Part shown: positions 1 to 64,000 of the stretch, one piece after another
Position numbering within the stretch: the stretch's first letter is position 1
Layout of the letters: every line of letters begins with the position of its first letter
Position numbers and translations under genes: made by a program
Notes under the pieces: model-generated
What the model saw: the letters and a program-made list of their open reading frames with translations, nothing else
Told to the model about the DNA's origin: nothing
Databases searched by the model: none
Assembly (NCBI GenBank): GCA_951812955.1
Contig: OX638340.1
Coordinates: 1,120,001 to 1,184,000 of the forward strand
Direction of reading: 5' to 3'
Source: an uncultured Gemmatimonadota bacterium
GTDB taxonomy: Bacteria > JAAXHH01
DNA length: 64,000 nucleotides

Positions 1-1015
1 CGTCCGTCGCTAGCACGTCTTTCCATGTAGGATCGTCGAAACGGTGGTATTCCAGTGCCAGGAAGTTCGGGACACTCGCGCAGACGTGGGCGTCCCCGAC
101 CGTGCTCAACGCGCTGGAGTTGTTGTGCGGAGCGAATGGCACGTAATACATCTCGGCCATGTTGGCGATCTTTCGGCATTCCGACAGGCCGCCGCATTTC
201 GAGATGTCCGGCATGATGATATCGGCGGCCTGCTGCTGCAGCAGGTCGCGGAAGCCATGGCGAAGATAGAGGTTTTCGCCGACGCAGATGGGCGTCCCCG
301 TGGCCTGCGTGATCTTGGCCAGGGCGTCGATGTTCTCGGGGGGAACCGGCTCTTCAAGCCACAGGAGATTCAGCGGTTCGAGTTCCTGGGCCATTTTCAT
401 CCCCGCGCTGGCGTCATACCTGCCATGCAAGTCGATGGCAAGATCAAGAGACGGTCCGATGCCCTCGCGGATCGCATACGCTTCATCCACCAGGGACTTG
501 AGTTCATCGGGCGTCACCGACCAGTTCCACGGATCCAGCTTGTGTGGGTTATCCGCGTCGTCCAGATCGAACTTGATCGCCGTGAAACCCTGTTCCCGCA
601 CCTCCGCGGCACGTTCGTTGTAGTCGGCGTGGGCACTGTCCACGTATAGACGAACCCGGTCACGGAACTTGCCGCCCAGAAGCCGGTAGACGGGGACGCC
701 CTGGGCCTTCCCCGCCAGGTCCCACAGGGCAACCTCGATGCCTGTGAGCGCGGAGATCGAAGCGCCGCCCGCACCGCCCATGAAGATGTACCTTCGACGG
801 ATGTACTCGAAACAGGCATCCACGTCCCTCGGGTCCATGCCGATAATCATCTTCGCCATGTGCCGGGTCGACTCCCGCCAGCCGCCGTCGACGTGACTGG
901 CTTCCCCCGTGCCGTATACCCCCTCGTCCGTGTATACGCGAACGTAATGGTACCGGTAGGTGGTATTCCCTGATTTAACCGGGACGTCAGCAGTTTTTAT
1001 TTCGGTGATCTTCAT
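1..1015 (-). CDS. Enolase-superfamily enzyme (mandelate racemase/muconate lactonizing enzyme family; acid-sugar dehydratase-like). C-terminus runs off the window start.
   Basis: Reverse-strand translation from ATG (complement of 1013-1015) gives MKITEIKTADVPVKSGNTTYRYHYVRVYTDEGVYGTGEA...AIKFDLDD...LWLEEP...ICVGENLY. The capping-domain N-terminus plus KxK/D/E/D barrel metal-ligand pattern is typical of MR/MLE enzymes. An AGGAG RBS lies 6 nt upstream. Not in the ORF track because it runs off the edge. Confidence 0.75.
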   Translation of the reverse strand, partial: MKITEIKTADVPVKSGNTTYRYHYVRVYTDEGVYGTGEASHVDGGWRESTRHMAKMIIGMDPRDVDACFEYIRRRYIFMGGAGGASISALTGIEVALWDLAGKAQGVPVYRLLGGKFRDRVRLYVDSAHADYNERAAEVREQGFTAIKFDLDDADNPHKLDPWNWSVTPDELKSLVDEAYAIREGIGPSLDLAIDLHGRYDASAGMKMAQELEPLNLLWLEEPVPPENIDALAKITQATGTPICVGENLYLRHGFRDLLQQQAADIIMPDISKCGGLSECRKIANMAEMYYVPFAPHNNSSALSTVGDAHVCASVPNFLALEYHRFDDPTWKDVLATD

Positions 1016-1158
1016 CCGTGCTCCTGTCTGATTTTAAATCGATCGCAACATCCCGTCCCAATCACGGATTGCCTACTTCAATGCTAATCTCGTATACGCA
1101 ACTACCGGAATACCTATCTCGCATGCGCAACTACTGGCACTCCTACTTCAATGCCTGC

Positions 1159-3279
1159 TCAGTCTCCGATCCGGACCGCCTTCAACCGGTTGTTGTAGTG
1201 GTCGCTGACGAGCAGCACGTCTTCGCCGAAGAAACACAGGCCATGGGGCTCGTTCAACGGCGCATCCAGTGCTGGCACCGACCGGTCGGTGTCGCCATAA
1301 TCCCCGCTGCCGGCGACGGTCTCAATCAGGCCGTTTCCGGGAAAGCGCCGCACGCGGTTGTTGCCCGAGTCGGAAAAGTATACACGTCCTTGTTTGTCCA
1401 AGGCCAGGCCTCGGGGAACAGATATCGCAGCGCTGGTAGCCTTTGTACCGTCCGGAGAAAATCCGGCTTCTCCGGTTCCGGCCAAAGTAGAAATAACCCC
1501 CGTATCTGCGTCCACCCGCCTGATGACATGATATCGGTCGTCCGCGAAGTAGAGGTGGCCGGAACCATCTACTCTAATGGCCGTAGGTGAGCCGACCCGC
1601 GCACGGGTCGCCGGACCGCCGTCGCCTGAATACCCCTGCAACCCGATGCCCGCGACCGTGGTGATGATACCCGTTCGTGCGTCTACTCGCCTGATGCGCC
1701 CGCAACCGGCATCGCCGATGTATATGTCGTCATCGGGACCGTGGGTCACGGCGAGGACGTGCATCAGGCACGCGCTCAGGGCCGGACCGCCGTCTCCCTT
1801 GTCCCACTGAAAGGCCGCGCCGGCGACGTTGCGGATAACGCCGTCTCGATCGATCCTACGCACGTGGCCGTGCCGCGTATCGGCGATGATCACGCGGCCG
1901 GCGCGATCCACCGACACGTCGTGGGGATTGCCAAGGTGGGCGTCGACGGCCGCACCGCCGTCGCCGCCGTAGGCCCGCGCACCGGTACCGGCAATGGTTC
2001 GAAAGATCCCGGTGTCCGGGTCGATGGACCGGATTCGCTGATTCCACACGTCGGCGATATGGATCGTGCCACCGGGGCCGACCGACAGGCCGCCCGGGCC
2101 GTTGAGAAACCCGGCCCTGGCGTTCTCGCCGTCGTGTACGCTGGTGCCGCCAAGGACGGTTGTAACGATCCCGGTACCGCCGTCGCACCTTCTGAGCCGG
2201 CCGGAGCAGTCGCCCCAGAAAACCGTGCCGTCCGGATCGGCGCAGATCCCCGCTTCCACGGAGTTGCACCGGGTGATGACGCCAGGCAGCCCTTCTTCGC
2301 CGAAACCCGGCTCGCCGGTCCCGACGAGTGTGCGGACGAGTCCGGTCTCCCGCTCCACCTTGCGGACCCGGAAGCCGTACTTCTCGCCGACGTAGAGGTT
2401 GTCGTGGACATCCAGGCAGATCGCGTCCGGCATGAGCGTGCTCGCCTCCGCGGCCGGACCGCCGTCCCCGTTGGAGGCGCGCTGTCCATTGCCCAGGACC
2501 GTGTCGATGATCCCGGACCGCATGTCGATCCTGCGTACCCGGTCGTTGGAATTGTCGCACACATATAGATCGCCCACTGAGTCGAAGGCAAGATGTTCCG
2601 GGTGGTTGAATCCGGCGTCCTTCGCCGGACCACCGTCGCCGTGGTATCCTCCCAGGCTCAGCCCCCTGCCCGAGTATGGCCGGCTGTCACCCCGTTCGGA
2701 TGGATAGTGCCGGGCATGATGGCCGAATACCGTATCGACGATCCCGGTCTGCGCGTCTATGCGACGGATGTTGTTGGTCCACTCGCTTGACAGGTACACG
2801 GTTCCATCGGGGTCCACGGCCACGCCGCAGGTACAGTCCAATTCGGCTTCCAGGGCCGGACCGCCGTCGCCGCCCCGGCCTATCCGCCCGTTACCGGCAA
2901 CGCGTGTGATGATGCCGGTCTCGTAATCGATTCGCCGGATGGTGAAGTTGCCCAGATCCGACAGATAGAGGTTGCCATGGCGGTCCTGGCATAGATCATG
3001 GGGGTGGCGGAACCGCGCTTCGGCGGCCGGACCGCCGTCGCCCGAATCGCCCGCGATGCCGTCCCCGGCAAAGGCGTGCAGCGTGCCATCGAGATCAATC
3101 CGCCAGATGCGATGCCACTGGTAGTCGATCACGATCAGGTCGCCGTCGGGCCGACGCACCACACCCATGGGCCACCCGGCGTCAGCTTCCCGCGCAGGGA
3201 TTCCCGCCCGCTGGCCCACACCCGCAATGATGGTAATCTCACCGGGAGGCAGGCTTTGTAGTTTTGTGATCATGCTCAT
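1159..3279 (-). CDS. NHL repeat-containing beta-propeller protein (706 aa)
   Basis: Track ORF. More than 10 repeats of the pattern (L/I)Y(V/L)xDxxNxR(V/I)RR(I/V)D...GxIxTVAG.G.....GDGGPA, diagnostic of NHL repeats. Confidence 0.75.
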   Translation of the reverse strand: MSMITKLQSLPPGEITIIAGVGQRAGIPAREADAGWPMGVVRRPDGDLIVIDYQWHRIWRIDLDGTLHAFAGDGIAGDSGDGGPAAEARFRHPHDLCQDRHGNLYLSDLGNFTIRRIDYETGIITRVAGNGRIGRGGDGGPALEAELDCTCGVAVDPDGTVYLSSEWTNNIRRIDAQTGIVDTVFGHHARHYPSERGDSRPYSGRGLSLGGYHGDGGPAKDAGFNHPEHLAFDSVGDLYVCDNSNDRVRRIDMRSGIIDTVLGNGQRASNGDGGPAAEASTLMPDAICLDVHDNLYVGEKYGFRVRKVERETGLVRTLVGTGEPGFGEEGLPGVITRCNSVEAGICADPDGTVFWGDCSGRLRRCDGGTGIVTTVLGGTSVHDGENARAGFLNGPGGLSVGPGGTIHIADVWNQRIRSIDPDTGIFRTIAGTGARAYGGDGGAAVDAHLGNPHDVSVDRAGRVIIADTRHGHVRRIDRDGVIRNVAGAAFQWDKGDGGPALSACLMHVLAVTHGPDDDIYIGDAGCGRIRRVDARTGIITTVAGIGLQGYSGDGGPATRARVGSPTAIRVDGSGHLYFADDRYHVIRRVDADTGVISTLAGTGEAGFSPDGTKATSAAISVPRGLALDKQGRVYFSDSGNNRVRRFPGNGLIETVAGSGDYGDTDRSVPALDAPLNEPHGLCFFGEDVLLVSDHYNNRLKAVRIGD

Positions 3280-3454
3280 GCGTAATGGGCGAGGACCGGC
3301 GCCGGTCCGATGTGCCCGTGACAGGCGATAAAGCCTCGCCGATCGCGTCTGATTCTTCGAGGTATCAGGGCGTACAGGGCGGCAGCTTCAATGGGAAGCC
3401 GCCAAGTCAAGATGGTACAGGATCCGCACATGGTTGGCAACCGTTAAATGCAAA

Positions 3455-3483
3455 TTGACACCGGCACCGGGACCGGTTAAAAT
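3455..3483 (+). promoter_or_regulatory. Sigma70-like promoter candidate (TTGACA-N17-TAAAAT) upstream of patB/malY-like gene
   Basis: TTGACA at 3455-3460, 17-nt GC-rich spacer containing an imperfect palindrome (accggcaccgggaccggt), TAAAAT at 3478-3483. About 65 nt upstream of the ATG at 3549. It stands out in otherwise GC-rich DNA. Confidence 0.35.
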
Positions 3484-3548
3484 ACGTCGCCGTCCGCACT
3501 TGTTCCAGTGCCTCCCCATATCCCCGTATTGATGGAGAATGCCTCCCC

Positions 3549-4766
3549 ATGAACTATGATTTCGACCGGATCATCAATCGCAACGGCACCAATTCCTACA
3601 AGTGGGACTATGTGAAACGGGACGGGGCCGTTGTCCCCTGGGACGAGACCGATTCAGGCAGGCACGAAAAACCCGTACTGCCGCTATGGGTCGCGGATAT
3701 GGACTTTCCGTGCCCGCAGCCGGTGGTCGACGCGGTGACTGATATCGCCCGCTTGGGCGTTTACGGGTACGCCTTCCCGCCGCCGTCCTATTATGACTCC
3801 GTGGTTCGGTGGATGAAGCGGCGTCATGGCTGGACCGTCGATCCCGACACCATATGTTTTACGCCTGGTATCGTACCCGCCCTGCACATGCTGGTTTCGG
3901 CCTACACGAACCCGGGTGACAAGGTGCTGGTCCAACCCCCGGTGTACTACCCATTCTTCAACGCCATCGAGAATCTTCAGACGGTCCCGGCGTTGAATCC
4001 ACTGACCTACCGGGACGGCCGGTATTACATGGACTTTGACGACTTGGCGGTCAAGTGTGCCGATCCGGACGTTAAACTGGCCATTCTGTGCAGCCCGCAC
4101 AATCCCGTCGGCCGGGTCTGGTCCGCGGATGAGCTGCGGCGCTTCGGCCGGATCTGCATGGATAACGACGTGCTGGTCGTTTCCGATGAAATCCACTGCG
4201 ACCTGATCCTCGGAGACCGGACCTTCACGGCCTATGCTACACTCGGCGAGGAATACGAGGAACGGTCGATTATCTGCACCTCGCCCAGCAAGACCTTCAA
4301 TCTCGCCGCCCTGCAGGCTTCGAACATGATGATTCCCGATCCGGGACTCAGGGAGACCTTTCAGTCCACCGTCCGCAACGCCGGCCTATTCACCCTCAAT
4401 CCTTTCGGCATCGCGGCCGTCCAAGCCGCCTATGACCACGGGGAGGAATGGCTGGACCAACTCCTCGCCTACCTGGAAGGGAATTTCCGGTTTCTCGACT
4501 CCTTCTTCCGCGAGCGCCTGCCCGGCATACCCGTCATCGAAACCGAGGGTACCTATCTCGTCTGGGTGGACTTCACGAGCCTGGGCCTGGACAAGGACGC
4601 CCTCCAGCGCCTCATGATGGAGGAGGCCCGCGTTTTCCTCGACGAGGGGTACATCTTCGGCCGCGAGGGCGAGGGCTTCGAGCGGATCAACATCGCCTGC
4701 CCCCGGTCGATCCTTGCGGAGGCATTGGAAAGGATCGAGGGGGCTGTGAAGGGGATCATGTCGTAA
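3549..4766 (+). CDS. patB: PLP-dependent C-S lyase, MalY/PatB family cystathionine beta-lyase (aminotransferase class I/II fold)
   Basis: NRNGTNSYKWD near the N-terminus, LPLWVADMDFPCP, LVQPPVYYPF, TSPSKTFNLAALQAS. These align closely with B. subtilis PatB / E. coli MalY (remembered sequences). Confidence 0.9.
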   Translation: MNYDFDRIINRNGTNSYKWDYVKRDGAVVPWDETDSGRHEKPVLPLWVADMDFPCPQPVVDAVTDIARLGVYGYAFPPPSYYDSVVRWMKRRHGWTVDPDTICFTPGIVPALHMLVSAYTNPGDKVLVQPPVYYPFFNAIENLQTVPALNPLTYRDGRYYMDFDDLAVKCADPDVKLAILCSPHNPVGRVWSADELRRFGRICMDNDVLVVSDEIHCDLILGDRTFTAYATLGEEYEERSIICTSPSKTFNLAALQASNMMIPDPGLRETFQSTVRNAGLFTLNPFGIAAVQAAYDHGEEWLDQLLAYLEGNFRFLDSFFRERLPGIPVIETEGTYLVWVDFTSLGLDKDALQRLMMEEARVFLDEGYIFGREGEGFERINIACPRSILAEALERIEGAVKGIMS

Positions 4767-4978
4767 TGGTTTCTGTTAAATGGGCTTAAGACTTGAACGA
4801 TCGTCGAAATTCACGTTGTTGTTTCGAGCAGAAGCTGACAAGCGCTAACACTGTAGCTTAACTACATGTCCCATTTTGGGGTGCACTACAAACTTAATCT
4901 AAGTCCCAGATCGGACGTGGCGAAGAAGAAACCAATATAACTCCGTCATGTCTTAACGAGATTTAGCAATCAAGCATT

Positions 4979-6481
4979 TCAGTATAATATAGTGATGTTT
5001 TTGTCAGTTGAGACTGTACCGGAACTTTTTTTTCCTTTCCGATCCTTACCCACACGGCTCACTACCACCCCCACGATCACGTTCAGCGCCAGGCCCAGCA
5101 CGCCGGCGTGCCATCCCCAGACCTTGCCCAGGCCCGCGAGGGTCAACCCTCCTGCCAGCAACGTGCCCGCGGCCATGCCGACGGCCGCGCCCGTCGCATT
5201 GAATCGCGGCCAGAGCACCCCCAGCACGAACAGCGGCGCCGTCTGGATCAGCACCTCCATTTTGAGCTCTATGAGTCCCCAGAGCGTGAGATCCGGGGAC
5301 AGAGCGATGAGCACCAGGATGGCCATGATCGCCCAGGATATGCGCTTGCCCCACGCGGTAAGACGTTCCTCCGGTAACGACCCTATCCGGAACCTGCCCA
5401 GCACATCCTTGACGAGCAGGGAGGAGAGGCTGAGCAGGACTGAATCGGCCGTCGACATGATGGCCGCGACGATGCCGGTGAGGACGAGCACGGTCATGAC
5501 GTACAGCCAGATGGATTCCGCCGCCCATACCCGGAGCAGGCGGGGCATGACCTGGTCGGTGTCTATGCCTTGCAGGCCCGCCAACTGCGGGATGGCCAGG
5601 ATCCCCACGAGCACGACCGCCGAGATGGTGACCAGGGGCATGAAGGCCATGAAGGTAAACGACCGTTTCAGGCTGCGGGTGCTCCGCGCCGCGAAGATTC
5701 GCTGAATGGCCTGGGGATATACGGCGGCGGCGAAACCCACCAGCAGGACCGTGCTGATCCATGTGCGGATCGTGTCTCCCTCCGGGAGCGCGGCTTTCTC
5801 AGGCTGGTTGGCGATGATCCATGCCGTCGCTTCCCCCAGGCGATCGCTGCCCGGCACCACGGCCGCCAGCATGCCGAGCAGACCCGCGAAGAGCAACAGT
5901 CCCTGGATGCAGTCGGTCCAGGCCACGGCCTGCATGCCGCCGATAGTCTCGTAGACCAGGATGATGACGCCCAGAACCACGACCCCAGCCCAGAACGGTA
6001 TGGTTCCGCCCGATAGACCTGAGACGATGTGCCCCACGGCGAGGAGCTGGGCGAGCAGGTAGTTGGAGATGGCGACCACGAAAAGGACGCCAGCGAAGAG
6101 TGTCAGTCCTTTCGATCCGAATCGATGGGTGATCCAGTCGCCCGGCGTCACGAAGTTCCACTGGCGGGAGGCGTTATAGAGCGGCGGCGCGAAGAGCAGA
6201 TAGGCCACCACGATGGCCATCATGAATCCGATGCTCATGATCCACGCGAAGCCCAGCCGGTAGGCCTCGCCAGGATAGCCGATGAGCGTATTGCCGCTGT
6301 ACTGCGTGGCGTAAAGTGTGAAGAAGAGGACCAGCGCGCCCAAGTTCTTGCCCGCCAGGTAGAAGGACGACATGGAGTTGTCCCGCCGACGGGACCGGGC
6401 CACGTATCCGAGGACAATCATGAAGACGAGGTACGCGACCAGGAACAGGAGTGCGCCGGGTCCGTAGGGCTGGTCCGCCAT
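4979..6481 (-). CDS. Sodium:solute symporter (SSS/SSF family) transporter
   Basis: 500 aa polytopic membrane protein with GGMQAVAWTDCIQ and a typical SSS topology/hydrophobicity pattern. Preceded by a DUF3311-like micro-protein, as in many SSS operons. Confidence 0.8.
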   Translation of the reverse strand: MADQPYGPGALLFLVAYLVFMIVLGYVARSRRRDNSMSSFYLAGKNLGALVLFFTLYATQYSGNTLIGYPGEAYRLGFAWIMSIGFMMAIVVAYLLFAPPLYNASRQWNFVTPGDWITHRFGSKGLTLFAGVLFVVAISNYLLAQLLAVGHIVSGLSGGTIPFWAGVVVLGVIILVYETIGGMQAVAWTDCIQGLLLFAGLLGMLAAVVPGSDRLGEATAWIIANQPEKAALPEGDTIRTWISTVLLVGFAAAVYPQAIQRIFAARSTRSLKRSFTFMAFMPLVTISAVVLVGILAIPQLAGLQGIDTDQVMPRLLRVWAAESIWLYVMTVLVLTGIVAAIMSTADSVLLSLSSLLVKDVLGRFRIGSLPEERLTAWGKRISWAIMAILVLIALSPDLTLWGLIELKMEVLIQTAPLFVLGVLWPRFNATGAAVGMAAGTLLAGGLTLAGLGKVWGWHAGVLGLALNVIVGVVVSRVGKDRKGKKSSGTVSTDKNITILY

Positions 6482-6484
6482 GAG

Positions 6485-6703
6485 CTAACCGTCCTCCCGC
6501 CAGAATCTGTGGATCACGTAAGCCGTGAAGCACGCGATAGCCAGGCAGACGCCGAGGCAGATCACGACCCAGTACGGCAGGCCGAACCAAACCGGCATCG
6601 GGTCGATTTTCGGGATATACCATGGAATCGAGAGGGCGAACAGGACTGCGTACACTGCCCAGATCCATCGGGGAAACCGGAGGGCGGAATCGGGAGAAAC
6701 CAT
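6485..6703 (-). CDS. Small two-TM membrane protein (DUF3311-like) co-transcribed with the SSS transporter
   Basis: Internal ATG of track ORF 6485..6874 (MVSPDSALRFPRWIWAVYAVLFALSIPWYIP...). The Arg-rich 57-aa N-terminal extension in the track looks like non-coding read-through. The stop is 3 nt before the transporter start. Confidence 0.55.
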   Translation of the reverse strand: MVSPDSALRFPRWIWAVYAVLFALSIPWYIPKIDPMPVWFGLPYWVVICLGVCLAIACFTAYVIHRFWREDG

Positions 6704-6744
6704 AAATGTACTCAAAAAGTAGTACCCGGGAAAAACCGTATCCG

Positions 6745-7593
6745 CTACACGCGAACGTACTTGTGCACGAGGTTCTCCACGCCCACTTCGCCCACGTAGA
6801 TATCGCCGTAGCGGTCGACCCAGACGCTGTGGGCGCCATGGGCGCGATCGACGGGTCCGCCCCGGACGACCCACTGGGCGATGAGCCTTCCGTCCATGTT
6901 CATGATGGTGACCCCGCCGCCCTCGCCCAGGAAGACCGTATCCTCGTCATCCACGAACAGGCCGCAGGGCGCGGGACGCCCGGGCCATTCCGCGAGAAAG
7001 CTGCCCTCGGAGTCGAAGACCTGAATCCGGTTGTTGGTCTCCCGGTCGGCCACGAGAAGGCGTCCGTCGGACGCGGGAAAAATGTTATGGGGTAAGGTGA
7101 ACCGGCCGGGCGCGCTGCCTTGACCGCCCCAGGTGTGGACCAGGTCTCCCGAGGGCGTCATCCGGTGCACGTAGCACTGCCCGTATCCATCGGCGACGTA
7201 CAGGTCGCCGGACGGTCCTTTCACCACGCGCGTCGGCATATTGAACGGTTTGCCCGGTTCTCCGGTCTGGTTTGGCACGCCCAGTGTCTGCAGCAAGGTG
7301 CCGTCGGTTGAAAATACCCGGACGGTATGGTCTCTGCAGTCCGGAATGAAAATCCTGTCCTCCCCGTCGATCCAGATCTCGTGGGGCAGGGACAAAATGT
7401 CGTGACCCCATTCGTCCAACAGGCGGCCGTCCCGGTCGTAGACCACCACGGCGGGATTCGGCTCCCGGTCGACAACATAGACCCGGTCCCGTGAATCAAC
7501 GGCCACGGCCGTGGCGATACCCAGCGTCCGTTCGGAACCCCATCCGGGCACTTTCTCGTAACAGTAATCACCCGATCCCCAGATCATTGGCAT
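6745..7593 (-). CDS. NHL-repeat / 6-bladed beta-propeller protein (PAL-like, peptidyl-alpha-hydroxyglycine lyase-type fold)
   Basis: Repeated motifs DRVYVVDREPN, DRIFIPDCRDHTVRVF, LYVADGYGQCYVHRM, LLVADRETNNRIQVFD, IYVGEVG. Confidence 0.6.
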   Translation of the reverse strand: MPMIWGSGDYCYEKVPGWGSERTLGIATAVAVDSRDRVYVVDREPNPAVVVYDRDGRLLDEWGHDILSLPHEIWIDGEDRIFIPDCRDHTVRVFSTDGTLLQTLGVPNQTGEPGKPFNMPTRVVKGPSGDLYVADGYGQCYVHRMTPSGDLVHTWGGQGSAPGRFTLPHNIFPASDGRLLVADRETNNRIQVFDSEGSFLAEWPGRPAPCGLFVDDEDTVFLGEGGGVTIMNMDGRLIAQWVVRGGPVDRAHGAHSVWVDRYGDIYVGEVGVENLVHKYVRV

Positions 7594-7853
7594 GTCCTCT
7601 CACGAATCGAATACGCGAATATGCGCTGAACTCCTGCCCCAGCCGGCAAATCCCCGGATGGACCCTATGGGCACAAAGGTTTTGTCGTGCTCATACCCGA
7701 AGTATATACTAAATTCGGTCCTGCGGTACCGGATATTTGCTGTATCAGGGACCTGGTTTCAGGTGCGCTGCGCTGCGGTGCGGTCCAGCTTCCGTATCCC
7801 TCACGTCGGCATCGATTCTCCGGTTTCAACTTACTTATGACAGGAGCCACCGC

Positions 7854-8636
7854 ATGGGTGTACTCGACAGCTTTGGTTTAAAAGGCCGCATCGCCGTGGT
7901 AACGGGCGGCGCGGGACCGCAGTTTGGCAGCAGCATCTCCGAGGCCCTGGCCGAAGCGGGCGCGACCGTGGTCGTCGCCTCCAGGAACATGGAGAACAAC
8001 CACCGGTTCGTTGCCGGATTGAACGAACGGGGATACGATGCGCATCCCGAAGAGCTCGACATCACGAACACCGAATCGATCGGCAGTCTGAAACAACGGG
8101 TAATGGACCGATTCGACCGCGTGGATATACTCGTCAACAGCGCGGTGGTCGGACGCGGCGGCGGGTTCGACGAACAGACCCCCGACTACTGGGCGGCAAG
8201 CGCTCAGGGAAACATGGTAGGCCTTTTCGCGCTGTGCAAGGCCTTCGTTCCGGTCATGGCCAAGCGGGGCGGCGGCAGTGTAATCAACGTTTCCAGTATC
8301 TACGGTGTCGTGGCCAACGACCCGGGCCTCTATGAAGAAACCGGGATGAAGCAGCCTCCCGACTACACCTTCGTCAAGGGCGGCATGATCAATTTCACCC
8401 GGTACATCGCAACCTACTTCGGGAAACAGGGCGTTCGGGCCAACTGCATCTGTCCGGGCGGTTACTTCAACGAACAGCCCGGTCCCTTTGTGCGCCGGTA
8501 CGAGCGCCGCGTTCCCCTCGGACGCATGCTGAACAACGAGGATCTCAAAGGTGCCGTAGTCTTCCTGGCCTCCGACGCATCCAGGTACGTCACCGGCGTC
8601 TCGTTGATGGTCGACGGCGGCTGGACGGCCCTCTAG
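7854..8636 (+). CDS. SDR-family short-chain dehydrogenase/reductase
   Basis: Internal ATG at 7854 with an AGGAG RBS. GRIAVVTGGAGPQFG Rossmann motif, NSAV, and a YxxxK catalytic dyad region (YTFVKGG). Confidence 0.85.
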   Translation: MGVLDSFGLKGRIAVVTGGAGPQFGSSISEALAEAGATVVVASRNMENNHRFVAGLNERGYDAHPEELDITNTESIGSLKQRVMDRFDRVDILVNSAVVGRGGGFDEQTPDYWAASAQGNMVGLFALCKAFVPVMAKRGGGSVINVSSIYGVVANDPGLYEETGMKQPPDYTFVKGGMINFTRYIATYFGKQGVRANCICPGGYFNEQPGPFVRRYERRVPLGRMLNNEDLKGAVVFLASDASRYVTGVSLMVDGGWTAL

Positions 8637-8671
8637 CAGGACCTCTCCGCTCGACGGTACAGTCTCTGCCG

Positions 8672-8761
8672 GGCCTGTGGTTCCAACCGTTCAACGTGCC
8701 GCGCCTGTTATTCCAGCAGTTCAACGTGACGCGCCTGTTGTTCCAACCGGTCAACGCGTTG
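8672..8761. repeat. Tandem direct repeat, 3 x 30 bp (cctgtNgttccaaccgNtcaacgNgNcgcg), between convergent genes
   Basis: Units at 8672-8701, 8702-8731, 8732-8761 with a few substitutions each. Lies in the 150-bp gap between SDR (+) and epimerase (-) 3' ends. Confidence 0.7.
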
Positions 8762-8786
8762 CGACAGAATTCATGGACCAGTAGGC

Positions 8787-9491
8787 TCACGACTCCGGAT
8801 CGACGATCGATTTGTCCTGGGGATGATAGTCGATCGCTCGTCGGCCGTGGTCCAGGTCGTACATCCGCCCGGTACTGTCGGACACGCCGAATACGACCTC
8901 GAATCGAATGCCGGGGTGGATGACCGCCCGTTCGAACACCCGGACCGCGTCGCCGTGACTCAGGTGATGGGGATGTCCCGGCAGGTCCCGCTGTTTCTGG
9001 AAATTGCCTATGCGCACGCACACGACCTCCATGTCGGACCGCACCGCGTACATGTAACCCAGGCTTTCCCCGAAAACCTTGCTGATGGAATAGTAGCTTT
9101 CCGGCCTCGGAGTCATGTCGATCGTGCGGAAGACGTCCTGCGGATACGGCGCCAGGAGGCCCGCGCGGCTCGCGAAAGCAACCCGGCGCACACCGTTGCG
9201 GCTCGCCGCTTCGAAAAGCGTGTAGGTACCGATGAAGTTGGCATGCAGGATTTCGTCCCACGACGCGCCGCCCGATGGGTTGCCGGCCAGGTGGATCACT
9301 GCGTCCATGCCTTCCGTGGCCTGCATGACCGCGTCCATGTCGGTGATGTCGCCCACGACTTCGTCTTCCAGTCCCGTGGTCGGCACCCGGTCGAAACCGC
9401 GGAGGGGATATCTATCCTTAAGTCCGTTAACGATGATCGAGCCGATGACGCCGGCCGATCCGGTGACGAGTATACGAGGTGTTTCGTTCAT
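8787..9491 (-). CDS. NAD-dependent epimerase/dehydratase family protein (short, 234 aa)
   Basis: N-terminal ILVTGSAGVIGS Rossmann motif and a YxxSK-like region (YYSISK). Start overlaps the stop of the upstream enolase gene (9488-9491). Confidence 0.75.
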   Translation of the reverse strand: MNETPRILVTGSAGVIGSIIVNGLKDRYPLRGFDRVPTTGLEDEVVGDITDMDAVMQATEGMDAVIHLAGNPSGGASWDEILHANFIGTYTLFEAASRNGVRRVAFASRAGLLAPYPQDVFRTIDMTPRPESYYSISKVFGESLGYMYAVRSDMEVVCVRIGNFQKQRDLPGHPHHLSHGDAVRVFERAVIHPGIRFEVVFGVSDSTGRMYDLDHGRRAIDYHPQDKSIVDPES

Positions 9492-10714
9492 TCCGACTCC
9501 TTGCGCATGAATGGTCCGTGCCGTTCAATCCAGTCGTAGGTCTCCTGCCACGGCGCGCTGCCGTCCTCTTCCCAGATCTCCAGCCTTACGCCGCGAATAT
9601 TGCCCTCGGGAAACCCGGTCAGGCGGCTGACCGAAGGATAGCCAATGGTATGGTATACGTTGCCGCTCGGTAGCATCAACTTTCCGATATGACGTGGAAT
9701 CTCGGTCTTCGGGTTCCCCGCGATACGCACCAGTTCCGCCTCGTCCACTTCCACACCCAGTCCGGGTCCTTCCGGCACCGGTGAGCTTCCGTCAGCCACC
9801 TCGATCCGGCCGCCGGTGACGTCCTCGCCGTACTGGTCGTCCAGGTTGACCGTGTGCATCACATTGGGGATCACCGCGCCGAGGTGGAGCGCCATGGCTT
9901 TGCTAAGCGTCCCCCCGGTCAGCTGGATCACGGTGGACACATTCGCCTCGGCACAGGCGAAGCCCCGTTTCAGACTCATGCCGATACCGTGCTCGCCGAC
10001 CATGTAGGCGTCGGCGCATCCGAGCGTGATCTCCGGTCCGCCGCCGAGTTGCGGTACGTGCATGAGCAGGGGGATCGTCGTCTTTTCCCGCAGGCGGCGC
10101 CATCCGTCCACGTCGCGCCAGACCAGGGGATCTTCGATCACGCCGACGACAGGAGACTTCTCCAGGTGTTCGACTATTCTCGCCACGTCGGCGCCCGACC
10201 GGTTGTGGTTGAAATCGTAGTGCATCTTGAATCCGGGAGGCGCGACCTCCTCCACCGCGCGGTTGTGCTCGTAGACATCGAAGAACGCGCATGTGTGCAT
10301 CTTGAACGCCATGTACCCCTCGTCCGCCGCGCGCACGACCTCGGCGGCCAGGTCTTCGGGAGATGTCGAGCGTGTCCACGCCGCGACCGGCACCCGGTCG
10401 CGAACCTTCTGACCCATGAGCTTGTAGGCCGGTATTTCGAGGTGTTTCCCCATGAGATCGTACAGGGCGCCCATGAGCGCTACCGGTAGTTTGGCGTTTA
10501 TGTGGTCGAAGGGATGGCTGCCGGTCAACCGGTCCACTTCCCTGATGTCCATCGTCACATGTCCCCGGCTTTCGCCGTAACCCACCACGCCGTTGTCCGC
10601 GGTCACCTTGAATACCGTCTGCGTATCGATTCCATTGAACAGGACCTTACGGCCCTCGTTGCGGTCGGCCAACCTGGGATTGATGTGTGTAATCGCGATA
10701 TCGGTGATTTTCAT
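9488..10714 (-). CDS. Enolase-superfamily enzyme (MR/MLE family), paralog 2
   Basis: Internal ATG at 10714 (MKITDIAITHIN...). The 172-aa N-terminal extension in track ORF 9488..11230 overlaps the PhyH gene in another frame and is rejected. KMHYDFNH, VIEDPL, LMHV motifs of the MR/MLE barrel. Confidence 0.8.
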   Translation of the reverse strand: MKITDIAITHINPRLADRNEGRKVLFNGIDTQTVFKVTADNGVVGYGESRGHVTMDIREVDRLTGSHPFDHINAKLPVALMGALYDLMGKHLEIPAYKLMGQKVRDRVPVAAWTRSTSPEDLAAEVVRAADEGYMAFKMHTCAFFDVYEHNRAVEEVAPPGFKMHYDFNHNRSGADVARIVEHLEKSPVVGVIEDPLVWRDVDGWRRLREKTTIPLLMHVPQLGGGPEITLGCADAYMVGEHGIGMSLKRGFACAEANVSTVIQLTGGTLSKAMALHLGAVIPNVMHTVNLDDQYGEDVTGGRIEVADGSSPVPEGPGLGVEVDEAELVRIAGNPKTEIPRHIGKLMLPSGNVYHTIGYPSVSRLTGFPEGNIRGVRLEIWEEDGSAPWQETYDWIERHGPFMRKESE

Positions 10715-10752
10715 GGCCTGTCTCGTTTCCTTCCTGTTCTGCCGGGCATTTC

Positions 10753-11625
10753 CTATGAGTTCGCCAGCGACTTCGGCGTCCCCGCCTGATTCACCCCGTC
10801 CCGCACGGTGAGGGCGATCGGCCAGTTCTGCCCGCCCCGCTTTACGTACTCGTCCTCCGCACCGCATAGCCAGGTGAACATCTGTGCGGCGGCGAGCGCG
10901 CCCTGGAACTGTTCGAATACGCCGGCCGGGGGATTGAAGTCGATCGTATTGAAATCGATATCGTCCTGTTTTACCCAGTCCCGCACGGGCGGCGTGGTCC
11001 GCCAGTAGTTGTATTTGAGCAGGTTGCGATAGGCGCTCCTGCCCCGGGGGCCCGAGGTGGCTCGCGACCGGCGGTGCCAGATGCCGTAGACCGTAAGGAA
11101 GATCGTCCCCGCCGGGGCGGCCGTAGAAACCGTGCCGCGGATGGAACCCAGGTGGGCCATCATGGGCGCCTTGTTGCGCATGAAGTGCGAACCGGGCAGC
11201 ACGACGGTCGGCCCCATGTCCCCGGTGCATTCCTCCGGATAATAGAATACCTGAAGATACTCCAGCGCCGGGGTATAGATCGTACCGCCATCCCGGTGCC
11301 AGTTCTGCGGCTTGTCATATGGCAGCGGCCCCCGGTGATTGCTGATGATGAGCGGCAGCGTGAAATCGCGCCCCAGGAGCGACCGGACGGCGCCAGCCGC
11401 CTCCGGGTTCATGAGCACGCCGTCTACGAAGAACGACTCGCCCACGATTGGCGTGGGTTCGTAAGTGCTGTCACTGCGTTCCAGATAATCGACGACCTGT
11501 TCGTTGATCTCTTTAGGAACGACTTCCGGCAGCATCAGGAAGCCGTTGCGGCAGAAATCGACCACTTCGCGGTCCGTCATGGTCGCAGCGCAATCCATTT
11601 TCTTGCCGTAGGGCACCTTTGCCAT
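10753..11625 (-). CDS. Phytanoyl-CoA dioxygenase (PhyH) family Fe(II)/2-oxoglutarate-dependent oxygenase
   Basis: Internal ATG at 11625 with a GGTGGAG RBS. HRDGG and HxD...H-type cupin motifs (NWHRDGG, VVLPGSHF). Family assignment from overall similarity pattern. Confidence 0.7.
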   Translation of the reverse strand: MAKVPYGKKMDCAATMTDREVVDFCRNGFLMLPEVVPKEINEQVVDYLERSDSTYEPTPIVGESFFVDGVLMNPEAAGAVRSLLGRDFTLPLIISNHRGPLPYDKPQNWHRDGGTIYTPALEYLQVFYYPEECTGDMGPTVVLPGSHFMRNKAPMMAHLGSIRGTVSTAAPAGTIFLTVYGIWHRRSRATSGPRGRSAYRNLLKYNYWRTTPPVRDWVKQDDIDFNTIDFNPPAGVFEQFQGALAAAQMFTWLCGAEDEYVKRGGQNWPIALTVRDGVNQAGTPKSLANS

Positions 11626-11627
11626 GC

Positions 11628-12095
11628 CTATCTCCACCTTTCCAGGACGAACTCGTATCCCAGGCCGTAGTTGTCCTGTTCGTTCATGGCCAGGGATGCC
11701 TCCGGAAACTTGATGATGCGCCATCCGTCGTCCAGCGCTTCCTTGATCGACCGGTACCTGAAATCGCCGTTTTCGTCGAGGCCGTCGGAGTCCGCTCCAT
11801 CTTCGTAGATGCTGATACCGACCACGGCCGAGTGGGGGTTGGTCGAGGGTGCGTGCAAGTAGAGCAGACTCTGTTTAGACCCGGTCGAAGACTCCTGCGG
11901 CTGCAGCTGCGGTTGCGTCTGCTTCTGTGCCTGCGGTTGCTTCTGCGCCTGCGCCTGCTTCTGTGCCTGCGGTTGCTCCCGCACCTTTAACTGCCCCTGT
12001 GCCTGAGCCAGGGCCCGGTCAATGTCCTTGATATCAAGTTTTCCGTTTTTGAAACGCTTCCTGATTCGTTTCAATATCGCGGTCATTTTATCCAT
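11628..12095 (-). CDS. Hypothetical protein with (QAQKQ)n low-complexity linker; first gene of the PhyH-enolase-epimerase operon
   Basis: Track ORF 11628..12125 (start ambiguous: 12095, 12086 or 12125). Basic amphipathic N-terminus (MTAILKRIRKRFKNGKL), then QAQKQAQAQKQPQAQKQTQPQLQPQ encoded by a (CTGNNN)n DNA repeat, then an acidic C-terminal domain. Its stop at 11628 abuts the PhyH start at 11625. Confidence 0.45.
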   Translation of the reverse strand: MDKMTAILKRIRKRFKNGKLDIKDIDRALAQAQGQLKVREQPQAQKQAQAQKQPQAQKQTQPQLQPQESSTGSKQSLLYLHAPSTNPHSAVVGISIYEDGADSDGLDENGDFRYRSIKEALDDGWRIIKFPEASLAMNEQDNYGLGYEFVLERWR

Positions 12096-12277
12096 TCGTT
12101 CATCTACCTCATTACACACGCACACAATACACGCGCAGGCACGTGGCGGCCGGTCGTCCCCATGGCGGGAATGCCGGGCCTGGTCATTTAAGCTGGCTGT
12201 TGTCCGTTACGCGATTTCACGGAGAAATATGACCAACATAATCGGACGCCCGGCATGTGAAAAGAAGAAACGCTCAC

Positions 12278-13213
12278 CTATCGGCCCGCCAATCTTGCCA
12301 TGAGTATCAGGCTGCATTCTCCACAGACCAGCAGGGTGGCCAGGGTGAGGTGCATTACTTGCGCGGGTCGCGGCAGATCTCCGTAAGCAAGGGTGATGCC
12401 GATCAGGATTTGCAACATGATGCCGGCCAGGATGAGGCGGGCGACCGGAACCAGCCGGCTTCCGTGTGCGTGCCGCACGACGAATCGGTATACCAGGACG
12501 CCGGCAAGCAGGACTAGCCAGGAAGACAGCCGGTGTACGTGATCCACGAATCCCACCCGGGCCAGCCATTCGCCGCGGGGGAGGCCGCCGTCGTCTTTGA
12601 TGAAGGGATCGATGCCCTCACGGACCTGCGTGCCAAGGAGCAGTTGGATCGTCGTGACCGCCAGGAGTGCATACGCCAGCCGCAGGAGGACAGCGCGGGC
12701 TTCGGGCGCCATATTGACGCGGAACCGGGGTCCTGTGGACTGAAAGGTCACGTAGAGCAGGGCGCACAGCAGGATTACGGCGAGGAACATGTGCAGGGTA
12801 ATGATCCCGGGCTGGAGACCGGATCTGACCACCTGCCCACCCAGCCAGCCCTGGAAGCCGACCAGCACGAAACACAGGCCGGCGCCGTAGCAGACCGCGG
12901 GCTGTGTGCTTCGATATCGTAACGAACGCAGGAAGGTGACGAACACGAGTATTCCGATCACCACGCCCACGAGCCGGTTCGCGTATTCGATCCACATTTT
13001 GACGGGATTGAACGCGGCGATGTCGTAGCCCTTATCCAGTAGATAATCCCGGTCCAGGTCCTCGACGCTCGACGGCGGCAGCCAGGAACCCCAGCACCTT
13101 GGCCAGTCGGGACAGCCCAGGCCGGCCCCGGTGATCCGCACCAGGCTGCCGACGGATATCAGCAGAATCGTGGCTGCCAGCGTCGCCACGGCCGTTTTTT
13201 GAAAGGCGTTCAT
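12278..13213 (-). CDS. ctaA: Heme A synthase (COX15/CtaA family)
   Basis: GAGLGCPDWPRCWG signature, multiple TM helices, and conserved His-containing helices. Confidence 0.8.
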   Translation of the reverse strand: MNAFQKTAVATLAATILLISVGSLVRITGAGLGCPDWPRCWGSWLPPSSVEDLDRDYLLDKGYDIAAFNPVKMWIEYANRLVGVVIGILVFVTFLRSLRYRSTQPAVCYGAGLCFVLVGFQGWLGGQVVRSGLQPGIITLHMFLAVILLCALLYVTFQSTGPRFRVNMAPEARAVLLRLAYALLAVTTIQLLLGTQVREGIDPFIKDDGGLPRGEWLARVGFVDHVHRLSSWLVLLAGVLVYRFVVRHAHGSRLVPVARLILAGIMLQILIGITLAYGDLPRPAQVMHLTLATLLVCGECSLILMARLAGR

Positions 13214-13353
13214 GATAGGCCATCATAGACCGGCAGGCCACTTTCGGCAAGGAATATTGGACCGGTTGGCGCATGTACGGGAAGTCTGATTTGTAGTTGC
13301 CAATCAGGCCGTCCAATTGTATTTTATGCGAAGCGGTACCGCGTGGTTATCGT

Positions 13354-13426
<73 letters not shown>

Positions 13427-13478
13427 TTCCCTTTAACATGCCGGGTGTTTCCCGGCGCTAAGCCGGAACGGACGGACC

Positions 13479-13844
13479 ATGTCATTCTACGAAGTGGAAA
13501 CCTGGGTTCCTAAGCCTGGCCGGAAGGTCGACCACGATGAAATGATCCGGACCTGGTTCGCCTTCGTCGAAGCCCACAAGGACGAACTGTTCCCCGAATG
13601 GCGGTCAGCCCGGTACTACCGCGAAGTGACGCGCGATACGGCCCGTGCCACCGGGCGATATGTCATGGTATTCGAGTACGTATCCCACGAAGGATTCCTC
13701 GCATACAAGGCGCGGCGCAAGGACTGGTCGGGACCCTATGCGGAATACAAGAAGGTGGATCCCTACCAGTTCTTCGACTTGGACACCGTCACCGAAACCT
13801 GCTGGATGCCCGAGGAACGGGACCGCTGGCTCGACTTCACCTGA
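13479..13844 (+). CDS. Hypothetical small protein (121 aa; possible NIPSNAP/ABM-like fold)
   Basis: Track ORF with a good coding look. No motif recognised with certainty. Confidence 0.45.
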   Translation: MSFYEVETWVPKPGRKVDHDEMIRTWFAFVEAHKDELFPEWRSARYYREVTRDTARATGRYVMVFEYVSHEGFLAYKARRKDWSGPYAEYKKVDPYQFFDLDTVTETCWMPEERDRWLDFT

Positions 13845-13863
13845 GGACAGATGGATACCGCAA

Positions 13864-14637
13864 ATGGATACCATGGAAAACAGGTTCATCCTCACACCGT
13901 ACTTCCTGGACCGGCACGACCCTGCGCTCCTTGAGCTTGCACAGGACGACTGGGTCGTGAACGCGCCCGCTCTGCACGGCGACGACGAGATGTCCCGGAC
14001 CCTGTGCGTGCATCGTCCGCTCGCCGACCGGGTGGCCGAAGCCGCCGAGGCCGGCAGGCGGCCTGTCAGCGTCGCGGGGGACTGCTGCGCGACCATTCCG
14101 GTCATGGCCGGGCTCCAGCGCGCCGGCATCCACCCGATATTCCTCTGGCTCGACGCCCACGGCGACTTCAACACCTGGGAGACCACCCCGAGCGGTTTCC
14201 TGGGCGGCATGCCGCTGGCCATGATGGTCGGCCTGGGGGAACAGACGATGGTCGAAAATGTGCGCATGGATCCGATTCCCGACGCGGACGTCATCATGTC
14301 GGACGGGAGAGACCTGGACCCCGGTGAACGAAAACTGGTCGATGGTTCCCGCTTGAGGCACCTGCCCGACCCACTGGACCTGCTCGACTGCGGCCTGCCG
14401 GACCGGCCGGTCTACATCCATTTCGACACGGATCTCCTCGACCCGGCGGAAGCGCCGGCCATGGGGTACCCGGCGCCGGGCGGACCAACGTCAGGCGACC
14501 TCGAAAAAGTCTTCCGCCACCTTGCGGAGCATTGCGAAATTGCCGCCCTCTCCATATCCACCTGGCGATCCAATATGGACGAAGACGGCAGGAGCAGAGC
14601 GGTATGCATGGGGCTCTTCGATATCCTGACCGGCTGA
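13864..14637 (+). CDS. Arginase/agmatinase/formiminoglutamase-family (ureohydrolase) protein
   Basis: Internal ATG of track ORF 13645..14637. Mn-binding motifs DAHGDFNT and IHFDTDLLDP (SxDxDxxDP-like) are present. Confidence 0.7.
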   Translation: MDTMENRFILTPYFLDRHDPALLELAQDDWVVNAPALHGDDEMSRTLCVHRPLADRVAEAAEAGRRPVSVAGDCCATIPVMAGLQRAGIHPIFLWLDAHGDFNTWETTPSGFLGGMPLAMMVGLGEQTMVENVRMDPIPDADVIMSDGRDLDPGERKLVDGSRLRHLPDPLDLLDCGLPDRPVYIHFDTDLLDPAEAPAMGYPAPGGPTSGDLEKVFRHLAEHCEIAALSISTWRSNMDEDGRSRAVCMGLFDILTG

Positions 14638-14652
14638 TCGGCACCTCCCGCC

Positions 14653-15864
14653 ATGTCCTCCACTGATGCCATCTTCAAAGATCTGGTCGTCATCGAGGCC
14701 GCGAACGTCCTGGCCGGTCCCGCCGTGGGCATGTTCTTCGCGGAACTCGGCGCGACGGTAATCAAGGCGGAGAACCCGAAGACCGGCGGCGACACGACCC
14801 GCCACTGGAAACTGCCGACGGAACGGCGGGATGGGGACGTATCCGCCTACTTCTCGTCGGTGAACTGGGGAAAGCGATCCATCGGGATTGATTATTCGAT
14901 ACCGGAAGGATTCGCCGTCCTCTGCGACCTGCTGGTGCGCGCCGACGTGTTCCTGCAGAGTTTCAAACCGGGCGACGCCAGGAAATTCAGGCTCGATTAT
15001 CCCACCTTGCGCCGGCTCAACGACCGGCTCATCTACGCCGATATCACAGCCTTCGGCCACGAGGACGAGCGGCCTGGGTTCGATGCCGTATTGCAGGCGG
15101 AGACCGGCTTCACCGGTATGAATGGCACCGATGAGAGTGGTCCGGTGAAAATGCCAGTGGCCCTGATCGACCTGCTCCTGGCCCACCAACTGAAAGAAGC
15201 CCTGCTCATCGCACTCATCGAGCGGATGCAGTCCGGGCGGGGGTCATACAATACCGTGTCGCTGTTCCACGCCGGCGTCGCCTCGCTCGCGAACCAGGCG
15301 GCAAACTTCCTGGTGGCCGGAACCGTGCCGGGCCGCGCGGGATCGGACCACCCGAATATCGCTCCCTATGGTACCATATACGAGACCCGTAACGGCGAGT
15401 CCGTCGTGCTGGCCGTAGGCACGGACAGCCAGTTCCGGGCGTTGTGTGATGTCCTGGGTGTACCCGAAGCGGCAGAAGACGAGCGGTTCAGGACGAACCC
15501 TCAGCGAGTGGTTCATCGCGGCGCGCTGAACCGGCTGCTGGAGGATCGGATAGGCCGGCAGGAGAGGACCTCCCTGCTGGCTGCCCTGCAGTCCCGGAAG
15601 GTGCCGGCCGGCGCGGTCCGGCCGCTGGACGAAGTGCTTGCGCGGGAGTCCGTGGCGCCGTTGCGACTGCGCGGGAGGCAATCGGACGGCACCTCGATCA
15701 ACGGGCTGCGCTCGATCGCCTTTGAAAGTGACGCCGTTTCGCCGCCGGAATGCCTGAACGCCCCGCCGGGATTCGACCAGGACCGTCAGTTTGTGCTCGC
15801 GGAAGTCCTGGGCTATACCGAGGACCGCATCGAAGGGTTAAAGAAGGCTGGTGCGATCCTGTAG
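14653..15864 (+). CDS. CoA-transferase family III (CaiB/BaiF) protein
   Basis: N-terminal LKDLVVIEAANVLAGPAVGMFFAELGATVIKAE... matches the CaiB/BaiF Rossmann-like N-domain, with the family's two-domain length. Confidence 0.85.
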   Translation: MSSTDAIFKDLVVIEAANVLAGPAVGMFFAELGATVIKAENPKTGGDTTRHWKLPTERRDGDVSAYFSSVNWGKRSIGIDYSIPEGFAVLCDLLVRADVFLQSFKPGDARKFRLDYPTLRRLNDRLIYADITAFGHEDERPGFDAVLQAETGFTGMNGTDESGPVKMPVALIDLLLAHQLKEALLIALIERMQSGRGSYNTVSLFHAGVASLANQAANFLVAGTVPGRAGSDHPNIAPYGTIYETRNGESVVLAVGTDSQFRALCDVLGVPEAAEDERFRTNPQRVVHRGALNRLLEDRIGRQERTSLLAALQSRKVPAGAVRPLDEVLARESVAPLRLRGRQSDGTSINGLRSIAFESDAVSPPECLNAPPGFDQDRQFVLAEVLGYTEDRIEGLKKAGAIL

Positions 15865-16048
15865 TACAGCCGCTTACGGGATGCTTGGAGTAACGGATCC
15901 GGCGCCCCGCCCCGTATTCGATCCACGCGTTTCCAGGCAGCGGCAACCACCGTTGAAATGACCGGATTTTGGTTGCCAGTACAAGGCGAATCGTCGTATA
16001 TTAACACGGGTTTAGGAGGTGAGTGCCCGGAGCACACGGTGCACTGTT

Positions 16049-16885
16049 ATGTTAGAGTTCACTGCACCACGAAATACCCGGGGAACCTTGTTGGACATTG
16101 ATATCGCAGCCTACAGCGCGCGCATCGGCGTCGACGGACCATTGCCGCCGACGGCGGCAACGCTGCGCCGCCTGCACTATGCACATATGCTGGCCGTGCC
16201 CTTCGAGAACCTTGACATCCATTGGGGCCGCCCGATTGTGCTGGAGGAAAGGCGTCTATTCGAGAAGCTCGTGACGCAGCGCCGCGGCGGATTCTGTTAT
16301 GAGCATAATGGCCTGTTTGCAGCGGTACTGCGCGAACTCGGCTTTGCGGTCGACCTGCTGGAGGCGCGCGTGGGCGCGAAAGGCTGGGACGACGGCCTCC
16401 CCTGGGACCACCTGACGCTGCTGGTCGCACTGAAGGAACGCTGGCTGGTGGACGTGGGCTTTGGCGACGGATTCCGCGAGCCGCTGTTACTTGACGATGC
16501 GGTGCCACAGACGCGCGCGGAGGGCATCTGGCGTGTGCAACACGACGGCTGCGAGGGCCGGCATTCAAGCCGCACGCCGGCAGGTGACTGGAAACCCGAG
16601 TATCGCTTTCGGCTGCGGCCATGTCAGCTGGCGGACTTCAAGCCCGGTTGCGATTATCATCAGAACTCGACGGAGTCTCATTTTACGCAGCAGCGCATGT
16701 GTTCGCTTGCCACGAAGACGGGGCGTATTACGCTGAGCGACCGGCGCCTGATCGTGACGGAGGGGTTTTCGTCACGGGCCACCGCCAGCGACAATTCGGG
16801 AGACGCCAGGCGCCAGGAACGGGATTTTGCGGATGAAGCGGAGTTTCAGCAGGTGTTGCGGGAGCGCTTCGGGATCGTACCCTGA
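16049..16885 (+). CDS. Arylamine N-acetyltransferase (NAT) family protein
   Basis: RGGFCYEHN catalytic-Cys motif plus FENLD and HW motifs of the NAT fold. The track start at 16019 is a GTG overlapping the RBS; the ATG at 16049 is preferred. Confidence 0.8.
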   Translation: MLEFTAPRNTRGTLLDIDIAAYSARIGVDGPLPPTAATLRRLHYAHMLAVPFENLDIHWGRPIVLEERRLFEKLVTQRRGGFCYEHNGLFAAVLRELGFAVDLLEARVGAKGWDDGLPWDHLTLLVALKERWLVDVGFGDGFREPLLLDDAVPQTRAEGIWRVQHDGCEGRHSSRTPAGDWKPEYRFRLRPCQLADFKPGCDYHQNSTESHFTQQRMCSLATKTGRITLSDRRLIVTEGFSSRATASDNSGDARRQERDFADEAEFQQVLRERFGIVP

Positions 16886-17058
16886 TCCAGGATCTGGCGA
16901 GCCGCCGGCTGCTGATCGGCCGGACGCGTTCGTGTTCTAAGTTTTCATGGTCATCTCTCGGGCAACTGCGCTACTTGCAAGGTCCACAGAGCAACTGAAC
17001 TACTTGCCGAAGCGCCGGGATTCGACAATCACGCGTACCTAACCAAATGCGAAGGAAT

Positions 17059-17448
17059 ATGAGCGAATTAATCATTGTTGGCGACCGCGTACTGGTGGAG
17101 CAGCACGACGGCGAGCAGCTCACCCATTCGGGACTTTACCTGCCCGCCACGGTTACGGAAAAGGAAAAGGTGGGAACCGGAAGGGTTGTCCGCGTGGGAC
17201 CGGGGCACCTGATGCCCAATCCCGATTACACCGAGGGAGACCCGGTTACGAAACCGGCCGAATCAGTGCGTTACCTGCCCCTGCAGGCCGAGACCGGAGA
17301 TTTCGCTTTCTACCTGCGCAAGGAGTCCATCGAGATCAATTACCAGGAGAAAACTTACATAATCGTACCTCACAACGCCATTCTGGCCTTGGTGCGATCC
17401 GACGGGAACGTGCTGCAGGACCTCGAGGACCTGCTCGGTGAATCGTAG
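17059..17448 (+). CDS. Co-chaperonin GroES (Cpn10)-like protein with C-terminal extension; no groEL adjacent
   Basis: LIIVGDRVLVEQ....SGLYLP....KVGTGRVVRVGPG resembles the GroES mobile-loop / beta-barrel pattern. The protein is 130 aa rather than ~95. Confidence 0.5.
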   Translation: MSELIIVGDRVLVEQHDGEQLTHSGLYLPATVTEKEKVGTGRVVRVGPGHLMPNPDYTEGDPVTKPAESVRYLPLQAETGDFAFYLRKESIEINYQEKTYIIVPHNAILALVRSDGNVLQDLEDLLGES

Positions 17449-17579
17449 CCGGACCGCGTGAACGGGAAGCGGCCTTCGCGGGAGCCCTCGGTCCTACGGC
17501 GCAGGCCCACGACAGGGCGGCGCAGGCCCTGAGCCCATCGAATAACATTTGATAAACCCGAGAGAAGGAGCGTGAAACA

Positions 17580-18287
17580 ATGAACAGGACGGCGGCCTAC
17601 ACGGTCCAGCGTGGCATACCCGTCTCGCAACTGGGCGTCGACGCGAGAGGGGCGTTTATCACGCGAACCTACACCCATCTTCTCGGGGCGATCCTGGCAT
17701 TCGCCCTGATTGAGATCTACCTGTTTCAGACCGGCATGGCGGAGTCGATCGCCCGCGTGCTGCTCAGCGGGTCCTGGCTCATCGTACTGGGCGGTTTCAT
17801 GATCCTGAGCTGGATTGCGACCCATCTCGCGCACAATGCGCAGACCAAGGGGGGTCAATACGGCGCGTTGGGGCTGTTCGTCGTGGGCGAAGCCATTATC
17901 TTCACGCCGCTGCTCTACCTTGCGGATTCCATGGCGCCCGGCGTGATCAACAGCGCCGCCACGGTTACGCTCATCGGGTTTCTCGGGCTGACGATCGTGG
18001 CCTTTCATACCCGCAAGGACTTTTCCTTCCTCGGCGGGCTGCTGCGGTGGGGGTTCATCTGCGCCCTCGTGCTGATCGTAGCCAGCGTGCTATTCGGATT
18101 TCATCTGGGAACGATCTTCACCGTGGCCATGATCGTACTGGCGGGCGGCGCGATCCTCTACGACACGTCGAACGTCCTGCATCACTATCCCGAAGACCGG
18201 CACGTGGGCGCGGCGCTTCAACTCTTCGCCTCCGTGGCGCTGTTGTTCTGGTACGTCCTGCAGTTCTTTCTGTCGTCGAGAGACTGA
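17580..18287 (+). CDS. Bax inhibitor-1/YccA (TMBIM) family membrane protein
   Basis: Seven predicted TM helices and a conserved BI-1-like C-terminal region ([38 protein letters not shown]). RBS GAGAAGGAG. Confidence 0.75.
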
Positions 18288-18334
18288 AACATCTCGACGG
18301 GGCGCGTCAGTTAACCAATCGGAGAGGTACCGTT

Positions 18335-19042
18335 ATGTTCAACCGAAAGAGTCTACACGCTGCGGTGTCCATCGGCCTGATGGCCCTGGTGCCGTCGCTG
18401 TTCACACTGGCCTGCGAGGGACCGGTTGGACCGACTGGACCGGCAGGAGCTCAGGGTCCGGCTGGACCGCAAGGCGCTGCCGGATCACAGGGACCGGTGG
18501 GCACGGACGGAAGTACTGGACTACAGGGGCCGGAAGGACCGCCTGGACCGCCTGGACCGCCTGGCGAGGTAAGAGTCATCGATCTGGACCTGGTCGGTTC
18601 GTGGCGATTCGAGAGCACGGATATCGTGCAGACCCTTGCGGAGAATCTCAAGGACTACCTGATCAACGAAGCCGGCCTCGATGCGGCTACCGTGGAACTC
18701 TTACTCGCCGAGTTCTTCAGGGAGATGACGGAGGATCTCAAGAACTCGCCGATTGCGACGGTTAACCTCGCCGCGGACGCCACCTTCCTGGACGGTGACG
18801 GCGCCTCGGGGACCTGGTCGGCCAACGGTTCGACGCTGCTTGTGAAACAGGACGAGACCGTTTTTTTCCTGGGAAGCTATCGCGTGGATGGCGACGATCT
18901 GACGCTGACGCTTTCCAAGGCCCAGATGCTGCAAATGATCACCAGCGCGTCGGAGGAACCACTCGCCGAAGACGAAATCATGCTGCTTGATATCCTGTTC
19001 GGCGAAAACGGTACGGCCAACTACTTCTTCAAGCGGGTTTGA
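18335..19042 (+). CDS. Lipoprotein with collagen-like Gly-X-Y triple-helix repeats and a C-terminal lipocalin-like domain
   Basis: Internal ATG at 18335 with a GGAGAGG RBS. Signal peptide plus lipobox LAC. (GPxGPxG...) x ~20 triplets at 18.42-18.57 kb. C-terminal domain is paralogous to the ORF at 22296-22832. Confidence 0.7.
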
Positions 19043-19051
19043 GAGGCACAG

Positions 19052-19651
19052 ATGCACGCCAAGTTGAAGACCATCGGCAGGGAAGCCATTTCTTTCGGAC
19101 TCATCGCGCTGGTTTTGCTGGCGGCCCGGTCGACCCTGGCCGATCACTATACCGTTCCGTCCGGTTCCATGGAATACACGCTACTGCCGGGCGACCGGAT
19201 CTTCGTGGCCAAGTACACCTTTGGTTTCCGCGTTCCTTTCACGGGATGGAAACTCACCGAGGGGCGCGGAGTGGAACGCGGTGAGGTGGTGGTGTTCGAT
19301 TCACCCGTGGAAGACATCCGCCTGGTGAAACGGATCGTCGCCGTGGGAGGCGACACCGTTTCCATCCGCAGCGGCCAGGTTTCCATCAACGGCGCTCCGA
19401 TGGGATCCGTTACGGATATGCGGGAGGAGTTCTACGGCGAACGCCGGGTCCGCCTGAACCTGAGCTACAGCGGGGGGGAGGACTACGGTCCGGAGATCAT
19501 TCCCCCTGGGTTTCTCCTGGCCATAGGAGACGCCAGGGGGAACAGCAAGGACGGACGGGCCTTCGGATTCATCGCGGAGGACTCGGTCTACGGCAGGGCC
19601 GTGGCCGTCTACTACCGCAGCGGCGAAGGCCTCTGCTGGCTCAAACTTTAG
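19052..19651 (+). CDS. lepB: Signal peptidase I
   Basis: PSGSMEYTLLPGDRIFV (box B, catalytic Ser), VKRIVAVGGDTV (box D, Lys), GDARGNSKDGR (box E). RBS GAGAGG. Confidence 0.85.
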   Translation: MHAKLKTIGREAISFGLIALVLLAARSTLADHYTVPSGSMEYTLLPGDRIFVAKYTFGFRVPFTGWKLTEGRGVERGEVVVFDSPVEDIRLVKRIVAVGGDTVSIRSGQVSINGAPMGSVTDMREEFYGERRVRLNLSYSGGEDYGPEIIPPGFLLAIGDARGNSKDGRAFGFIAEDSVYGRAVAVYYRSGEGLCWLKL

Positions 19652-19677
19652 GGAAACGCGGACCTACCGCGTTTCCG
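19652..19677. terminator. Perfect 10-bp-stem hairpin (ggaaacgcgg-accta-ccgcgtttcc) shared by convergent lepB and peptidase genes
   Basis: The inverted repeat overlaps both stop codons: lepB TAG at 19649-51 and the peptidase stop at 19664-66. No clear U-tract, so terminator function is inferred. Confidence 0.4.
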
Positions 19678-22027
19678 TCTTCGTATCCTGCGCTTCCTTT
19701 TCCTTTTCCTCCGCCCTATTCTGACGCTGCATAGGGTTCTCCGGCGCCTGGCGGCGCTGCTTGAACAGCTGGAAGCGCGTGGGCTTAGACTGCGGTGGCC
19801 ACACGTTGTTGCTCAGGTCCGTGTCCGCGGTCTCCAGGAAGGGATCGAGGGTGATCCTTTCCACCGGCTGATCCATGGCGAACACCTTGGTTACGCGGTC
19901 GTCGCGTAGCCGCCAGATCTCCGCGGGGATCCGCTGTACCTCCCTGGTACCGTCCTCGAATTCAAACTCCAGGATCACCGGCATGACCAGGCCGCCTACA
20001 TTCTCGAAGGTCAGTTCGTAGAAGTGCTTGCCGCTTTCGAGCAGGGCCAGGTCCTCGGCATCCAGGTTCTTCACGTAGTTTTCATACTCTTCCTGGTCGA
20101 GGATCGATACTTCGAAGGGATCGTACCTGTTATAGAAATCGACCAGGGTCGAATCCTGCCGGACCATGGGATTCGGAATATCGCCCTGGTTGCGCGTGTA
20201 GCTGATGCCCCGGTTTTCTTCCCCTCTGTTCGCCCTGGCGATCTCTTTCTCCACTTCCGGATCCCGCGTGTTGATCTGGAACCACTTCACCTCGCCCAAT
20301 CCGAGATCCACGTGGTCCGTGCTGTAAAACCAGCCGCGCCAGTACCAGTCCAGGTCCACGGCGGACGCGTCTTCCATGCTGCGGAAGAAATCTTCGGGCG
20401 AAGGATGCTTGAACATCCAGCGCTGGGAATAGCTGCGGAAGGCATGGTCGAATAGCTCCCGCCCCATGACCGTTTCCCGGAGGATGTTCAGCGCGGTGGC
20501 GGGTTTACCGTATGCATTGGGGCCGAGTTGAAATACGGATTCCGAATTCGTCATGATGGGCGAGATCCGCGCCACGTCACCCTTCATGTAATCCACGATC
20601 CGGTGGGCCGCGCCGCGGCGGGATGGATACTCGGTATCCCATTCCTGTTCGGCCAGGTACTGGAGAAAGGTGTTCAGTCCCTCGTCCATCCACGTCCACT
20701 GCCGTTCGTCCGAATTGACGATCATGGGGAAATAGTTGTGCCCGACTTCGTGAATGATCACGCTGATCATGCCGTACTTGGTCCGTTCGCTGTAGGTGCC
20801 GTCCTTTTCCGGCCGGCCGCCGTTGAAGCAGATCATCGGGTATTCCATGCCGATGCGGTTCGTGTGCACGGAGATGGCCGTGGGATAGGGATAGTAAAAG
20901 GTATATTTCGAATAGACGTCTATCGTATGGGCCACCACCTTGGTGGAATAGCGCTCCCAAAGGGGGTTGCCTTCCTTGGGATAGAAGGACATGGCCATCA
21001 CCTTCTGCAGACCTGACTGGACCTCCATGGCGTCCCAGATGAACTTGCGCGAACTGGCGAATGCGAAGTCCCGGACGTTGTCCCCGTGGAAGACCCAGGT
21101 CTTCTTCTCCGTGGCCCGTCCCTTTTCCGCCTCGACCGCTTCCGCCTCGGTGACGATCATGACGGGCTCGGCGGCGGTCCGCGACCGTTCAAACCGGGAC
21201 TGCTGCTCGGCCGTAAGCACGTCCTTCGGATTCTGAAGTACGCCCGTGGCCGTTACGATATGGTCGGCCGGTGCGGTTATGCTGACCTTGTAGTCACCAA
21301 AGGGCAGTGTGAATTCACCACGGCCGAGGAACTGCTTGTGCTGCCAGCCCTCCACCTCGTTGTAAACCGCCATGCGGGGAAAGAACTGGGCGATGGCGTA
21401 CAGGTAATTGTCATCTTCCTCGAAGTACTCGTAGCCCGAGCGACCGCCGATCTTCATCCGGTCGTTGATGTTGTACCACCACTTGACCTTGAAGGTGTAG
21501 GACTTGCCGGGCTGAAGCGGCTCGGGGATATCCACCCGCATCATCGTCTTGTTGATGGTGTGGGACAGCGGATTGTCCCGCCGATCCCGCACCCACTCGA
21601 TCTTGAAGCCGCCGTCGAAGTCGTTCAGCAGGCGCTGCAACTGGGCAAAACTCATCCGCCCCGAAACCCGGCTGCCCGCGATCTTCCGCGTGTCCGAATC
21701 CCGGGCGCGCACGTTCTGGTCGAGTTGCACCCAGAGGTAGGCCAGTTCGTCGGGCGAGTTGTTGTGGTAGGTGATGGTCTCGGTGCCATGCAGCCGCTGC
21801 GTCTCGTCGTCCAGCTCGATCCGCATCTCGTAGTCTGCCTCGTTCTGCCAGTACTGATGGCCCGGCGCGCCGGATGCGGTCCGGTATACGTTCGGCGTCG
21901 GGGCTTCCTGCTTGATCTGGCGGAACTTGCTTCGGTTGATCGTCTCGGGACCCTTCTGGGCGGTAGCGGTGGTGGTAGCGCACGCGACGGTCAACGCGCA
22001 TATAAAGTAAAATAGGCGCTTAGCCAT
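19664..22027 (-). CDS. Secreted gluzincin zinc metallopeptidase (M1-like aminopeptidase family)
   Basis: Signal peptide. HEVGHNYF (HExxH) followed about 18 aa later by WMDEGLNTF (third-ligand Glu). 787 aa. Confidence 0.65.
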   Translation of the reverse strand: MAKRLFYFICALTVACATTTATAQKGPETINRSKFRQIKQEAPTPNVYRTASGAPGHQYWQNEADYEMRIELDDETQRLHGTETITYHNNSPDELAYLWVQLDQNVRARDSDTRKIAGSRVSGRMSFAQLQRLLNDFDGGFKIEWVRDRRDNPLSHTINKTMMRVDIPEPLQPGKSYTFKVKWWYNINDRMKIGGRSGYEYFEEDDNYLYAIAQFFPRMAVYNEVEGWQHKQFLGRGEFTLPFGDYKVSITAPADHIVTATGVLQNPKDVLTAEQQSRFERSRTAAEPVMIVTEAEAVEAEKGRATEKKTWVFHGDNVRDFAFASSRKFIWDAMEVQSGLQKVMAMSFYPKEGNPLWERYSTKVVAHTIDVYSKYTFYYPYPTAISVHTNRIGMEYPMICFNGGRPEKDGTYSERTKYGMISVIIHEVGHNYFPMIVNSDERQWTWMDEGLNTFLQYLAEQEWDTEYPSRRGAAHRIVDYMKGDVARISPIMTNSESVFQLGPNAYGKPATALNILRETVMGRELFDHAFRSYSQRWMFKHPSPEDFFRSMEDASAVDLDWYWRGWFYSTDHVDLGLGEVKWFQINTRDPEVEKEIARANRGEENRGISYTRNQGDIPNPMVRQDSTLVDFYNRYDPFEVSILDQEEYENYVKNLDAEDLALLESGKHFYELTFENVGGLVMPVILEFEFEDGTREVQRIPAEIWRLRDDRVTKVFAMDQPVERITLDPFLETADTDLSNNVWPPQSKPTRFQLFKQRRQAPENPMQRQNRAEEKEKEAQDTKTETR

Positions 22028-22295
22028 GGATCGGTCTCCTGGTTTTCTTTAGTAGTGGTCAGCGGTCAATGCTGTACGATTCGAATTTTGGAATATATGA
22101 CGCGGGCGGCCCCGTGTAAAGGATCATACGAGGCGACGTGTGTTGCGTGCAGGGCGGCACAAGGCCAACACGGGTGGGCGGTGCCGTTCCAACACGGGCG
22201 GGCGGCGAAAATTCTAAGTGCTGGTGAGCGACGCAGTCCCCATGGATTTCAAGGAAAGCGCCAGGTTTGCGGTGGCCTGCTGAACTAAAAGCTAC

Positions 22296-22832
22296 TTACC
22301 TCGAAAAATACATGATCATGACCTCTATGTCCTTCAGCATGATCCTCAACAGTTCCGCTTCCTCTTCGTCCTCCGCATCAAGACCCACGGTTGCCAGTAG
22401 CGAGGCTACTGCAAATTGCAGGGAAAGCGTAGTATCCGTAACGGTGTATCCCACGGAAAAAGTCTCACCATCTGAAGTCGTGACGGTTATTCGATTCCCA
22501 GACACCTGGTATCGGTCAGGCTGTTCGCCGTCGACAATCACCGTTCCGTCAGACCTGAAATCAAGGGTAAGGGCGAACGTCACGTTGGATTCTCCAAGCA
22601 TGTCAGATACCACCATGTCGGCCTGGCTCGCAGTCAGGCCCTCCCCGATCAGGTACTCCCGCAGGTTGGCGGCCAGTTTGGTATCGAAATCGTTTCCCGT
22701 ATATTTCCACGTGCCGATCAGCTTCTCTGCAGGGTCCGGGTCCGGTTCCGGTGTGGGAGTCGGGGCCATCGGATTATCGTCATCTCCGCAGGCTAGCGCC
22801 ACCAGGACGGTCATCATAAGTAGAATCCGCAT
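22296..22832 (-). CDS. Lipoprotein with lipocalin-like domain (paralog of the C-terminal domain of the 18335-19042 protein)
   Basis: Signal peptide plus lipobox LAC, a Pro/Thr/Asp-rich linker, then LIGTWKYTGNDF...LREYLIGEGL...TLSLQF, alignable to [12 protein letters not shown]...[11 protein letters not shown]...LTLTLS. Confidence 0.6.
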   Translation of the reverse strand: MRILLMMTVLVALACGDDDNPMAPTPTPEPDPDPAEKLIGTWKYTGNDFDTKLAANLREYLIGEGLTASQADMVVSDMLGESNVTFALTLDFRSDGTVIVDGEQPDRYQVSGNRITVTTSDGETFSVGYTVTDTTLSLQFAVASLLATVGLDAEDEEEAELLRIMLKDIEVMIMYFSR

Positions 22833-22937
22833 ATCATGCCTCCTGCCGAGTAGGCTCGGCTATACGTGTCTTCAAGAATGGATCGGAGATGTTAACGGTG
22901 AGCTCTCCGTTTCGTCTATCAATACTTCGCTTGTGGT

Positions 22938-23246
22938 TCAAATAGATACCCTGATCGTGATGGTCTCCCTTATTGTCTCGTCGTACAGCAGGCTTTTTAT
23001 TCTGCCCTTCACCACATATCGCCCCAAATCGTTGAAACCGTGATTGAGTGACAACAGGGCCAACTTGTTGTGCTGGGCCGTTGCGACTACTCTTTGGGTT
23101 GGTTCACCAGTTGTCTGAACGATGGGGTTACTTTCCGAACAGGACGCAATCGCGAACAACATTGTAATCAGTAGGATAGACTGGAATGCACGCAAGTACA
23201 ATATACACACCCTTTCTGAAGAAGTTAGGGGCACCATTTGACCCAA
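22938..23246 (-). CDS. Hypothetical small lipoprotein (in a low-GC patch)
   Basis: Track ORF. Hydrophobic stretch plus lipobox-like IASC. Sits in an AT-richer segment, so the coding status is uncertain. Confidence 0.3.
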   Translation of the reverse strand: MGQMVPLTSSERVCILYLRAFQSILLITMLFAIASCSESNPIVQTTGEPTQRVVATAQHNKLALLSLNHGFNDLGRYVVKGRIKSLLYDETIRETITIRVSI

Positions 23247-23747
23247 TGCCTATGGTACCTGCCAGTGTTGTACGCTCGCGCTATAATTCGGTGAGTGTTA
23301 TACGATTCACCGGGGGTTGGGATCTAACTCGAAGCCCTAAAAATCGGCCACTGAATTGAGCAAACTACCCCGACCAATGTAGCACGAACAATCGACAATA
23401 GCGAGTGTCATGGTTTCAAATTGAAAATATGATCTATATTTGATTTTCCAACTGAAAACCAACTTGAAAATATAAACATCGGCTTCCAAGCTGATATTTT
23501 ATGATCAAAAAGTGATTTTTATAGTATTTAATGTGACTAAATCGCATACAACCGGATGGGTCGCCTGTGCCCTTACTTGAGGATACAAAGTCGCACAGAA
23601 GTCGGTGAAGCGGGACTCGTGGCATTTTCGGGCTATTCATCGGATATTGACAGGGACAATCCGCGGATGTACCCTGAATCGACCGCCGGTCCGGCACGGC
23701 CCGGCTCTTTCGCGGAAGAACCGCGGGAACCGTTCTCGGAAGAAACC

Positions 23748-24272
23748 ATGAAATCGCAGGGCTTCTGGCTTACCTTCGCAGGCCTCCTACTGGTGTGCGT
23801 AGCATCGGACGCGGTTGCGGTGCGAATATCGGCCCACCCGTTCTACATCAGCGTCTGCCAGGTCGATCACAACCCCGATTCCGACGCGCTGGAGCTGGCT
23901 TTTCGCATCTTTACGGACGACCTGGAACAGGCCCTCGAGGCGATGGGAACGGACCGGCTGCGCCTGGGGACGGAGCGCGAAGCCGAGAAAGCCGATCTTT
24001 ACATCGGCCGTTATCTCGCGCGCCACGTCGAAATCGAAATTAACGACCAACGCGTCAGCGCCGTCTTTCTTGGAAAGGAAGTGGATACGGACGCAATCTG
24101 GTGTTATCTGGAGGTTGAGAATATCCCGCTCTTAAACACGATGACCATGACGAACACCCTGCTCCTTGAAACTTTTGAAGACCAGGTCAATCTCGTGCAC
24201 GTCAACGCCAACGGTCAGAAGATGAGCCTGGTGTTCAACGGACAGCACGTCAAGCAGACGCTGGACTTCTGA
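23748..24272 (+). CDS. Secreted hypothetical protein (174 aa)
   Basis: Internal ATG of track ORF 23556..24272, with an N-terminal signal peptide (MKSQGFWLTFAGLLLVCVASDAVA). No family recognised. Confidence 0.5.
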   Translation: MKSQGFWLTFAGLLLVCVASDAVAVRISAHPFYISVCQVDHNPDSDALELAFRIFTDDLEQALEAMGTDRLRLGTEREAEKADLYIGRYLARHVEIEINDQRVSAVFLGKEVDTDAIWCYLEVENIPLLNTMTMTNTLLLETFEDQVNLVHVNANGQKMSLVFNGQHVKQTLDF

Positions 24273-24317
24273 CCCGTTATCCAGCCCCCAGTCACAACCA
24301 TAGATGATTCCCGGATC

Positions 24318-24830
24318 ATGCCCCGAAACACACGAAATGCAGCCCGCATAGTAGACCTGAAGGCGTTTGCGGACTTGAGATCCGGCCTGGGTACCATCGT
24401 CGCCACTTCCGGCGGATATGATCCGCTCCATCCCGGGCACGTCTCCTGCCTGTTGGAATCATCCGCCTATGGCGATACCCTGGTCGTGATCGTCAACGGC
24501 GACGGTTTTCTTCGCCTTAAAAAGGGCAAGCCCTTCATGGATATCACGGCCCGCTGCCAGGTCGTCTCCGGTATTCGAGCCGTGGATTTTGTCATTCCCT
24601 TTGAGGTGGAAGACGACGACACGGTATGCGAGGCCCTGAGGATGATCCGGCCCCACGTGTTCACCAAGGGTGGAGACCGGACCGACATGTCCAATATCCC
24701 CGAGTGGGGGGTGTGTACGGAACTCGGAATCGAAGTGATATCTGGGGTGGGGATGGACAAGGCCTGGAGCAGTTCCGACTACCTGGAATCCTGGGGACGA
24801 TTCTGGGCCGATCGTGCAGGCCGCGGCTAG
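24318..24830 (+). CDS. Cytidylyl/adenylyl-transferase-like nucleotidyltransferase (RfaE domain II / HldE C-terminal-like)
   Basis: TSGGYDPLHPGH (HxGH nucleotidyltransferase motif), VIVNGDGFLRLKKGKP, FTKGGDRT. These resemble the ADP-heptose synthase adenylyltransferase domain. Confidence 0.7.
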   Translation: MPRNTRNAARIVDLKAFADLRSGLGTIVATSGGYDPLHPGHVSCLLESSAYGDTLVVIVNGDGFLRLKKGKPFMDITARCQVVSGIRAVDFVIPFEVEDDDTVCEALRMIRPHVFTKGGDRTDMSNIPEWGVCTELGIEVISGVGMDKAWSSSDYLESWGRFWADRAGRG

Positions 24831-24983
24831 TTAAACAGTGTTGTATTTGTTTCTTGTCCCGCGTCCCTTGCCGTCATAATTTACCGGTACAGGAAATCCA
24901 AACGCCCACGCGACAATCTCGCAGGAAATACACCGTTCAGGACGAGAAACCATCCGGTCTCTCCCGGATGACCCGGAGGAGAA

Positions 24984-26087
24984 ATGTCCAGTAGATACCG
25001 CGCCGCCGTAATCGGTCTCGGCCGCATGGGGAGCACCTTCGACGACGAGATCGATCAGGGCGGGTCCATTTTCCTGCCTTACTGCCACGCACCTTCCTAT
25101 TACGCCGCGCCGGATGTGGACCTGGTCGCGGGAGCGGATCCCCACGACGAACAGCGTTCCATCTTCGGGGTGCGCTGGGGCATCGAAGACGGCCACCTGT
25201 ACACCGACTACCGAGATTTGCTCGAAAAGGAAAAACCCGATCTGCTCAGCGTCTGTACCACCGCCCGGATCCGGTCGCAGATCGTGGAGGACGCCGCCCG
25301 GGCAGGCGTGAAGGCGATCTGGGCCGAAAAGCCCATTGCCCTGACCCTGGCCGAGGCGGACGCCATGGTGAAAACCTGCGATGACCACGGCGTAGCCCTG
25401 GCCTTAAACTGCGCCCGGCGCTGGCATCCATTCTTCTCCCAGGCGCGGACCATGATCGAGGAAGACGAACTCGGCGACATCGTCCAGGTGACGGGCTACG
25501 GCCAGTGCGGACTTTCCCACAACGGCAGCCACCTGATCGATATCGTCCGGTACATGGCGGGCGGAAGGGTGGAATGGGTGTACGGCGAGATGGAATCCGA
25601 CGAGGCTGCGGAGGGCGAAAAGGATCTGATGGGCAACGGATACCTGGCCTTCGAGAACGGAGTCAGGGCCTATGTCCGGGGCATGCCCTGCGGGATCGCG
25701 AACTGGGAAATCGACGTACTGGGCACGAAGGGCCGCTTCCGCTCGATCGCCAACGGCCAGGACGCCGAACTGATCAAACTGCACCCGGGAGGGCCGCGCG
25801 GGCGGGGCGTGCCGGCCCGCATGCCCTTCCCCTGGCCCGCCCATTACCCCGGGATGGGACTGACGATCGTGGCGGACCTGGTTTCGGCTATCGAAAACGG
25901 TCATCAGCCCAAGTGTTCCGGGGTTGACGGGCGCGAGGCGCTGGAAGTGGCCGTCGCCCTCCGCGAATCGCACCGCGGCGGCGGGCGGAAGATCCATCTG
26001 CCCCTGGAGGACCGCGGCCTGGGTATACTGTCTTCCGAGATTCACGGGGACGACATCCCGGCCAGAGTCCGGCGCCTCCAAAGTTGA
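24984..26087 (+). CDS. Gfo/Idh/MocA-family NAD(P)-dependent oxidoreductase
   Basis: N-terminal AVIGLGRMGS Rossmann motif, EKP motif (WAEKPIA) and the C-terminal alpha/beta domain. Confidence 0.85.
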   Translation: MSSRYRAAVIGLGRMGSTFDDEIDQGGSIFLPYCHAPSYYAAPDVDLVAGADPHDEQRSIFGVRWGIEDGHLYTDYRDLLEKEKPDLLSVCTTARIRSQIVEDAARAGVKAIWAEKPIALTLAEADAMVKTCDDHGVALALNCARRWHPFFSQARTMIEEDELGDIVQVTGYGQCGLSHNGSHLIDIVRYMAGGRVEWVYGEMESDEAAEGEKDLMGNGYLAFENGVRAYVRGMPCGIANWEIDVLGTKGRFRSIANGQDAELIKLHPGGPRGRGVPARMPFPWPAHYPGMGLTIVADLVSAIENGHQPKCSGVDGREALEVAVALRESHRGGGRKIHLPLEDRGLGILSSEIHGDDIPARVRRLQS

Positions 26088-26160
26088 CGTCCGCACGAAT
26101 GACGTCCGCACAAATGAAGTCCACTAAGTTGCGGTCCCCAGGATTGTATAGGGAGATGGC

Positions 26161-26925
26161 ATGAAGCTCGGGTTCGTAACCTACCAGATCGGCAAAGACT
26201 GGGATGTGCCGACCATCATCGACATGTGCGGCCGAACGGGTTTCACCGGAGTCGAACTCCGCACGACCCACGCCCACGGCGTGGAAGCATCGCTCAGTCC
26301 AGGTGAACGCGGCGAGGTCAGGCGGCTGTTCGAGGACGGCGGCGTGGATCTCGTGGGACTCGGAACGGCCTTTGAGTACCACTCGGTCGATCCCGACGAG
26401 GTCCAGGCGAATATTAAAGGAACTGTGGAGTATGCCAGACTGGCGGCCGACCTGGGCTGTCCAGGTATCAAGGTGCGGCCTAACGGTCTGCAGACGGAAG
26501 CGGGCATACCGGAAGAAGCGACTCTCGAACAGATCGGAATGGCCATCGGGCAGTGCGCGGAAGCGGCCGGCGGTCTCGGCGTGCAAATCCGGGTCGAGGT
26601 ACACGGGAAGGACACCCAGGAGCCGCGCCGGATGCGCGCCATTATGGATCATGCGGACCATCCCAATGCGTATATCTGCTGGAATTCCAATTTCGGCGAA
26701 GTGGTGGAAGGATCGATCGAGAGCAACTACCGGCTGCTGAGTCACAAGATCGGCCTGGTGCATATCACCGAAATCTACCGCGCCGAGTATCCCTGGCGGG
26801 AACTGTTCAGGCTGCTCAAGGCCGACGGTTACGAAGGTTACACGCTCGCGGAAATCGCGCACAGCCCCGAACCCGAACGGCTGATGGGCTATTACAAGGC
26901 ACTCTGGGAAGCCTACCAGGTCTGA
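26161..26925 (+). CDS. Sugar-phosphate isomerase/epimerase (xylose isomerase-like TIM barrel)
   Basis: GVELR, RVEVHG, WNSNFGE motifs typical of AP-endonuclease-2/IolE/hydroxypyruvate isomerase-like TIM barrels. Confidence 0.8.
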   Translation: MKLGFVTYQIGKDWDVPTIIDMCGRTGFTGVELRTTHAHGVEASLSPGERGEVRRLFEDGGVDLVGLGTAFEYHSVDPDEVQANIKGTVEYARLAADLGCPGIKVRPNGLQTEAGIPEEATLEQIGMAIGQCAEAAGGLGVQIRVEVHGKDTQEPRRMRAIMDHADHPNAYICWNSNFGEVVEGSIESNYRLLSHKIGLVHITEIYRAEYPWRELFRLLKADGYEGYTLAEIAHSPEPERLMGYYKALWEAYQV

Positions 26926-26935
26926 GCGCGCACCG

Positions 26936-27055
26936 CGCGACATTAAGCGACATCCGGCGCGGCATTATGCGCGTATCCGGCGCGGCATCAAGCGCGTATC
27001 TGGTACGACATTAAGCGCGTATCCGGCGCGGCATTTATCGACATTAAATCGAACC
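26936..27055. repeat. Complex intergenic tandem repeat (motifs gacattaa and gcgcgtatccggcgcggcat, each about 3x)
   Basis: Read directly between the TIM-barrel gene stop (26925) and the aminotransferase start (27098). Confidence 0.6.
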
Positions 27056-27097
27056 GCCGATTATCTGCATGGGCAATCTGAAAGGATCGATTGATTT

Positions 27098-28435
27098 ATG
27101 ACCACGACGGCGGCAACCTCGCAGGAGGCCATTTACCGGGAACGGACGCCGGGTTCCTACGAAGCGTTCAAACGCTCCCGTGAAGTCATGCCCGGCGTCG
27201 CAAAGGGCGCATACTTCTACGCCCCTTATCCCGTCACCATCGAACGGGCCGAGGGATGCTATCTGATTGACGTGGACGGGAACCGGTACGTGGACTTCGC
27301 CAACCACCATACCACCCAGATCCTTGGACACAACCATCCGGCCATAATCCGGGCGGTGGAACGGCAGATCGAACGGGGCATCGCCGTAGCCGCACCCATG
27401 GGAAGTGAAACGGCCCTCGCCGAGGAACTGTGCCGGCGGGTCGAATCCCTGGACAAGGTCCGATTCTGCAATTCGGGGACCGAAGCCACGCTGCACGCCA
27501 TCCGGCTGGCTCGGGAATACACGGGACGGCACCTCATCGCCAAGTTCGAGGGCGGGTACCACGGCAGTCACGACGCCGTCGAAATCAGCGTCGCACCAGA
27601 CCCGGCGAAGGCCGGTCCCCGGGAGCGGCCGGTACCGGTGCGGGGTGCAGGTGGCATGCCGCCCAACACCACCGAGAACGTCATTATCCTCCCCCAGGAT
27701 GACGAAGCCGCCGTGGAGACCCTCATCGAGGAACACCGGGACGAACTGGCGGCCGTGATTTTCGATCCCCGGACCGGTGTCATTCCCCAGCGACCCGCAT
27801 TCATCCGAGCGGTGCGGGAAATCACGCGCAGGCACGGCGTTCTGCTCATCTTCGATGAAATCGTGGGTTTTCGCGCATCGCCGGGCGGCGTCCAGGCGCA
27901 GTGCGGCATTCTGCCCGACCTGACCGCCTATGGCAAGATCGTGGGCGGCGGCTTTCCCGTGGGCGCCTTCGGCGGTCGGAAGGACCTGATGGATGTGCTG
28001 GATCCGACCCTGGGCAGACCGAGGCTGTCGCAAAGCGGATCTTTCAGCGGGCATCCGGTGGCCATGGCCGCCGGTCTTGCCATGCTTGAAGTGCTGACTC
28101 CCGACGTTTATGACCGTCTGGACCAACTGACCGAGCGCCTGATGGACGGTTTCCGGAATGTATTCGAACGGACCGGAACTGTGGCAACAGCTGTCGCATC
28201 AGGTTCCACCTTCAGTATTTACTTCACGGAGGGCCCGGTCAGGGTCTATCGGGCCGCCGCCGCGGCGGATAAGCGTCCCGTATCCGCGGTTTTTCTCGGC
28301 CTGCTCAACCGCGGTTACTATCTGTCGAACGGCCTGGCCATGAACTGTCTTTCGGCGGCCATGGACGAATCGCATATCGATGGCCTTGTTGCGGCCCTGG
28401 CCGAGACTTTGGCCGAGGCCCTGGAAGAAAACTGA
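27098..28435 (+). CDS. Class-III aminotransferase, glutamate-1-semialdehyde 2,1-aminomutase (HemL)-like
   Basis: Strong resemblance to HemL throughout (GHNHPAI, NSGTEAT, FEGGYHG, DEIVGFR, YGKIVGGGFPVGAFGG with the PLP-Lys context). Genomic context is not heme-related, so it is called by family only. Confidence 0.8.
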   Translation: MTTTAATSQEAIYRERTPGSYEAFKRSREVMPGVAKGAYFYAPYPVTIERAEGCYLIDVDGNRYVDFANHHTTQILGHNHPAIIRAVERQIERGIAVAAPMGSETALAEELCRRVESLDKVRFCNSGTEATLHAIRLAREYTGRHLIAKFEGGYHGSHDAVEISVAPDPAKAGPRERPVPVRGAGGMPPNTTENVIILPQDDEAAVETLIEEHRDELAAVIFDPRTGVIPQRPAFIRAVREITRRHGVLLIFDEIVGFRASPGGVQAQCGILPDLTAYGKIVGGGFPVGAFGGRKDLMDVLDPTLGRPRLSQSGSFSGHPVAMAAGLAMLEVLTPDVYDRLDQLTERLMDGFRNVFERTGTVATAVASGSTFSIYFTEGPVRVYRAAAAADKRPVSAVFLGLLNRGYYLSNGLAMNCLSAAMDESHIDGLVAALAETLAEALEEN

Positions 28436-28500
28436 CGTCCTTGGCCGGGATTCGCCGGCCGGTCTTTGTCCATTCGAACCACCCATACAGGAACGGAACC

Positions 28501-30162
28501 ATGTCTCAATCATTCAAGTGGGCTGTCATCGTAATCGGCGCAATGGCCGGCTTCTACCTGATCCCCCTGTTGATTTCGGCGCAGGGCGGCAGATCCGAGG
28601 AGTCGGCCGCCCGTCCCCTGCCCCCGGACGCCTCGCCGCGTGATCAGCAGGTCTTCAGGTTCATGAGCCCGGAACCCCGCACGCTCGACTCCGCCATAAA
28701 CGATTATGACACCGAAGACACCATCATCCCCTTCGAACCTCTGCTCCGGCGCGATCCGAACTGGAATCCGGAACCCGCTGCCGCCGACCGTTACGAATCT
28801 TCGCCGGACGGCAAAACGTGGACCTTCCATCTCCGGGAAGGCGCGAGATGGAGCGACGGCCGTCCCGTCACGGCCCATGACTTTGTATACTCATTTCGCC
28901 GCATGCTGGACCCGCAGGAGGCCAATCCCTACGGGTTCTTCTACCACGATTTCAAAAACGGACGCGCCATCAACCGCGGTGAAATCAAGGACCTGACCCA
29001 ACTGGGCGTCCGAGCGGCCGACGATCTCACCCTTGTCATCGAGACGGAGAAATCGGCCCCCTACCTGCCATACATCGTATCCTACGGGAACGCGCTGCCC
29101 GTGCCCCCGTGGCAGGTGGAAAAATACGATCGCAAGTGGACCCGGCTGGAGAACATCGTCTCGAATTCAGGGTTCAAACTGTCGGAGTGGATCACGGGCA
29201 GCCACATGACCCTGGTCCCGGACCCCATGTACAACGGTCCCCACAAGCCCTACCTGGAGAAGGTCATCCATCCCTTCCGCAACGCGGCGGTGGCCACGGT
29301 CCTCGCCTACGAGAACAACGAAGTGGACCGTGAACTCGTCGACGTGACCGACATGCCCCGCATCATGGCCGATCCCGAACTCGCGCCGGACCTGGTCAAG
29401 GTGGCCGCGAGGGCATCATGGTATCTCTTCTACCGCACGCGCCAGCCGCCCTTCGACGACGTACGGGTCCGGGAAGCCTTCACCCGGGCGATCGACCGGG
29501 AGGTCATCACAAATATCCTGCTGGGTGGAACGGCCGTACCCGCCTATTCCATGATTCCGCCCGAATTCGCCGAATACAACGGACCGGCCATGAAGGACTA
29601 CCAGTCCTATGACCCGGCAAAGGGCAGGGAGCTGATTCGGGAGGCCGGCTATCCCCGCGGGAGGGGATTCCCCCGACAGGAAATGTGGCTTCGGGCGCCC
29701 AATCCCACCATCAAGCGGATCAGCGAGGCAATCATGGCCATGTTGAAGGAGAACATCGGGGTCGATGTCACCATACGTGCCGCAGACCGCACCATGTATA
29801 TGAACAACATGTACAACTGGCGCATGAACCTGGGGCTGATCGTGTTCTACGCCGATTACCTCGACCCGCGCAACATGCTCGACATGATCTGGCACTCGCA
29901 GCCGCAGGGCTACGGCAGGTCGGACTGGACCAACGCCGAATTCGACCGGATGGTGGAACGGGCGGCCTCTGAACTGGATAGGGAGAAGCGACGCGCGCTT
30001 TACGCGGAGGCGGAGGAAATCATGGTTTCCGACTACGCCGGTTCCTTTCTGTTCCACCCGGTGAACCTTGAACTCAGGAAACCCTGGGTGAAAGGGATTA
30101 CGGAAAACCCGGACGGCACGGTCGGCGCAATGGACTATACGAGGGTCTACATCTCCCGGTAA
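28501..30162 (+). CDS. ABC-transporter substrate-binding protein, family 5 (oligopeptide/dipeptide/nickel type); orphan, no permease or ATPase adjacent
   Basis: Internal ATG at 28501. TM/signal anchor, SBP_bac_5-like length and motifs (WSDGRPVTAHDFVYSFRRMLDP). Confidence 0.8.
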   Translation: MSQSFKWAVIVIGAMAGFYLIPLLISAQGGRSEESAARPLPPDASPRDQQVFRFMSPEPRTLDSAINDYDTEDTIIPFEPLLRRDPNWNPEPAAADRYESSPDGKTWTFHLREGARWSDGRPVTAHDFVYSFRRMLDPQEANPYGFFYHDFKNGRAINRGEIKDLTQLGVRAADDLTLVIETEKSAPYLPYIVSYGNALPVPPWQVEKYDRKWTRLENIVSNSGFKLSEWITGSHMTLVPDPMYNGPHKPYLEKVIHPFRNAAVATVLAYENNEVDRELVDVTDMPRIMADPELAPDLVKVAARASWYLFYRTRQPPFDDVRVREAFTRAIDREVITNILLGGTAVPAYSMIPPEFAEYNGPAMKDYQSYDPAKGRELIREAGYPRGRGFPRQEMWLRAPNPTIKRISEAIMAMLKENIGVDVTIRAADRTMYMNNMYNWRMNLGLIVFYADYLDPRNMLDMIWHSQPQGYGRSDWTNAEFDRMVERAASELDREKRRALYAEAEEIMVSDYAGSFLFHPVNLELRKPWVKGITENPDGTVGAMDYTRVYISR

Positions 30163-30212
30163 AATAACCGCGTGGGGAGACCGCGACACAACGACACTAC
30201 GTTAGTACATGC

Positions 30213-30259
30213 AAAAAAAGCCTCCGCGGCGATACATTCACGCGGAGGCTTTTGGGTTT
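30213..30259. terminator. Bidirectional Rho-independent terminator between convergent SBP and TPR genes
   Basis: AAAAAAA-gcctccgcg-(12 nt loop)-cgcggaggc-TTTTGGGTTT. The A-tract upstream gives a U-tract for the opposite strand. Confidence 0.6.
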
Positions 30260-30304
30260 CTACAAATTGTCTGAACGTCGTAACCGTGTCGTTCCCAACG
30301 TCGA

Positions 30305-30898
30305 TTACCGGATCGCGTCCTTCATCTGAGCGACGATGTTGCGCAGCGACGCGGCGTTACGGGCTCGAGGCGCCAGTTTCAGGTAGCTCTCATAGGACTT
30401 GATCGCGTTCGGATAGTCCTCGCGGGTCTGGTACAGGATACCCAGGTTGTAGTGCCAGTTCGCCTTCTTGCCGTTGATGCGGATCGCGGCCCTGTAGGAA
30501 CTGATCGCGCTGCTGCTATTCTTGATTTTCTGATAAGCGCTGCCCAATGCGCCGTGTGCGTCCGCATATGCGGCATCGATCTGCGTCGCCTGCTTGAACG
30601 ACTTGATCGCGTTGGAGGTCTGGCCCGCCTTCTGCTGGGAAAGGCCGAGGTTGTAGTGCGCTTCCTTGTAATCCGCCTTCAATTCAACGGCTTTCTGGAA
30701 AGCGCCGATAGCATTCGTATACTGTCCTGCCTTGAAATAGGCGATGCCGAGATTGTAATGACGGGGGGGATCGTCCGGCATGGCATCCACTTTCGTCTTC
30801 GCATCCGCGACCGTCTGGGCTTGTATCGCAGGCGCTGCGACCAGCGCGGCCAGAACCATGAAGACGGCAAGGCAATTCAGTTTCTTGATGCGTGTCAT
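30305..30898 (-). CDS. Secreted TPR-repeat protein
   Basis: Internal ATG at 30898 with a GGAGGAA RBS, signal peptide, and four to five 34-aa TPR units (AHYNLGxxY...AIxxYxxAL). Confidence 0.7.
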   Translation of the reverse strand: MTRIKKLNCLAVFMVLAALVAAPAIQAQTVADAKTKVDAMPDDPPRHYNLGIAYFKAGQYTNAIGAFQKAVELKADYKEAHYNLGLSQQKAGQTSNAIKSFKQATQIDAAYADAHGALGSAYQKIKNSSSAISSYRAAIRINGKKANWHYNLGILYQTREDYPNAIKSYESYLKLAPRARNAASLRNIVAQMKDAIR

Positions 30899-31078
30899 CC
30901 TCGTTCCTCCGTTGGATAACTGAGCGTTACAGGACATTGAGTATTTATGGACAAATCGTGTTTTTGAGCGTATATTGAATCCAAGATGACTATAATATAG
31001 CATTTTGTCGAAATTTGCAAGTGAAATTCTCTACTTTCTTGTGGACGAAACGGTATCCTGGCATCAGGGAGGCCATCG

Positions 31079-31627
31079 ATGAAAAGTTATACTGTCGATG
31101 ATTTTCTGGGCGACGCACGGCGAATCGTGCGAGAACACGGGGTCAGGGACGGACTGGAATCGATCAGGAAGAACACCGAGCGCCTGCTCGGTCAGCCCGA
31201 CCTGCTGGAAACCTATGTCAACATGGACGAATACAAGGGCCATACGGTGATCGGCCAAGATCCCGAGACGGACATTTACGTCATCGTTCACGGCGGACGC
31301 AAAGGCGGTACTTCCCCGCCCCACGATCACGGTCCGTGCAGCGTGATTTACGGCAATTTTACGGGGCACACCCTGATGCGGCGCTGGAACCGGCTGGACG
31401 ATGGAGGGTCGGAGGGTCCGGCCAGTCTCAAGATGGCCCGGGAATACACAGTCGGCGCCGGGGAGGCGACCGCCTTCGCCGAGGGGGACATCCACTCCAT
31501 CGACTATCCCGACGGCGCCTTCTTCGTCCGCGTGACCGTGGGCGACGTGGAAAATCAGAAAACGCGCCGCTTCGATCTCGAACGGGGTATCGTGGAGATC
31601 GACGACCGCGCGGCTCGACCGGGATAG
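31079..31627 (+). CDS. Cupin-fold thiol dioxygenase-like protein (cysteine dioxygenase type I family)
   Basis: PHDHGPCSVIYGNFTGHTL resembles the CDO 3-His/Cys motif (HDH....C...L.G). RBS GGGAGG. Confidence 0.5.
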   Translation: MKSYTVDDFLGDARRIVREHGVRDGLESIRKNTERLLGQPDLLETYVNMDEYKGHTVIGQDPETDIYVIVHGGRKGGTSPPHDHGPCSVIYGNFTGHTLMRRWNRLDDGGSEGPASLKMAREYTVGAGEATAFAEGDIHSIDYPDGAFFVRVTVGDVENQKTRRFDLERGIVEIDDRAARPG

Positions 31628-31732
31628 CCGGGCGTAACATACTGGCCGTGCCCGGACCATGCAGTTATTCCATTTCCGTCCGCCTGTTTCACCAGATCCA
31701 CCCGATCCACCCGATCAAACCGCTCTCGACCC

Positions 31733-32686
31733 ATGTCCGCCCCTGAACCTGAAGCGAAGCAACCTCCAATAAAACCCACCGAATTCGTGACGCCGGACCG
31801 GCTGAGCGAGCTCCTGCGGCGCCGCAACCTGCCGGGCTTCATCTTCCTCGCCGGGCATCTGGCGGCCACTTTGCTCACTGGATACCTGGTGTCGCTTGCC
31901 ATGGGTATGTGGTGGTCGGTTCCGGCCCTGCTCATTCATGGCGCTATTGTGGTGCACTGGTTCGCGCCTTTCCACGAATGCTCCCACGGCACGGCCTTTC
32001 GAAGCGCGGCGATGAACCGGACCGTCGGATGGATAACCGGCACGGGGCTGTTTCTCATTCCCGCGTATTTCCGTTACGAGCACCTGGCCCACCATTCCCA
32101 CACGCAGATCACCGGAGACGATCCCGAAATGATCCCCATGGCGGAACGCCTGGGCGGCTATTTCTGGTATGCGACGGGCATTCCATACTTCTACAGCAAC
32201 CTGACGACCCTGGTAAGGATGCTGTTCTGGAGGTTCAACGCGGCCGAACGCAAGTTCCTGCCCCGGCGGGAACGGGGCAACGTGGTGATGGAAGCCTGGA
32301 GCATGGTCCTGGCATACGGGGCGCTGGCGGCCGTATCTATCTGGATCGATACGGCGGCCGTAGTCCTGTACTGGCTGGCCCCTCGCCTCGTGGGCGAACC
32401 CGTCATGCGCCTCATACGCATGTCCGAACACACGGGCTGCCCCCGCGTGCGCCATATCCTGCTCAACACCCGCACCGTGCTGACCATTCCGCTGATCCGG
32501 TGGCTGAACTGGAACAACGCGTATCACGCCGAACACCATGCCATTCCTACCGTACCCTTCCACGCCCTGGGCGACCTGCACCGGGTCATGGGGCCCCATT
32601 TCGAGGAAGTGCGGCCGGGATACGTGAACACGCAGTTGCACCTGATGTCAAACGGGATGAAAAACAGTACGGCACAGGATGGCTGA
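31733..32686 (+). CDS. Membrane fatty-acid desaturase family protein
   Basis: Three histidine boxes: HECSH, HLAHHSH, HAEHH; four TM helices. Confidence 0.8.
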   Translation: MSAPEPEAKQPPIKPTEFVTPDRLSELLRRRNLPGFIFLAGHLAATLLTGYLVSLAMGMWWSVPALLIHGAIVVHWFAPFHECSHGTAFRSAAMNRTVGWITGTGLFLIPAYFRYEHLAHHSHTQITGDDPEMIPMAERLGGYFWYATGIPYFYSNLTTLVRMLFWRFNAAERKFLPRRERGNVVMEAWSMVLAYGALAAVSIWIDTAAVVLYWLAPRLVGEPVMRLIRMSEHTGCPRVRHILLNTRTVLTIPLIRWLNWNNAYHAEHHAIPTVPFHALGDLHRVMGPHFEEVRPGYVNTQLHLMSNGMKNSTAQDG

Positions 32687-32694
32687 CCGGCAGG

Positions 32695-33090
32695 TCAGTC
32701 TTTCGTGGATTCCGGTGGGGAGTCCTTGGGGGGTACGACACACAGGAACCCGAGGGGATCCTTTCCGACACTCTCGAACTGGTGCTGTTCGTTCGGCGCG
32801 ATATACACCACGTCGCCCGGGGACACGTCGTGCACGTCCCAGCCGATGAGCACTTTCGCCCTGCCCCGAAGTATGTAGATGCCGTGGTCGTGGTCGTGGC
32901 GGTCGAAGGAGGACTGCCCGCCCGGCTCGATTTCGAAATAGCGCACGGAGAAATTGTTCGCTCCGTCTTCGGGACCGATGACCACCCGCACCGACCCGCC
33001 GACCGCGCCGCCCCCGGTGTAGGGGACCATCTCCACGCCCGCCCAGTCGTTCGCTCCGTTCTGCCCCCGATGTTTGTGCACAACGCCCAT
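32695..33090 (-). CDS. Cupin-domain protein (131 aa)
   Basis: Conserved cupin motifs G(x)5HxH...E (RHDHDHGIYILRG) and the second motif PxGxxH-like (VSPGDVVYIAPNEQHQF). Confidence 0.6.
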   Translation of the reverse strand: MGVVHKHRGQNGANDWAGVEMVPYTGGGAVGGSVRVVIGPEDGANNFSVRYFEIEPGGQSSFDRHDHDHGIYILRGRAKVLIGWDVHDVSPGDVVYIAPNEQHQFESVGKDPLGFLCVVPPKDSPPESTKD

Positions 33091-33132
33091 GAGAAGCTGG
33101 TCCGCCTGATAGACACTGCCTGGGGCAGTGAA

Positions 33133-34188
33133 TTACATGAAGTTACGCACGCCGCTTCCGTGCAGTTCCGATATGCGTTCGGCGTCCGCCCGGTCGAAGC
33201 CGATGGCCACGAGCTCGCGAATGCGCTTCCGGTGCATCTCTTCGTATAGTCCCACTACCGCGTCCCGCCCCCGGGCCAGTTGCTCCGGGTGCGATCCACC
33301 GCCGGCCAGCGTCATCATGGCCTTGAGCACGAAGGGACTGGAACCCGACGCCTGCTGGAGGAACAGGGTGCGTTCCTCGGCAGCCCGCATCAGGTCATCC
33401 TTTATCGATGGGTCCTGTTCGATGTGGTAGGCGAAATGGGAGATCCCGTACCCGACGTGCCGGCCCTCGTCCTGGCGCGCGAGTTTGAAGGTCCGCGCGG
33501 TGACCGGATCCGGCGCGACCTGCTCCAGGAACATCAGCAGTTCCATGAATGTCCCCTCGCCCAGGACGTGCATCAGGAAGGATCCGTTGGAATAGTCGTC
33601 CTGGGCCAGCAGGCTGCGCAGGGACCATTCCGTCGCGGCCGAGACGTACTGCAGTCCGCCGCCGTTTGCGAGTGCCCGCTTGGTGAAAACCTCCGCGTGC
33701 CTGGCCTCGTCCATGACCTGCGTGGCGAGGAAAAGGACGACCTCGGAATACTGGGGATCGATCCTGTTCATGAACTTGGCCGGCATGTACATGGCCAGGT
33801 ATTCGTTCTGTATCAGGAAGGTCATGACCTGGCAGACCGCCTGCTCCAGATCGTCCGGCAACTCGGGTAGCTCGTGCCAGGGGATATCGGTCGTCGCGTC
33901 CCACTGCCCCGCCTTGCCCTGTTCGTACAGTTCCGCGATGTTATCGGCCCATACCAGCTTCTTCTCTCGAATGGTAAACTCGAAATCCGGCGTTCCGGGG
34001 TCGACCACCGATCCGCGCTGCGCCAGTCCCTGGCCTTGGGGCGCAACGTCCGGCACTTCGCCCGCCCTGCCGACCTGGCAGTCCCGCATCAGGATGCCGC
34101 GGCCATCCGCGGGTTTCACCCTGATTCCCCGGTCTGGCTCGCCCCAGTCGGACGTATCGGGCAATGGAATGCTGAAATCCTCGCTCAT
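33133..34188 (-). CDS. Ferritin-like di-iron carboxylate protein (acyl-ACP desaturase / AurF-like oxygenase superfamily)
   Basis: Two ExxH motifs in helical context (VMDEARHAEVF and RQDEGRHVGYG), about 350 aa, no TM. Confidence 0.5.
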   Translation of the reverse strand: MSEDFSIPLPDTSDWGEPDRGIRVKPADGRGILMRDCQVGRAGEVPDVAPQGQGLAQRGSVVDPGTPDFEFTIREKKLVWADNIAELYEQGKAGQWDATTDIPWHELPELPDDLEQAVCQVMTFLIQNEYLAMYMPAKFMNRIDPQYSEVVLFLATQVMDEARHAEVFTKRALANGGGLQYVSAATEWSLRSLLAQDDYSNGSFLMHVLGEGTFMELLMFLEQVAPDPVTARTFKLARQDEGRHVGYGISHFAYHIEQDPSIKDDLMRAAEERTLFLQQASGSSPFVLKAMMTLAGGGSHPEQLARGRDAVVGLYEEMHRKRIRELVAIGFDRADAERISELHGSGVRNFM

Positions 34189-34321
34189 TTACGGCTCATT
34201 TCCTGGTAATTCGTTTACGATTTGTTCCCTGGCACGGATTGACTTGGCCGTTCTCGCCAGGTAGTATGTATGATACTGCGTTTTGCGGTAGTTGACAAGA
34301 TGAAGGTGAACCGGGAGTCCC

Positions 34322-36388
34322 ATGAATCTGTCGCGGTTGAGGGTGTTTCGTCTCTGGCGCGTAATGGCGCGTCGCTTCAGGCAGCGCCTGCACGCCAATA
34401 TCGAACGCATGCGGACGACCGACCAGGTCTTCATGATCAGCGCCGCGGCGATCATCGGGGTACTCGGAAGCGTTGGCGCCATTGCCTTCCGCTGGCTGAT
34501 CGATACCATAGAATTCCTCGCCTGGGGGGGCGGTATACCCAGTGTCTCGTCGGCCGATACCCTGCTGATCGTGGGCGTCCCCGCGGCCGGCGGGCTGATC
34601 GTGGGCGTTCTCATCTATTTCAGTACACGCGAAGCACGCGGACTGCCCGATGTCATGGAAGCCGTAGCGCTCCGCGGCGGCCGTGTCCGACCCCGCGTCG
34701 CGGTTGAGACCTCGATGGCCACGGCCATCAGTATCGGTACCGGTCTTTCGGTGGGACGGGAAGGACCCATCGCCCAGATCGGCGCGGCGCTCGGATCCAC
34801 TTTCGGGCAACTGACGAGGGTGAACATGCACCGCATGCGTACCTTCGTGGGCTGCGGCGCGGCGGCCGGTATAGCCGCTACCTTCAACACGCCCATCGCC
34901 GGAGCGCTTTTCTCCCTGGAAGTGATCCTGGGAAACTTCTCCTTCAGCCGGTTCAGTCCCATCGTGATCTCATCCGTGGTGGCCACGGCCATATCCCGTC
35001 ACTACCTCGGCAACCAGCCCGCGATCATCGTTCCACCCCACAGCCTGAATCATCCGCTGGAACTCGCGTTCTACGCCGTGCTGGGCATATTGGCAGCCAT
35101 CGTGGGAACGTTTTTCGTCCGGGCGCTTTACGGCGTGGAAGACCTGTACCGGAAAATACCGATCCCCGAATACCTGAAACCCATGACAGGCGGCCTGCTC
35201 GTCGGCCTCATTGCCCTCCTGTATCCACAGATCCTCGGCGTGGGTTATGAAACCATGGACCGTGCGCTTTTTTCTGATCTGGAATGGAAGCTCCTGGTCA
35301 TCCTCGTTTTCATGAAAATCGCGGCTACTTCCTTCACGCTGGGGTCGGGCGCATCGGGCGGCGTAATCGCCCCGTCCATGTTCGTGGGCTGCATGCTGGG
35401 GGGCGCTTTCGGCGTGCTGGTGAATCTGCTCTTCCCCGGCATGAGCGAAGCCCACGGCGCCTATGCACTTGTGGCAATGGGGGCCCTGGTCTCGTCGACC
35501 ATCCGTACGCCGCTCACAGCGATTCTCATGATTTTTGAAATGACCGGCGACTACACGCTCATTCTGCCGCTAATGATCTCAATCATCATAAGTACGGCGT
35601 TATCCGCCTATCTGCTGAAGCCCTCGGTGTATTCTCTGCGCCTGTTGAGAAGGAACATCGACCTGGAAAAGGGTCAGGAAACGAACATACTGAGGTCGCT
35701 TACCGTCTCGGAGGTCCGCGTTCCGTTTTTCGAAACGATACCGCCCGAGGCCCCGCTTGAGGACCTGATGTCGCGCCTGGCTGAGAGTTCCTTTACCGAG
35801 TTCTACATCACCGACGGCGAAGGGCGGTACAGGGGAGCGGTCACATTCGATCGCATCCGCAGCCTCGTCGCATACGGCGAGGACCTCGAGGGGGTCATCG
35901 TGGCCCATGACATCGCCCAGTTCGACCTGCCGACGGTTACGGACACAGACACCCTGGACCGGGTCATGCTGCTGTTCGGCCGGCATCAAGTCAACGCCTT
36001 CCCCGTAGTGGAACCGGGCACGGACCGCCTCGTCGGCGTGATCAGCAGGGAGCATGTCATGGACGCGTACAACCGCGAGACCGCCAGAAGGGACCTGGCC
36101 GGTGAATTCGGCAGCATGGTGAATACGCTGACCGGAGGACAGGTCGTTCGACTGGGGGTAGATTACGCGATGGTCGAAATCAATGCGCCCGGTCGGTTCA
36201 CGGGCCGCAGTATCCGGAGCCTGCAGATCCGCAGCCGGCAGGGGGTACAGATCCTGCTCATCAGGAAACGGGAGCACCGTGCCGGCCAGGCCCATTTCGT
36301 TCCTACGCCCGATTATGTGATCCAGGAGGATGATGTATTGCTCGTCGCCGGAGAGCGCGACAGTATAGAACGCATCGTTAACCTTTAA
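34322..36388 (+). CDS. ClC-family voltage-gated chloride channel / H+-Cl- antiporter with C-terminal CBS pair and TrkA_C-like domain
   Basis: GREGP and GxFxP-type selectivity motifs (GREGPIAQIG, GASGGVIAPS), about 10 TM, C-terminal CBS-like repeats. Confidence 0.85.
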   Translation: MNLSRLRVFRLWRVMARRFRQRLHANIERMRTTDQVFMISAAAIIGVLGSVGAIAFRWLIDTIEFLAWGGGIPSVSSADTLLIVGVPAAGGLIVGVLIYFSTREARGLPDVMEAVALRGGRVRPRVAVETSMATAISIGTGLSVGREGPIAQIGAALGSTFGQLTRVNMHRMRTFVGCGAAAGIAATFNTPIAGALFSLEVILGNFSFSRFSPIVISSVVATAISRHYLGNQPAIIVPPHSLNHPLELAFYAVLGILAAIVGTFFVRALYGVEDLYRKIPIPEYLKPMTGGLLVGLIALLYPQILGVGYETMDRALFSDLEWKLLVILVFMKIAATSFTLGSGASGGVIAPSMFVGCMLGGAFGVLVNLLFPGMSEAHGAYALVAMGALVSSTIRTPLTAILMIFEMTGDYTLILPLMISIIISTALSAYLLKPSVYSLRLLRRNIDLEKGQETNILRSLTVSEVRVPFFETIPPEAPLEDLMSRLAESSFTEFYITDGEGRYRGAVTFDRIRSLVAYGEDLEGVIVAHDIAQFDLPTVTDTDTLDRVMLLFGRHQVNAFPVVEPGTDRLVGVISREHVMDAYNRETARRDLAGEFGSMVNTLTGGQVVRLGVDYAMVEINAPGRFTGRSIRSLQIRSRQGVQILLIRKREHRAGQAHFVPTPDYVIQEDDVLLVAGERDSIERIVNL

Positions 36389-36395
36389 TGTTCAG

Positions 36396-36423
36396 TTGAC
36401 AGCATGCTATTTCGCCCTATTAT
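36396..36423 (+). promoter_or_regulatory. Sigma70-like promoter candidate (TTGACA-N16-TATTAT) upstream of the OMP gene
   Basis: TTGACA at 36396-36401, TATTAT at 36418-36423, about 65 nt upstream of the ATG at 36488. AT-rich patch in GC-rich DNA. Confidence 0.3.
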
Positions 36424-36487
36424 ATCGATCAGTCTTTAGCATCGAGGGGGTTCCTTTTCCATCACTTCACTTTATGGAGGCGCGAAA

Positions 36488-37591
36488 ATGGGTACCTTTT
36501 GGCTTCAACGGATCACCACTTTGCTACCGGTCCTGCTCCTGTCGGCCATGCCGGCAATCGCACAGGAGAATAAGGGGGACGGCGGGGAGACCGGTGGAGG
36601 CGAAGGCCTGTCGAACCTTGTCGAAATCTCAGGGTTCGTAGACGCCAGTTATACCTACAGTAACCTGGATGATGCAAATACCTTCGGCCTCGATCAGGTG
36701 GAGATCGACCTGTCGAAAAACCTGGGGGGAATCGGGACGCTGAGGGCCGACCTGGAATGGGTGAGCGACGGAGAGGGCGGCTTTACCCTGGACGCGGAGC
36801 AGGGGTACGTGACCCTGGATCTCGGCCTGGGCCGCGGGAAGGGGAACTATCCGACTCTTACTTTCGGCAAATTCAACGCGCCCATCGGGTTCGAACTCCT
36901 TGACGCCCCGGACATGTACCAGTACTCCCACGCGCTGGTCTTCGACATGGGACTTCCGACCAACCTGACCGGCGCCATGCTGTCCATGGACCTGGGCGGC
37001 GGTGTCGACGTGGTGGTCCACTTGTCGAACGGGTGGGACCAGAACGTGGATGGGAATACCGATAAGATGATCGGCGGCAGACTCGGTTATAGCCACGAGG
37101 AGAAGGGCGGTATCGGCTTTTCGGCCATGCGCGGCGACGAGTCGGGCTTCACGGGCAACCTGACGGTTTACGACATCGACCTGACCCTGACGCCGCGCCC
37201 AGACCTGATCATCGGCGGCGAGTACAACAACGGACGTACGGACCTGGACGAGGTCCTCGAACAAGATTCCAGCTGGAACGGCTACATGGTGATGGCCCAC
37301 TTCGATTTCAACGACGTCGTAGGAATTACGGGACGGTACGACTATTTCACCAGAGAGGTCGAGTCCAATTTCCCCAGCCTGCAAACCGGAAGTACCGGAC
37401 CGAAGTTCAATCTGAAAGAAACACGCCAGGCCCTTACCATCGCTCCGACGTTCGCGCTGGCCGACGGCCTGGGCTTCCTGATGGAACTACGGCGGGATTT
37501 CTCGGACGATGAGATCTTCGGGAACCCGGAAACCGGCGATGCGGAGAAGGCGATGGTCAATTTCGCCTTCGAGATGACCTACTCATTCTGA
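36488..37591 (+). CDS. Putative outer-membrane beta-barrel porin
   Basis: Signal peptide (AIAQ), alternating amphipathic beta-strand pattern, C-terminal aromatic (…EMTYSF). GGAGG RBS. Confidence 0.55.
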   Translation: MGTFWLQRITTLLPVLLLSAMPAIAQENKGDGGETGGGEGLSNLVEISGFVDASYTYSNLDDANTFGLDQVEIDLSKNLGGIGTLRADLEWVSDGEGGFTLDAEQGYVTLDLGLGRGKGNYPTLTFGKFNAPIGFELLDAPDMYQYSHALVFDMGLPTNLTGAMLSMDLGGGVDVVVHLSNGWDQNVDGNTDKMIGGRLGYSHEEKGGIGFSAMRGDESGFTGNLTVYDIDLTLTPRPDLIIGGEYNNGRTDLDEVLEQDSSWNGYMVMAHFDFNDVVGITGRYDYFTREVESNFPSLQTGSTGPKFNLKETRQALTIAPTFALADGLGFLMELRRDFSDDEIFGNPETGDAEKAMVNFAFEMTYSF

Positions 37592-37629
37592 TTCGTCTAT
37601 GGAATGACCTGCTCGTTCAGTCCAGCGCG

Positions 37630-37773
37630 GGACGCGGTCCGGGCAATTTGGTCTGGCGGGGCCAGTTCAGTACAGATCGGCCGCGGCCGCACCGGCTCGC
37701 AGGACGCGGTCCGGGCAATTTGGTCTGGCGGGGCCAGTTCAGTACAGATCGGCCGCGGCCGCACCGGCTCGCA
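37630..37773. repeat. Perfect tandem duplication, 2 x 72 bp, covering the tsaC 3' end, stop codon and 3' flank
   Basis: 37630-37701 is identical to 37702-37773, read directly. Each copy contains the 12-bp palindrome cggccgcggccg. Confidence 0.85.
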
Positions 37774-38356
37774 GGATGTCGGGCTCGTCGCCCGTCAGAT
37801 CGACTACTGTGGACGGCTCCGAAACACCTGCGCCGCCGTCCACGATAACATCCACGGCCTTGCCGTACCGGGACGCTATGGATTCGATGTCGTTTATCGC
37901 GAAACCGTCCGCCGCCGACGCGATGCTGGTACTCAGCACGGGTCGTCCTAGGGCCTGTACGATCTCGAGGCATATGCGGTTGTCCGGCACCCGGATTCCT
38001 ACCGTCCGCCGCTTGCCGATCATGAACTTCGGCACGTCTCGCGAAGCTTCCAGAATGAAGGTATAAGGCCCGGGGAGAAGGCGTTTCATCATGCGGTAGG
38101 CCGCATTGGAAATGTTCTTCGCATACCGGGCGAGATCACTTAAATCCGAACAAACGAAACTGAGCGGCTTCCCGGCGGGAGCCTGCTTGATCTGGTAGAT
38201 CCGGTTGATGGCCTTGCGGTTGAATATATCGCAACCCAGTCCATAGACCGTGTCGGTCGGATAGACGATTACGCCGCCCCGGTGCAGTGCTTCGACGACC
38301 CGGTCGACATGCCGTTTCTGGGGGTGTTCGGGGTGTAGTTGTAGGATATCGGCCAT
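37739..38356 (-). CDS. tsaC: L-threonylcarbamoyladenylate synthase (YrdC/Sua5/TsaC family)
   Basis: VIVYPTDTVYGLGCD, KQAPAGKPL, GKRRTVGIRVPD motifs of YrdC. Confidence 0.8.
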   Translation of the reverse strand: MADILQLHPEHPQKRHVDRVVEALHRGGVIVYPTDTVYGLGCDIFNRKAINRIYQIKQAPAGKPLSFVCSDLSDLARYAKNISNAAYRMMKRLLPGPYTFILEASRDVPKFMIGKRRTVGIRVPDNRICLEIVQALGRPVLSTSIASAADGFAINDIESIASRYGKAVDVIVDGGAGVSEPSTVVDLTGDEPDILRAGAAAADLY

Positions 38357-38362
38357 GGCTGC

Positions 38363-39403
38363 TCAGGAAACGTGATTCAGCACTTTCCGGCATACGTCGA
38401 TGGCCCGGTCGATCTGTTCGCCGCTCACGTCCAGATGGGTTACGGCGCGGATGACGCCCGGCTTCATGGCCAGCATCCGGACGCCTTCTTCCGACAGACG
38501 CTCGACGGCCTCGAAGGGATCAAGACCATCCCGCAGGCTGAAGAAGATCATGTTGCTGTGTATCTCGTCTAGGTCGACCTCGACGGTATCAAGATCGGCG
38601 AGCGCTTCCGCCAGCCGATGGGCGTGGGCGTGATCCTCCGCGAGCCGGGAGATATTGTGCTCCATGGCATAGAGACCGGCCGCCGCAAGGACGCCCGCTT
38701 GCCGCAAGCCGCCGCCCAGCATCTTGCGGTAGTACCTGGCCGTGTCTATCGTAGCCCGGTCCCCCGCCAGGACGCTGCCGACCGGGGCGCCCAGGCCCTT
38801 TGAAAGGCATACGGAAACCGTGTCGACGTGCTGGGTATAGGTCTGGGCCGTGAGACCCTTCGCCACGCAGGCGTTGAACAGCCTCGCGCCGTCCATGTGG
38901 ATACACAAGTTGTTTGACCGCGCGCACGCGCTGACCCTGGAAAGGGCATCCACGGGCCAGGGATAACCCGCGGACTTGTTGTGGGTGTTCTCCACGGCGA
39001 CCAGCGCGGTCCTGCCGTAATGCACGTTGTCGCCCCGCTGTATCACTTCCTCCATCTGCGCCGGCGTGAAAACGCCCCGTTCACCCGTCAGCAGCCGGAC
39101 CTGCACCCCTGACAGCGCGCCGAGGGCGCCGGCTTCCGCGTTGAACACGTGGCTGTACTTTTCCGCAATGATGTCATTGCCGTGACGGGTCTGCGACCGG
39201 ACCGCCACCTGGTTGCCCTGCGTTCCGCTGGTAACGAACAGGCCGGCCTCCTTACCGAGCAGGGCGGCCATGGCCTCTTCCAGCCGATTGACCGAGGGAT
39301 CCTCACCGAAACAGTCGTCGCCGACTTCGGCGTTCGCCATGGCGCGACGCATGGATGGAGTCGGCCTGGTCATGGTGTCGCTGCGAAGTTCGACGATCTC
39401 CAT
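38363..39403 (-). CDS. ltaE: Low-specificity L-threonine aldolase (PLP-dependent, beta-eliminating lyase family)
   Basis: LRSDTMTRPT, DDCFGEDP, FVTSGTQGN, LSKGLGAPVGS (PLP Lys). Confidence 0.8.
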   Translation of the reverse strand: MEIVELRSDTMTRPTPSMRRAMANAEVGDDCFGEDPSVNRLEEAMAALLGKEAGLFVTSGTQGNQVAVRSQTRHGNDIIAEKYSHVFNAEAGALGALSGVQVRLLTGERGVFTPAQMEEVIQRGDNVHYGRTALVAVENTHNKSAGYPWPVDALSRVSACARSNNLCIHMDGARLFNACVAKGLTAQTYTQHVDTVSVCLSKGLGAPVGSVLAGDRATIDTARYYRKMLGGGLRQAGVLAAAGLYAMEHNISRLAEDHAHAHRLAEALADLDTVEVDLDEIHSNMIFFSLRDGLDPFEAVERLSEEGVRMLAMKPGVIRAVTHLDVSGEQIDRAIDVCRKVLNHVS

Positions 39404-39412
39404 GGAATCTCC

Positions 39413-39853
39413 TCAGTGTCCGTACTTGATTAAGGTCACGCTGGTGCCGTTTTCCGTGATATCGAACTCTACTTCGTCCATGAGGGCCTTGATCATCAGG
39501 ATGCCTCGGCCATTTTCCTTGAGCAGGTTGTCCGGGTTTCGCGGGTCAGGAAGGGTGTCGGGATCGAAACCCCGTCCGCAGTCGCAGATGTGGATCCGGA
39601 ACACCGCCGAACTGCAATTGCAGGTGATAATGACCTGCTTGGACTCGTCGCACTGGTTTCCATGAAGAATCGCGTTCTTTACCGCTTCGTTCACGGCGAT
39701 CATGATGTCGCCGCGCGATCCCTTGTCGAAGCCGGTCCGGACCGTCAGGTCCTCTATGCGGCGATCTACCTCCGCCGTCAGATCGGGATTGCTTGGAATC
39801 GACAGTTCCAGCGTCACGCCGCTTCCAGCCTCGCCGTGCTCACATTCGCCCAT
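39413..39853 (-). CDS. HATPase_c_2-type ATP-binding protein (anti-sigma regulatory factor / RsbW-like Ser kinase)
   Basis: Internal ATG at 39853. AVNEAVKNAILHG (N-box), DCGRGFD (G1 box). No partner anti-anti-sigma gene adjacent. Confidence 0.5.
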   Translation of the reverse strand: MGECEHGEAGSGVTLELSIPSNPDLTAEVDRRIEDLTVRTGFDKGSRGDIMIAVNEAVKNAILHGNQCDESKQVIITCNCSSAVFRIHICDCGRGFDPDTLPDPRNPDNLLKENGRGILMIKALMDEVEFDITENGTSVTLIKYGH

Positions 39854-40009
39854 GTAAGACGCTCCATGTGGCCTGCGCGCGAATAGCCCGCGCCCGGCCT
39901 GAATCTCACCGGGATCATCCCCGTCCCGGAACACGGTATCTGCCTTTCGGACAAAACCAAAGTACCGAGTGGGTGGTGCCGTGTCAAGTTCGGGGAGGCG
40001 GGTTGCGGC

Positions 40010-41815
40010 CTACTGCGGTTTTTTGAATCTGCGATCGATCTCCTCGAGCGGCATGCGTACCACAATGGGCCGTCCGCCGGGCGTCACGTAGGGCATTTCC
40101 GTGGCGAACAGGTCGTTGACGAGCCCGTTCATTTCCTGCTGGGACAGCGCGTCGCCCTTACGGATTCCGGCATGGGAGGAGAAGGTAAGGGCGATTCGTT
40201 CTTCCGCCTTCAGGGCCTTCTCCGGTTGTTCCTGCAGGTTCTCAATCATTCTGTGAAACAGCGTATCCACGCCCTGGTTGCTGGCCATACAGGGTACGGC
40301 GTCGACGACCACGGTCTGCTCGCCGAACAGTTTCAAACTGAATCCCAACTTGCCGAAATGATCGAAGTGTTCCTGGACGAGCGCGATCTGGGGAACCATG
40401 AGATCCAGGGTCACCGGGAACAGCAATTGCTGGGAGGGGGCGGATTCATGGGCCATCGTATTCAGAGCCCGTTCGAACAGCACTCGCTCGTGGGCGGCGT
40501 GCTGGTCGATCAGCATGAATCCGTCTTTAACCTGGGCCAGGATATAGGCGTTGTGCAACTGCCAGAGCGATACCGTTTCGCCATCGTTACTCTCCCTGAC
40601 CGCTCCCTGCCCCTCTTCGTCACGCTCCCCTTGCTCCGCCGCCGCCGGGGTATAGGTCCACTCGCCCGAATGGTTCCCGTCGCGGTTTGTGGCGCCGAAC
40701 AGGTCGATCTGGGTCCTTCGATTCACGGCCGATCCCGGATCCGGCGCGGTCGCGCTACCGGGCGCCGCGGCCGGCGTCATCTCGGAAACGTCCGGCGTAT
40801 CCGTCTCGAAAACAGGAACCACGTCCGAGTTCTGAAGCGCCAGCCGAATGGCCCGCAACAGCCGCTCATATACCCTGGATTCGTCGGAGAACCGGACCTC
40901 GCGCTTCGCGGGATGTACATTGACGTCCACCTGGTCGAGGTCGATGTTCAGGAAAATGATGGATACGGGATACCGGTCCCGGGGAAGGATGGAACCGTAC
41001 CCTTCGTACACGGCGTGGTTCAAGGCGCGACTGGACACCGGCCTGAGGTTGATGAACAGATACTGGTGGGTACGGGAAACCCTGGCGGCGTCCGGTCGAC
41101 TGATGAACCCGTGTATCTTGACGAGTTCGTCTTCGAAAGTGACCGGTATCATCTGGTTCATGAGCGTGTTGCCCATGACGGCCTGCGCGCGGGTATAGGC
41201 GTTGGACACGGCGGGCAGGGAAAGGGTATCCCGTCCGTCTACCGTCAGCGTGAAAGCGATATCGGGATAGGCCATCGCCGTCGTGGATACCACGGAGACA
41301 ATATGGCGCGTCTCCGTAGCCGTCGTCCGCAGGAACTTCCGGCGGACGGGTACGTTGTAGAACAACTGCGACACGGCGACCGTCGTGCCCCGGGCCCGTC
41401 CGGCGTCGGTTACCCGCGGAGGCGCCCCCCCGTCGATGCGAACCCGGGTCCCCGCCGTCTCCTCTTCCGCTCGGGACGTCAGGTCCACCCTGGCCACGGA
41501 GGCGATGCTGGCCAGCGCTTCGCCGCGGAAGCCGAAAGTTCCGATGCGATAAAGATCGTCTTCACTGTCGATTTTGCTGGTCGCATGACGCTCGAAGGCC
41601 AGCACCGCGTCCTCGCGGGACATGCCCCTACCGTTGTCCATTACGCGAATGAGTTGCTTCCCGCCCGACCTGACCTCCACGGAAACACGCTGGCCGTCGG
41701 CGTCGATGGCGTTCTCTAACAGCTCCTTTACGACCGAGGCCGGCCGCTCGATCACCTCGCCCGCGGCGATCATGTTCGCCAGCTTCCCGGGGAGCACCTT
41801 GATTTTATCGGCCAT
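40010..41815 (-). CDS. mutL: DNA mismatch repair protein MutL
   Basis: IKVLPGKLANMIAAGEVIERPASVVKELLENAIDA (GHKL ATPase N-terminus), 601 aa, C-terminal dimerisation domain. Confidence 0.9.
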   Translation of the reverse strand: MADKIKVLPGKLANMIAAGEVIERPASVVKELLENAIDADGQRVSVEVRSGGKQLIRVMDNGRGMSREDAVLAFERHATSKIDSEDDLYRIGTFGFRGEALASIASVARVDLTSRAEEETAGTRVRIDGGAPPRVTDAGRARGTTVAVSQLFYNVPVRRKFLRTTATETRHIVSVVSTTAMAYPDIAFTLTVDGRDTLSLPAVSNAYTRAQAVMGNTLMNQMIPVTFEDELVKIHGFISRPDAARVSRTHQYLFINLRPVSSRALNHAVYEGYGSILPRDRYPVSIIFLNIDLDQVDVNVHPAKREVRFSDESRVYERLLRAIRLALQNSDVVPVFETDTPDVSEMTPAAAPGSATAPDPGSAVNRRTQIDLFGATNRDGNHSGEWTYTPAAAEQGERDEEGQGAVRESNDGETVSLWQLHNAYILAQVKDGFMLIDQHAAHERVLFERALNTMAHESAPSQQLLFPVTLDLMVPQIALVQEHFDHFGKLGFSLKLFGEQTVVVDAVPCMASNQGVDTLFHRMIENLQEQPEKALKAEERIALTFSSHAGIRKGDALSQQEMNGLVNDLFATEMPYVTPGGRPIVVRMPLEEIDRRFKKPQ

Positions 41816-41837
41816 GTAGCACGCGCGTCCCTGTGGC

Positions 41838-42980
41838 TCAGTTGTCGTGAGTGATCCGGTAAATCATTCCGGCGTAATCGTCTGATACGAGCAGGGATCC
41901 GTCCGGCATGACCTCCACGTCGGCCGGACGCCCGTATACCTCCTCGTCCTCGAGCCAGCCCGCGGCGAAGTCTTCGTACCCCACGGCCTCGTTGCCATCC
42001 AGGCGCACGAGGGTGATCCGGTACCCGATCTTGCTGTCCCGGTTCCAGGATCCGTGCTCTGCAATAAACACCTGGTGTCGATACTCGGACGGGAACATGC
42101 CGCCGGTGTAGAAACGCATACCCACCGCCGCGACGTGCGGGCCGAGTTCCTGCGCGGGCGCCACCATGGAATCAAGTGGACGTTTGCCGCCGAATTCGGG
42201 ATCCGGAACGCCGATGCCGTGGTGATAGGGGAAGCCGAAATGCTGACCTGATTCGGTCACGCGGTTCAACTCGTCCGCCGGAATTTCGTTCCCCATGAGG
42301 TCCCGCCCATTGTCGGTAAACCAGAGTTCGCCGGTCGCCGGATGCCAGTCGAAGCCCACGGTATTTCGCACGCCGCTCACATAGACTTCCAGGTCCGATC
42401 CGTCCGGGTTCATGCGCATGATGGTCGCATAACGCGGATCAGAGCGCTCGCAGACGTTGCACGGTGCGCCCACGGGAACGTACAGCTTGCCGTCGGGGCC
42501 GAAGCGGATGAACTTCCACCCGTGATGACGGTCGGACGGAAAACCCCCGTTGACCACGACGGGTTCCGGTGGATCTTCCAGGCGGTTTTCGATGTCGTCG
42601 TACCTTAGAACCCGGCTGACCTCGGCGACGTAGAGCGCTCCGTCACGGAACGCGACGCCGCTCGGCATCCTGAGCCCGCGGTCCAGGACGATCACCTCGT
42701 CGGCGGCGAAGTCCCCGTCCCGGTCCCGAACGGCGTAGACGTTCCCTGCGCGGCGGGAACCGACGAAGAGGGTGCCGCCGGGTCCCATGGCCATCGCCCG
42801 CGCATTTTGAACGCCCTGGGCGTAAACGGCGATCCTGAAGCCTTCGGGCAACCGGATACGGGACAGGAGCGGATCGGTTTCCGGGTTACCGGCTCCAGGC
42901 GCGGGCGTAGTTCCACACGCGGCGGCCATCAGGAAGACCGGCAGGAAGAGGCATGTTAAACAAAGGCGGATTGGGGTCAT
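41838..42980 (-). CDS. PQQ-dependent sugar dehydrogenase lipoprotein (glucose/sorbosone dehydrogenase, sGDH family beta-propeller)
   Basis: Internal ATG at 42980. Signal peptide plus lipobox (AAACG). GPDGKLYVPVG and DELNRVTESGQHFGFP motifs of GSDH. Confidence 0.7.
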   Translation of the reverse strand: MTPIRLCLTCLFLPVFLMAAACGTTPAPGAGNPETDPLLSRIRLPEGFRIAVYAQGVQNARAMAMGPGGTLFVGSRRAGNVYAVRDRDGDFAADEVIVLDRGLRMPSGVAFRDGALYVAEVSRVLRYDDIENRLEDPPEPVVVNGGFPSDRHHGWKFIRFGPDGKLYVPVGAPCNVCERSDPRYATIMRMNPDGSDLEVYVSGVRNTVGFDWHPATGELWFTDNGRDLMGNEIPADELNRVTESGQHFGFPYHHGIGVPDPEFGGKRPLDSMVAPAQELGPHVAAVGMRFYTGGMFPSEYRHQVFIAEHGSWNRDSKIGYRITLVRLDGNEAVGYEDFAAGWLEDEEVYGRPADVEVMPDGSLLVSDDYAGMIYRITHDN

Positions 42981-43188
42981 TGAAACGGGTCGGCGGTGAT
43001 CGTTGCAGGCATGTAGTTCGGCCGGAGACGCGGCAGTTTTCGACAGGGTGCTGAATTCAGATTCTGCTCCATCCATGATATAGATTCAAGCCGCACAAAT
43101 CAAGGGCAAACTGATGCTTGCTTTTGTCCGTATCGACCGTTAACGTTTACCACGAGTTCGCCAGAATCCGTCGCATCGAGAACCGGTC

Positions 43189-44526
43189 ATGTCGCGTATC
43201 GAACGTCTGCACACAAATGGTATGGAACCGTATCCCGCCCGGGCCAACAGGTCGCACACGGTGCGGCAGGTCCGGGAATCCGGCGCTGTACTGAGTCAAT
43301 GCGTGATTTCCGGCAGGCTGGTCCAGCTGGATCCGCAGGCCCGGAGCGGCGTGCTGAAAGACTGGACGGGCACGGTCGACCTCGCCCTGGACGAACCGGC
43401 CCTCACCCACGTCCTTCCAGTGCTTTCCAAGGGCGACCTCGTGGAATGTGCAGGTACGTGGAAGAACGGCGTACATACCGTTTCCGCACTGAGGCTCCTG
43501 GCGCCCTGCCTGCGTGAAGCGCCTGAACCGGCAGCGGCCGATGCCGTGCGCATCCGGGAGCGTCTCATGGCCGGAACCCGTTCCTTCTTCGAGTCTCGCG
43601 GTTTTGTCGCCGTAGACACCCCCGCCTTCATGACAGTACCGGACCTGACACCGGCGCTGCGTTCCTTTCGAACGGAATACGTGGACGGCGAAGGCGGAGC
43701 CCGTCCTTTCTATCTGCAGACTTCGCCCGAACATTACATGAAACGCCTACTGGCGGCTGGATGCGAACGGATCTATCAGATTTGCCGGTTTTACCGAAAC
43801 GGGGAACGTTTCGACACCCACCATCCCGAATTCACCGGTTTGGAGTGGTACGAGGCCTATGCAGATTACAATACGGTCATGGACACCACCGAGGACTACG
43901 TGACTTCACTGGCCGAGATGCTCGGTCACTCCGGCAAACTGACCTACCAGGGGACCGAGATCGACCTCCACACCCCCTGGCCGCGATACCGGTTGCGGGA
44001 CATCTTCCTGGACAGGACGGGTATCGATCTGGATGATTGCGATTCGGTGGACGCCTTCGCTTCCATGGCCCGAAGCAGGAAGTTCGAGGTGCGGGGCGAC
44101 GATGACTGGGACGACCTATTCCATCGCGTCTTTCTTTCGGCGGTGGAACCTGCCCTGCCCGCCGGCAGGCCGGTCTTTCTGACGGAATATCCCGCCCGGT
44201 TGCCGTCGCTTGCGCGGTGCGTTCCCGGCAACGCCAGGTACGTGGAACGCTTTGAACTCTACATGGGCGGACTGGAACTGGCCAATGCCTTCACGGAGTT
44301 GAACGATCCGGAGGAACAACGTGCCAGATTCGAGGCTGACCTGGAGATTAAGCGATCCCGGGATGGGCGGGAACGTTACGACGGCAACGTGGACGAGGCG
44401 CTGTTGGCGGCCCTCGAATACGGAATACCCCCGTCGGGCGGTATCGCCTTGGGGTTGGACCGCCTGGCCATGCTTTTTGCCGACGCGCGCACAATCGATC
44501 CCGTGATCATGTTCAGGGATTACTGA
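43189..44526 (+). CDS. epmA: Class II aaRS-like protein: EF-P (R)-beta-lysine ligase EpmA/PoxA/GenX-like catalytic core with an N-terminal LysRS-like OB-fold domain
   Basis: LQTSPEHYMKRLLAAGCERIYQICRFYRNGERFDTHHPEFTGLEWY, RFELYMGGLELANAFTELNDPEEQRARFE, SGGIALGLDRLAM. These align almost residue-for-residue with remembered E. coli EpmA motifs 1-3. There is an extra ~120-aa N-terminal beta-rich domain. Confidence 0.7.
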   Translation: MSRIERLHTNGMEPYPARANRSHTVRQVRESGAVLSQCVISGRLVQLDPQARSGVLKDWTGTVDLALDEPALTHVLPVLSKGDLVECAGTWKNGVHTVSALRLLAPCLREAPEPAAADAVRIRERLMAGTRSFFESRGFVAVDTPAFMTVPDLTPALRSFRTEYVDGEGGARPFYLQTSPEHYMKRLLAAGCERIYQICRFYRNGERFDTHHPEFTGLEWYEAYADYNTVMDTTEDYVTSLAEMLGHSGKLTYQGTEIDLHTPWPRYRLRDIFLDRTGIDLDDCDSVDAFASMARSRKFEVRGDDDWDDLFHRVFLSAVEPALPAGRPVFLTEYPARLPSLARCVPGNARYVERFELYMGGLELANAFTELNDPEEQRARFEADLEIKRSRDGRERYDGNVDEALLAALEYGIPPSGGIALGLDRLAMLFADARTIDPVIMFRDY

Positions 44527-44602
44527 CCGACGATTACTGACCGACAATTACTGACCGACTATTACTGGCCGACTATTATCGACCGACGATTATTGATCGA
44601 CT
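44519..44602. repeat. Tandem repeat, 6 x 14 bp (attactgaccgacN), starting in the stop codon of the epmA-like gene
   Basis: Units at 44519, 44533, 44547, 44561, 44575, 44589, with degeneration in the last two. The epmA-like TGA stop is the TGA of unit 1. Confidence 0.85.
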
Positions 44603-44644
44603 TTAGATTGTCCCAAACCCAATTAACGTACAGAGGAGCGTGGC

Positions 44645-45670
44645 ATGAGGGCACTGATGTATCTGGGAACGCGCAAGATGGAAATGCAGGAGGTTGAAGA
44701 ACCCCGGGTTTCGCCTGGTCACGTCGTGCTGAAGGTAGGCGCGGCGAGCATCTGCGGTTCGGACCTGCACGGCTTTCTGGGAAAGAGCGCAAAGCGCGTA
44801 CCGCCCCTGGTGATGGGTCACGAATTCACCGGTGAGGTCGTGGCCCCGGATCGGGGCGCGGAGGGGCTGTCAGTAGGAGACCGGGTCACGATCAACCCGA
44901 TCCTGTCCTGCGGCCGGTGCGAGGAATGCCTTCGGGGACGCACCAGTATCTGTCCCCGCAGAACGGTCATCGGCATCGAGCATCCGGGCGCCTTCGCCGG
45001 CTACGTCTCCGTTCCGGCGGAATCGTGCTTCAAGCTGCCGGACCACGTGGGCGATCTCGAAGGCAGCATGGTCGAATCCCTCTCGAATGCGCTGCACATC
45101 TTCGACCGGAGCCTCCATGGATTCATCCGGAGCGTGGCCGTCATCGGCGCGGGGACACAGGGGCTTCTGGCCCTTCAGGTGGCCCGGCATATCGGGGCGA
45201 CCCGCATCGCGGTGACGGACATGGTGCCTTCCCGCCTGGAGCTGGCCTCCAGGTTGGGCGCTACCCACGTCATCGACGTGCGCGCGGAAGATCCCGTGGA
45301 AGCGGTGATCGAAATGACGGATGGACAAGGGGTGGATCTGTCGGTCGAAGCCGTGGGGCACACCGCGACGCAGGAACAGGCCGTGCGGATGCTGCGGCAG
45401 GGCGGCGAAGCCGTGCTGCTGGGCCTGGGGGCCGAGGCGCCCATGAGCATCGACGGCGTAGCCATGGTCAACCGGGAACTCGTCGTCCGCGGCTCCTACG
45501 CCTACACAAGTCTGGACTTCGCCTATTCACTGGAACTGATTTCCACGGGCAGGATCGACGTTGCGTCCATGGTCGTCGCACGGGACCTGGAGGAGGGGCC
45601 GGGTATTTTCACGAAGCTGGTGGACGACCCGGGGGATTTGATCAAGGTTTCGCTGGTGCCGAATCCCTGA
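44645..45670 (+). CDS. Zinc-dependent alcohol dehydrogenase (MDR family; threonine/sorbitol dehydrogenase-like)
   Basis: GHEFTGEV catalytic-Zn motif, CGRCEECLRGRTSIC structural-Zn Cys cluster, VIGAGTQGLLALQ Rossmann motif. Confidence 0.85.
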   Translation: MRALMYLGTRKMEMQEVEEPRVSPGHVVLKVGAASICGSDLHGFLGKSAKRVPPLVMGHEFTGEVVAPDRGAEGLSVGDRVTINPILSCGRCEECLRGRTSICPRRTVIGIEHPGAFAGYVSVPAESCFKLPDHVGDLEGSMVESLSNALHIFDRSLHGFIRSVAVIGAGTQGLLALQVARHIGATRIAVTDMVPSRLELASRLGATHVIDVRAEDPVEAVIEMTDGQGVDLSVEAVGHTATQEQAVRMLRQGGEAVLLGLGAEAPMSIDGVAMVNRELVVRGSYAYTSLDFAYSLELISTGRIDVASMVVARDLEEGPGIFTKLVDDPGDLIKVSLVPNP

Positions 45671-45763
45671 TACAGCCCGAATGCGGGTTGGCAGATCGAA
45701 GCCGATCCATCAACCGCAAGCAGCATGGTTGTCGGGGAAGCGGCCCGGCGGCCCGGTAACGGA

Positions 45764-48700
45764 TCAGCGGCCGGAGCCGTGCAGGCGCATGGCTTCTCTG
45801 AAACCCTCCTGAGAGACCCACCGCGTATTGTAGGTGTCCCGGTATTTCTGATGATCAACACTGTTCGGGTAATGGGCTTCGAGACCGTAAGGGTATCGGT
45901 CCATGCCGCGGAAGGGCAGGGGTTCGATCGTCGCCGCTGTCGCCGTGTTCAGGTCGCCTTCCTTGAGCCACCCATCGGTATGCAGAACGAAGTCCCTTTT
46001 CCAGCCCGGCGGTGGTTCGGGAAGGTCATTCGCTTCGAAGGTCACTGCGATTTCCTCTCCCGAACTGTAGACGACGTAACGGCTGTCCGATTTCCGCAAC
46101 AGGGCCGTGACATCACCGTACCGCGTCCTGTATCCCTCGAACGGCAGCCACTGCGGTTCGGCGCTCAGCGTCTGGTAGTCTCTGACGAAAGGACCGAGGG
46201 GCGCCGTCCGGTATTCCCGTGAGTAGCCGCGGTAGTGAAGATCGGCGGACAACGGTTGCAACCGGGTGATCGTTCTTTCGACCCGTTCCGGCTCGTCCAC
46301 GGTGAAAAAGGCCTCGCTCCAGTACAACTCCAGGTTGGTGGTGAGCCTGACGCGGTAGTCATCGGCGGGGAAATGGCCCGTCAGATCGACGAATATGGTC
46401 TTGTGTTCCCCCGAAGGAAAACCGGTGTATGGAATAACGGTACGCCATTGCCCTGCGCGGTCCGGCGTTTCCAGGTACGGCGGTATCACGGCGGTGTTAT
46501 TTCGCTGGGACAGGGCCAGGTTGGAGCTGGGCTCCACGGGCATGATCCAGCCGCAAAGGTACAGGTGGATCCGTTCGGCCCCGCTCAGATCTCCCAAATC
46601 CAGCGTGATCGAATGCGTCTCGGGAACGCCCTGGAATTCCCCGAGTTCGAAGTCACCCACGTACAGGCTGTCCCGTGCCGCGAGACGGGGCAGGATGTCG
46701 TTTCCATTGTGGTCTCGGGCGGCCAAGGGCGGGCGCGGGTCGGTCACGGTGTGGATCTCCAGTCCCGGATAGGGCGGCGGGAGGTACTTTTCATCTACGT
46801 AGATGTCTGTCTCCGCCGGGTGATCGACGACCAGCAATTCCATTTTATCCATGTACACCGCGTCCCATAACTCTTCTACGACACGGACTTCGAACTTTCC
46901 GTCCCGCTCCCGCAGTTGGTCACCCCGGATCTTCACGTAGTCGTTGGCCGCATCCGGATAGGCCGGTGCGCCGGTTTCCGTCAGGGCGCCGATTGCACTG
47001 CGTGTCATCAAGTGCGTGACGAACTCGTACCGCGCGCCGTTCCAAGTGTACAGCGACGGACAGGAGCCCTTAAGCCGCTGGGGTTCTACGATCAGCATGC
47101 GGGACTCCGGATCGATCCGGTTCTGGGGTACGCCGTTGCTCCAGATGACCCGGATAACGTCCGCCTTTTCGCGGCTGCCGAGACCTGCGTGGGAAATGGG
47201 CCCGTCGACCAGCAATGCCTGATAATGTGCGCCGGCGTTGACTTCGATGGTGGATCCAATGCCGTAGAAATTGTTCTTCCCGCTTCCTTCCAACGCCGCG
47301 GCGAGCCGTATGTTGAGCCACCCGTTCGCATTGCCGCCGTCATTGCGGAGCGCGATGATCCGGCCTTCGGACAGCAGCACGAGATCGAGATCGCCGTCGC
47401 CGTCCAGGTCGCTCTTTTCTACGGCTTCGACGTTGCCGGGCAGTTCCGGCAACAAGGCCGCCTGTTCCTCGAACCGGCCGTTCCCCAGGTTTCTGACCAG
47501 CCGGAGTCCGGAGCGTTCCGGGACCGACGTCCCGGCAAGGACCAGGTCGATGAACCCGTCGTTGTCGAAGTCGACAGGCCGAACAACGGCGGGATCAAGG
47601 CCTTCGCAGGCTCCGCCCAGTATCGCGGGTGTGTCCTGCCCGGCGAACCGTACGCCGCCTTCATTCCAGAACAACCTGCATCCATCGATTCCGGATCCCG
47701 CCATGAACAGATCCAGCGCGCCGTCGTTGTTGAAATCGGCGGCCGCGACCATATGCGCCTTGCCCCACCCGATGTCGCCGAACCGGTCCGTCCAGTCCAA
47801 CCACCTGCCCTGCCGTACGTTTCGGTAGAGCCGGTGCGATTCATCTTCAAACAGCGCGACCACGTCCACGGCTCCGTCCCGGTCGAAGTCTCCCCAGGCG
47901 AGCGCCTGACCGGCCGAAGGGAGAAAATCGCCTTCTGCCGCCCCGGCGGGAACGCCGCCTGCCGCCTCTTCGAAACCCGTGGAGGCCGTGGCTTCTTCAA
48001 ACAGTCCGTCCTCCGTATGACGGTAGAACCGGAGCGTCCTCATGTCGGACACCAGGATGTCCAGGTCGCCGTCGTGGTCGAAATCCACTCGCGCAACGGA
48101 TACCGGTGAAGTCGATCCGGTCCATTCAAAGGACTGCGCGAGGACGTAGGTTCCGTCTCCTGCATTATGAAACACCCGCGACTGCCCCGATCCGGCGGCG
48201 AACAGGTCGGCGTCGCCGTCGTTGTCGAAGTCGCCCGTTGCCAGCCTGAAGTCGCCCGTTGCCGGCCCGATATCCGCATCCTCCCCTCCCCTGGCCCAGG
48301 GGATCGAAACCGATTCCCAACCTTCTACTCGGTTGCGCAGCACGACCAGCGCACCTGTACCCGCCAGCACCAGATCCGGGCGGCCGTCCCCGTCCACGTC
48401 CGGCAGCGCCAGGTCTGTCCACGTCCCCGGCGCTTGAAGCGATGCCCCGATCAACGCGTCACCCGCGTCCACGAACCGCATGTCGACGAGGGAGTCCGCG
48501 TCCATGACGGCGAGGCCGGGCGGTGCCGAACGGAAATTGTAGAGCGGTGGCGACTGCTGCGTTGGATCTCCCAGTCGATCCCGAGACCGGCGGTAGGACG
48601 GATCCACGACGAGCAGGTTGCCCAGGATCCCCGCGTTGAATTCGGCTTCGTCAGCGTCCCTACGTTTCAGCGCGTCAAGTGTCCTGTCGAGCCAGGTCCG

Positions 48701-49330
48701 TACATCGTCCGAAAGGGGGACGAGCAACGAGGCCATCCGATCATACCCTTCGACGGCCTCGACGATCCTGCCCATACGGACCAGGGTCTGGTTCAGCTCG
48801 ACGAGTAAGGCCAGGTTGTCCGGTTCGTACGCGAGCATCGCCCGCAACTCGTCCAGTGCATCTTCATCCCGGTGGGCCGGTCCCCGCTGCCTTCTCATTT
48901 CAGTTAGATACTTGTACCTGAGCACCACGTTGGACTCGTTGTGTCCGACCGCGTGCGCAAGCATGTCAAGGGCGCGTTCGCGGTCTCCCCTCGCAGCCGC
49001 GATATCGGACCGGATGGAAAGGACTTCCCCATCCTGCGGGGCGAGATCCGAGGCCCGGTCTATGGCCGCTTCGGCGTTCTCTAAATCCTGCAGTTTCAGC
49101 AGCGCAATGGCCATGTTCGCGTGACCGAGGGGTTCTCGGGGCACCAGCCGGACCAGCGTCTGGAAGGAACCTGCCGCGCCTTCCGGATCATTCCGGTAAA
49201 GATAGGCCAGGCCGGTGTTCTTCTCGGACAGGGCTTCCACCCATACGTCGCGGGAAGGGGATGTATCACCGCATCCCGCGAGCAGGAAAGCGGCCAGTGA
49301 GAACCCGAAAATGGCGGTTGATGTCCGCAT
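45764..49330 (-). CDS. CRTAC1-family lipoprotein: N-terminal TPR region, FG-GAP/VCBS integrin-alpha-like beta-propeller repeats, C-terminal ASPIC/UnbV domain
   Basis: Internal ATG at 49330 with a GAGGGA RBS. Lipobox LAGCG. Many DxDxDGxxD Ca-binding FG-GAP repeats (DVDGDGRPDLVL, DFDNDGDADLF, DFDHDGDLDILV, DFNNDGALDLF, DLDGDGDLDLVLL). C-terminal UnbV-like region. Confidence 0.7.
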   Translation of the reverse strand: MRTSTAIFGFSLAAFLLAGCGDTSPSRDVWVEALSEKNTGLAYLYRNDPEGAAGSFQTLVRLVPREPLGHANMAIALLKLQDLENAEAAIDRASDLAPQDGEVLSIRSDIAAARGDRERALDMLAHAVGHNESNVVLRYKYLTEMRRQRGPAHRDEDALDELRAMLAYEPDNLALLVELNQTLVRMGRIVEAVEGYDRMASLLVPLSDDVRTWLDRTLDALKRRDADEAEFNAGILGNLLVVDPSYRRSRDRLGDPTQQSPPLYNFRSAPPGLAVMDADSLVDMRFVDAGDALIGASLQAPGTWTDLALPDVDGDGRPDLVLAGTGALVVLRNRVEGWESVSIPWARGGEDADIGPATGDFRLATGDFDNDGDADLFAAGSGQSRVFHNAGDGTYVLAQSFEWTGSTSPVSVARVDFDHDGDLDILVSDMRTLRFYRHTEDGLFEEATASTGFEEAAGGVPAGAAEGDFLPSAGQALAWGDFDRDGAVDVVALFEDESHRLYRNVRQGRWLDWTDRFGDIGWGKAHMVAAADFNNDGALDLFMAGSGIDGCRLFWNEGGVRFAGQDTPAILGGACEGLDPAVVRPVDFDNDGFIDLVLAGTSVPERSGLRLVRNLGNGRFEEQAALLPELPGNVEAVEKSDLDGDGDLDLVLLSEGRIIALRNDGGNANGWLNIRLAAALEGSGKNNFYGIGSTIEVNAGAHYQALLVDGPISHAGLGSREKADVIRVIWSNGVPQNRIDPESRMLIVEPQRLKGSCPSLYTWNGARYEFVTHLMTRSAIGALTETGAPAYPDAANDYVKIRGDQLRERDGKFEVRVVEELWDAVYMDKMELLVVDHPAETDIYVDEKYLPPPYPGLEIHTVTDPRPPLAARDHNGNDILPRLAARDSLYVGDFELGEFQGVPETHSITLDLGDLSGAERIHLYLCGWIMPVEPSSNLALSQRNNTAVIPPYLETPDRAGQWRTVIPYTGFPSGEHKTIFVDLTGHFPADDYRVRLTTNLELYWSEAFFTVDEPERVERTITRLQPLSADLHYRGYSREYRTAPLGPFVRDYQTLSAEPQWLPFEGYRTRYGDVTALLRKSDSRYVVYSSGEEIAVTFEANDLPEPPPGWKRDFVLHTDGWLKEGDLNTATAATIEPLPFRGMDRYPYGLEAHYPNSVDHQKYRDTYNTRWVSQEGFREAMRLHGSGR

Positions 49331-49355
49331 CTTGCGTCCCTCTGATCTCAAAGGA

Positions 49356-50102
49356 TCAAAACCGGTTGATGACCATCAGTTCGCTGCCGCCGCCACGCGC
49401 CACGCGCTTCACGGCTATGGCGATCCTGTTTTCCCTGTCAAGGGCGTTCCAGTACGTCCCCATGACCTCTTCCGCTCCGCCTCGCAAGGGCATGACCAGG
49501 GGATCGCCCGTAAACCCCGGCAACGGATCGCCGTCGCCCATGTAGGTCGTCAGGCACAGTCCCAGTCCTGCCGGAGGTGGCGTCGGAGCGTAGGTCGCGC
49601 GGTCGGTGTGGGCGGGATCGACGGGATTTGCTCTGAGCACGCTCAAGGAAACGGCGGGCGTCCCGGTCAGGTCCAGCATGCCGCTGATACGGGGCGTGTA
49701 GTTCGGCGCGTCCGGCTCCCGTTCCCTCGTGGCCAGGGCGGCGTCGAAGGTGCCGCCCCTGGTCAATGCATCTCGGATCGTCAGAGACTGGTCGCCGTTG
49801 GCGACGATATAAAGACCCGGCAGCTCGAGCATGGCCGGATAGATGATCAGATCGGGATTGTCCAGCCTGGATGGATCGGCCGGCATGGTCCGAAGTTCGG
49901 CCCCGTCGACGATGAACCGACGGTTACGGCTGCGCTCGCTCCGGCCCATGATCCAGTAGACTACGAGCCAGGCATCGTCTTCGGCCGTACGGCCGATGAT
50001 CAGGCCCCGCCCAGGGTAGCGGTTACCGTCGATATGCCGAGAAAAGTTCTGATCCGGGCTCAGCCTGGCGTGCATGGGGCGTTCGTTAACCGGTCCTGTC
50101 AT
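49356..50102 (-). CDS. PurO-family protein (archaeal-type IMP cyclohydrolase homolog, NTN-hydrolase fold)
   Basis: YPGRGLIIGRT....VVYWIMGRSERSRNRRF, NPDLIIYPAM, YIVANGDQSLTIRDAL, NYTPRISGML. These align with the remembered M. jannaschii PurO regions (YLGRILAVGRN...VAYRVSSRSFPNR, NPYIAYNCIRI, AVVSNGSHTDTIADKV, NTPRIAAAI). ATGA start/stop overlap with the upstream ATPase. Confidence 0.55.
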   Translation of the reverse strand: MTGPVNERPMHARLSPDQNFSRHIDGNRYPGRGLIIGRTAEDDAWLVVYWIMGRSERSRNRRFIVDGAELRTMPADPSRLDNPDLIIYPAMLELPGLYIVANGDQSLTIRDALTRGGTFDAALATREREPDAPNYTPRISGMLDLTGTPAVSLSVLRANPVDPAHTDRATYAPTPPPAGLGLCLTTYMGDGDPLPGFTGDPLVMPLRGGAEEVMGTYWNALDRENRIAIAVKRVARGGGSELMVINRF

Positions 50103-51253
50103 TTGAAAAGGCTCAATTGATCGGGGCTGATGTCGAGGGTTCTCTCCGAAGGTGCCCGGTCCGGTGCGATATCGCGTTCCAGGAGCAACAAGGCGTCCCT
50201 CACGTCTTCAGCCATCTCCGCATCCGAACCTTCGTGGACGGGTTTCAACAGCAGGACTTCCTCCCGTTCGATACCGGGGTCGGATAGCAGGGCCGCGCTG
50301 TGCGTGCTGATCAACACCTGCCTGCCGGCGTTCCGCTGCATGCGGAGAATCAATACGGCGAGTCGGTTGACGATGCCCGAATGGAGACAGAGCTCGGGTT
50401 CCTCCAGCAACAGCAGTGAATCCCCTTCGAGGAGTGCCCACAACATGCCGATAAGGCGCAGCGTTCCGTCGGAAAACTGGTCTTCCCGCTGTATACCCGC
50501 CCGAGGCCGCCAGTGGGCGTATAGCGCCTGGAGATGGGGACGTCCGGTCTCCCGGTCTCGTACGAATTCGAGTTGTTCGAGCCGAGGCACGGCCAACTTG
50601 AGCACCTCCTCGATCCGGGACAGGCGGGCCTTGCGGGTCCGGTCATGCTCCCGTGCGATTCTGTCCAGGAAATCCTGGCCGTATGGATCGCCTTCGAGTG
50701 TTTGACCACCGATCAGATCCGTGTGGCGTAGAAGCGACGGTACCAGGTGATGGTAGGTGATGGCTTGAAAGAACCGGGCTATGTCCCGGAAATCACGGTT
50801 GGCGGTGATCTGTTCGAGGTAGGTCTGGGTAAGCCGCACGATGTCTTCCCGGTCGTCCTCGTTCGGCCTTTCGAGAATGACGGCCTCGTCCCTGATCACC
50901 CGTTCGAGCGTGATCAGCGTATGCCGGTTCCCCCGGGCCTGCTGCTTGAGCCCGAGTTCGTAGCGCCAGGTCTCATGCCCGTCTGCCGGATCGGAAAATC
51001 GGACCTCGATGGCGATATCGGGATCCCTGCGCGCGGCGAGATTCCGGATCTTGGTCATTCCGCCCCGGTCCGCGACCGCCTTCTGCAGTCCGCCGCCCTC
51101 GATCTTGGCGATATCCCGGAGGAACCGGAATACGTCCATCAGGTTGGACTTCCCGGACGCGTTGGGTCCGACGACGAACTGTCTTTCTCTCAGATCGGCG
51201 TCGATCCGCGGGAAATTTCGCCAGTTTCTGACTTTAATGTGACTCACGTACAT
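50099..51253 (-). CDS. ABC-type ATPase of the AAA_21/AAA_15 (RecF/SMC/OLD-N-terminal-like) family
   Basis: ATG at 51253 with a GGAG RBS; the track TTG at 51268 is rejected. Walker A VVGPNASGKSNLMD, signature/Q-loop region, Walker B/D-loop DSLLLLEEPELCLH, H-loop ISTHS. Confidence 0.7.
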   Translation of the reverse strand: MYVSHIKVRNWRNFPRIDADLRERQFVVGPNASGKSNLMDVFRFLRDIAKIEGGGLQKAVADRGGMTKIRNLAARRDPDIAIEVRFSDPADGHETWRYELGLKQQARGNRHTLITLERVIRDEAVILERPNEDDREDIVRLTQTYLEQITANRDFRDIARFFQAITYHHLVPSLLRHTDLIGGQTLEGDPYGQDFLDRIAREHDRTRKARLSRIEEVLKLAVPRLEQLEFVRDRETGRPHLQALYAHWRPRAGIQREDQFSDGTLRLIGMLWALLEGDSLLLLEEPELCLHSGIVNRLAVLILRMQRNAGRQVLISTHSAALLSDPGIEREEVLLLKPVHEGSDAEMAEDVRDALLLLERDIAPDRAPSERTLDISPDQLSLFK

Positions 51254-51277
51254 GTGCCGCTCCGGCAATCCGGTGTA

Positions 51278-52468
51278 TTAGTCGAAGAATCCCTGGTCGT
51301 CCTCCTTCAGGTAGGGCAGCGTCTTGTCCGGTACCAGGTCGACCCCCAGGCCGGGTCTGTCCCACACATCGATGTAACCGTCCTTCACGATCGGGTCCGG
51401 CAGGCCCTCCACGATGTCGTACCACCAGGCGGGGTTGCCGACGGGATATTCGAAGGCGATGTAGTTGGGCGGCATGGCGGCCGATGCGTGCACCAGCGCC
51501 GCCAGGCCGATCAGGCCGTCGATGACGCCGTGGGGCGCCATTAGCACGCCGTGGAGATCAGCGTATTCGGCGATCCACTTGAGCTCGGCGATCCCGCCCA
51601 CGTCGGCGGGATCGGGACCCACCACGTCCACGGCGCGTTTCTCGATGAGGTCGACGAAGTTTTCCCTGAGATAGATCTGTTCCCCCGTGTGGATGGGCGT
51701 GGACGTCTTCGAATTCACCTCCCGGTACAGGTCGGCCAGGACATAGGGCGTATAGTCTCCGGTGATCATGTCTTCCAGCCACATTATATGCAGATGTTCC
51801 ACGGCTTTTGCGAGGCGCATGGCGTCTGGAACAAGCATGCCCGGCCCGCAATCGAGCGCCAGTCCCACTTCGTCGCCGAGGACCGCTTTCATAGCCTCGA
51901 TGCAGGCCACCAGGTGCTTCAGGCCCTTTTCGGTGAGCGGGCCGCGATTGCCGTGAAATCCGTGACGCTGCAGGTCGCCGTAGAAGAAGTCGGGGACCTG
52001 GGACGGCATCTGGCTATGGAAACTGATGCCCTGTTTGATGATGGTGAATCCTTCAGGCGCCGCCTTCATCCTGGCCATGTCCTCGGCGTAGTCATCCACG
52101 GTTGATCCCTTCATGGGAAACCGTACGGCCCCGTTGTAGACCCGGACCCGGTCCCGCATCTTGCCGCCGAGCAACTTGTACACCGGCAGGCCCGCCGCCT
52201 TGCCGGCGATGTCCCACAGGGCCATCTCGATTGCGCTTACCGAGCTGCCCCACGGCTTGAAACTGCCCAGCCGTCGTATACTCGCGATGACTCTGTTTAC
52301 GTCCGTGGGATCCTGGCCGATGATGAAATCCCGATAGAAGAGGACATGGGGTTTCAGGTAGTGCTTGGAGTTCTCTATCTGTCCAAGCCCGTGGATCCCC
52401 TCGTCCGTGGTGATCCGTACCACGGGGTTCTGGCCGATCACGGCGCATTTCAGGTCGGTGATTCTCAT
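51278..52468 (-). CDS. Enolase-superfamily enzyme (MR/MLE family; D-galactonate dehydratase-like), paralog 3
   Basis: Internal ATG at 52468 overlapping the PhyH stop (ATGA). MRITDLK, EMALWDIAGKAAGLPVYKLLGG, MWLEDM, TGEQIY motifs. Confidence 0.8.
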   Translation of the reverse strand: MRITDLKCAVIGQNPVVRITTDEGIHGLGQIENSKHYLKPHVLFYRDFIIGQDPTDVNRVIASIRRLGSFKPWGSSVSAIEMALWDIAGKAAGLPVYKLLGGKMRDRVRVYNGAVRFPMKGSTVDDYAEDMARMKAAPEGFTIIKQGISFHSQMPSQVPDFFYGDLQRHGFHGNRGPLTEKGLKHLVACIEAMKAVLGDEVGLALDCGPGMLVPDAMRLAKAVEHLHIMWLEDMITGDYTPYVLADLYREVNSKTSTPIHTGEQIYLRENFVDLIEKRAVDVVGPDPADVGGIAELKWIAEYADLHGVLMAPHGVIDGLIGLAALVHASAAMPPNYIAFEYPVGNPAWWYDIVEGLPDPIVKDGYIDVWDRPGLGVDLVPDKTLPYLKEDDQGFFD

Positions 52469-53343
52469 GCTGGATTCCCTTTCGACTGCAACCGTTTCTC
52501 CCATCCTGCCGGTTTGCCCGCTTCATCCCATGCCTTCATTTCGTCCAACAGGCGTTCAACGACTTTCTTTGGCCCCTGGAATCCTCCCTGGCGTTTCATT
52601 TCGCAGACCCCTTCCGACAACTGATCCTCGTATTCCGCTATGGGACCGGCACCGGGTGTCCAGGACGCGTAGGACGTGCAGTACCGCTGGAACATCGTGC
52701 GACGCGGCGGATCGTGCAGGGGCCAGGGGAGCGCGCCGTGACAAAGCGCTTCGGTGAAAATGACGGCGTCCCCGGCGTTGACGGGAACATTGACCACTGC
52801 AGGCGGACCGGAGCGGATGTTAATGTGCTCCGGCCGTTCGAAATAGGTCTTGTGGCTACCCGGTATGCAGACGAATCCGGCCCCGTCGGGAACGTCCACG
52901 AGGGAAATGGCCGCGTTGATGAAGGTGGCGAACACTTCGCCATCCGCCGCCTGGTAATCGTTGGCCGGGTTTCTCCACGCCCCGGAGACACCGTTGTGCA
53001 GCGTGATCTCGTCGCTGTCCGGCAGATTCACGGTGAGTGCGGACAGGAGGTGCTGGGGTCGCTGCCGGGTCAGTGCGAGCACGACGCGCATGATCGGCAG
53101 GTTAAGGACCAACCGGTCGAAAACCGGGTCGGCGTACTCGGCGTGGAGAATGGCCCGCGCGGCCGTCGATTTTTTCCTGGGATCCTCATAGGAACAGAGC
53201 GGCGGCGGCAGTTCGTCTTCGTCCATGCCGTGCCACGCGTCGCACCGGGCGATCATGTGTTCCAGATCCTCCTGGGGAACAACCCGGCGGAGAACCAGGT
53301 AACCATGCAAGTCGAACAGCCACTTTTCTTTGTCTGTGAGCAT
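52465..53343 (-). CDS. Phytanoyl-CoA dioxygenase (PhyH) family Fe(II)/2OG oxygenase, paralog 2
   Basis: PhyH-like length and HxD...H pattern (PGSHKTY ... HGALPW). Gene-order twin of 10753-11625. Confidence 0.65.
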   Translation of the reverse strand: MLTDKEKWLFDLHGYLVLRRVVPQEDLEHMIARCDAWHGMDEDELPPPLCSYEDPRKKSTAARAILHAEYADPVFDRLVLNLPIMRVVLALTRQRPQHLLSALTVNLPDSDEITLHNGVSGAWRNPANDYQAADGEVFATFINAAISLVDVPDGAGFVCIPGSHKTYFERPEHINIRSGPPAVVNVPVNAGDAVIFTEALCHGALPWPLHDPPRRTMFQRYCTSYASWTPGAGPIAEYEDQLSEGVCEMKRQGGFQGPKKVVERLLDEMKAWDEAGKPAGWEKRLQSKGNPA

Positions 53344-53439
53344 CGGGTGAAATTCGTTTGATGTGAACCGGGTGCCGGAATCCGTCGCGGGCGAGGCTCC
53401 ACGCTGGTCTACGCTAATTTACCAGTTTGCGGGCGCTCG

Positions 53440-54888
53440 TCAATTCACATACGCGTTGTGGAACTCGATCCACTTCGGAAGGACTTCCTCGATTACTTCC
53501 CTGGGCGGCAGGAACGCGATCCTCAGGTGACTGGTGCCCGGTTGCTGTCCGAATCCTGCCCCGTTGACCGTGACCAGCCCGGTCCGATCCAGAAGTCCCA
53601 TACAATAATCGAAATCGTCCGTTCCGTCCGGCAGTCCGTCCAGCCGGGGGAACAGGTACATCGCCCCGGTCCGCCCGAAACAGGAAACGCCGTCCATATG
53701 ATCGAATCCCGCCCTTATCATGACCGCCTTGTCGTGGAGGTCTTCGAGGATCTTCCGCCGCTCATGCGTGAAACGGCGGTAGGGCGCCGTGTTCTCCGGC
53801 GGGGGATTGACCAGCAGGTACATCATCAACTGCCCGACCGTGTTCGAGCAGATATTCACCGAAGCCTGTTTAAGCACGAGGTCCGTGAATGACAGATCGG
53901 TGTTCCGAATGCGCGGAGCGTTTCTGATCTCGAGGTATCCGCCCCGGTGGCCGCACTCGCCGTAGAATCCCTTCGAGGTGCTGTGGACGCTGAAGAGCGG
54001 TACGTCGCCCCGGCCCAGCACCCGGGCGAAGGATACGAATCCCGCGTCCGCGTCGTAGACGTTTTCCTGGTAGACCTCGTCGGCGATGATGGCCAGGTCG
54101 TTGTCCCCTGCGAAAGCGATGACCTCCCTGACGGTCTCTTCGTCCAGTACGGCGCCCGTCGGGTTTCCCGGATTGATGACCACCATGGCCTTGACGGTCA
54201 CGCCGCGCTTCCGCGCGCCTTCCAAAGACGAATCCAGCAGATTCCGGTCCATGGCCCAGCCCGATTCCTCGTCGAGGAAATAGTCGACCTGCGTGCCGCC
54301 GCAACGCTTGATGGCGGCGGAATACAGCGGATACTGAGGTATGGGAATCATGACGCCGTCGGATTCGTCGTCAATCAACAGGTCGATGACGTAACGCACC
54401 GCTTCGCTGGCGCCGTTGGTGATGAATATCTGTTCCGGATCGGAACGGGGAACAGAGCCACTGACCGCTCCGTCTCTCCGGTCGATAAATCCCGCCACGG
54501 CTTCCCGGATGAACCGCGGTCCGCTGCTGTCCGAGTAGGCGCCCATGCCGGTTTCCAACTGCGACAGGTAGTTTTCGCTGAGTTCGAGCACGTAATCGGA
54601 GTGGAAGTCGTCCCTTTCCAGTCCGTGCAGGTCAGCACCGTTGAACAGTGTTTTAAGTCGCCGTTCACGCTCGATTCGAATGGGGTGTTCGACCAGGCTC
54701 AGCACCTCCCGGTAGAAGGAGACGGGCTGCTGCCCAAGCGCCTGGGGATTGCCGAGGTTGCACGGAATGATGCGTCTGCCTTGTTGCTTCAGTTCGGCTG
54801 CCCGACTGGGAATCGGTCCCCGCACGGCGTACTCCATTTCGAGTATCCTTCGGTTGACCGTCATGTCCCGGGGCTTTATCGAACCCAT
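53440..54888 (-). CDS. Alanine aminotransferase-type PLP-dependent aminotransferase (class I/II, AlaT/ALT subfamily)
   Basis: ALT-like length (482 aa), NPGNPTG, SKGFYGECGHRGGY (PLP-Lys region characteristic of ALT). GGAG RBS before the ATG at 54888. Confidence 0.75.
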   Translation of the reverse strand: MGSIKPRDMTVNRRILEMEYAVRGPIPSRAAELKQQGRRIIPCNLGNPQALGQQPVSFYREVLSLVEHPIRIERERRLKTLFNGADLHGLERDDFHSDYVLELSENYLSQLETGMGAYSDSSGPRFIREAVAGFIDRRDGAVSGSVPRSDPEQIFITNGASEAVRYVIDLLIDDESDGVMIPIPQYPLYSAAIKRCGGTQVDYFLDEESGWAMDRNLLDSSLEGARKRGVTVKAMVVINPGNPTGAVLDEETVREVIAFAGDNDLAIIADEVYQENVYDADAGFVSFARVLGRGDVPLFSVHSTSKGFYGECGHRGGYLEIRNAPRIRNTDLSFTDLVLKQASVNICSNTVGQLMMYLLVNPPPENTAPYRRFTHERRKILEDLHDKAVMIRAGFDHMDGVSCFGRTGAMYLFPRLDGLPDGTDDFDYCMGLLDRTGLVTVNGAGFGQQPGTSHLRIAFLPPREVIEEVLPKWIEFHNAYVN

Positions 54889-55057
54889 CCCGCAAACTCC
54901 ATTGCCAGATTCTACGTGGTCATACTGCGAACGCTACAATTTCAATCTATAGCGATCGGCAGGGAAATACAATAGGAGCGCTGTGTCAGAGGATCAATTA
55001 TAGAATAAGGTAGGTATGGGCGCTAAGTCCGCATCGTTCTTCCATGTGATCGAACTA

Positions 55058-57418
55058 TTACGCAAGATCGGGACCGGCCAGTCGGTAACCGACCCGAGGC
55101 TCGTTAGAGATGTACGTCGGGCTTCCCGCATCATCACCCAGTTTGGAGCGGAGTTTCTTCACGAAAGCATGCACAACCCGGTTGTCTTCGGAACTTCCGG
55201 ACCGCCATACGTTGCGCAACAAATAGTCGTAAGTCACGACGCGGCCGGCGTTGGTCGCAAGCACGCGTAGTAAATCGTATTCGGTTGCGGTCAGTTTCAA
55301 AGGTTCGTCCGCCAGGGTCACCCGTCGTTGCTCGAAGTCGATGACGAGATCAATCACCCGGTAGGGCTCGGGTGGACCGGCATGCCTGCGAAGCGCCGAC
55401 TGGATTCTGGCCACCAGTTCCGTAGGCGAATACGGCTTGACCACATAATCGGCTGCTCCGATCTCCAGAGCTTTGGCAATTGTCTCGTCTCTGCCATACG
55501 CGGACAGGAAGATAACCGGCTGATCAGCCATGGCCGGCACGCTTTGCATCAGTTCGATACCGTCCGCATCCGGGAGCAGCAAATCCAGTAGTACCAGATC
55601 CGGTTGACGTGATTTAATCAGACCGGGTACGTCATTGGGATTGCCGGTCACCAGCGCCTCGAAACTCGCGTCCTCGAGTATACCCCGTATCTGTTCCAAC
55701 ACCTGTGGGTCGTCATCCACCACAAGGACCAGCGGCTTCTGCCGATTTCCCGTGTCCGGGAGTCTTTGCCTCATGAAGGAGGGCAATTCGATCATGGCCG
55801 GCGCTTCATCCGCCACAGGTATCGTAAATGTAAAACGTGTGCCTAGACCGTTACCTTCGCTCTCGACCCAGATACGGCCGCCATGCGCCTCGACAAGTCC
55901 CTTGCAGATGGCCAGTCCGAGGCCCTCCCCAACCCCGCGTCCGCGATCTTCCCGTCCGCTTCGGGCAAACTTGCTAAAAATGTGCGGCAGACGCTCTGCG
56001 GGAATCCCTCGCCCTTCATCGACTACCGAAACCGCTACGAACAACCCCTCGCGTTGCGCAAGTACCTGTATGACTGACGATTCTGGCGCGTGGCGGGTAG
56101 CGTTGGACAACAGGTTGATCAGGACCTGAACTATGCGCTGCCGGTCCACCCGCACCCGAGGCAGATCAGTAGGCAGGTCAATACTGATCTGGATACGGCT
56201 CTCACTACTGAGAAACATATTCCGAGCCTGGTCCACAATGGCAGCCAGATCCGAGTACTCGGGGGATACCGACAGCGATCCCGTCTCGATATGAGCCGCG
56301 TCCAGCAGGTCGCTGATCAACTGTCTCATGTGATCGGCCTGGTCGTTGATTATGCGGAAAAGCTGCCGGGTCTCGGCCGGGTCCAGCACCGACGGGGTCT
56401 CTAGCACGGTGGCGGCACAGCCCTTTACAGAAGTCAAGGGAGCCCTGAGCTCGTGACTCACCAAGCTTAAAAACTCGGCCCGCATTCTTTCAAGTTCTTC
56501 TATCGGCGTCATATCCTGTAAGGTAACAACCAAGGACTCGACTTCTTCCTGCGGTGAACGTATAGGCGTTGCGTTGACCAGTATCGTGACCTTCCGGCCG
56601 TCCGGAACCTCAAGTACGATCTCTTCGGCGCGAACCGGTGTGGCCTCGTTCAACGCCTCAACCAATGCGGACTTCTCCAGGGCAATCGCACGCCCGTCGG
56701 TTCGCCGCGCACTCATCACGTCCAACAAATCCTCGGCGGTGTTTCCCGGTGTCATGAGATTGCCGACAATGCGTCGCGTCTCCTGGTTAAGGGATACCAA
56801 CTTGCCACTTTGGGCGTCAATTACCACTACACCAACCGGAGACGTGTCTATCAGGGCTTCCAGGTCGGCCCTGACCCGTCGCTCATCGCCGTGCCTGCGG
56901 GCGTTTGCGATCGCCGCCCCGGCCTGCGAAGCGAACAGCGACAGCATCCCTTCATCCTCACCCGTAAACCCCTGATCGGACACTTTTCCAACGAGACTGA
57001 ATATGCCAACATGCACGCCTTGATGCCGCATGGGCATGCCCAGGTAACAACCAGCCAGTACAGGGTCCGCCGGGAACCCTAACGAGGCAAGGTGAGTCGC
57101 TAGTTCCTTGAGCCTTAGTGGACGTTGGACCTGTCGAAAAAACTCCCACAGATCGTACCCAAAAGGTAGATCTGTCAGCCGCCTGTATTCTTCGGGGCTC
57201 ACGCCATATGTGACAAAATCCTGCAGGCTGCCCGTTGCATCCATTGTACAGATTGCGCCGTATTCCGCATTGGTCAACAAGCATGCGTTTTCCACGACCT
57301 CGTGCAAGACGGTTTTGATATCAAGGCTTTCGCTGATACGCACACTTGCCTGACTTAGACCTAAGAATCGCTCCTTGAGCGATTGTATCTCCGCTTGCAA
57401 CTCTTCGATTTTGGACAT
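55058..57418 (-). CDS. Hybrid sensor histidine kinase fused to a complete OmpR-family response regulator (GAF - PAS-like - HisKA - HATPase_c - REC - winged-helix trans_reg_C)
   Basis: H-box SHELRAPLTSV, N/G boxes (LLSNATRHA, DEGRGIP, GLGLAICKGLVEAHGG), REC (LVVDDD...LLDLLLPDADG...VKP), C-terminal OmpR wing (LTATEYDLLRVLA....RVGYRL). Confidence 0.85.
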   Translation of the reverse strand: MSKIEELQAEIQSLKERFLGLSQASVRISESLDIKTVLHEVVENACLLTNAEYGAICTMDATGSLQDFVTYGVSPEEYRRLTDLPFGYDLWEFFRQVQRPLRLKELATHLASLGFPADPVLAGCYLGMPMRHQGVHVGIFSLVGKVSDQGFTGEDEGMLSLFASQAGAAIANARRHGDERRVRADLEALIDTSPVGVVVIDAQSGKLVSLNQETRRIVGNLMTPGNTAEDLLDVMSARRTDGRAIALEKSALVEALNEATPVRAEEIVLEVPDGRKVTILVNATPIRSPQEEVESLVVTLQDMTPIEELERMRAEFLSLVSHELRAPLTSVKGCAATVLETPSVLDPAETRQLFRIINDQADHMRQLISDLLDAAHIETGSLSVSPEYSDLAAIVDQARNMFLSSESRIQISIDLPTDLPRVRVDRQRIVQVLINLLSNATRHAPESSVIQVLAQREGLFVAVSVVDEGRGIPAERLPHIFSKFARSGREDRGRGVGEGLGLAICKGLVEAHGGRIWVESEGNGLGTRFTFTIPVADEAPAMIELPSFMRQRLPDTGNRQKPLVLVVDDDPQVLEQIRGILEDASFEALVTGNPNDVPGLIKSRQPDLVLLDLLLPDADGIELMQSVPAMADQPVIFLSAYGRDETIAKALEIGAADYVVKPYSPTELVARIQSALRRHAGPPEPYRVIDLVIDFEQRRVTLADEPLKLTATEYDLLRVLATNAGRVVTYDYLLRNVWRSGSSEDNRVVHAFVKKLRSKLGDDAGSPTYISNEPRVGYRLAGPDLA

Positions 57419-57688
57419 GTTTCCCCTCAGGGTTTTTGCAACTACGGACTATCAGTCAGATTGGTCGATTTCGCATGATTCAAATAGGCTGGGTTGACCG
57501 GGATCGTGTCACTTAAAAACACCTATTCATGAATGTTCAGCGTAAAATCACAATCATTAACCAAAATATCATTACCATGTCAGAAAAACCAGGAATAAAT
57601 GCCGTGTAATACACATTTTGGTCAGTTATACTATTGACAGTTTTCCGCCCTCCCTTGAGATCGACCCGATTTTGTTGGTGAATTAAGC

Positions 57689-57994
57689 ATGCGAAAGGAT
57701 CCCGCATTGCTGTACGCCATAGTCTTAATGAGTGATGATAACCACACCCTGACAGACTTGGATCGCATTGTCAATGCTTCCAACGTCGTACCTGCTGAAG
57801 TTCCATTCCTGAAGTTCCCCCACGTACACTTCGTGATGTATGATGGGACCTCAAAAGCTCTAAGTACCCACCTTGGTCTGGCACGAAGGAAGATCCCGGC
57901 AATCGTGTTTGAGATAACCAGGAACAGCTATGCCGGCTATGGACCTGCTGTTTTCGATACCTGGATCAGAAAAAACTCGGAAGAGATTCGTTGA
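57689..57994 (+). CDS. Hypothetical protein (101 aa) in low-GC island
   Basis: Track ORF in an AT-richer region. No recognisable motif. Confidence 0.3.
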   Translation: MRKDPALLYAIVLMSDDNHTLTDLDRIVNASNVVPAEVPFLKFPHVHFVMYDGTSKALSTHLGLARRKIPAIVFEITRNSYAGYGPAVFDTWIRKNSEEIR

Positions 57995-58091
57995 GAACCC
58001 TGGTCAAGTGCTCTCACATTCACATGCGAGTTTTTGCCAGTACACGAATACGTTGCTGAAGCAGCAGTCAAACTTTCGCTAAGGTGAGAAC

Positions 58092-59147
58092 ATGAATCGT
58101 GTTCTAGTCGTGCATGCGCTGTCGTTGGTGATCGGTTGTGCGGGTGACCAGGGACCGATTGGCCCCGGGGGGGAACAAGGTCCATAGAGCCTTCAATGTT
58201 CAGAGGGACCGGTAGGGCCGCAGGGCACGCGGGGCGAGCAAGGGCCGCAGGGAATAGCCGGGCCGACCGACCCACAGGGCTCACAGGGTCCACAGGGGAC
58301 TGGCGCGCCGCTGAATTGGGCAGACGTGATCGAGGAGGGGAACCTCTACGACGCGGTCTATGTGGTCGGTGTCTAGACTGAGAGTTACTGGACCATTATC
58401 GGCACGGCTTTTGCAGCCTACTACGACGACAAGATGTGGACCAACGCCCACGTCGTAAAGCGTGCTATGGAGGAAGCGCAGAATAAGATTGGCGAAGTGC
58501 GAACATTCGTGGCGCGAGCAGGAGAGCGGTTTGTGGATGAAGGGCAAGGTCCGGGATTTATCTACTGGAACGGCGCTATCATCCACGAAGACTATGATGC
58601 TGAGCAGTATCCCCATGACAGCCCCGACGTCGCCCTGCTCCGCCTGGAGGAGAATGTTACTGGACCACTGCCCGAGCTCTTGCCGCGTGAATTCAGCCAG
58701 GACCTGCGCATAGGCCAGCCGCAGGGAATATTGGGATATCCAGGCGGGCTGGGACATTAAACCCTCGAGCTCGTATTGCTGACGTTCAAAGAAGGCACGC
58801 TGTCTGCGCTGCGGCCCTTCCTGAACGAGAGCTTTGACGGAACCAATACGGGGATGTTGCTGCACTACAATTTCCTTACAGAAGGCGGGACACGCGGGAG
58901 CCCCGTCTTCGATCACAACGGTTACATCGTAGGCATCAATTTCGCCGGTCTTGATAAAGAAATCGAGTTCGGAGAGGAACTCGTCACGATTGAAACGTCG
59001 CACCAATTCGGCATACACGTGGAGGCTCTTTGGCAAATGATCGACCAGGTTGGCGGAGCGCCGGCCGTCGCCGCGCGCGTTACGGTACCGGAAGGATCTT
59101 ACGAGCCATTTCCGGCCGGCTGGATTGGTGAGACTATCGCGCCCTAG
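58092..59147 (+). pseudogene. Collagen-like / trypsin-like (S1) serine protease lipoprotein gene interrupted by three in-frame stop codons (TAG 58185, TAG 58375, TAA 58758) with no frameshift
   Basis: A single frame-0 reading gives, in order: signal peptide plus lipobox (LVIGC); GDQGPIGPGGEQGP*...[31 protein letters not shown] (Gly-X-Y repeats); ...VYVVGV*TESYWTIIGTAFAAYYDDKMWTNAHVV (catalytic His region); DVALLRL (Asp); ...GH*TLEL...GGTRGSPVFD (Ser-region). Track ORFs 58434..58760 and 58776..59147 are in the same frame as the ATG at 58092. Confidence 0.55.
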
Positions 59148-59210
59148 GAATTACAATCCGGAATTGTCCCGAGTTTTTTCAACCAATTATCCACACGAAA
59201 GGAATGAACC

Positions 59211-59762
59211 ATGAGATCCGTCCTATTTATCGTTGCCATGCTGGTTTTCACAGCCTGCGAGGGCAAGGTAGGACCGGCTGGACCGGCTGGACCGGCTGGA
59301 TCAGCCGGTCCACAGGGTGTAAAGGGCGATACCGGGTCGCTGGGACCGAAGGGTGACAGTGGTGATCCTGGACCGGCAGGGCCGGCAGGGCCGGCAGGAC
59401 CGCAGGGGCCGGCAGGACCGCAGGGGCCGACAGGGCCGGCAGGACCGGAAGGCGGTGGTACCACGGAGCCGCCACCACCACCGCCGGAGCCGCCACCACC
59501 ACCGCCGCCACCGCCGCCACCGCCGCCACCGCCGGCCGGCGACGGAGCCTGCGTAGCCGGGTTGGTCGTGAATCCGGGTGAGAGTTGCGTTTACAATGGC
59601 TACGACTTTTCCGTTAGTTCCGAAGGCAGAGGGCGCATTGCCTTTTTCTCCGCGGGAAGCGGTATAGATGCAAGGGGTACCACGATCAACGGCGTACTTT
59701 GGAACTTCCATGCAACCCGAAACAGTGGCAGTAGCAGTTGGACCATTCATTCTGCTGATTGA
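59211..59762 (+). CDS. Lipoprotein with collagen-like Gly-X-Y repeats and a poly-proline ([22 protein letters not shown]) tract plus small C-terminal domain
   Basis: Signal peptide plus lipobox FTAC, about 25 GXY triplets, then a 24-residue Pro run encoded by a (CCG/CCA)n repeat. Confidence 0.65.
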
Positions 59763-60305
59763 ATGGTTTCACCAGGTACGCTTCATCTCAATGGTTTCCT
59801 CTTCATATGGTGTCAACCAAATCTGTGTGCGAAACACCGCTGTCGGTAACCTGGCTGGAACGGAGTAACAATCGTGGTCGGTGAATTGTATCGGTTAATA
59901 AGTTGCATTGCGGCTTTCTGGTTTTGGGCGGATCCTTACCGTGCAACAACGATAGCGGGGTCGAGTCGTTATCTGTTCGTGCGATGGTTCTGTTCGTCTT
60001 GACTCCCAGACCGGCGAAGGCAAGGGAAGCGGGAGTTCGCGCGACGAAGCCTTGTTGTCCGCTTTTCCGATTGTTTGTTCTAAACTCAGTATCGACAGCA
60101 AAACACTCAGTCGATGTGAACAGAACTGGATTTCGAGAACGCCAGACTTTCGGGAACGTGACCATTGTAATCCCTGCTGAGAAGATTGTCACATGCTTTG
60201 AGTCTTCTTGAGGATGAAGTTTATCAATGAACGAAATTCCAATGCAAATGGAGGTTGATAAGCTGTAGTGCACTCCAAAATGGGACAAGTAGTTAAGCTA
60301 CAGGT

Positions 60306-61263
60306 TTAAACAGGTGGTTTCATTTGCTCGAACTCGACCGAAGGCGTGTAGCTTAAGGCGGGGTGCAAGCGTTTACGATTGTAGAGCTTGTAGATGAAGT
60401 AACCGATGCGTGATCGGGCTTCTTCGAGGGATTCGTACTCGTAGAGATAGCCCTCCTCGTATTTGAGCGTCCTGATGAAGCGCTCTGCTTTGGCGTTGTC
60501 ATAGGGGTTATCGCGCCGGCTCATGCTGATTCTAATACCGGCCTTTTTGTGGGTTTCGACATAGGCTTTGGAGGCGTACTACACGTCCCGGTCGGAGTGA
60601 TGTACCAAGCCCTTTGGTACCGATCTGGATGCCAGGGCGCTGTCCAAGGCATGAAGGGCAAGACCTGCATCGAGGGTTCGATTCAAAGCCCAGCCGATGC
60701 ATTTTCTGCTGCAGGCGTCAAGGACCACGGCCAGATAGATCCATTCGCCGGCCAGGCGGATGTAGGTGATTTCGGTCCCCCAGAGTTGATTGACTCCGAT
60801 TGTGTTCAGTTCCGGAACCAATTGGCGTAGAAGGCACGATCAGGGTTCGAGTCGGTGGTCGTTACGAAGACCTTGAGTCGCAGGGCAATCCGGTTGTCTT
60901 CGTACATGAGGCGCAGGACGCGCTTATGGTTTCAACAGGTAGAAAAGGCGTCTGAGTGTCCTAGTCAAAGAACGGTAGCCTTAGGAAGACCAGGTAAGGG
61001 AGAGCTTGTGTATCATGTCCCGCAGTTCAAGGGCCGGATCCATACGGCCTCAGAGACCGAGGTAGTAGCTGGATCGACCGATCGAGAGCGTCCTGCGAAT
61101 CCGGGTGACCACGAGACCGTCTACTGAGGGCGTAATTGGTGGCGCCACCTGTGAATCCGCTTGGGATGAACCTAGTGTTCCGCGGCTGACTGAATGATAG
61201 ATTTACCCGAATCGGCTTCCTAAAGGACTTGGAGCTTGAACTCACGGGTGAACAGACGGCGTT
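60306..61263 (-). mobile_element. Degraded IS3-family insertion sequence (OrfA/OrfB transposase pseudogene with multiple in-frame stops)
   Basis: Minus-strand fragments read: OrfA start MTLKRRLFTREFKLQVL* (ATG complement 61261-63); ...IGRSSYYL; NHKRVLRLMYEDNRIALRLK; QLWGTEITYIRLAGEWIYLAVVLDACSRKCIGWAL...VHHSDRD (DDE/rve core); DNPYDNAKAERFIRTLKYE (C-terminus, stop at 60306). These are interrupted by several stops, and the ends/IRs are not delimited. Confidence 0.6.
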
Positions 61264-61388
61264 TCAGAGTCATGAAGCGCCTCCTCGATCGGTAGGAAGC
61301 TTAACTCTGTCTCCCAGTCAAGGGTGCGGTACGATTTAACGTAAACTGACAGATGAGCCTGCAACAATCAACAAGAGGCAAGGAAACC

Positions 61389-64000
61389 ATGCCCTTGATT
61401 TACATTCGTGCCATACCCGTGTTCATATGTCTTGTATTGTTCACTCTGACCACCTGCGGCAAGGACAGCCCCACCAGACCGAAGCCGCCAGATCCACCGC
61501 CGCCAGTAGTGCCCGTAGCCACCCGCATTGACATCACTCCGCCTTCTGCCACGTTGAACTCGGTTGGCCAGACTATTCAACTCAACGCAAGAGTCCTGGA
61601 TCAGAACAACGCGCCAATTAGTGGCGCAGCCGTGACATGGACCAGCAGCGACAACGGCGTGGCTACCGTCACCGTCCAGGGGTTGGTAACTGCGGTAAAG
61701 AACGGCACGGCACGGATCACAGCCCGATCAGGTAATATCTCTGCAAATGCGAATGTCACTGTGTTACAGACAGCCGGTAGTATCGTTATCGAATCGGCTA
61801 TGACGACGCTAACAGCCATCGGTCAGACCGTCCAGCTGACGGCGAATGTACTGGATCGTAATGACAAGCCGGTAGCCGGTGCTGTCGTGACCTGGACGAG
61901 CAGCGATGCGTCCGTAGCAACGGTCAACGAACAGGGGTTGGTGACGGCCGTCAAGAGTGGCGGCACACGGATCACGGCACGGTCAGGCAGCGCCTCAGCA
62001 GGCATCACTGTTACGGTAATGCAGTCGGTAGCAAGTATCGTGATAGAGCCTGAGATGGCGACGCTCATGTCGATCGGCGAGACCGTGCAACTCACCGCCA
62101 CCGTTCTAGATCAGAACCGGCAACCAGTAGATGATGCCGTCGTCACCTGGCAGAGCAGCGATGAGGAAGTGGCCACCGTAAGCGCTGCAGGACTCGTTAC
62201 CGCCATCGGCAACGGCATGGCAACTGTCACCGCCAGATCAGGCAACGCCTCGCAGACGGCAACCTTGACTGTGACGATCCTTGATACACGACGCGACCGA
62301 GAAGCCCTTGCCGCACTGTATCATAGTACGGATGGACCGAATTGGACCAACAACACGAACTGGCTGAGCGATGCGCCTCTAGACTCATGGCATGGCATAG
62401 GAACTACCACACTTGGAGAGGTTCAGTATCTGAATTTGGGGGAGAACAATCTCCACGGCATCATCCCACCTGAAATAGGCAAACTTCAAAAACTGACAGT
62501 ACTGGCGCTCTACGGCAATAGTTTGACCGGCAACATCCCGCCCGAAATCGGACAGTTACAGAACCTGACAGATCTTAATCTCGGCGACAACGAGTTGAGC
62601 GGCCCTATCCCCACTGAAATAGGGCAACTTCAAAAACTGACAGGTCTTACTCTCGCCGGCAACCAGTTGAGCGGTCCAATCCCCCCTAATATAGTGCAAT
62701 TGCTGGAACTAAAATTCCTGTGGCTCGGCGGCAACCAGTTGAGCGGTCCTATCCCCACTGAAATAGGGCAACTTCAAAAACTGACAACTCTATGGCTAGG
62801 CGCTAATCAACTGACCGGCAACATCCCGCCCGAAATCGGACAGTTGCGAAACCTTACTGACCTAAATCTTGATTTTAACCAGTTGTCTGGATCCATACCC
62901 CCCTTAATCGGACAACTACAGCATCTGAAATTCCTGCGGCTGAATGGCAACCAGTTGACTGGATCCATTCCGCCCGAAATCGGACAGCTTAGCATGCTTA
63001 GGTTCTTGAACATGGCCTTCAATCCCAATCTTTCGGGGCCATTACCGGTAACAATCACCTCTCTTTCCAACATGGAATCCCTGAGTTTGCACTACACTCA
63101 AGTATGTATTCCTCCTACCGCCCAATTCCAGTCATGGTTAGACGGGATAGAAAACATAAGAGGCGATATTTCTAGCTGTCCAGGGCCAGAGGGACCAGTG
63201 GAACCGGAAGAACCGGAAGAACCGGAAATGCCGCCTCCTGTCGGAGAGCGTCTGGACGTGAGGATTGTTTATTTTGTTCCTGCAAATCATACTGGATACC
63301 CGAACATAGATGCCAAGATAGATTCGTTGGTCAACATCGTCAAATTGACTTATGCGGAGATATTTGAATTTCATGGCTTCGGCGATAGAACCTTTCAGCA
63401 CGAGCAAAATGCGGATGGCACGGCCAGGGTATATCATGTGAAGGGCCAATACGATGGCGAATACTATTCCAGCGAAACATTTTTTAAGGTTATACATACC
63501 GAATTGGAACAGATATTCGATTTAGAATCGAATATTTACTGGGTCGTATTGGATGCTATCGATGCAACTGTAGATGGTTATTGCGGGCAAGGGTATGGTG
63601 ATCTTCCTGAGGGCGGCGCGTTTTTAATACCCGGACCAAACGACTACTGGTTGGAGGATCGCGGGTGGAGTTGTTTCAACCCATCAGTTGCATCCCACGA
63701 AATCGGACATTCCTTTGGTCTAACCCATGACCTGCTCAGAGACGAAGTGCGTGTCGAGTCCTCATATCAAGATGACTGGATGATTACTTCGTATTGTGCC
63801 GCCGAATGGATGTCGGTACATCCATTCTTCACCGGCGAACCAACCACGGGGAATGACAATGAGGGTGAAATAAGTCTAAGGTCGATTTCTGATGCTTCAT
63901 CCGAGACTATCCGCCTGGTTTTCGATGTGAGCGACCCCGATATGCTGCACCAGGCTCAACTTCTTGATAGAAACGGAGAAACGATAGCCTACCGTGGATT
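61389..64000 (+). CDS. Large lipoprotein: 3 x Big_2 (bacterial Ig-like) domains, about 10 plant-specific-type leucine-rich repeats, and a C-terminal metzincin-like zinc protease domain (partial, continues past window end)
   Basis: Manual translation from the ATG at 61389; not in the track because it is open to the window end. Lipobox LTTCG. Three ~85-aa repeats of TLxxxGQTVQLxAxVLDQNxxPVxxAxVTWxSSDxxVATV...GLVTAVxNGTAxITARSG. Then LRRs of the 24-residue plant-specific class (LxxLxxLxLxxNxLxGxIPxEIGQL). Then HEIGHSFGLTHD (HExxHxxGxxH/D). GC content and codon usage are visibly lower and more AT-rich than the rest of the window. Confidence 0.7.
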   Translation, partial: MPLIYIRAIPVFICLVLFTLTTCGKDSPTRPKPPDPPPPVVPVATRIDITPPSATLNSVGQTIQLNARVLDQNNAPISGAAVTWTSSDNGVATVTVQGLVTAVKNGTARITARSGNISANANVTVLQTAGSIVIESAMTTLTAIGQTVQLTANVLDRNDKPVAGAVVTWTSSDASVATVNEQGLVTAVKSGGTRITARSGSASAGITVTVMQSVASIVIEPEMATLMSIGETVQLTATVLDQNRQPVDDAVVTWQSSDEEVATVSAAGLVTAIGNGMATVTARSGNASQTATLTVTILDTRRDREALAALYHSTDGPNWTNNTNWLSDAPLDSWHGIGTTTLGEVQYLNLGENNLHGIIPPEIGKLQKLTVLALYGNSLTGNIPPEIGQLQNLTDLNLGDNELSGPIPTEIGQLQKLTGLTLAGNQLSGPIPPNIVQLLELKFLWLGGNQLSGPIPTEIGQLQKLTTLWLGANQLTGNIPPEIGQLRNLTDLNLDFNQLSGSIPPLIGQLQHLKFLRLNGNQLTGSIPPEIGQLSMLRFLNMAFNPNLSGPLPVTITSLSNMESLSLHYTQVCIPPTAQFQSWLDGIENIRGDISSCPGPEGPVEPEEPEEPEMPPPVGERLDVRIVYFVPANHTGYPNIDAKIDSLVNIVKLTYAEIFEFHGFGDRTFQHEQNADGTARVYHVKGQYDGEYYSSETFFKVIHTELEQIFDLESNIYWVVLDAIDATVDGYCGQGYGDLPEGGAFLIPGPNDYWLEDRGWSCFNPSVASHEIGHSFGLTHDLLRDEVRVESSYQDDWMITSYCAAEWMSVHPFFTGEPTTGNDNEGEISLRSISDASSETIRLVFDVSDPDMLHQAQLLDRNGETIAYRG

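What the first reader, a model, noticed from the sequence alone, without database searches (positions are those of the whole stretch)
9488..11625. Two independent PhyH-dioxygenase to enolase-superfamily gene pairs (second pair 51278-53343), plus a third enolase paralog at 1-1015
The same gene order (PhyH-family Fe/2OG oxygenase immediately upstream of an MR/MLE enolase-superfamily enzyme, minus strand) occurs twice, with divergent sequences. Pair 2 has an ATGA overlap.

Pair 1 is embedded in a four-gene operon: Q-rich hypothetical - PhyH - enolase - NAD epimerase, with abutting stops and starts. A recurring oxygenase-plus-dehydratase/racemase couple suggests a conserved two-step chemistry (hydroxylation followed by dehydration or epimerisation of an acid-sugar or amino-acid-like substrate) that has been duplicated and diversified. 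Such paralog expansions are reported for marine lineages that degrade recalcitrant dissolved organic matter.
Basis: partly seen in the sequence, partly recalled or inferred. Interest (0 to 1): 0.5.

Follow-up and report, generated by a model that had tools for sequence, protein, structure and literature searches.

The report
Oxygenase–dehydratase gene pairs, independently assembled
A sponge-associated bacterium has two unrelated iron/2-oxoglutarate oxygenase genes, each directly upstream of an enolase-family sugar-acid dehydratase; the pairs are real but assembled separately, and the most conserved partner of one oxygenase is an uncharacterised small protein.

Summary
P1 (10753-11625) lies upstream of E1 (9488-10714), P2 (52465-53343) lies upstream of E2 (51278-52468), and a truncated third enolase E3 sits at 1-1015, all on the minus strand. 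The two pairs are not copies of one ancestral pair. P1 and P2 are barely alignable. P1 has the canonical HxD...H iron site. P2 has the HygX-type variant H-x-G...E-x3-H. E1 and E2 share 38% identity over 69 residues.

Pair 1 joins two modules:
- A small protein plus P1. The small gene is upstream of P1-type genes in 76 of 78 loci from about ten phyla. It has no Pfam, sequence or fold match.
- E1 overlapping a uronate-dehydrogenase-like SDR, not an epimerase.

E1 directly follows P1 only in close relatives. One Zixibacteria MAG has E1 in the same cluster behind an aldolase.

Pair 2 is conserved in close relatives. A downstream enolase occurs in 10 of 37 P2-family loci, from three enolase lineages, against about one enolase gene per 70 kb of flank.

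Best reading: sugar-acid catabolic clusters with accessory oxidative steps. The coupling is real but facultative. The substrates are unknown.

The parts
11628..12095 (-). Small protein 'QR' (155 aa). It has an N-terminal helical hairpin, a Q-rich disordered linker and a conserved C-terminal alpha/beta domain of about 80 aa. It is the near-obligate upstream partner of P1-type oxygenases.
11894..11977 (.). Imperfect tandem repeat (period 18/36 nt) that encodes the Q-rich linker of QR. Its length varies between strains.
   Evidence: Tandem Repeats Finder. Homologues lack the 34-residue insert. Nucleotide alignments to the closest relatives L016 and L017 break at 11905-11948. The model has pLDDT about 51 there.
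10753..11625 (-). P1: PhyH-class Fe(II)/2-oxoglutarate oxygenase (290 aa) with the canonical triad H110-x-D112...H184 and R200.
   Evidence: Pfam PhyH 25.4 bits. The triad residues are invariant in 37 homologues. The AF2 model has pLDDT 88 and pTM 0.89. Its best Foldseek matches are KanJ, HygX, proline hydroxylase H11, TlxIJ and FtmOx1, at E about 1e-9 and probability 1.0.
9488..10714 (-). E1: divergent enolase-superfamily enzyme (408 aa), probably an acid-sugar (aldarate-type) dehydratase, with a conserved C-terminal extension of about 75 aa.
   Evidence: MR_MLE_C 78 bits. It is below every NCBIfam equivalog cutoff. The best solved relative is the O. iheyensis galactarate dehydratase 2oqy/3hpf, 63 bits. 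Family invariants are K138-x-H140, D167, E194, H219, D235 and Q264. Homologues at 61-65% identity sit beside DHDPS-family genes, heparinase II/III, sulfatase, SDR and Amidohydro_2. The 70% orthologue in L038 follows an HpcH/HpaI aldolase.
8787..9491 (-). Uronate-dehydrogenase-like short extended SDR (234 aa). It overlaps the E1 stop by 4 nt.
   Evidence: Pfam Epimerase 82 bits. The best PDB hits are uronate dehydrogenases: 6mfh (E 2.9e-34), 3ay3 and 3rft, aligned over residues 6-229. The Y134-x3-K138 motif is present. The gene is kept downstream of QR-P1 even where E1 is absent (L035, L039).
7854..8636 (+). Classical SDR convergent with the cluster (3' ends facing). It is gluconate-5-dehydrogenase/KduD-like. 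The start is uncertain; the ORF opens at 7737.
   Evidence: NCBIfam best hits are gluconate 5-dehydrogenase (186 bits) and KduD (129 bits), all below cutoff. It is syntenic in relatives.
52465..53343 (-). P2: PhyH-class oxygenase (292 aa) with the HygX-type variant iron site H116-x-G118...E198-x3-H202 and R214.
   Evidence: Pfam PhyH 45.7 bits. H116, G118, E198, H202 and R214 are invariant in 37 homologues. The profile's best PDB hit is HygX (4xc9/4xca/4zpi/4xcb), E 3e-13, with LHGG and NEALMHG aligned. The HygX motif is described in PMC13374393.
51278..52468 (-). E2: MR-subgroup enolase-superfamily enzyme (396 aa), dehydratase-like, overlapping the P2 stop by 4 nt.
   Evidence: MR_MLE_N plus MR_MLE_C. 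The best NCBIfam hit is galactonate dehydratase, 172 bits against a cutoff of 311. The best PDB hit is 2qq6, of unknown function, at 177 bits. Metal ligands D206, E232 and E263 and the D286/H313 dyad are present.
1..1015 (-). E3: third enolase-superfamily gene, galactonate-dehydratase-like. Only the N-terminal 338 aa are present; the 3' end runs off the window.
   Evidence: Translation. Pfam 61 and 194 bits. NCBIfam galactonate dehydratase 240.7 bits against a cutoff of 311. D195-x-H197, E221, E247, D270 and H297 are present. There is no PhyH gene on its upstream side; the neighbour is an NHL-repeat gene at 1159-3279.
53416..53443 (-). Sigma-70-like promoter match just upstream of P2. This is weak evidence only.
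   Evidence: TTGACG-16-TAAATT with a TG extension, 9 of 12 matches. One such match was found against 0.6 expected in shuffles.

Best explanation
The two loci are separately assembled catabolic gene clusters for carbohydrate-derived carboxylic acids (sugar acids). The host is a sponge-associated bacterium of a MAG lineage labelled Latescibacterota or Gemmatimonadota.

In each cluster the enolase-superfamily enzyme most likely abstracts the proton alpha to a carboxylate and eliminates water, giving a 2-keto-3-deoxy acid. The PhyH-class Fe(II)/2-oxoglutarate oxygenase encoded just upstream most likely carries out an accessory oxidative step on the same substrate family. That step could be hydroxylation, or oxidative removal of a blocking substituent, on a sugar or sugar acid.

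Cluster 1 joins two modules. The first is a conserved two-gene unit: a small protein with no recognisable fold plus the canonical-triad oxygenase P1. The second is a uronate-dehydrogenase-like SDR translationally coupled to the dehydratase E1. This is the dehydration-plus-NAD-oxidation pairing typical of non-phosphorylative sugar-acid pathways, possibly an oxidative uronate/aldarate route.

Cluster 2 is a translationally coupled pair: a HygX-type oxygenase (relocated acidic iron ligand, H-x-G...E-x3-H) and an MR-subgroup dehydratase.

Shown: gene order, family membership, active-site motifs, conservation patterns and enrichment of the juxtaposition.

Inferred: the substrate class, the order of the reactions, and that oxygenase and dehydratase act in one pathway.
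For: Family and active-site evidence.

Coupling:
- 4-nt overlaps at P2/E2 and at E1/SDR, and no terminators in the junctions.
- Pair 2 is kept in five relatives. Enolases lie directly downstream in 10 of 37 P2-family loci of at least 45% identity. These enolases come from three lineages (E2-, E3- and E1-type). Flanks hold 3 enolase genes in 212 kb.
- Pair 1 is kept in 19-21 of 22 close loci.
- In L038 the order is PhyH, QR, P1, HpcH aldolase, E1, PhyH.
- Enolases lie within 2 kb of QR-P1 in 7 of 56 distant loci, against 0 in 632 kb of flank.
- L107 holds two PhyH and two enolase genes in 6 kb.

Sugar-acid context:
- E1 homologues sit beside DHDPS-family genes, heparinase II/III, sulfatase, Zn-ADH, SDR, Amidohydro_2 and GH172.
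- L099 has MFS, DHDPS and a sulfatase beside its P2-E2 pair.
- QR-P1 neighbours include Gfo/Idh/MocA, SDR, GH78, GH127-like, a TIM-barrel gene and a tartronate-semialdehyde-reductase-like gene.
- L187 has an FGGY kinase and ThuA.
- The closest structural relatives of P1 and P2 (KanJ, HygX) act on sugar rings.
- Enolase plus NAD-dehydrogenase pairing in non-phosphorylative sugar oxidation is described for SAR202 (PMC10444878).
Against: - No substrate is identified. Every equivalog model scores far below its cutoff.
- Most P2-family loci (27 of 37) and all 56 more distant P1-family loci lack a directly downstream enolase. One close relative lost E1. The oxygenases therefore do not need an enolase.
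- E1-family genes at 61-65% identity have no PhyH neighbour.
- E1 lacks the usual KxK and His/Lys acid-base residues, and its third metal-ligand position is His. Even 'dehydratase' is an inference for E1.
- The juxtaposition events are few, about five or six independent ones. These genomes are rich in both families (PMC3909097), which raises chance adjacency above what the sampled flanks suggest.
- The transporter and some neighbours of cluster 1 (PutP/PanF-like SSF, PatB C-S lyase, arginase-family gene) would also fit an amino-acid-like substrate.
Confidence: 0.55

Rival explanations
1. The adjacency has no functional meaning. Both families are expanded in sponge-symbiont genomes and are scattered through catabolic islands, so PhyH and enolase genes sometimes land next to each other. 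The QR-P1 unit and the E1-Udh unit in cluster 1 would be two unrelated operons that happen to abut.
For: - PhyH genes make up more than 1.9% of poribacterial genes (PMC3909097).
- The coupling is absent in most family members.
- E1 homologues occur without PhyH.
- L035 lost E1 only.
- P1 and E1 are separated by 38 nt rather than overlapping.
Against: - P2/E2 have a 4-nt overlap here. The same 4-nt overlap occurs between P2-like genes and E1-type enolases in L107, L111 and L112.
- Three enolase lineages are recruited to the same position.
- Flank density is only 3 enolase genes in 212 kb and 0 in 632 kb.
- L038 has P1 and E1 in one same-strand cluster with an aldolase between them.
Confidence: 0.25
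2. The substrates are amino-acid-like or osmolyte-like carboxylates (hydroxyproline, ectoine, betaine or N-acyl amino acid types). The oxygenase would hydroxylate, and the enolase-family enzyme would then epimerise or dehydrate, as in hydroxyproline or proline-betaine catabolism.
For: - The PhyH family includes ectoine hydroxylase.
- The P1 model matches proline hydroxylase H11 about as well as KanJ.
- E1 and E2 give weak hits to cis-3-hydroxy-L-proline dehydratase, 45 and 72 bits against a cutoff of 500.
- Neighbours include a PutP/PanF-like SSF symporter, a PatB C-S lyase, aminotransferases and an arginase-family gene.
- L101 has DAP epimerase and creatininase next to its pair.
Against: - The gene overlapping E1 is a uronate-dehydrogenase-like SDR.
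- The contexts of E1, P1 and P2 relatives are dominated by glycan and sugar-acid enzymes.
- Acid-sugar dehydratase models score higher than amino-acid models for all three enolases.
Confidence: 0.12
3. The clusters are biosynthetic. HygX-like and KanJ-like oxygenases tailor a glycoside natural product, for example by oxidative cyclisation as in orthosomycins, and the enolase-family and SDR enzymes modify its sugar units.
For: - P2 has the HygX metal motif and HygX is its best solved relative.
- P1's best structural relatives are antibiotic-tailoring enzymes.
- L039 carries a WelO5-like oxygenase in the same cluster.
Against: - There are no glycosyltransferases, NDP-sugar enzymes, PKS/NRPS or resistance genes near either pair in the window.
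- The neighbours are transporters, aldolases, sulfatases, lyases and glycoside hydrolases in relatives.
- The families are spread over about ten phyla in catabolic settings.
Confidence: 0.05

Closest known systems
HygX, the Fe(II)/2-oxoglutarate orthoester synthase of hygromycin B biosynthesis (PDB 4XC9/4XCA/4XCB/4ZPI)
   Same: It is the best solved relative of the P2 family (E 3e-13). It has the same PhyH-like fold class and the same unusual iron site, H-x-G...E-x3-H. HygX H102/G104/E202/H206 correspond to P2 H116/G118/E198/H202, which are invariant in 37 homologues.
   Different: The match is only 53 bits, and covers P2 profile positions 67-227. HygX Lys137, proposed to fill the gap left by the glycine, aligns with an invariant Asn (N143) in P2. 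The context is not an antibiotic gene cluster. Here the gene is translationally coupled to an enolase-family dehydratase, and the family is widespread in marine and sponge-associated bacteria.
KanJ, kanamycin B dioxygenase (PhyH-family enzyme acting on an aminoglycoside sugar ring)
   Same: It is the best structural match of the P1 model (Foldseek E 1.3e-9, probability 1.0). Both have the canonical HxD...H triad.
   Different: Identity is 18-20% and TM-score about 0.46-0.5. P1 is almost always encoded behind a small partner protein that KanJ lacks. The context is catabolic.
Non-phosphorylative sugar and sugar-acid oxidation pathways with paired enolase-superfamily dehydratases and NAD(P) dehydrogenases (SAR202 group I, PMC10444878; enolase expansions, PMC6946804)
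   Same: E1 overlaps an NAD-dependent SDR, and a second SDR lies beside it. Relatives add aldolases (DHDPS or HpcH types), lactonase-like Amidohydro_2, transporters, sulfatases and glycan lyases.
   Different: In the passages read (term searches of these papers), no Fe/2-oxoglutarate oxygenase is linked to the enolases, and PMC6946804 and PMC10444878 do not contain the term 'phytanoyl-CoA dioxygenase'. The organism here is not SAR202. No paper in the searchable library mentions PhyH together with the enolase superfamily or galactonate dehydratase.
Oxidative uronate/aldarate pathway: uronate dehydrogenase Udh, then glucarate/galactarate dehydratase, then KdgD or GarL aldolase. The pathway outline is from my own knowledge.
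   Same: The SDR is Udh-like over its full length (E 2.9e-34 to 6mfh). E1's best solved relative is the O. iheyensis galactarate dehydratase. An HpcH/HpaI aldolase scoring like GarL precedes the E1 orthologue in L038. DHDPS-family genes precede E1 homologues.
   Different: All scores are far below equivalog cutoffs. E1's catalytic residues (K138-x-H140, H219, Q264) match neither classical glucarate dehydratases nor, exactly, the O. iheyensis enzyme. This pathway is not known to include an oxygenase.
PhyH-domain expansion in sponge symbionts (Poribacteria, PMC3909097)
   Same: The ecological setting is the same. Homologues of P1 and P2 occur in Poribacteria, Chloroflexota, Latescibacterota and Gemmatimonadota MAGs from sponges. 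Most such genes have no assigned function.
   Different: In the section read, that paper gave a function and a partner only for the PhnY/PhnZ-like pair. It did not describe an enolase pairing or the small-protein partner.

Membership tests
PhyH (PF05721) Fe(II)/2-oxoglutarate oxygenases | Sequence match to the family model above the curated cutoff | tested here: met
   P1 scores 25.4 bits and P2 45.7 bits against a cutoff of 22. P1 is marginal and matches only residues 99-184.
PhyH (PF05721) Fe(II)/2-oxoglutarate oxygenases | Double-stranded beta-helix fold of the PhyH type | tested here: met
   The P1 AF2 model (pLDDT 88) matches KanJ, HygX, FtmOx1 and TlxIJ at probability 1.0. P2 was not modelled, but its profile aligns to HygX, SnoK, AviO1, EctD, SyrB2 and PhyH.
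PhyH (PF05721) Fe(II)/2-oxoglutarate oxygenases | 2-His-1-carboxylate facial triad HxD/E...H plus a 2-oxoglutarate-binding Arg | tested here: met
   In P1, H110, D112, H184 and R200 are invariant. In P2 the acidic position is Gly (H116-x-G118), and an invariant E198 lies four residues before H202. This is the HygX variant rather than the canonical triad.
PhyH (PF05721) Fe(II)/2-oxoglutarate oxygenases | 2-oxoglutarate-dependent oxidation of a defined substrate | not testable with these tools
   This needs enzyme assays.
HygX-type oxidative cyclases (orthosomycin oxygenases) | H-x-G...E-x3-H iron site | tested here: met
   Invariant in the P2 family and aligned to the HygX motif residues.
HygX-type oxidative cyclases (orthosomycin oxygenases) | Lys137 occupying the space left by the glycine | tested here: not met
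   HygX K137 aligns with the invariant N143 of the P2 family (alignment; invariants).
HygX-type oxidative cyclases (orthosomycin oxygenases) | Location in an orthosomycin or aminoglycoside biosynthetic gene cluster and orthoester-forming activity | tested here: not met
   No biosynthetic genes lie around P2. The activity itself is not testable here.
Fe/2-oxoglutarate halogenases (SyrB2, WelO5 type) | HxA/G with no replacement carboxylate, leaving a halide site | tested here: not met
   P2 has HxG but also the invariant relocated Glu (E198-x3-H202), as in the non-halogenating HygX. SyrB2 is only a marginal hit at E 0.005.
Enolase superfamily, MR/MLE type (PF13378/PF02746) | C-terminal barrel domain match above cutoff | tested here: met
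   E1 78, E2 143 and E3 194 bits against a cutoff of 29.4.
Enolase superfamily, MR/MLE type (PF13378/PF02746) | N-terminal capping domain | tested here: inconclusive
   E2 and E3 match MR_MLE_N (50 and 61 bits). E1 does not. Its alignments to 4dye and 2oqh do start at residue 1-2. E1 was not modelled.
Enolase superfamily, MR/MLE type (PF13378/PF02746) | Three metal-binding carboxylates at the ends of barrel strands 3, 4 and 5 | tested here: inconclusive
   E2 has D206, E232 and E263. E3 has D195, E221 and E247. E1 has D167 and E194, but the third position reads Met-His (H219 invariant).
Enolase superfamily, mandelate racemase subgroup | His-Asp dyad on strands 7 and 6, and a Lys-x-Lys-type base on strand 2 | tested here: inconclusive
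   E2 has D286/H313 and E3 has D270/H297. E1 has D235 but Q264 in place of His, and K138-x-H140 on strand 2.
Named acid-sugar dehydratase equivalogs (galactonate, mannonate, gluconate, rhamnonate, glucarate, talarate/galactarate) | Score above the NCBIfam equivalog cutoff | tested here: not met
   The best hits are galactonate dehydratase: E1 74, E2 172 and E3 241 bits against a cutoff of 311.
Uronate dehydrogenase (Udh) type SDR | Full-length similarity to solved Udh enzymes, with a Rossmann GxxGxxG and a catalytic YxxxK | tested here: met
   E 2.9e-34 to 6mfh, 5.8e-31 to 3ay3 and 7.4e-25 to 3rft over residues 6-229. TGSAGVIG lies at 10-17 and Y134-x3-K138 is present. Substrate specificity is not testable here.

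The most novel reading that the evidence does not exclude
The small QR protein and P1 form a previously unrecognised two-component oxygenase system, conserved across about ten bacterial phyla. In it a small protein with no detectable relative of known structure would be either an obligate activating or substrate-presenting subunit, or itself the protein substrate of a PhyH-class enzyme. In parallel, the P2 family would be a large catabolic branch of HygX-type oxygenases with a relocated carboxylate. These would perform a non-hydroxylating oxidation on sugar acids that feeds enolase-family dehydratases.
Probability: 0.25. Interest if true: 0.7.

Novelty: new variant of a known kind. Interest (0 to 1): 0.45.

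Why it matters
PhyH-domain genes and enolase-superfamily genes are among the most expanded and least understood enzyme families in sponge symbionts and in marine bacteria that use complex organic matter.

The results offer three testable entry points:
- An oxygenase with a HygX-type iron site, translationally coupled to a dehydratase. The product of one enzyme can be tested as the substrate of the other.
- A Udh-like/E1 pair that points to uronate or aldarate chemistry.
- A small partner protein that accompanies one oxygenase subfamily almost without exception. It has no Pfam, sequence or fold match.

If the oxygenases remove or transform substituents on sugar acids, that would add an oxygen-dependent step to the non-phosphorylative sugar pathways proposed for these bacteria.

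Tried and rejected
- Exact look-ups of E1 and P2 in the assembly index found nothing.
- The 'duplicated and diversified pair' reading was rejected. P1/P2 and E1/E2 are too divergent, have different active-site motifs, and swap partners between lineages.
- A halogenase reading of P2's HxG was considered. It was rejected because the relocated Glu is invariant, as in HygX.
- QR as a RiPP-type precursor was considered unlikely. Its conserved part is a confidently folded C-terminal domain, and the variable part is an internal linker.
- Literature searches for PhyH together with the enolase superfamily or galactonate dehydratase returned nothing.
- Aldolase and DHDPS neighbours could not be assigned to the aldarate pathway specifically. 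GarL, HpaI and YfaU models score alike, and KdgD scores low.
- Greedy ORF picking in GC-rich loci chose some opposite-strand ORFs. Key loci were therefore re-read by hand.

Full report
**What is there**

On the minus strand the window carries a four-gene string:
- a small protein, 'QR' (11628-12095);
- a PhyH-class oxygenase, P1 (10753-11625);
- an enolase-superfamily gene, E1 (9488-10714);
- a short SDR (8787-9491).

It also carries a second string: PhyH-class P2 (52465-53343) followed by the enolase-superfamily gene E2 (51278-52468). A third enolase gene, E3, is cut by the window start (1-1015).

Junctions are a 2-nt gap (QR/P1), a 38-nt gap with a Shine-Dalgarno-like AGGAAGGA (P1/E1), and ATGA overlaps at E1/SDR and P2/E2. 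No terminator-like hairpin falls in these junctions. One sigma-70-like site lies just upstream of P2.

Pfam supports all the family calls, marginally for P1 (25.4 bits against a cutoff of 22). For E1 only the C-terminal barrel domain is hit.

**The pairs are not copies of each other**

P1 and P2 align only over 30 residues (E=0.006). E1 and E2 share 38% identity over 69 residues. E2 and E3 are 33% identical over their full length.

Alignments of 37 homologues each show that P1 has the canonical iron site W-H110-x-D112...H184 with R200. The P2 family has invariant H116-x-G118 and E198-x3-H202 with R214.

The P2 profile's best solved relative is HygX (E 3e-13), with LHGG and NEALMHG in register. 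A 2026 review describes the HygX site as H-X-G...E-X3-H, an acidic ligand relocated and replaced by glycine (PMC13374393). P2 thus has the HygX-type variant site and is not a halogenase-type site. One difference is that HygX Lys137 aligns with an invariant Asn143 in P2.

The P1 model (pLDDT 88, pTM 0.89) matches KanJ, HygX, proline hydroxylase H11, TlxIJ and FtmOx1 at probability 1.0.

**Source organism**

The window is about 93% identical in DNA to a 3.9-Mb MAG chromosome (OY762445.1). It is 96% identical to a contig of a sponge MAG labelled Gemmatimonadetes. Other close relatives are labelled Latescibacterota. This is a sponge-associated lineage, not SAR202.

**Pair 1 is a junction of two modules**

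In 80 genome loci holding P1-type genes, a QR homologue lies directly upstream on the same strand in 76 of 78 informative cases. That covers 16 of 17 P1 subgroups at 75% identity. The loci carry these labels:
- Latescibacterota, Gemmatimonadota and Zixibacteria;
- Armatimonadota-type Chthonomonadaceae;
- Planctomycetota, Lentisphaerae and Spirochaetaceae;
- Chloroflexota, Poribacteria and Handelsmanbacteria;
- Verrucomicrobiota-type Opitutales.

Some loci have tandem QR-P1-QR-P1 arrays. Several have a longer PhyH-domain gene (about 430 aa) just upstream of QR.

By contrast, E1 plus the SDR follow P1 only in relatives of at least 81% P1 identity (19-21 of 22 loci). None of the 56 more distant loci has an enolase directly downstream. 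One close relative, L035, has QR-P1-SDR with E1 missing.

**The small protein**

QR homologues are about 120 aa. The 34-residue Q-rich stretch in this window is an insertion in a variable linker. It is encoded by an imperfect 18/36-nt tandem repeat, differs in length from the closest strains and is predicted to be disordered.

The family is small: 131 representative clusters among 1.84 billion proteins, nearly all standalone. It has no Pfam or NCBIfam match and no solved relative by sequence.

I infer that QR works physically with the oxygenase, as a subunit or as a substrate. Nothing here distinguishes between the two.

**E1 and the SDR**

The SDR's best solved relatives are uronate dehydrogenases. 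Matches are E 2.9e-34, 5.8e-31 and 7.4e-25 over the full length, with YxxxK present. 'Epimerase' is only the Pfam family name.

E1 belongs to a large, well conserved family of about 404 residues. Its best solved relative is the Oceanobacillus iheyensis galactarate dehydratase, at only 63 bits.

E1's family invariants are unusual: K138-x-H140 on strand 2, D167, E194, H219 where the third metal ligand is expected, D235, and Q264 where MR-type enzymes have His. There is also a conserved C-terminal extension.

E1 homologues at 61-65% identity sit behind DHDPS-family genes. Their other neighbours are heparinase II/III, sulfatase, Zn-ADH, SDR, Amidohydro_2 and GH172 genes, with no PhyH.

A dehydratase overlapping an NAD-dependent dehydrogenase is the pairing described for non-phosphorylative sugar oxidation in cultured SAR202 (PMC10444878). 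A second SDR, gluconate-5-dehydrogenase/KduD-like, and an SSF symporter lie next to the cluster.

**Is P1 linked to E1 at all?**

Some evidence says yes. In a Zixibacteria MAG (L038; P1 72% and E1 70% identical) the same-strand order is PhyH(long), QR, P1, HpcH/HpaI aldolase, E1, PhyH. In L039 the order is QR, P1, HpcH aldolase, PhyH, WelO5-like oxygenase, Udh-like SDR.

Among the 56 distant loci, an enolase gene lies within 2 kb in 7. No enolase gene was found in 632 kb of flank more than 3 kb away.

Other recurrent neighbours of QR-P1 have a carbohydrate-catabolism flavour:
- Gfo/Idh/MocA and SDR oxidoreductases;
- GH78 rhamnosidase and a GH127-like gene;
- xylose-isomerase-like TIM barrels;
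- a tartronate-semialdehyde-reductase-like gene.

**Pair 2**

The P2-E2 pair with its 4-nt overlap is kept in relatives of 75-96% P2 identity: L008, L096, L097, and L099 and L100, where the enolase appears frameshifted. It is absent from L098.

Across 37 informative P2-family loci of at least 45% identity, 10 have an enolase gene directly downstream on the same strand:
- E2-type in five;
- E3-type in L101;
- E1-clade (36-39% identical to E1, again with a 4-nt overlap) in L105, L107, L111 and L112.

Flanks hold 3 enolase genes in 212 kb, so well under one such adjacency is expected by chance. The events are not independent. I count about five or six separate juxtapositions.

Other P2-family members sit next to quite different genes: DUF1501; a nucleoside hydrolase and a multicopper oxidase; an FGGY kinase and a methyltransferase.

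Contexts that do include enolases also hold an MFS transporter, a DHDPS-family gene, a sulfatase and further PhyH genes.

E2 has the MR-subgroup residues D206, E232, E263, D286 and H313. It falls below every equivalog cutoff, and its best solved relative (2qq6) has no assigned function.

**Interpretation**

The best-supported reading is that these are sugar-acid catabolic clusters. Enolase-family enzymes dehydrate the acid. NAD-dependent dehydrogenases or aldolases take the 2-keto-3-deoxy product onward. PhyH-class oxygenases add an oxidative step on the same substrate family.

Cluster 1 may belong to a uronate/aldarate route: a Udh-like SDR, galactarate dehydratase as E1's nearest solved relative, and a GarL-like aldolase in L038. 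The aldolase and DHDPS models are not specific, however.

What the oxygenases do is inference only. It could be hydroxylation, oxidative removal of a methyl, sulfate or amino substituent, or a HygX-like non-hydroxylating oxidation.

The rivals are chance adjacency in paralog-rich genomes, amino-acid-like substrates, and natural-product tailoring. None is excluded, but each fits the contexts less well.

**Novelty**

PhyH expansion in sponge symbionts (PMC3909097) and enolase expansion in marine bacteria (PMC6946804 and PMC10444878) are both known. No paper in the searchable library links the two families.

Three points are new within known kinds:
- the recurrent but facultative oxygenase-dehydratase coupling;
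- a large non-biosynthetic family with the HygX-type iron site;
- the near-obligate QR-P1 module.

I rate the finding as moderately interesting. Most of its value lies in the testable small-protein partner and in the HygX-type site appearing in a catabolic context.

Noticed in passing
window 11894-11977 (within the small-protein gene 11628-12095): The Q-rich stretch is an imperfect 18/36-nt tandem repeat. Its length differs from the closest relatives, and DNA alignments to L016 and L017 break at 11905-11948. It looks like repeat slippage in a disordered linker.
   Followed up: yes
P0380 (353 aa, from the representative-protein search): A single natural fusion of a PhyH-like oxygenase domain (a third subtype) with a C-terminal QR domain. 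It hints that QR and PhyH enzymes act as one unit. It could also be a gene-calling artefact in a tandem array.
   Followed up: partly
L038 6336-7616; also L003, L039, L041, L043, L044, L052, L053, L072, L080: A PhyH-domain protein of about 430-440 aa is often encoded directly upstream of the QR gene. This gives the order PhyH(long)-QR-P1, with two oxygenases flanking the small protein.
   Followed up: partly
L039 5081-8207: A Gemmatimonadota MAG has QR-P1 followed by an HpcH/HpaI aldolase, another PhyH gene, a WelO5-like 2-oxoglutarate oxygenase and the Udh-like SDR. That makes three different Fe/2-oxoglutarate oxygenases in one same-strand cluster.
   Followed up: partly
L107 4032-10093: A marine metagenome contig has two enolase-superfamily genes and two PhyH genes within 6 kb. 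One pair has a 4-nt overlap.
   Followed up: partly
window 50099-51268 and 49356-50102: Directly downstream of E2 lie an AAA ATPase with a weak match to the antiphage MADS3 ATPase (70 bits against a cutoff of 420) and a weakly IMP-cyclohydrolase (PurO)-like gene. Both are syntenic in the relative L008.
   Followed up: no
window 45764-49351: A 1195-aa TPR plus FG-GAP/ASPIC-type repeat protein lies near pair 2. It is kept next to the P2-E2 pair in relatives L008 and L099.
   Followed up: no
window 1159-3279 and 6745-7593: Two NHL-repeat beta-propeller proteins (706 and 282 aa) give weak ScyF-like matches. The smaller one lies between the SSF symporter and the SDR beside cluster 1 and could be a lactonase-type enzyme. 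This was not tested.
   Followed up: no
window 22001-24000 and 56001-64000: G+C content drops from about 0.61 to 0.50-0.58 in these stretches, which may mark foreign or differently constrained DNA.
   Followed up: no
L110 and L114: P2-type and P1-type oxygenase genes lie within 2.5 kb of each other on opposite strands; the QR gene is present in L110 only. The two PhyH subfamilies therefore co-locate in some genomes.
   Followed up: no

Follow-up and report, generated by a model that had tools for sequence, protein, structure and literature searches.

Three adjacent genes of this region, encoding a Gfo/Idh/MocA oxidoreductase (Gfo), a xylose-isomerase-like TIM barrel (TIM) and a class-III aminotransferase (AT), recur together in other lineages, and we propose, at a probability of roughly 45%, that they form a three-gene operon acting on a sugar-like substrate and probably catabolic. 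The genes lie within the window, the 64-kb stretch of DNA that was analysed, between a gene for an HxGH nucleotidyltransferase (NT) and one for a family-5 solute-binding protein (SBP). An earlier note on this DNA had described all five as a cassette at 24318-30162, and the ORFs and domains of the five genes are confirmed at these coordinates (Table 1). The secreted hypothetical protein that it placed upstream is a DUF6702 protein, with a signal peptide after M65 of the long ORF; among the loci compared it is present only in close Gemmatimonadota relatives, and it is an upstream neighbour that lies outside the conserved module.

Table 1. Genes and sequence elements of the locus, in window coordinates.
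Feature	Coordinates	Strand	Basis
Secreted DUF6702 protein	23748..24272	+	PF20420, E 5e-45
NT: HxGH nucleotidyltransferase, HldC/RfaE-domain-II-like, 170 aa	24318..24830	+	PF01467, CTP_transf_like
Putative promoter-like element, sigma-70-like, 5' of Gfo	24854..24882	+	conserved block
Gfo: Gfo/Idh/MocA oxidoreductase, 367 aa, cytoplasmic	24984..26087	+	N- and C-terminal domains
15-bp tandem repeat (x2.5), Gfo-TIM spacer	26085..26122	.	TRF score 62
TIM: xylose-isomerase-like TIM barrel, compact, epimerase/isomerase type, 254 aa	26161..26925	+	AP_endonuc_2
23-bp tandem repeat, 4.4 copies, TIM-AT spacer	26935..27035	.	TRF
AT: class-III aminotransferase, GSAM-like omega-transaminase type, 445 aa	27098..28435	+	PF00202, Aminotran_3
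GC-rich hairpin with weak T tail, AT stop to SBP start	28441..28462	+	terminator-like match
SBP: family-5 solute-binding protein, periplasmic, OppA/MppA type, 553 aa	28501..30162	+	PF00496, E 6e-81

Within a limited sample of neighbourhoods, supplemented by two collection scans, orthologues of Gfo and AT are adjacent in at least four differing genomic contexts. The complete triad is present with other flanking genes in L005/L089 (79%, 77% and 64% identity for Gfo, TIM and AT respectively) and in L171 (76%, 75% and 60%), and the TIM and AT reading frames of L171 share a 17-bp overlap. The spacing is also tight in L003, a member of the window's own clade, with gaps of 8 bp (Gfo-TIM), 30 bp (TIM-AT) and 35 bp (AT-SBP). 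A contig of ERZ1305449 has Gfo followed by AT and a PALP-domain gene but lacks TIM, and the Gfo-TIM pair is found without AT in a Latescibacteria contig, L147 and L131. The earlier note had made its reading depend on co-localisation of the homologues in other genomes, and this is observed for Gfo-TIM-AT, Gfo-AT and Gfo-TIM; its idea that a keto intermediate is made and then transaminated gains support both from the recurrent adjacency of Gfo and AT orthologues and from the Gfo-linked ATs, which form their own clade apart from the Amidohydro_2-linked ATs. Two observations count against reading the triad as a unit: TIM relatives at 50-70% identity mostly stand alone, without a conserved neighbour across 77 metagenome loci, and the Gfo family is also found with other partners, including Ldh_2 and an HpcH aldolase. 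Clustering the neighbours of 80 metagenome loci around TIM relatives yielded no conserved partner, so that the module is poorly traced by TIM on its own. Literature searches returned nothing on this gene combination and nothing relevant on Art22.

The operon would be transcribed from its own putative promoter just 3' of the NT gene. We infer from the enzyme families that Gfo would act on a sugar, a glycoside or a molecule resembling a cyclitol, converting a secondary alcohol to a ketone or the reverse, that TIM would epimerise or isomerise beside that carbonyl in the manner of YcjR, the ketose 3-epimerases and IolI, and that AT would interconvert carbonyl and amine. In the favoured direction, that of catabolism or salvage, an amino compound would be deaminated to a keto compound, which would then be epimerised and reduced to an ordinary sugar or polyol. 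The SBP gene, added at the 3' side in this Gemmatimonadota clade, may encode a protein that passes the substrate to a permease whose gene lies elsewhere, and the HldC-like NT and DUF6702 would be neighbours transcribed separately. A catabolic flavour is suggested because the genes next to the module outside the window's clade have degradative functions (a beta-helix protein, a second Gfo paralogue, GH127, sulfatases, Amidohydro_2 and a nitrilase-like hydrolase of the CN_hydrolase type), because relatives of AT occur in operons for import and degradation that include a complete SBP5 transporter, for example in Caldilineaceae, and because the window has no glycosyltransferase or export genes.

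Gfo has no signal peptide and contains an AEKP motif, and its fold matches are sugar and cyclitol dehydrogenases, GnnA and GenD2 among them; those of TIM are epimerases and isomerases, including YcjR. These searches do not discriminate the substrate class of either protein, with differently specialised enzymes scoring alike. Gfo, TIM and AT all score below every curated equivalog cut-off, which counts against the three-gene reading, and the cut-offs for IolG, IolE and UDP-GlcNAc 3-dehydrogenase are missed by a wide margin. Neither Gfo nor TIM has an equivalog-level match to IolG, IolE or IolI of myo-inositol catabolism, and the label 'IolE-like' previously given to TIM is too specific. A possible parallel is Escherichia coli YcjS/YcjR, a Gfo-type 3-keto-D-glucoside dehydrogenase and a TIM-barrel 3-keto-glycoside epimerase, YcjR being the partner of the Gfo-type glucoside 3-dehydrogenase (PMC11543891). 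In the window, Gfo adjoins a compact xylose-isomerase-like barrel, but sequence identity is only 16%, and the ycj cluster lacks an aminotransferase, has a sugar-type SBP and encodes its transporter within the cluster.

The best PDB match of AT is 6k8h, the StoTA transaminase of Sphaerobacter thermophilus (351 bits, 44% identity over 428 aligned residues). K280 of AT aligns with the PLP lysine K282 of StoTA, and the two proteins share a Y-x-APYP segment as well as 7 inserted residues in the loop that follows the HGS motif, so that by closest relative, PLP lysine and indels AT falls with the StoTA-like omega/beta-transaminases. The two differ at R36, the residue proposed to bind the substrate carboxylate in StoTA, which acts in vitro on beta- and gamma-amino acids (PMC10589169); the AT family has an invariant lysine (Lys36) at this position. 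That the nearest characterised relative uses beta/gamma-amino acids and not sugars (PMC10589169) is counted against the three-gene reading. An exact look-up of the AT sequence gave no match.

These features bear on an arrangement that we consider unlikely, in which two or more unrelated units lie side by side without a common substrate: a YcjS/YcjR-type Gfo-TIM pair, and an AT-SBP pair whose imported substrate is a beta/gamma-amino acid or a peptide-derived amine. The activity of StoTA on beta- and gamma-amino acids (PMC10589169) and the OppA/MppA-like character of SBP would suit such an AT-SBP pair, relatives of AT are found without Gfo or TIM in peptide, amidohydrolase and SBP5 operons, Gfo-TIM pairs exist without AT, and in the window itself TIM and AT are separated by a 172-bp spacer with a variable repeat. 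Against this, AT adjoins a Gfo orthologue in four flank contexts, one of them without TIM, the TIM and AT genes overlap or nearly abut in L171 and L003, and the Gfo-linked ATs fall in a separate clade.

The interpretation put forward in the earlier note, that the five genes constitute one biosynthetic pathway to a nucleotide-activated amino sugar or aminocyclitol, destined for a secreted small molecule or a cell-surface glycan, appears improbable. All five genes are co-directional and are together in six related loci, but the whole cassette is retained in close relatives only, where unrelated flanking genes (M1 peptidase, S26 and FA desaturase) are equally syntenic, and the co-occurrence is for this reason uninformative. 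NT and SBP are both missing from L005/L089, L171, the ERZ1305449 contig and the Latescibacteria contig, NT is absent from most other occurrences of the Gfo-TIM-AT module, and SBP lies 3' of AT only in the window's clade (L001-L003, L009 and L010). NT is also set apart from Gfo by a gap of 153-210 bp across relatives (210 bp in L003) that contains a promoter-like block just 3' of the NT stop codon, reading TTGTCC, 17 nt and TAATTT in the window, with TATAAT in relatives. The window, L001, L003 and L010 all keep this block but diverge in the remainder of the spacer; a simple promoter scan did not list an element at 24854..24882, and we regard it as a putative promoter from its sequence. Because it is conserved immediately past the NT stop, NT seems to be transcribed separately from Gfo, probably together with DUF6702. 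In L147, a 65%-identical copy of NT adjoins an extended Gfo-TIM module, so a biosynthetic link between NT and the module is conceivable, a point against the three-gene reading, but that NT gene is convergent with the module and not co-transcribed with it.

The pairing of a Gfo-type enzyme with an aminotransferase is itself a known amino-sugar logic, GnnA and GenD2 being among the fold matches, and IolG and MosB form one such pair (PMC6668481). The same adjacency is present here as in the amino-sugar and inosamine systems (GnnAB, WbpBE, NtdCA, IolG+MosB and rhizopine), but their DegT/DnrJ/EryC1 aminotransferase is not, and only the class-III family PF00202 matches AT. The partner aminotransferases in GnnA/GnnB, WlbA/WbpE, GenD2/GenS2 and IolG+MosB are of the DegT/DnrJ/EryC1 type, and these systems are biosynthetic, acting on NDP-sugars or inositol, whereas the contexts of the window module are degradative. 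Analogies to rhizopine, aminocyclitol and UDP-GlcNAc3N clusters fail at the level of protein family, AT being class III and not DegT, Gfo lying far below the IolG cut-off and SBP being of peptide type. Nor does anything support the suggestion of cell-surface sugar synthesis: glycosyltransferases, flippases, sugar-1-P enzymes and a DegT-type sugar aminotransferase are all absent, the window has no kinase/mutase or exporter genes, and SBP points to uptake, not export.

NT itself resembles HldC and RfaE domain II in length (170 aa against 173 aa), in its HxGH motif (PLHPGH) and in its best PDB match, 5x9q (BpHldC; E 8.5e-13), but scores 78.6 bits against TIGR02199, below the cut-off of 181.5, and GmhA, HldA and GmhB are not encoded nearby. 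A role for NT in the ADP-heptose pathway was rejected on the absence of these partner genes and the missed curated cut-off.

The description of AT as 'HemL-like' stands insofar as HemL models are its best NCBIfam matches, but omega-transaminases are at least as close, and all of the HemL models score below their cut-offs. With TIGR00713 (HemL) AT scores 356.9 bits, short of the cut-off of 527.3, and its family members in L005, L171, L012, L015 and L016 score 343-375 bits, compared to 602.7 and 570.3 bits for the HemL proteins of Prochlorococcus and Nostoc, which served as positive controls. GSAMs (glutamate-1-semialdehyde 2,1-aminomutases) score 292-299 bits against AT. The GSAM segment GGVSSPVRAF is replaced by PGVAKGAYFYAPYP in AT, and in the alignment to 2gsa the SPVR residues correspond to AKG-AY and the position of GSAM E406 is occupied by Ala414; the GGV(N/S)SPVRAF segment (with Arg32) and Glu406 are what we take to be substrate-site residues of GSAM. 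The proposal that AT works outside heme synthesis is thus borne out by the TIGR00713 shortfall and the absence of SPVR and E406, and the sequence identifies AT as a class-III transaminase of the omega-transaminase type, other than HemL. That AT is nonetheless the organism's HemL, placed here by chance, is very hard to credit: the HemL model matches, 41% identity to GSAMs (that of Synechococcus included) and a bona fide hemE (397 bits against a cut-off of 303) convergent 3' of AT in L005/L089 would favour it, but they stand against the low score, the replaced GSAM residues, the loop insertion and APYP motif common to AT and StoTA, the multiple copies of the AT family in some genomes (L016 and L039 in one Poribacteria MAG), and a window that lacks hemA and hemB, in which the only heme-related gene encodes the heme A synthase CtaA (12278-13213).

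It is possible, though doubtful, that the Gfo-TIM-AT operon represents an uncharacterised FCB-group three-enzyme module in which an omega-transaminase-like class-III AT, in place of the usual DegT-type enzyme, aminates or deaminates a sugar, glycoside or cyclitol; the dedicated Gfo dehydrogenase would make the carbonyl and the TIM-barrel epimerase would reposition it. Its hosts would be Gemmatimonadota, Latescibacterota, Zixibacteria-like bacteria and sponge/marine MAGs. If so, this would be a new way for glycan-degrading symbionts to turn over amino sugars or aminocyclitols, and would bring a class-III transaminase into amino-sugar enzymology. It would also give a function to three large and well-conserved families (65-90% identity across phyla) that are at present annotated as 'Gfo/Idh/MocA oxidoreductase', 'sugar phosphate isomerase/epimerase' and 'aspartate aminotransferase family / HemL', and would correct the HemL label frequently misapplied to these transaminases in sponge-associated and marine bacterial MAGs. 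If not, the locus would be an ordinary uncharacterised catabolic operon.

The start of SBP is corrected from 28441 to the ATG at 28501, which is conserved among relatives and gives a protein of 553 aa whose N terminus carries the signal sequence MSQSFKWAVIVIGAMAGFYLIPLLISAQG. The SBP_bac_5 domain (PF00496) and export signal place it among the family-5 binding proteins, and its best PDB matches are OppA (E 1.6e-64) and MppA, but it falls far below the cut-offs of the curated OppA/DppA/MppA-type models (at best 234 bits against 947). Its peptide-like character is a poor fit with a sugar substrate and counts against the three-gene reading. As the earlier note observed, SBP has no cognate transporter nearby; none of the 40 largest ORFs in the 64-kb window encodes an ABC permease or ATPase. 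A precedent is set by MppA, whose gene lies apart from that of the permease it uses.

The hairpin between AT and SBP is kept in L001 and L009, differs in L010 and is absent in L003. Rfam gives no match in 22000-30400, to a riboswitch or to any other RNA, whether gathering thresholds or E <= 1 are applied. The tandem repeat in the gap before AT, also reported in the earlier note, is confirmed, with three matches to the 23-bp unit within 3 mismatches against 0 expected in shuffles. A structured RNA was rejected for this repeat (z = +2, worse than shuffles), as was a dispersed element, the unit being unique in the window with no copies elsewhere. It is diverged in L001, reduced to about one copy in L009 and absent in L003 and L010, and is a local, strain-variable repeat.

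Mapping of ORFs together with profile searches recovers, at unchanged positions, every gene of what the earlier note had read as a possible five-gene amino-sugar or aminocyclitol pathway (Table), and the secreted protein that it described ahead of these genes is likewise present. The nucleotidyltransferase (NT) is most like HldC (5X9Q) yet scores under the RfaE-domain-II cut-off, and the best matches of the solute-binding protein (SBP) are OppA and MppA. Among the remaining large ORFs of the 64-kb window, profile scans identify no ABC permease or ATPase, in keeping with the description of SBP as an orphan, and ctaA as the sole heme-related gene. Fold searches with the TIM barrel return an uncharacterised planctomycete barrel, Art22, ketose 3-epimerases, IolI, IolE and YcjR, a 3-keto-glucoside epimerase that pairs with the dehydrogenase YcjS (PMC11543891). 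As IolE is only one of several epimerase and isomerase matches, the label 'IolE-like' was too specific, and TIM is therefore a barrel of epimerase/isomerase type and not IolE in particular.

Table. Positions and properties of the cassette genes and adjoining features.
Feature	Coordinates	Strand	Description
DUF6702	23748-24272	+	secreted protein
NT	24318-24830	+	170 aa, cytidylyltransferase-like; HxGH motif as PLHPGH
Gfo	24984-26087	+	367 aa, Gfo/Idh/MocA oxidoreductase, without signal peptide
TIM	26161-26925	+	254 aa, xylose-isomerase-like TIM barrel
Tandem repeat	26935-27035		23-bp unit x4.4, within 172-bp TIM-AT spacer
AT	27098-28435	+	445 aa, class-III aminotransferase
SBP	ORF opens TTG 28441; relatives' conserved start ATG 28501, then signal sequence		family-5 solute-binding protein

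The full series from DUF6702 to SBP is retained in six of the numbered loci from related genomes and metagenomes (L001-L004, L009 and L010), but these also retain the unrelated flanking genes (M1 peptidase, signal peptidase, Bax1-I, fatty-acid desaturase and cupin). Because the flanks are equally kept, co-occurrence of the five genes says little about function; that of all six is general synteny of close relatives. The loci informative for module membership are those whose flanks differ from the window's. Among these, L005 and L089 contain Gfo (79%), TIM (77%) and AT (64%) in the window order, without NT or SBP, and L171 contains all three (76%, 75% and 60%, respectively) with the TIM and AT ORFs overlapping by 17 bp. 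A 21-kb contig of ERZ1305449 has AT (63%) directly after Gfo, plus a PALP enzyme; in a Latescibacteria contig an enolase-superfamily gene comes after Gfo-TIM; and Gfo and TIM are paired in L147 and, divergently, in L131. Divergently upstream, four of the differently flanked loci have a second Gfo paralog, a right-handed beta-helix protein or both, and GH127, sulfatase, Amidohydro_2 and nitrilase-like hydrolase genes occur near the module. In a neighbour-joining tree the Gfo-linked ATs form one clade, made up of the window clade, L005, the ERZ1305449 protein and the nearest relatives of these (one of them named Zixibacteria), with the L171 AT just outside, and the ATs accompanying Amidohydro_2, SDR, MlrC or SBP5 transporters branch apart. 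No conserved neighbour of TIM relatives (50-70% identity) was found across 77 metagenome loci, and Gfo relatives of about 70% identity are found with other partners too. What recurs as a core is thus Gfo together with TIM, AT or both, confined to a sub-clade of each family.

Two further arrangements were noted. L104 (130-2780) encodes a GH127 glycosidase (50% to that of L171) 35 bp downstream of a TIM-family relative (61%), a second link of this barrel family to GH127. In Chloroflexi bacterium TSY (L170, 702-2886 and 8001-10185) a ~7-kb segment is tandemly duplicated; downstream of its Gfo ortholog (69% to that of the window) are genes for an Ldh_2 family dehydrogenase, DUF4058 and a 553-aa protein.

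In L003 the gaps between genes are 8 bp (Gfo-TIM), 30 bp (TIM-AT) and 35 bp (AT-SBP), with 210 bp between NT and Gfo. When the NT-Gfo spacers of four relatives are aligned, a conserved block is seen right after the NT stop codon (TTGTCC, 17 nt, TATAAT), the remainder being divergent; the window version (24854-24882) has TAATTT in place of TATAAT. This block is the putative promoter from which the Gfo operon is read. Beyond the AT stop codon lies a GC-rich hairpin (28441-28462) whose T tail is weak, kept in some relatives and absent from L003; because of this variation, co-transcription of SBP with AT is possible but uncertain. The tandem repeat that had been reported ahead of AT is present, differs in copy number between near-identical strains, and has no RNA fold, Rfam match or further copies; it looks like a local variable repeat. 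Starting at the Gfo stop codon, another tandem repeat with a 15-bp unit, TGACGTCCGCACAAA (x2.5, 26085-26122), occupies much of the Gfo-TIM spacer.

AT resembles glutamate-1-semialdehyde 2,1-aminomutase (GSAM, HemL), which raises the question of a role in heme synthesis. On TIGR00713, whose cut-off is 527 bits, it reaches 357 bits and other members of its family 343-375 bits, and the scan gave 603 and 570 bits for two cyanobacterial HemLs. It carries PGVAKGAYFYAPYP in place of the GSAM segment GGVSSPVRAF, and alanine at the position of GSAM Glu406, which together with Arg32 we take to be a functional residue of GSAM. The best solved relative is 6K8H (351 bits, 44% identity), with GSAMs at 292-299 bits and 41%, a small margin in identity. 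The enzyme in 6K8H, an omega-transaminase of Sphaerobacter thermophilus (StoTA), acts on beta- and gamma-amino acids (PMC10589169); an insertion of 7 residues in a loop and the APYP motif are common to it and AT. A bona fide hemE convergent with AT in L005 and L089 speaks for HemL, but we take its position to be coincidental, as only one lineage shows it. On the sub-threshold score, the replaced GSAM residues and the StoTA features, we reject the HemL assignment: AT is very unlikely to be the organism's HemL. The convergent gene (L005 11408-12940 and L089 12224-13753, both minus strand) encodes a 510-aa protein whose HemE (uroporphyrinogen decarboxylase) domain passes the curated cut-off and which has a 166-aa N-terminal extension, and a TP_methylase gene lies 1.3 kb beyond it.

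The closest AT homologs, at 97% and 88% identity, belong to MAGs with the label Gemmatimonadetes or Gemmatimonadota (L009, L010), and a further one (81%) is named Gemmatimonadetes. MAGs of Poribacteria, Caldilineaceae, Latescibacteria, Acidobacteria UBA6911 and Spirochaetia, with isolate names that suggest a sponge or marine origin, supply many of the relatives that rank next. In two Caldilineaceae MAGs (L012, 3104-18555, and L014) an AT relative (58%) lies in a long operon with SBP_bac_5, two permeases, two ~485-aa Pfam-less proteins, three Amidohydro_2 proteins, a DegT aminotransferase and an M14-like peptidase; the operon is an uncharacterised system that takes up and degrades some nitrogen-containing compound. 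L016 (Poribacteria) and L020 share a conserved set at ~7000-13000 (creatininase-like, Laminin_G_3, SDR, AT relative, a ~260-aa Pfam-less protein and Amidohydro_2) with an M81/MlrC-like peptidase nearby and, in L020, an additional DUF6785/DUF6784 protein.

Gfo, TIM and the class-III transaminase form a conserved trio that is probably co-transcribed. Gfo would turn a secondary alcohol on a sugar-like scaffold into a ketone, or the reverse, TIM would epimerise or isomerise next to the carbonyl, and AT would interconvert carbonyl and amine. Dehydrogenase-then-transaminase logic is known from GnnA/GnnB, WlbA/WbpE, GenD2/GenS2 and IolG+MosB (PMC6668481), and YcjS/YcjR offer a precedent for joining a dehydrogenase with an epimerase (PMC11543891); the trio is an uncharacterised variant of this known logic, made of very common superfamilies. 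Of the original interpretation, the keto-intermediate and transamination idea is supported by Gfo/AT adjacency elsewhere and the non-heme role of AT stands, but a five-gene biosynthetic pathway does not, as NT and SBP are absent from L005 and L089. We favour a catabolic direction because in other lineages the module lies among degradative genes, the wider AT family occurs in operons for uptake and degradation that include complete SBP5 transporters, the window clade has gained a binding protein, and the window shows no glycan-assembly genes. The main misfits with a sugar substrate are the peptide-like SBP and the beta/gamma-amino-acid activity of StoTA.

Several other features of the window are of note. 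The spacer between the M1 peptidase and DUF6702 genes (22030-23747; G+C 52% vs ~61%) spans 1.7 kb, where L001 has 310 bp and L003 ~0.9 kb, and may be a strain-specific insertion; it contains only weak ORFs, at 22267-23043 (plus strand, without Pfam match) and 22296-22832 (minus strand, marginal lipocalin-like match). A 232-aa TPR protein gene directly after SBP (30305-31003, minus strand) looks like another such insertion, as the position is empty in the syntenic L001 and L003. Collagen triple-helix repeats, unusual for bacteria, are present in two plus-strand products (18047-19042, conserved in L001-L003, and 59211-59762). The final 8 kb (56000-64000) falls to 50-54% G+C, with few long ORFs past a hybrid histidine kinase/response regulator (55058-57418), and may be a foreign island. 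Finally, an AAA_21/AbiEii-like ATPase (50099-51268, minus strand), flanked by IMP-cyclohydrolase-like and enolase-superfamily (MR_MLE) genes, could be a defence or toxin-antitoxin-type gene inserted among metabolic genes.

Follow-up and report, generated by a model that had tools for sequence, protein, structure and literature searches.

A collagen-stalked lipoprotein protease gene with three in-frame stops in a Gemmatimonadota genome, very probably a recent pseudogene

One reading frame on the Gemmatimonadota contig OX638340.1 encodes, in succession, a lipoprotein signal, a collagen-like Gly-X-Y stretch, and a serine protease domain of the S1 fold, and this frame is interrupted by three in-frame stop codons. 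The locus hence raises the question of whether it is a gene in decay, an intact gene spoiled by sequencing or assembly, or a gene whose stop codons are decoded. These three options were listed in the initial annotation of the window, that is, of the whole stretch of 64,000 nucleotides that was analysed. The answer given here is that the protease locus is very probably an ordinary, recently inactivated (unitary) pseudogene of a surface lipoprotein gene; a full-length product from it is not expected.

The features of the locus and of its surroundings are collected in Table 1. Translation and end-to-end alignment with intact homologs bear out the first description of the locus as a single frame with three in-frame stops and without frameshift: no frameshift was found against the ortholog, and all length differences are multiples of 3. 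The accompanying statement that the frame contains no indel is strictly wrong, as a lineage-specific deletion of 6 nt is present in the 3′ part of the gene. With the stops masked in the conceptual protein, the Trypsin_2 profile (PF13365) is matched over its full length (profile positions 1–144) with 58.7 bits against a cut-off of 27.6. This match, together with the end-to-end collinearity with intact homologs (E = 8e-153), puts the continuity of the frame far beyond chance. His120 (TNAHV; 58449–58451) and Asp179 (SPDVAL; 58626–58628) are kept, both at (near-)invariant columns of a 25-sequence alignment. The Collagen profile of Pfam (PF01391) reaches 21.6 bits in the window copy and stays under its cut-off of 27.2, whereas family homologs exceed this threshold in precomputed annotation. 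The putative lipobox, VIGC at residues 13–16, fits the pattern [LVI][ASTVI][GAS]C as judged by eye. The start codon and a Shine–Dalgarno-like AAGGTGAG are still present, and stop 1 (codon 32 of 351) costs the protein 91% of its length. An antisense ORF of 251 aa (58281–59036, minus strand) was rejected as a gene and is regarded as a shadow ORF: no family matches it, and the length over which the antisense frame stays open varies from 67 to 288 codons in homologs.

Table 1. Coordinates of the protease locus, its lesions, and its neighbours in the window
Feature	Position	Strand	Remarks
Hybrid histidine kinase/response regulator (HK), synteny anchor	55058..57418	-	100% match to P0121, on a 3.81-Mb contig
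Lipoprotein collagen-like/S1 (Trypsin_2) serine protease, very probable pseudogene	58092..59147	+	351 codons and terminal TAG; three internal stops
Putative signal peptide with lipobox (…LVIG, then C16)	58092..58139	+	Assigned by eye; homologs have LIAC/AIAC at the aligned site
Collagen-like Gly-X-Y stretch, codons 18–71	58143..58304	+	Three Gly positions lost; stop 1 inside
Stop 1, TAG, codon 32	58185..58187	+	Ortholog CAG; Gln in 15/20 homologs; C-to-T
Stop 2, TAG, codon 95	58374..58376	+	Ortholog CAG (VGGQTE); closest protein homologs GAG (Glu); C-to-T or G-to-T
Trypsin_2 (S1 fold) domain, residues 104–282	58401..58937	+	Pfam match
Substitution cluster L211Q (58722 CAG), T213I (58728 ATA), P230L (58779 CTG)	58722..58781	+	(Near-)invariant sites
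Stop 3, TAA, codon 223	58758..58760	+	Glu (GAA/GAG) in 19/24 homologs; ortholog CGT, divergent patch
Nucleophile codon, S268R	58893..58895	+	CGC (Arg); family AGC (Ser); Ser in 23/24 homologs
Lineage-specific 6-nt in-frame deletion	58980..58992, near 58986	+	GLDKEI--EFGE versus GLVSIIEDEFGE; not in any close homolog aligned
Second collagen-like lipoprotein	59211..59762	+	183 aa, open frame; downstream partner gene
Decayed IS3-family element	about 60306..61273	-	OrfA (HTH_Tnp_1) and -1-frame OrfB (rve)

The window protein belongs to a sizeable family. A search of 5.8 billion proteins yielded 642 relatives, the best of which are 68–78% identical and collinear over the whole length, with E values down to the one quoted above. 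Nearly all of these best relatives are about 345–400 aa long (typically about 355 aa) and are annotated as Collagen plus Trypsin_2; the close ones are intact, and the named ones come from Gemmatimonadota MAGs. The family layout unites a lipoprotein signal and a collagen-like stretch with a Trypsin_2 domain. This family of collagen-stalked lipoprotein S1 proteases is uncharacterised but widespread, and it is multi-copy, with two or more copies in several other genomes (e.g., L016). Closer relatives were sought among species-representative genomes and JGI metagenomes, where the best matches have 60–63% and 65% identity, respectively, and about 86% DNA identity is the closest that any genome in the collections searched comes.

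No internal stop was found in 10 other loci examined, and one unrelated TAG was found in locus L012. The latter (MKWU01010679.1, positions 710–712) is a single in-frame CAG-to-TAG change at the conserved GDQGP Gln just after the lipobox. The L012 copy is otherwise intact, including the catalytic motifs, and its TAG is an independent nonsense hit or else a polymorphism or an error. Three N-terminally short relatives were considered as disrupted copies and rejected: P0012 contains a run of Ns at a scaffold gap, and the genes of P0021 and P0022 were called too short, their collagen region being open upstream of the call. A further member, P0016 (322 aa, on a 47-kb ENA contig), is intact and lacks both the His (WTTAYV versus WTNAHV) and the nucleophile Ser (GGTNGSP); judged from these motifs, it may be a natural non-catalytic "pseudo-protease" of the family.

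The protease domain of the family resembles SplB and the V8 glutamyl endopeptidase (S1B-type, Trypsin_2) in its domain match, in its His and Asp motifs (TNAHV, DVAL), and in the motif EGGTSGSPVFD, which aligns with TESGNSGSPVLN of SplB. In a PDB search with the protease domain as query, solved structures match the family only in the Ser region, with an E value of about 2e-4. The Spl/V8 enzymes, for their part, lack the N-terminal lipobox, the collagen-like stalk, and the conserved C-terminal tail (…Y.PFP..WNGETIAP) of the family, and the window copy differs from them also by an Arg at the nucleophile position and by its interrupted frame. Bacterial collagen-like proteins include the Scl and Bcl types. 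The family shares with the collagen-like proteins of PF01391 a short GPQ-rich Gly-X-Y run after the signal sequence, but its head domain is a protease and not a globular domain of the Scl or BclA type. The window copy is further set apart from the PF01391 proteins by its sub-threshold score, the replacement of three Gly positions, and the stop within the repeat.

One line of evidence for the reading as a pseudogene is an intact ortholog at the same position, which was found with the aid of the neighbouring HK gene. After the identical P0121, the next relative of this HK is 71% identical. The ortholog was reached via P0241, the second member of the 90% cluster of the HK, which is located on three short contigs: L017 (JGI 3300002734, PetF_10006351), L018 (GCA_001753005.1, LXNJ01003730.1), and L019. 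The window, L017, and L018 have a common gene order of PhyH, aminotransferase, HK, small ORF, protease gene, and collagen-like lipoprotein. In L017 and L018, the protease gene next to the same HK is intact, with 356 and 351 aa, respectively, and carries AGC at the nucleophile codon. The initial annotation had named orthologs devoid of any homologous continuous gene as the finding that would make the frame continuity coincidental; the positional ortholog in L017/L018 is instead continuous and intact, and it supports the first of the three options, recent pseudogenisation under relaxed selection.

The DNA identity between the window and L017/L018 amounts to 86.5% in the flanks and 75.9% in the protease gene. 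Divergence from L018 is mosaic within the gene: 60-nt stretches of 52–63% identity (58453–58512, 58573–58626, 58747–58806, and 58927–58986) alternate with stretches of 80–88%. In addition, the syntenic ortholog is less similar to the window protein (65% identity) than is P0012 (78%), a homolog not anchored by synteny. One explanation that this mosaic pattern suggests is recombination between alleles or between paralogs; another is that surface loops are under diversifying selection.

The ortholog also bears on how the stops arose. It had been pointed out that all three stops lie one C-to-T transition away from Gln codons, and it had been proposed to look for CAG or CAA at these positions in orthologs. 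The arithmetic is right, but only two of them have support for descent from a Gln codon: the ortholog has CAG at both TAG sites and CGT at stop 3. Stops 1 and 2 are best read, on the codons aligned, as CAG-to-TAG changes, with the family column at stop 2 being mixed (Glu in 10, Arg in 8, Gln in 1, and others; n = 24). Stop 3 would go back to GAA by the family consensus, and CAA-to-TAA is possible; since the ortholog carries CGT and 19 of 24 family members carry Glu, a G-to-T change is no less likely.

The stops are accompanied by missense changes at sites that the family conserves. At columns conserved to at least 85% in the 25-sequence alignment, the window copy shows 12 missense changes; together with the 3 stops, these make 15 departures. 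The foremost of them concerns the active site. The window has GTRGSP in place of the family's GTSGSP (GGTSGSP), whose first Ser aligns with the Ser of GNSGSP in SplB and V8 protease, which is the nucleophile of S1 proteases. The block GGTRGSPVFD, which was at first taken as a Ser-region block that is present, is therefore a dead active site, its nucleophile Ser—found in the ortholog and in all but one of the 24 homologs—being replaced by Arg. The AGC codon is seen in L001, L003, and L005 as well as in L018. Three Gly residues of the collagen-like stretch are lost by G33S (58188 AGC), G36C (58197 TGT), and G60D (58269 GAC), at columns that are Gly in 20–21 of 20–21 homologs and at which the ortholog has GGT throughout. 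Besides the cluster in the protease domain given in Table 1, further changes at conserved columns are P138T, T102I, G202S, A15G, and D234E.

The 15 changes are of mixed types: four C>T, three G>A, three G>T, two C>A, with C>G, T>A, and A>C once each. This tally derives stops 2 and 3 from the family-consensus Glu; with stop 2 derived from the ortholog CAG, it becomes five C>T and two G>T. The direction is from G/C to A/T in 12 of the 15. Such an excess is the ordinary mutational bias of bacteria and not a specific signature. The deamination-type transitions that the initial annotation proposed are hence not what the changes at conserved sites display. The same spectrum weighs against a targeted hypermutation of the locus, e.g., by a diversity-generating retroelement or a deaminase, which could account for the C-to-T changes at two or three of the stops and for a mosaic gene that is 76% identical to its ortholog between flanks of 86.5%. 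No template repeat and no reverse transcriptase are found nearby, and the intact sister P0012 has as many lineage-specific changes. Mosaic divergence is also seen between intact orthologs, which points to fast evolution of a surface protein and not to damage of the window copy; altogether, hypermutation is barely credible.

The missense changes likewise bear on the possibility that the organism has an intact gene and that the stops are base-calling errors or a product of a chimeric strain consensus in a MAG. The sequence seems to come from a single contig of 3.81 Mb among sponge-associated MAG relatives, and a second sample of the same species was not found in the collections searched, which leaves some room for such an artefact. 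However, three independent substitution errors within 1 kb would be exceptional, and errors would not single out 12 conserved sites, the nucleophile and three Gly residues of the stalk among them. No sequence motif is common to the stops, and the neighbouring genes are clean—the HK, the second collagen-like lipoprotein, and an 870-codon Big_2-LRR protein. An artefact is thus improbable.

Decoding of the stops, either by a suppressor tRNA elsewhere in the 3.81-Mb genome or by programmed or context-dependent read-through, would yield a full-length, catalytically inactive collagen-stalked lipoprotein. The frame preserved throughout and the retained start codon and Shine–Dalgarno-like sequence agree with this, and the intact P0016, without His and Ser, implies that non-catalytic members may exist. 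Yet TAG and TAA end 12 and 9, respectively, of 49 well-supported ORFs of the window (21/49)—in line with the early remark that both are genuine stops there—and two different stop codons occur among the three. The ortholog and 24 homologs have sense codons at the stop sites, and a read-through product would still bear the damaged collagen Gly positions and invariant core residues. The only tRNA within the 64-kb window is Trp-CCA, with no suppressor tRNA there, and Rfam gives no match to a recoding RNA in 57000–61500, where a single sub-threshold miRNA hit is a chance match. Read-through is not supported, given that TAG and TAA terminate ORFs of the window, that two stop codons are involved, that the ortholog has sense codons, and that no recoding RNA was found; it is highly improbable, and the initial annotation rightly ranked it low.

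Of similarly slight probability is a split gene, in which the pieces between the stops act as functional small proteins, e.g., the ORFs 58434–58760 (108 aa) and 58776–59147 (123 aa). A possible start codon stands at the head of both pieces, but neither has a signal peptide, and the split would part the His/Asp half of one S1 fold from its (dead) Ser half, with Arg at the nucleophile position. No homolog examined has this layout.

The pseudogene appears to be young. In a relative-rate test with various outgroups, the window copy has 21–27 unique amino acid changes versus 7–15 in the intact sister P0012 (L001), which shares 81% DNA and 78% protein identity with it. Lineage-specific nucleotide changes are spread over the codon positions as 13/16/32 in the window copy versus 16/13/35 in P0012, without a clear neutral signature. 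Departures from the 85% consensus (12/167 in the window copy) are within the upper range of intact members (12 in P0016 and 13 in P0020). As the counts of nucleotide changes and their codon-position spread are near those of intact P0012, against an excess of about two-fold in unique amino acid changes, purifying selection for most of the history of the gene and a recent death are indicated. By the same token—both the consensus-departure and the codon-position test placing the window copy near intact members—the case for decay is based on the kind of the lesions (nonsense, nucleophile, and collagen Gly) and not on their number. The order and timing of the lesions we infer from relatives of which the nearest have about 86% DNA identity.

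Three stops without a frameshift were regarded as unusual for random decay when the locus was first described. Of the 351 codons, 59 (17%) are one step from a stop, namely 20 Gln, 31 Glu, 6 Trp, and 2 CGA. The share of single substitutions that create a stop is 3.8%, or 4.7% under illustrative GC-to-AT-biased spectra. Indels are put at about ten times rarer than substitutions in a statement of PMC6054270 that cites PMC4978911. With indel-to-substitution ratios of 0.05–0.2, the probability that all three of three disrupting lesions are nonsense is roughly 0.01–0.2, and the absence of frameshifts is mildly improbable at a ratio of 0.1 or higher. The combination is thus mildly improbable as such but unremarkable for a case that was chosen by eye.

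By the criteria of Danneels et al. (2018; PMC6054270), which call for an intact syntenic ortholog and more than 20% of the length affected, the window copy classes with unitary pseudogenes, its premature stops removing more than 20% relative to the intact syntenic orthologs. The likeness extends to the further damaging substitutions with G/C-to-A/T bias, the one multiple-of-3 deletion, and the decayed IS neighbour. It differs from such pseudogenes in having no frameshift yet and in its low age: changes at first and second codon positions are not clearly more frequent than in an intact sister gene.

The IS neighbour has the IS3-family organization of an OrfA with HTH and, after it in the -1 frame, an OrfB that contains an rve domain, and it scores with NF033516 at 207.7 bits in a spliced reading and at 178.4 bits in a single frame against a cut-off of 160. 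Five in-frame stops are located in its homologous parts: TAG at 61220, 61172, and 60579, TGA at 61050, and TAA at 60981. OrfA contains two in-frame TAG, and OrfB contains TGA, TAA, and TAG together with two non-programmed frame changes; unlike a functional IS3 element, the remnant is not mobile. These frame changes and the three kinds of stop codon contradict the earlier view that the remnant repeats the stops-only pattern of the protease gene.

Downstream of the protease gene, every locus examined (window, L001, L007, L008, L012, and L018) has a gene for a second lipoprotein with a long collagen-like run; this pairing of the two genes is conserved, and they may form an operon. Genomes differ in the C-terminal domain of the second lipoprotein. 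For the C-terminal 75 aa of the window protein, no counterpart was found in syntenic genes elsewhere, except for a weak match in L007. Its poly-Pro linker, a run of about 25 Pro codons (CCG/CCA) at 59463–59537, is likely to vary in length and to be hard to assemble. Further downstream, a lipoprotein at 61389–64000 (plus strand) runs off the window end with 870 intact codons; it features three Big_2 domains, about nine LRR repeats of 24 residues, and a C-terminal HEIGHSFGLTHD (HExxH), which is a zinc-metalloprotease-like motif. In L003/L004, the protease homolog is flanked by giant Big_2-LRR proteins of a similar kind. The GC content is 0.50–0.58 at 22001–24000 and 56001–64000 and about 0.61 elsewhere in the window, and the low-GC block 56001–64000 contains the pseudogene, the IS3 remnant, and the LRR protein.

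On the preferred reading as a recent pseudogene, the ancestral protein would have had a lipid-anchored signal peptide, a short Gly-X-Y stalk, and a protease domain of the S1 fold (Trypsin_2, SplB/V8-like), and its gene would have occupied the present site between the hybrid histidine kinase gene and the gene of the second collagen-like lipoprotein. Selection on it would then have relaxed in the lineage of the window. An intact protease paralog with GGTSGS (P0064, 39% identity) appears to share the 3.81-Mb chromosome with the pseudogene, and other genomes carry the family in several copies, so redundancy is a plausible reason for the relaxation. Point mutations with a G/C-to-A/T bias would subsequently have piled up, bringing two or three nonsense changes at Gln/Glu codons, the loss of the nucleophile Ser and of three stalk Gly residues, and several changes at invariant core positions, alongside the 6-nt deletion. 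The inactivation would be recent relative to species divergence, and the lack of frameshifts would be a sampling outcome of rare indels and of the 17% of codons that are one step from a stop.

Annotations of the locus should mark it as a pseudogene and not as three small ORFs or a recoding candidate. As a phenomenon, it matters little, being a normal young bacterial pseudogene; as a worked example, it illustrates that genes rich in Gln and Glu can be expected to show, on occasion, several stops without a frameshift. The wider family, which is multi-copy in sponge-associated Gemmatimonadota and is adjoined by Big_2-LRR proteins in two loci (the window and L003/L004), is a candidate host-interaction module of lipid-anchored, collagen-stalked S1 proteases together with a second collagen-like lipoprotein.
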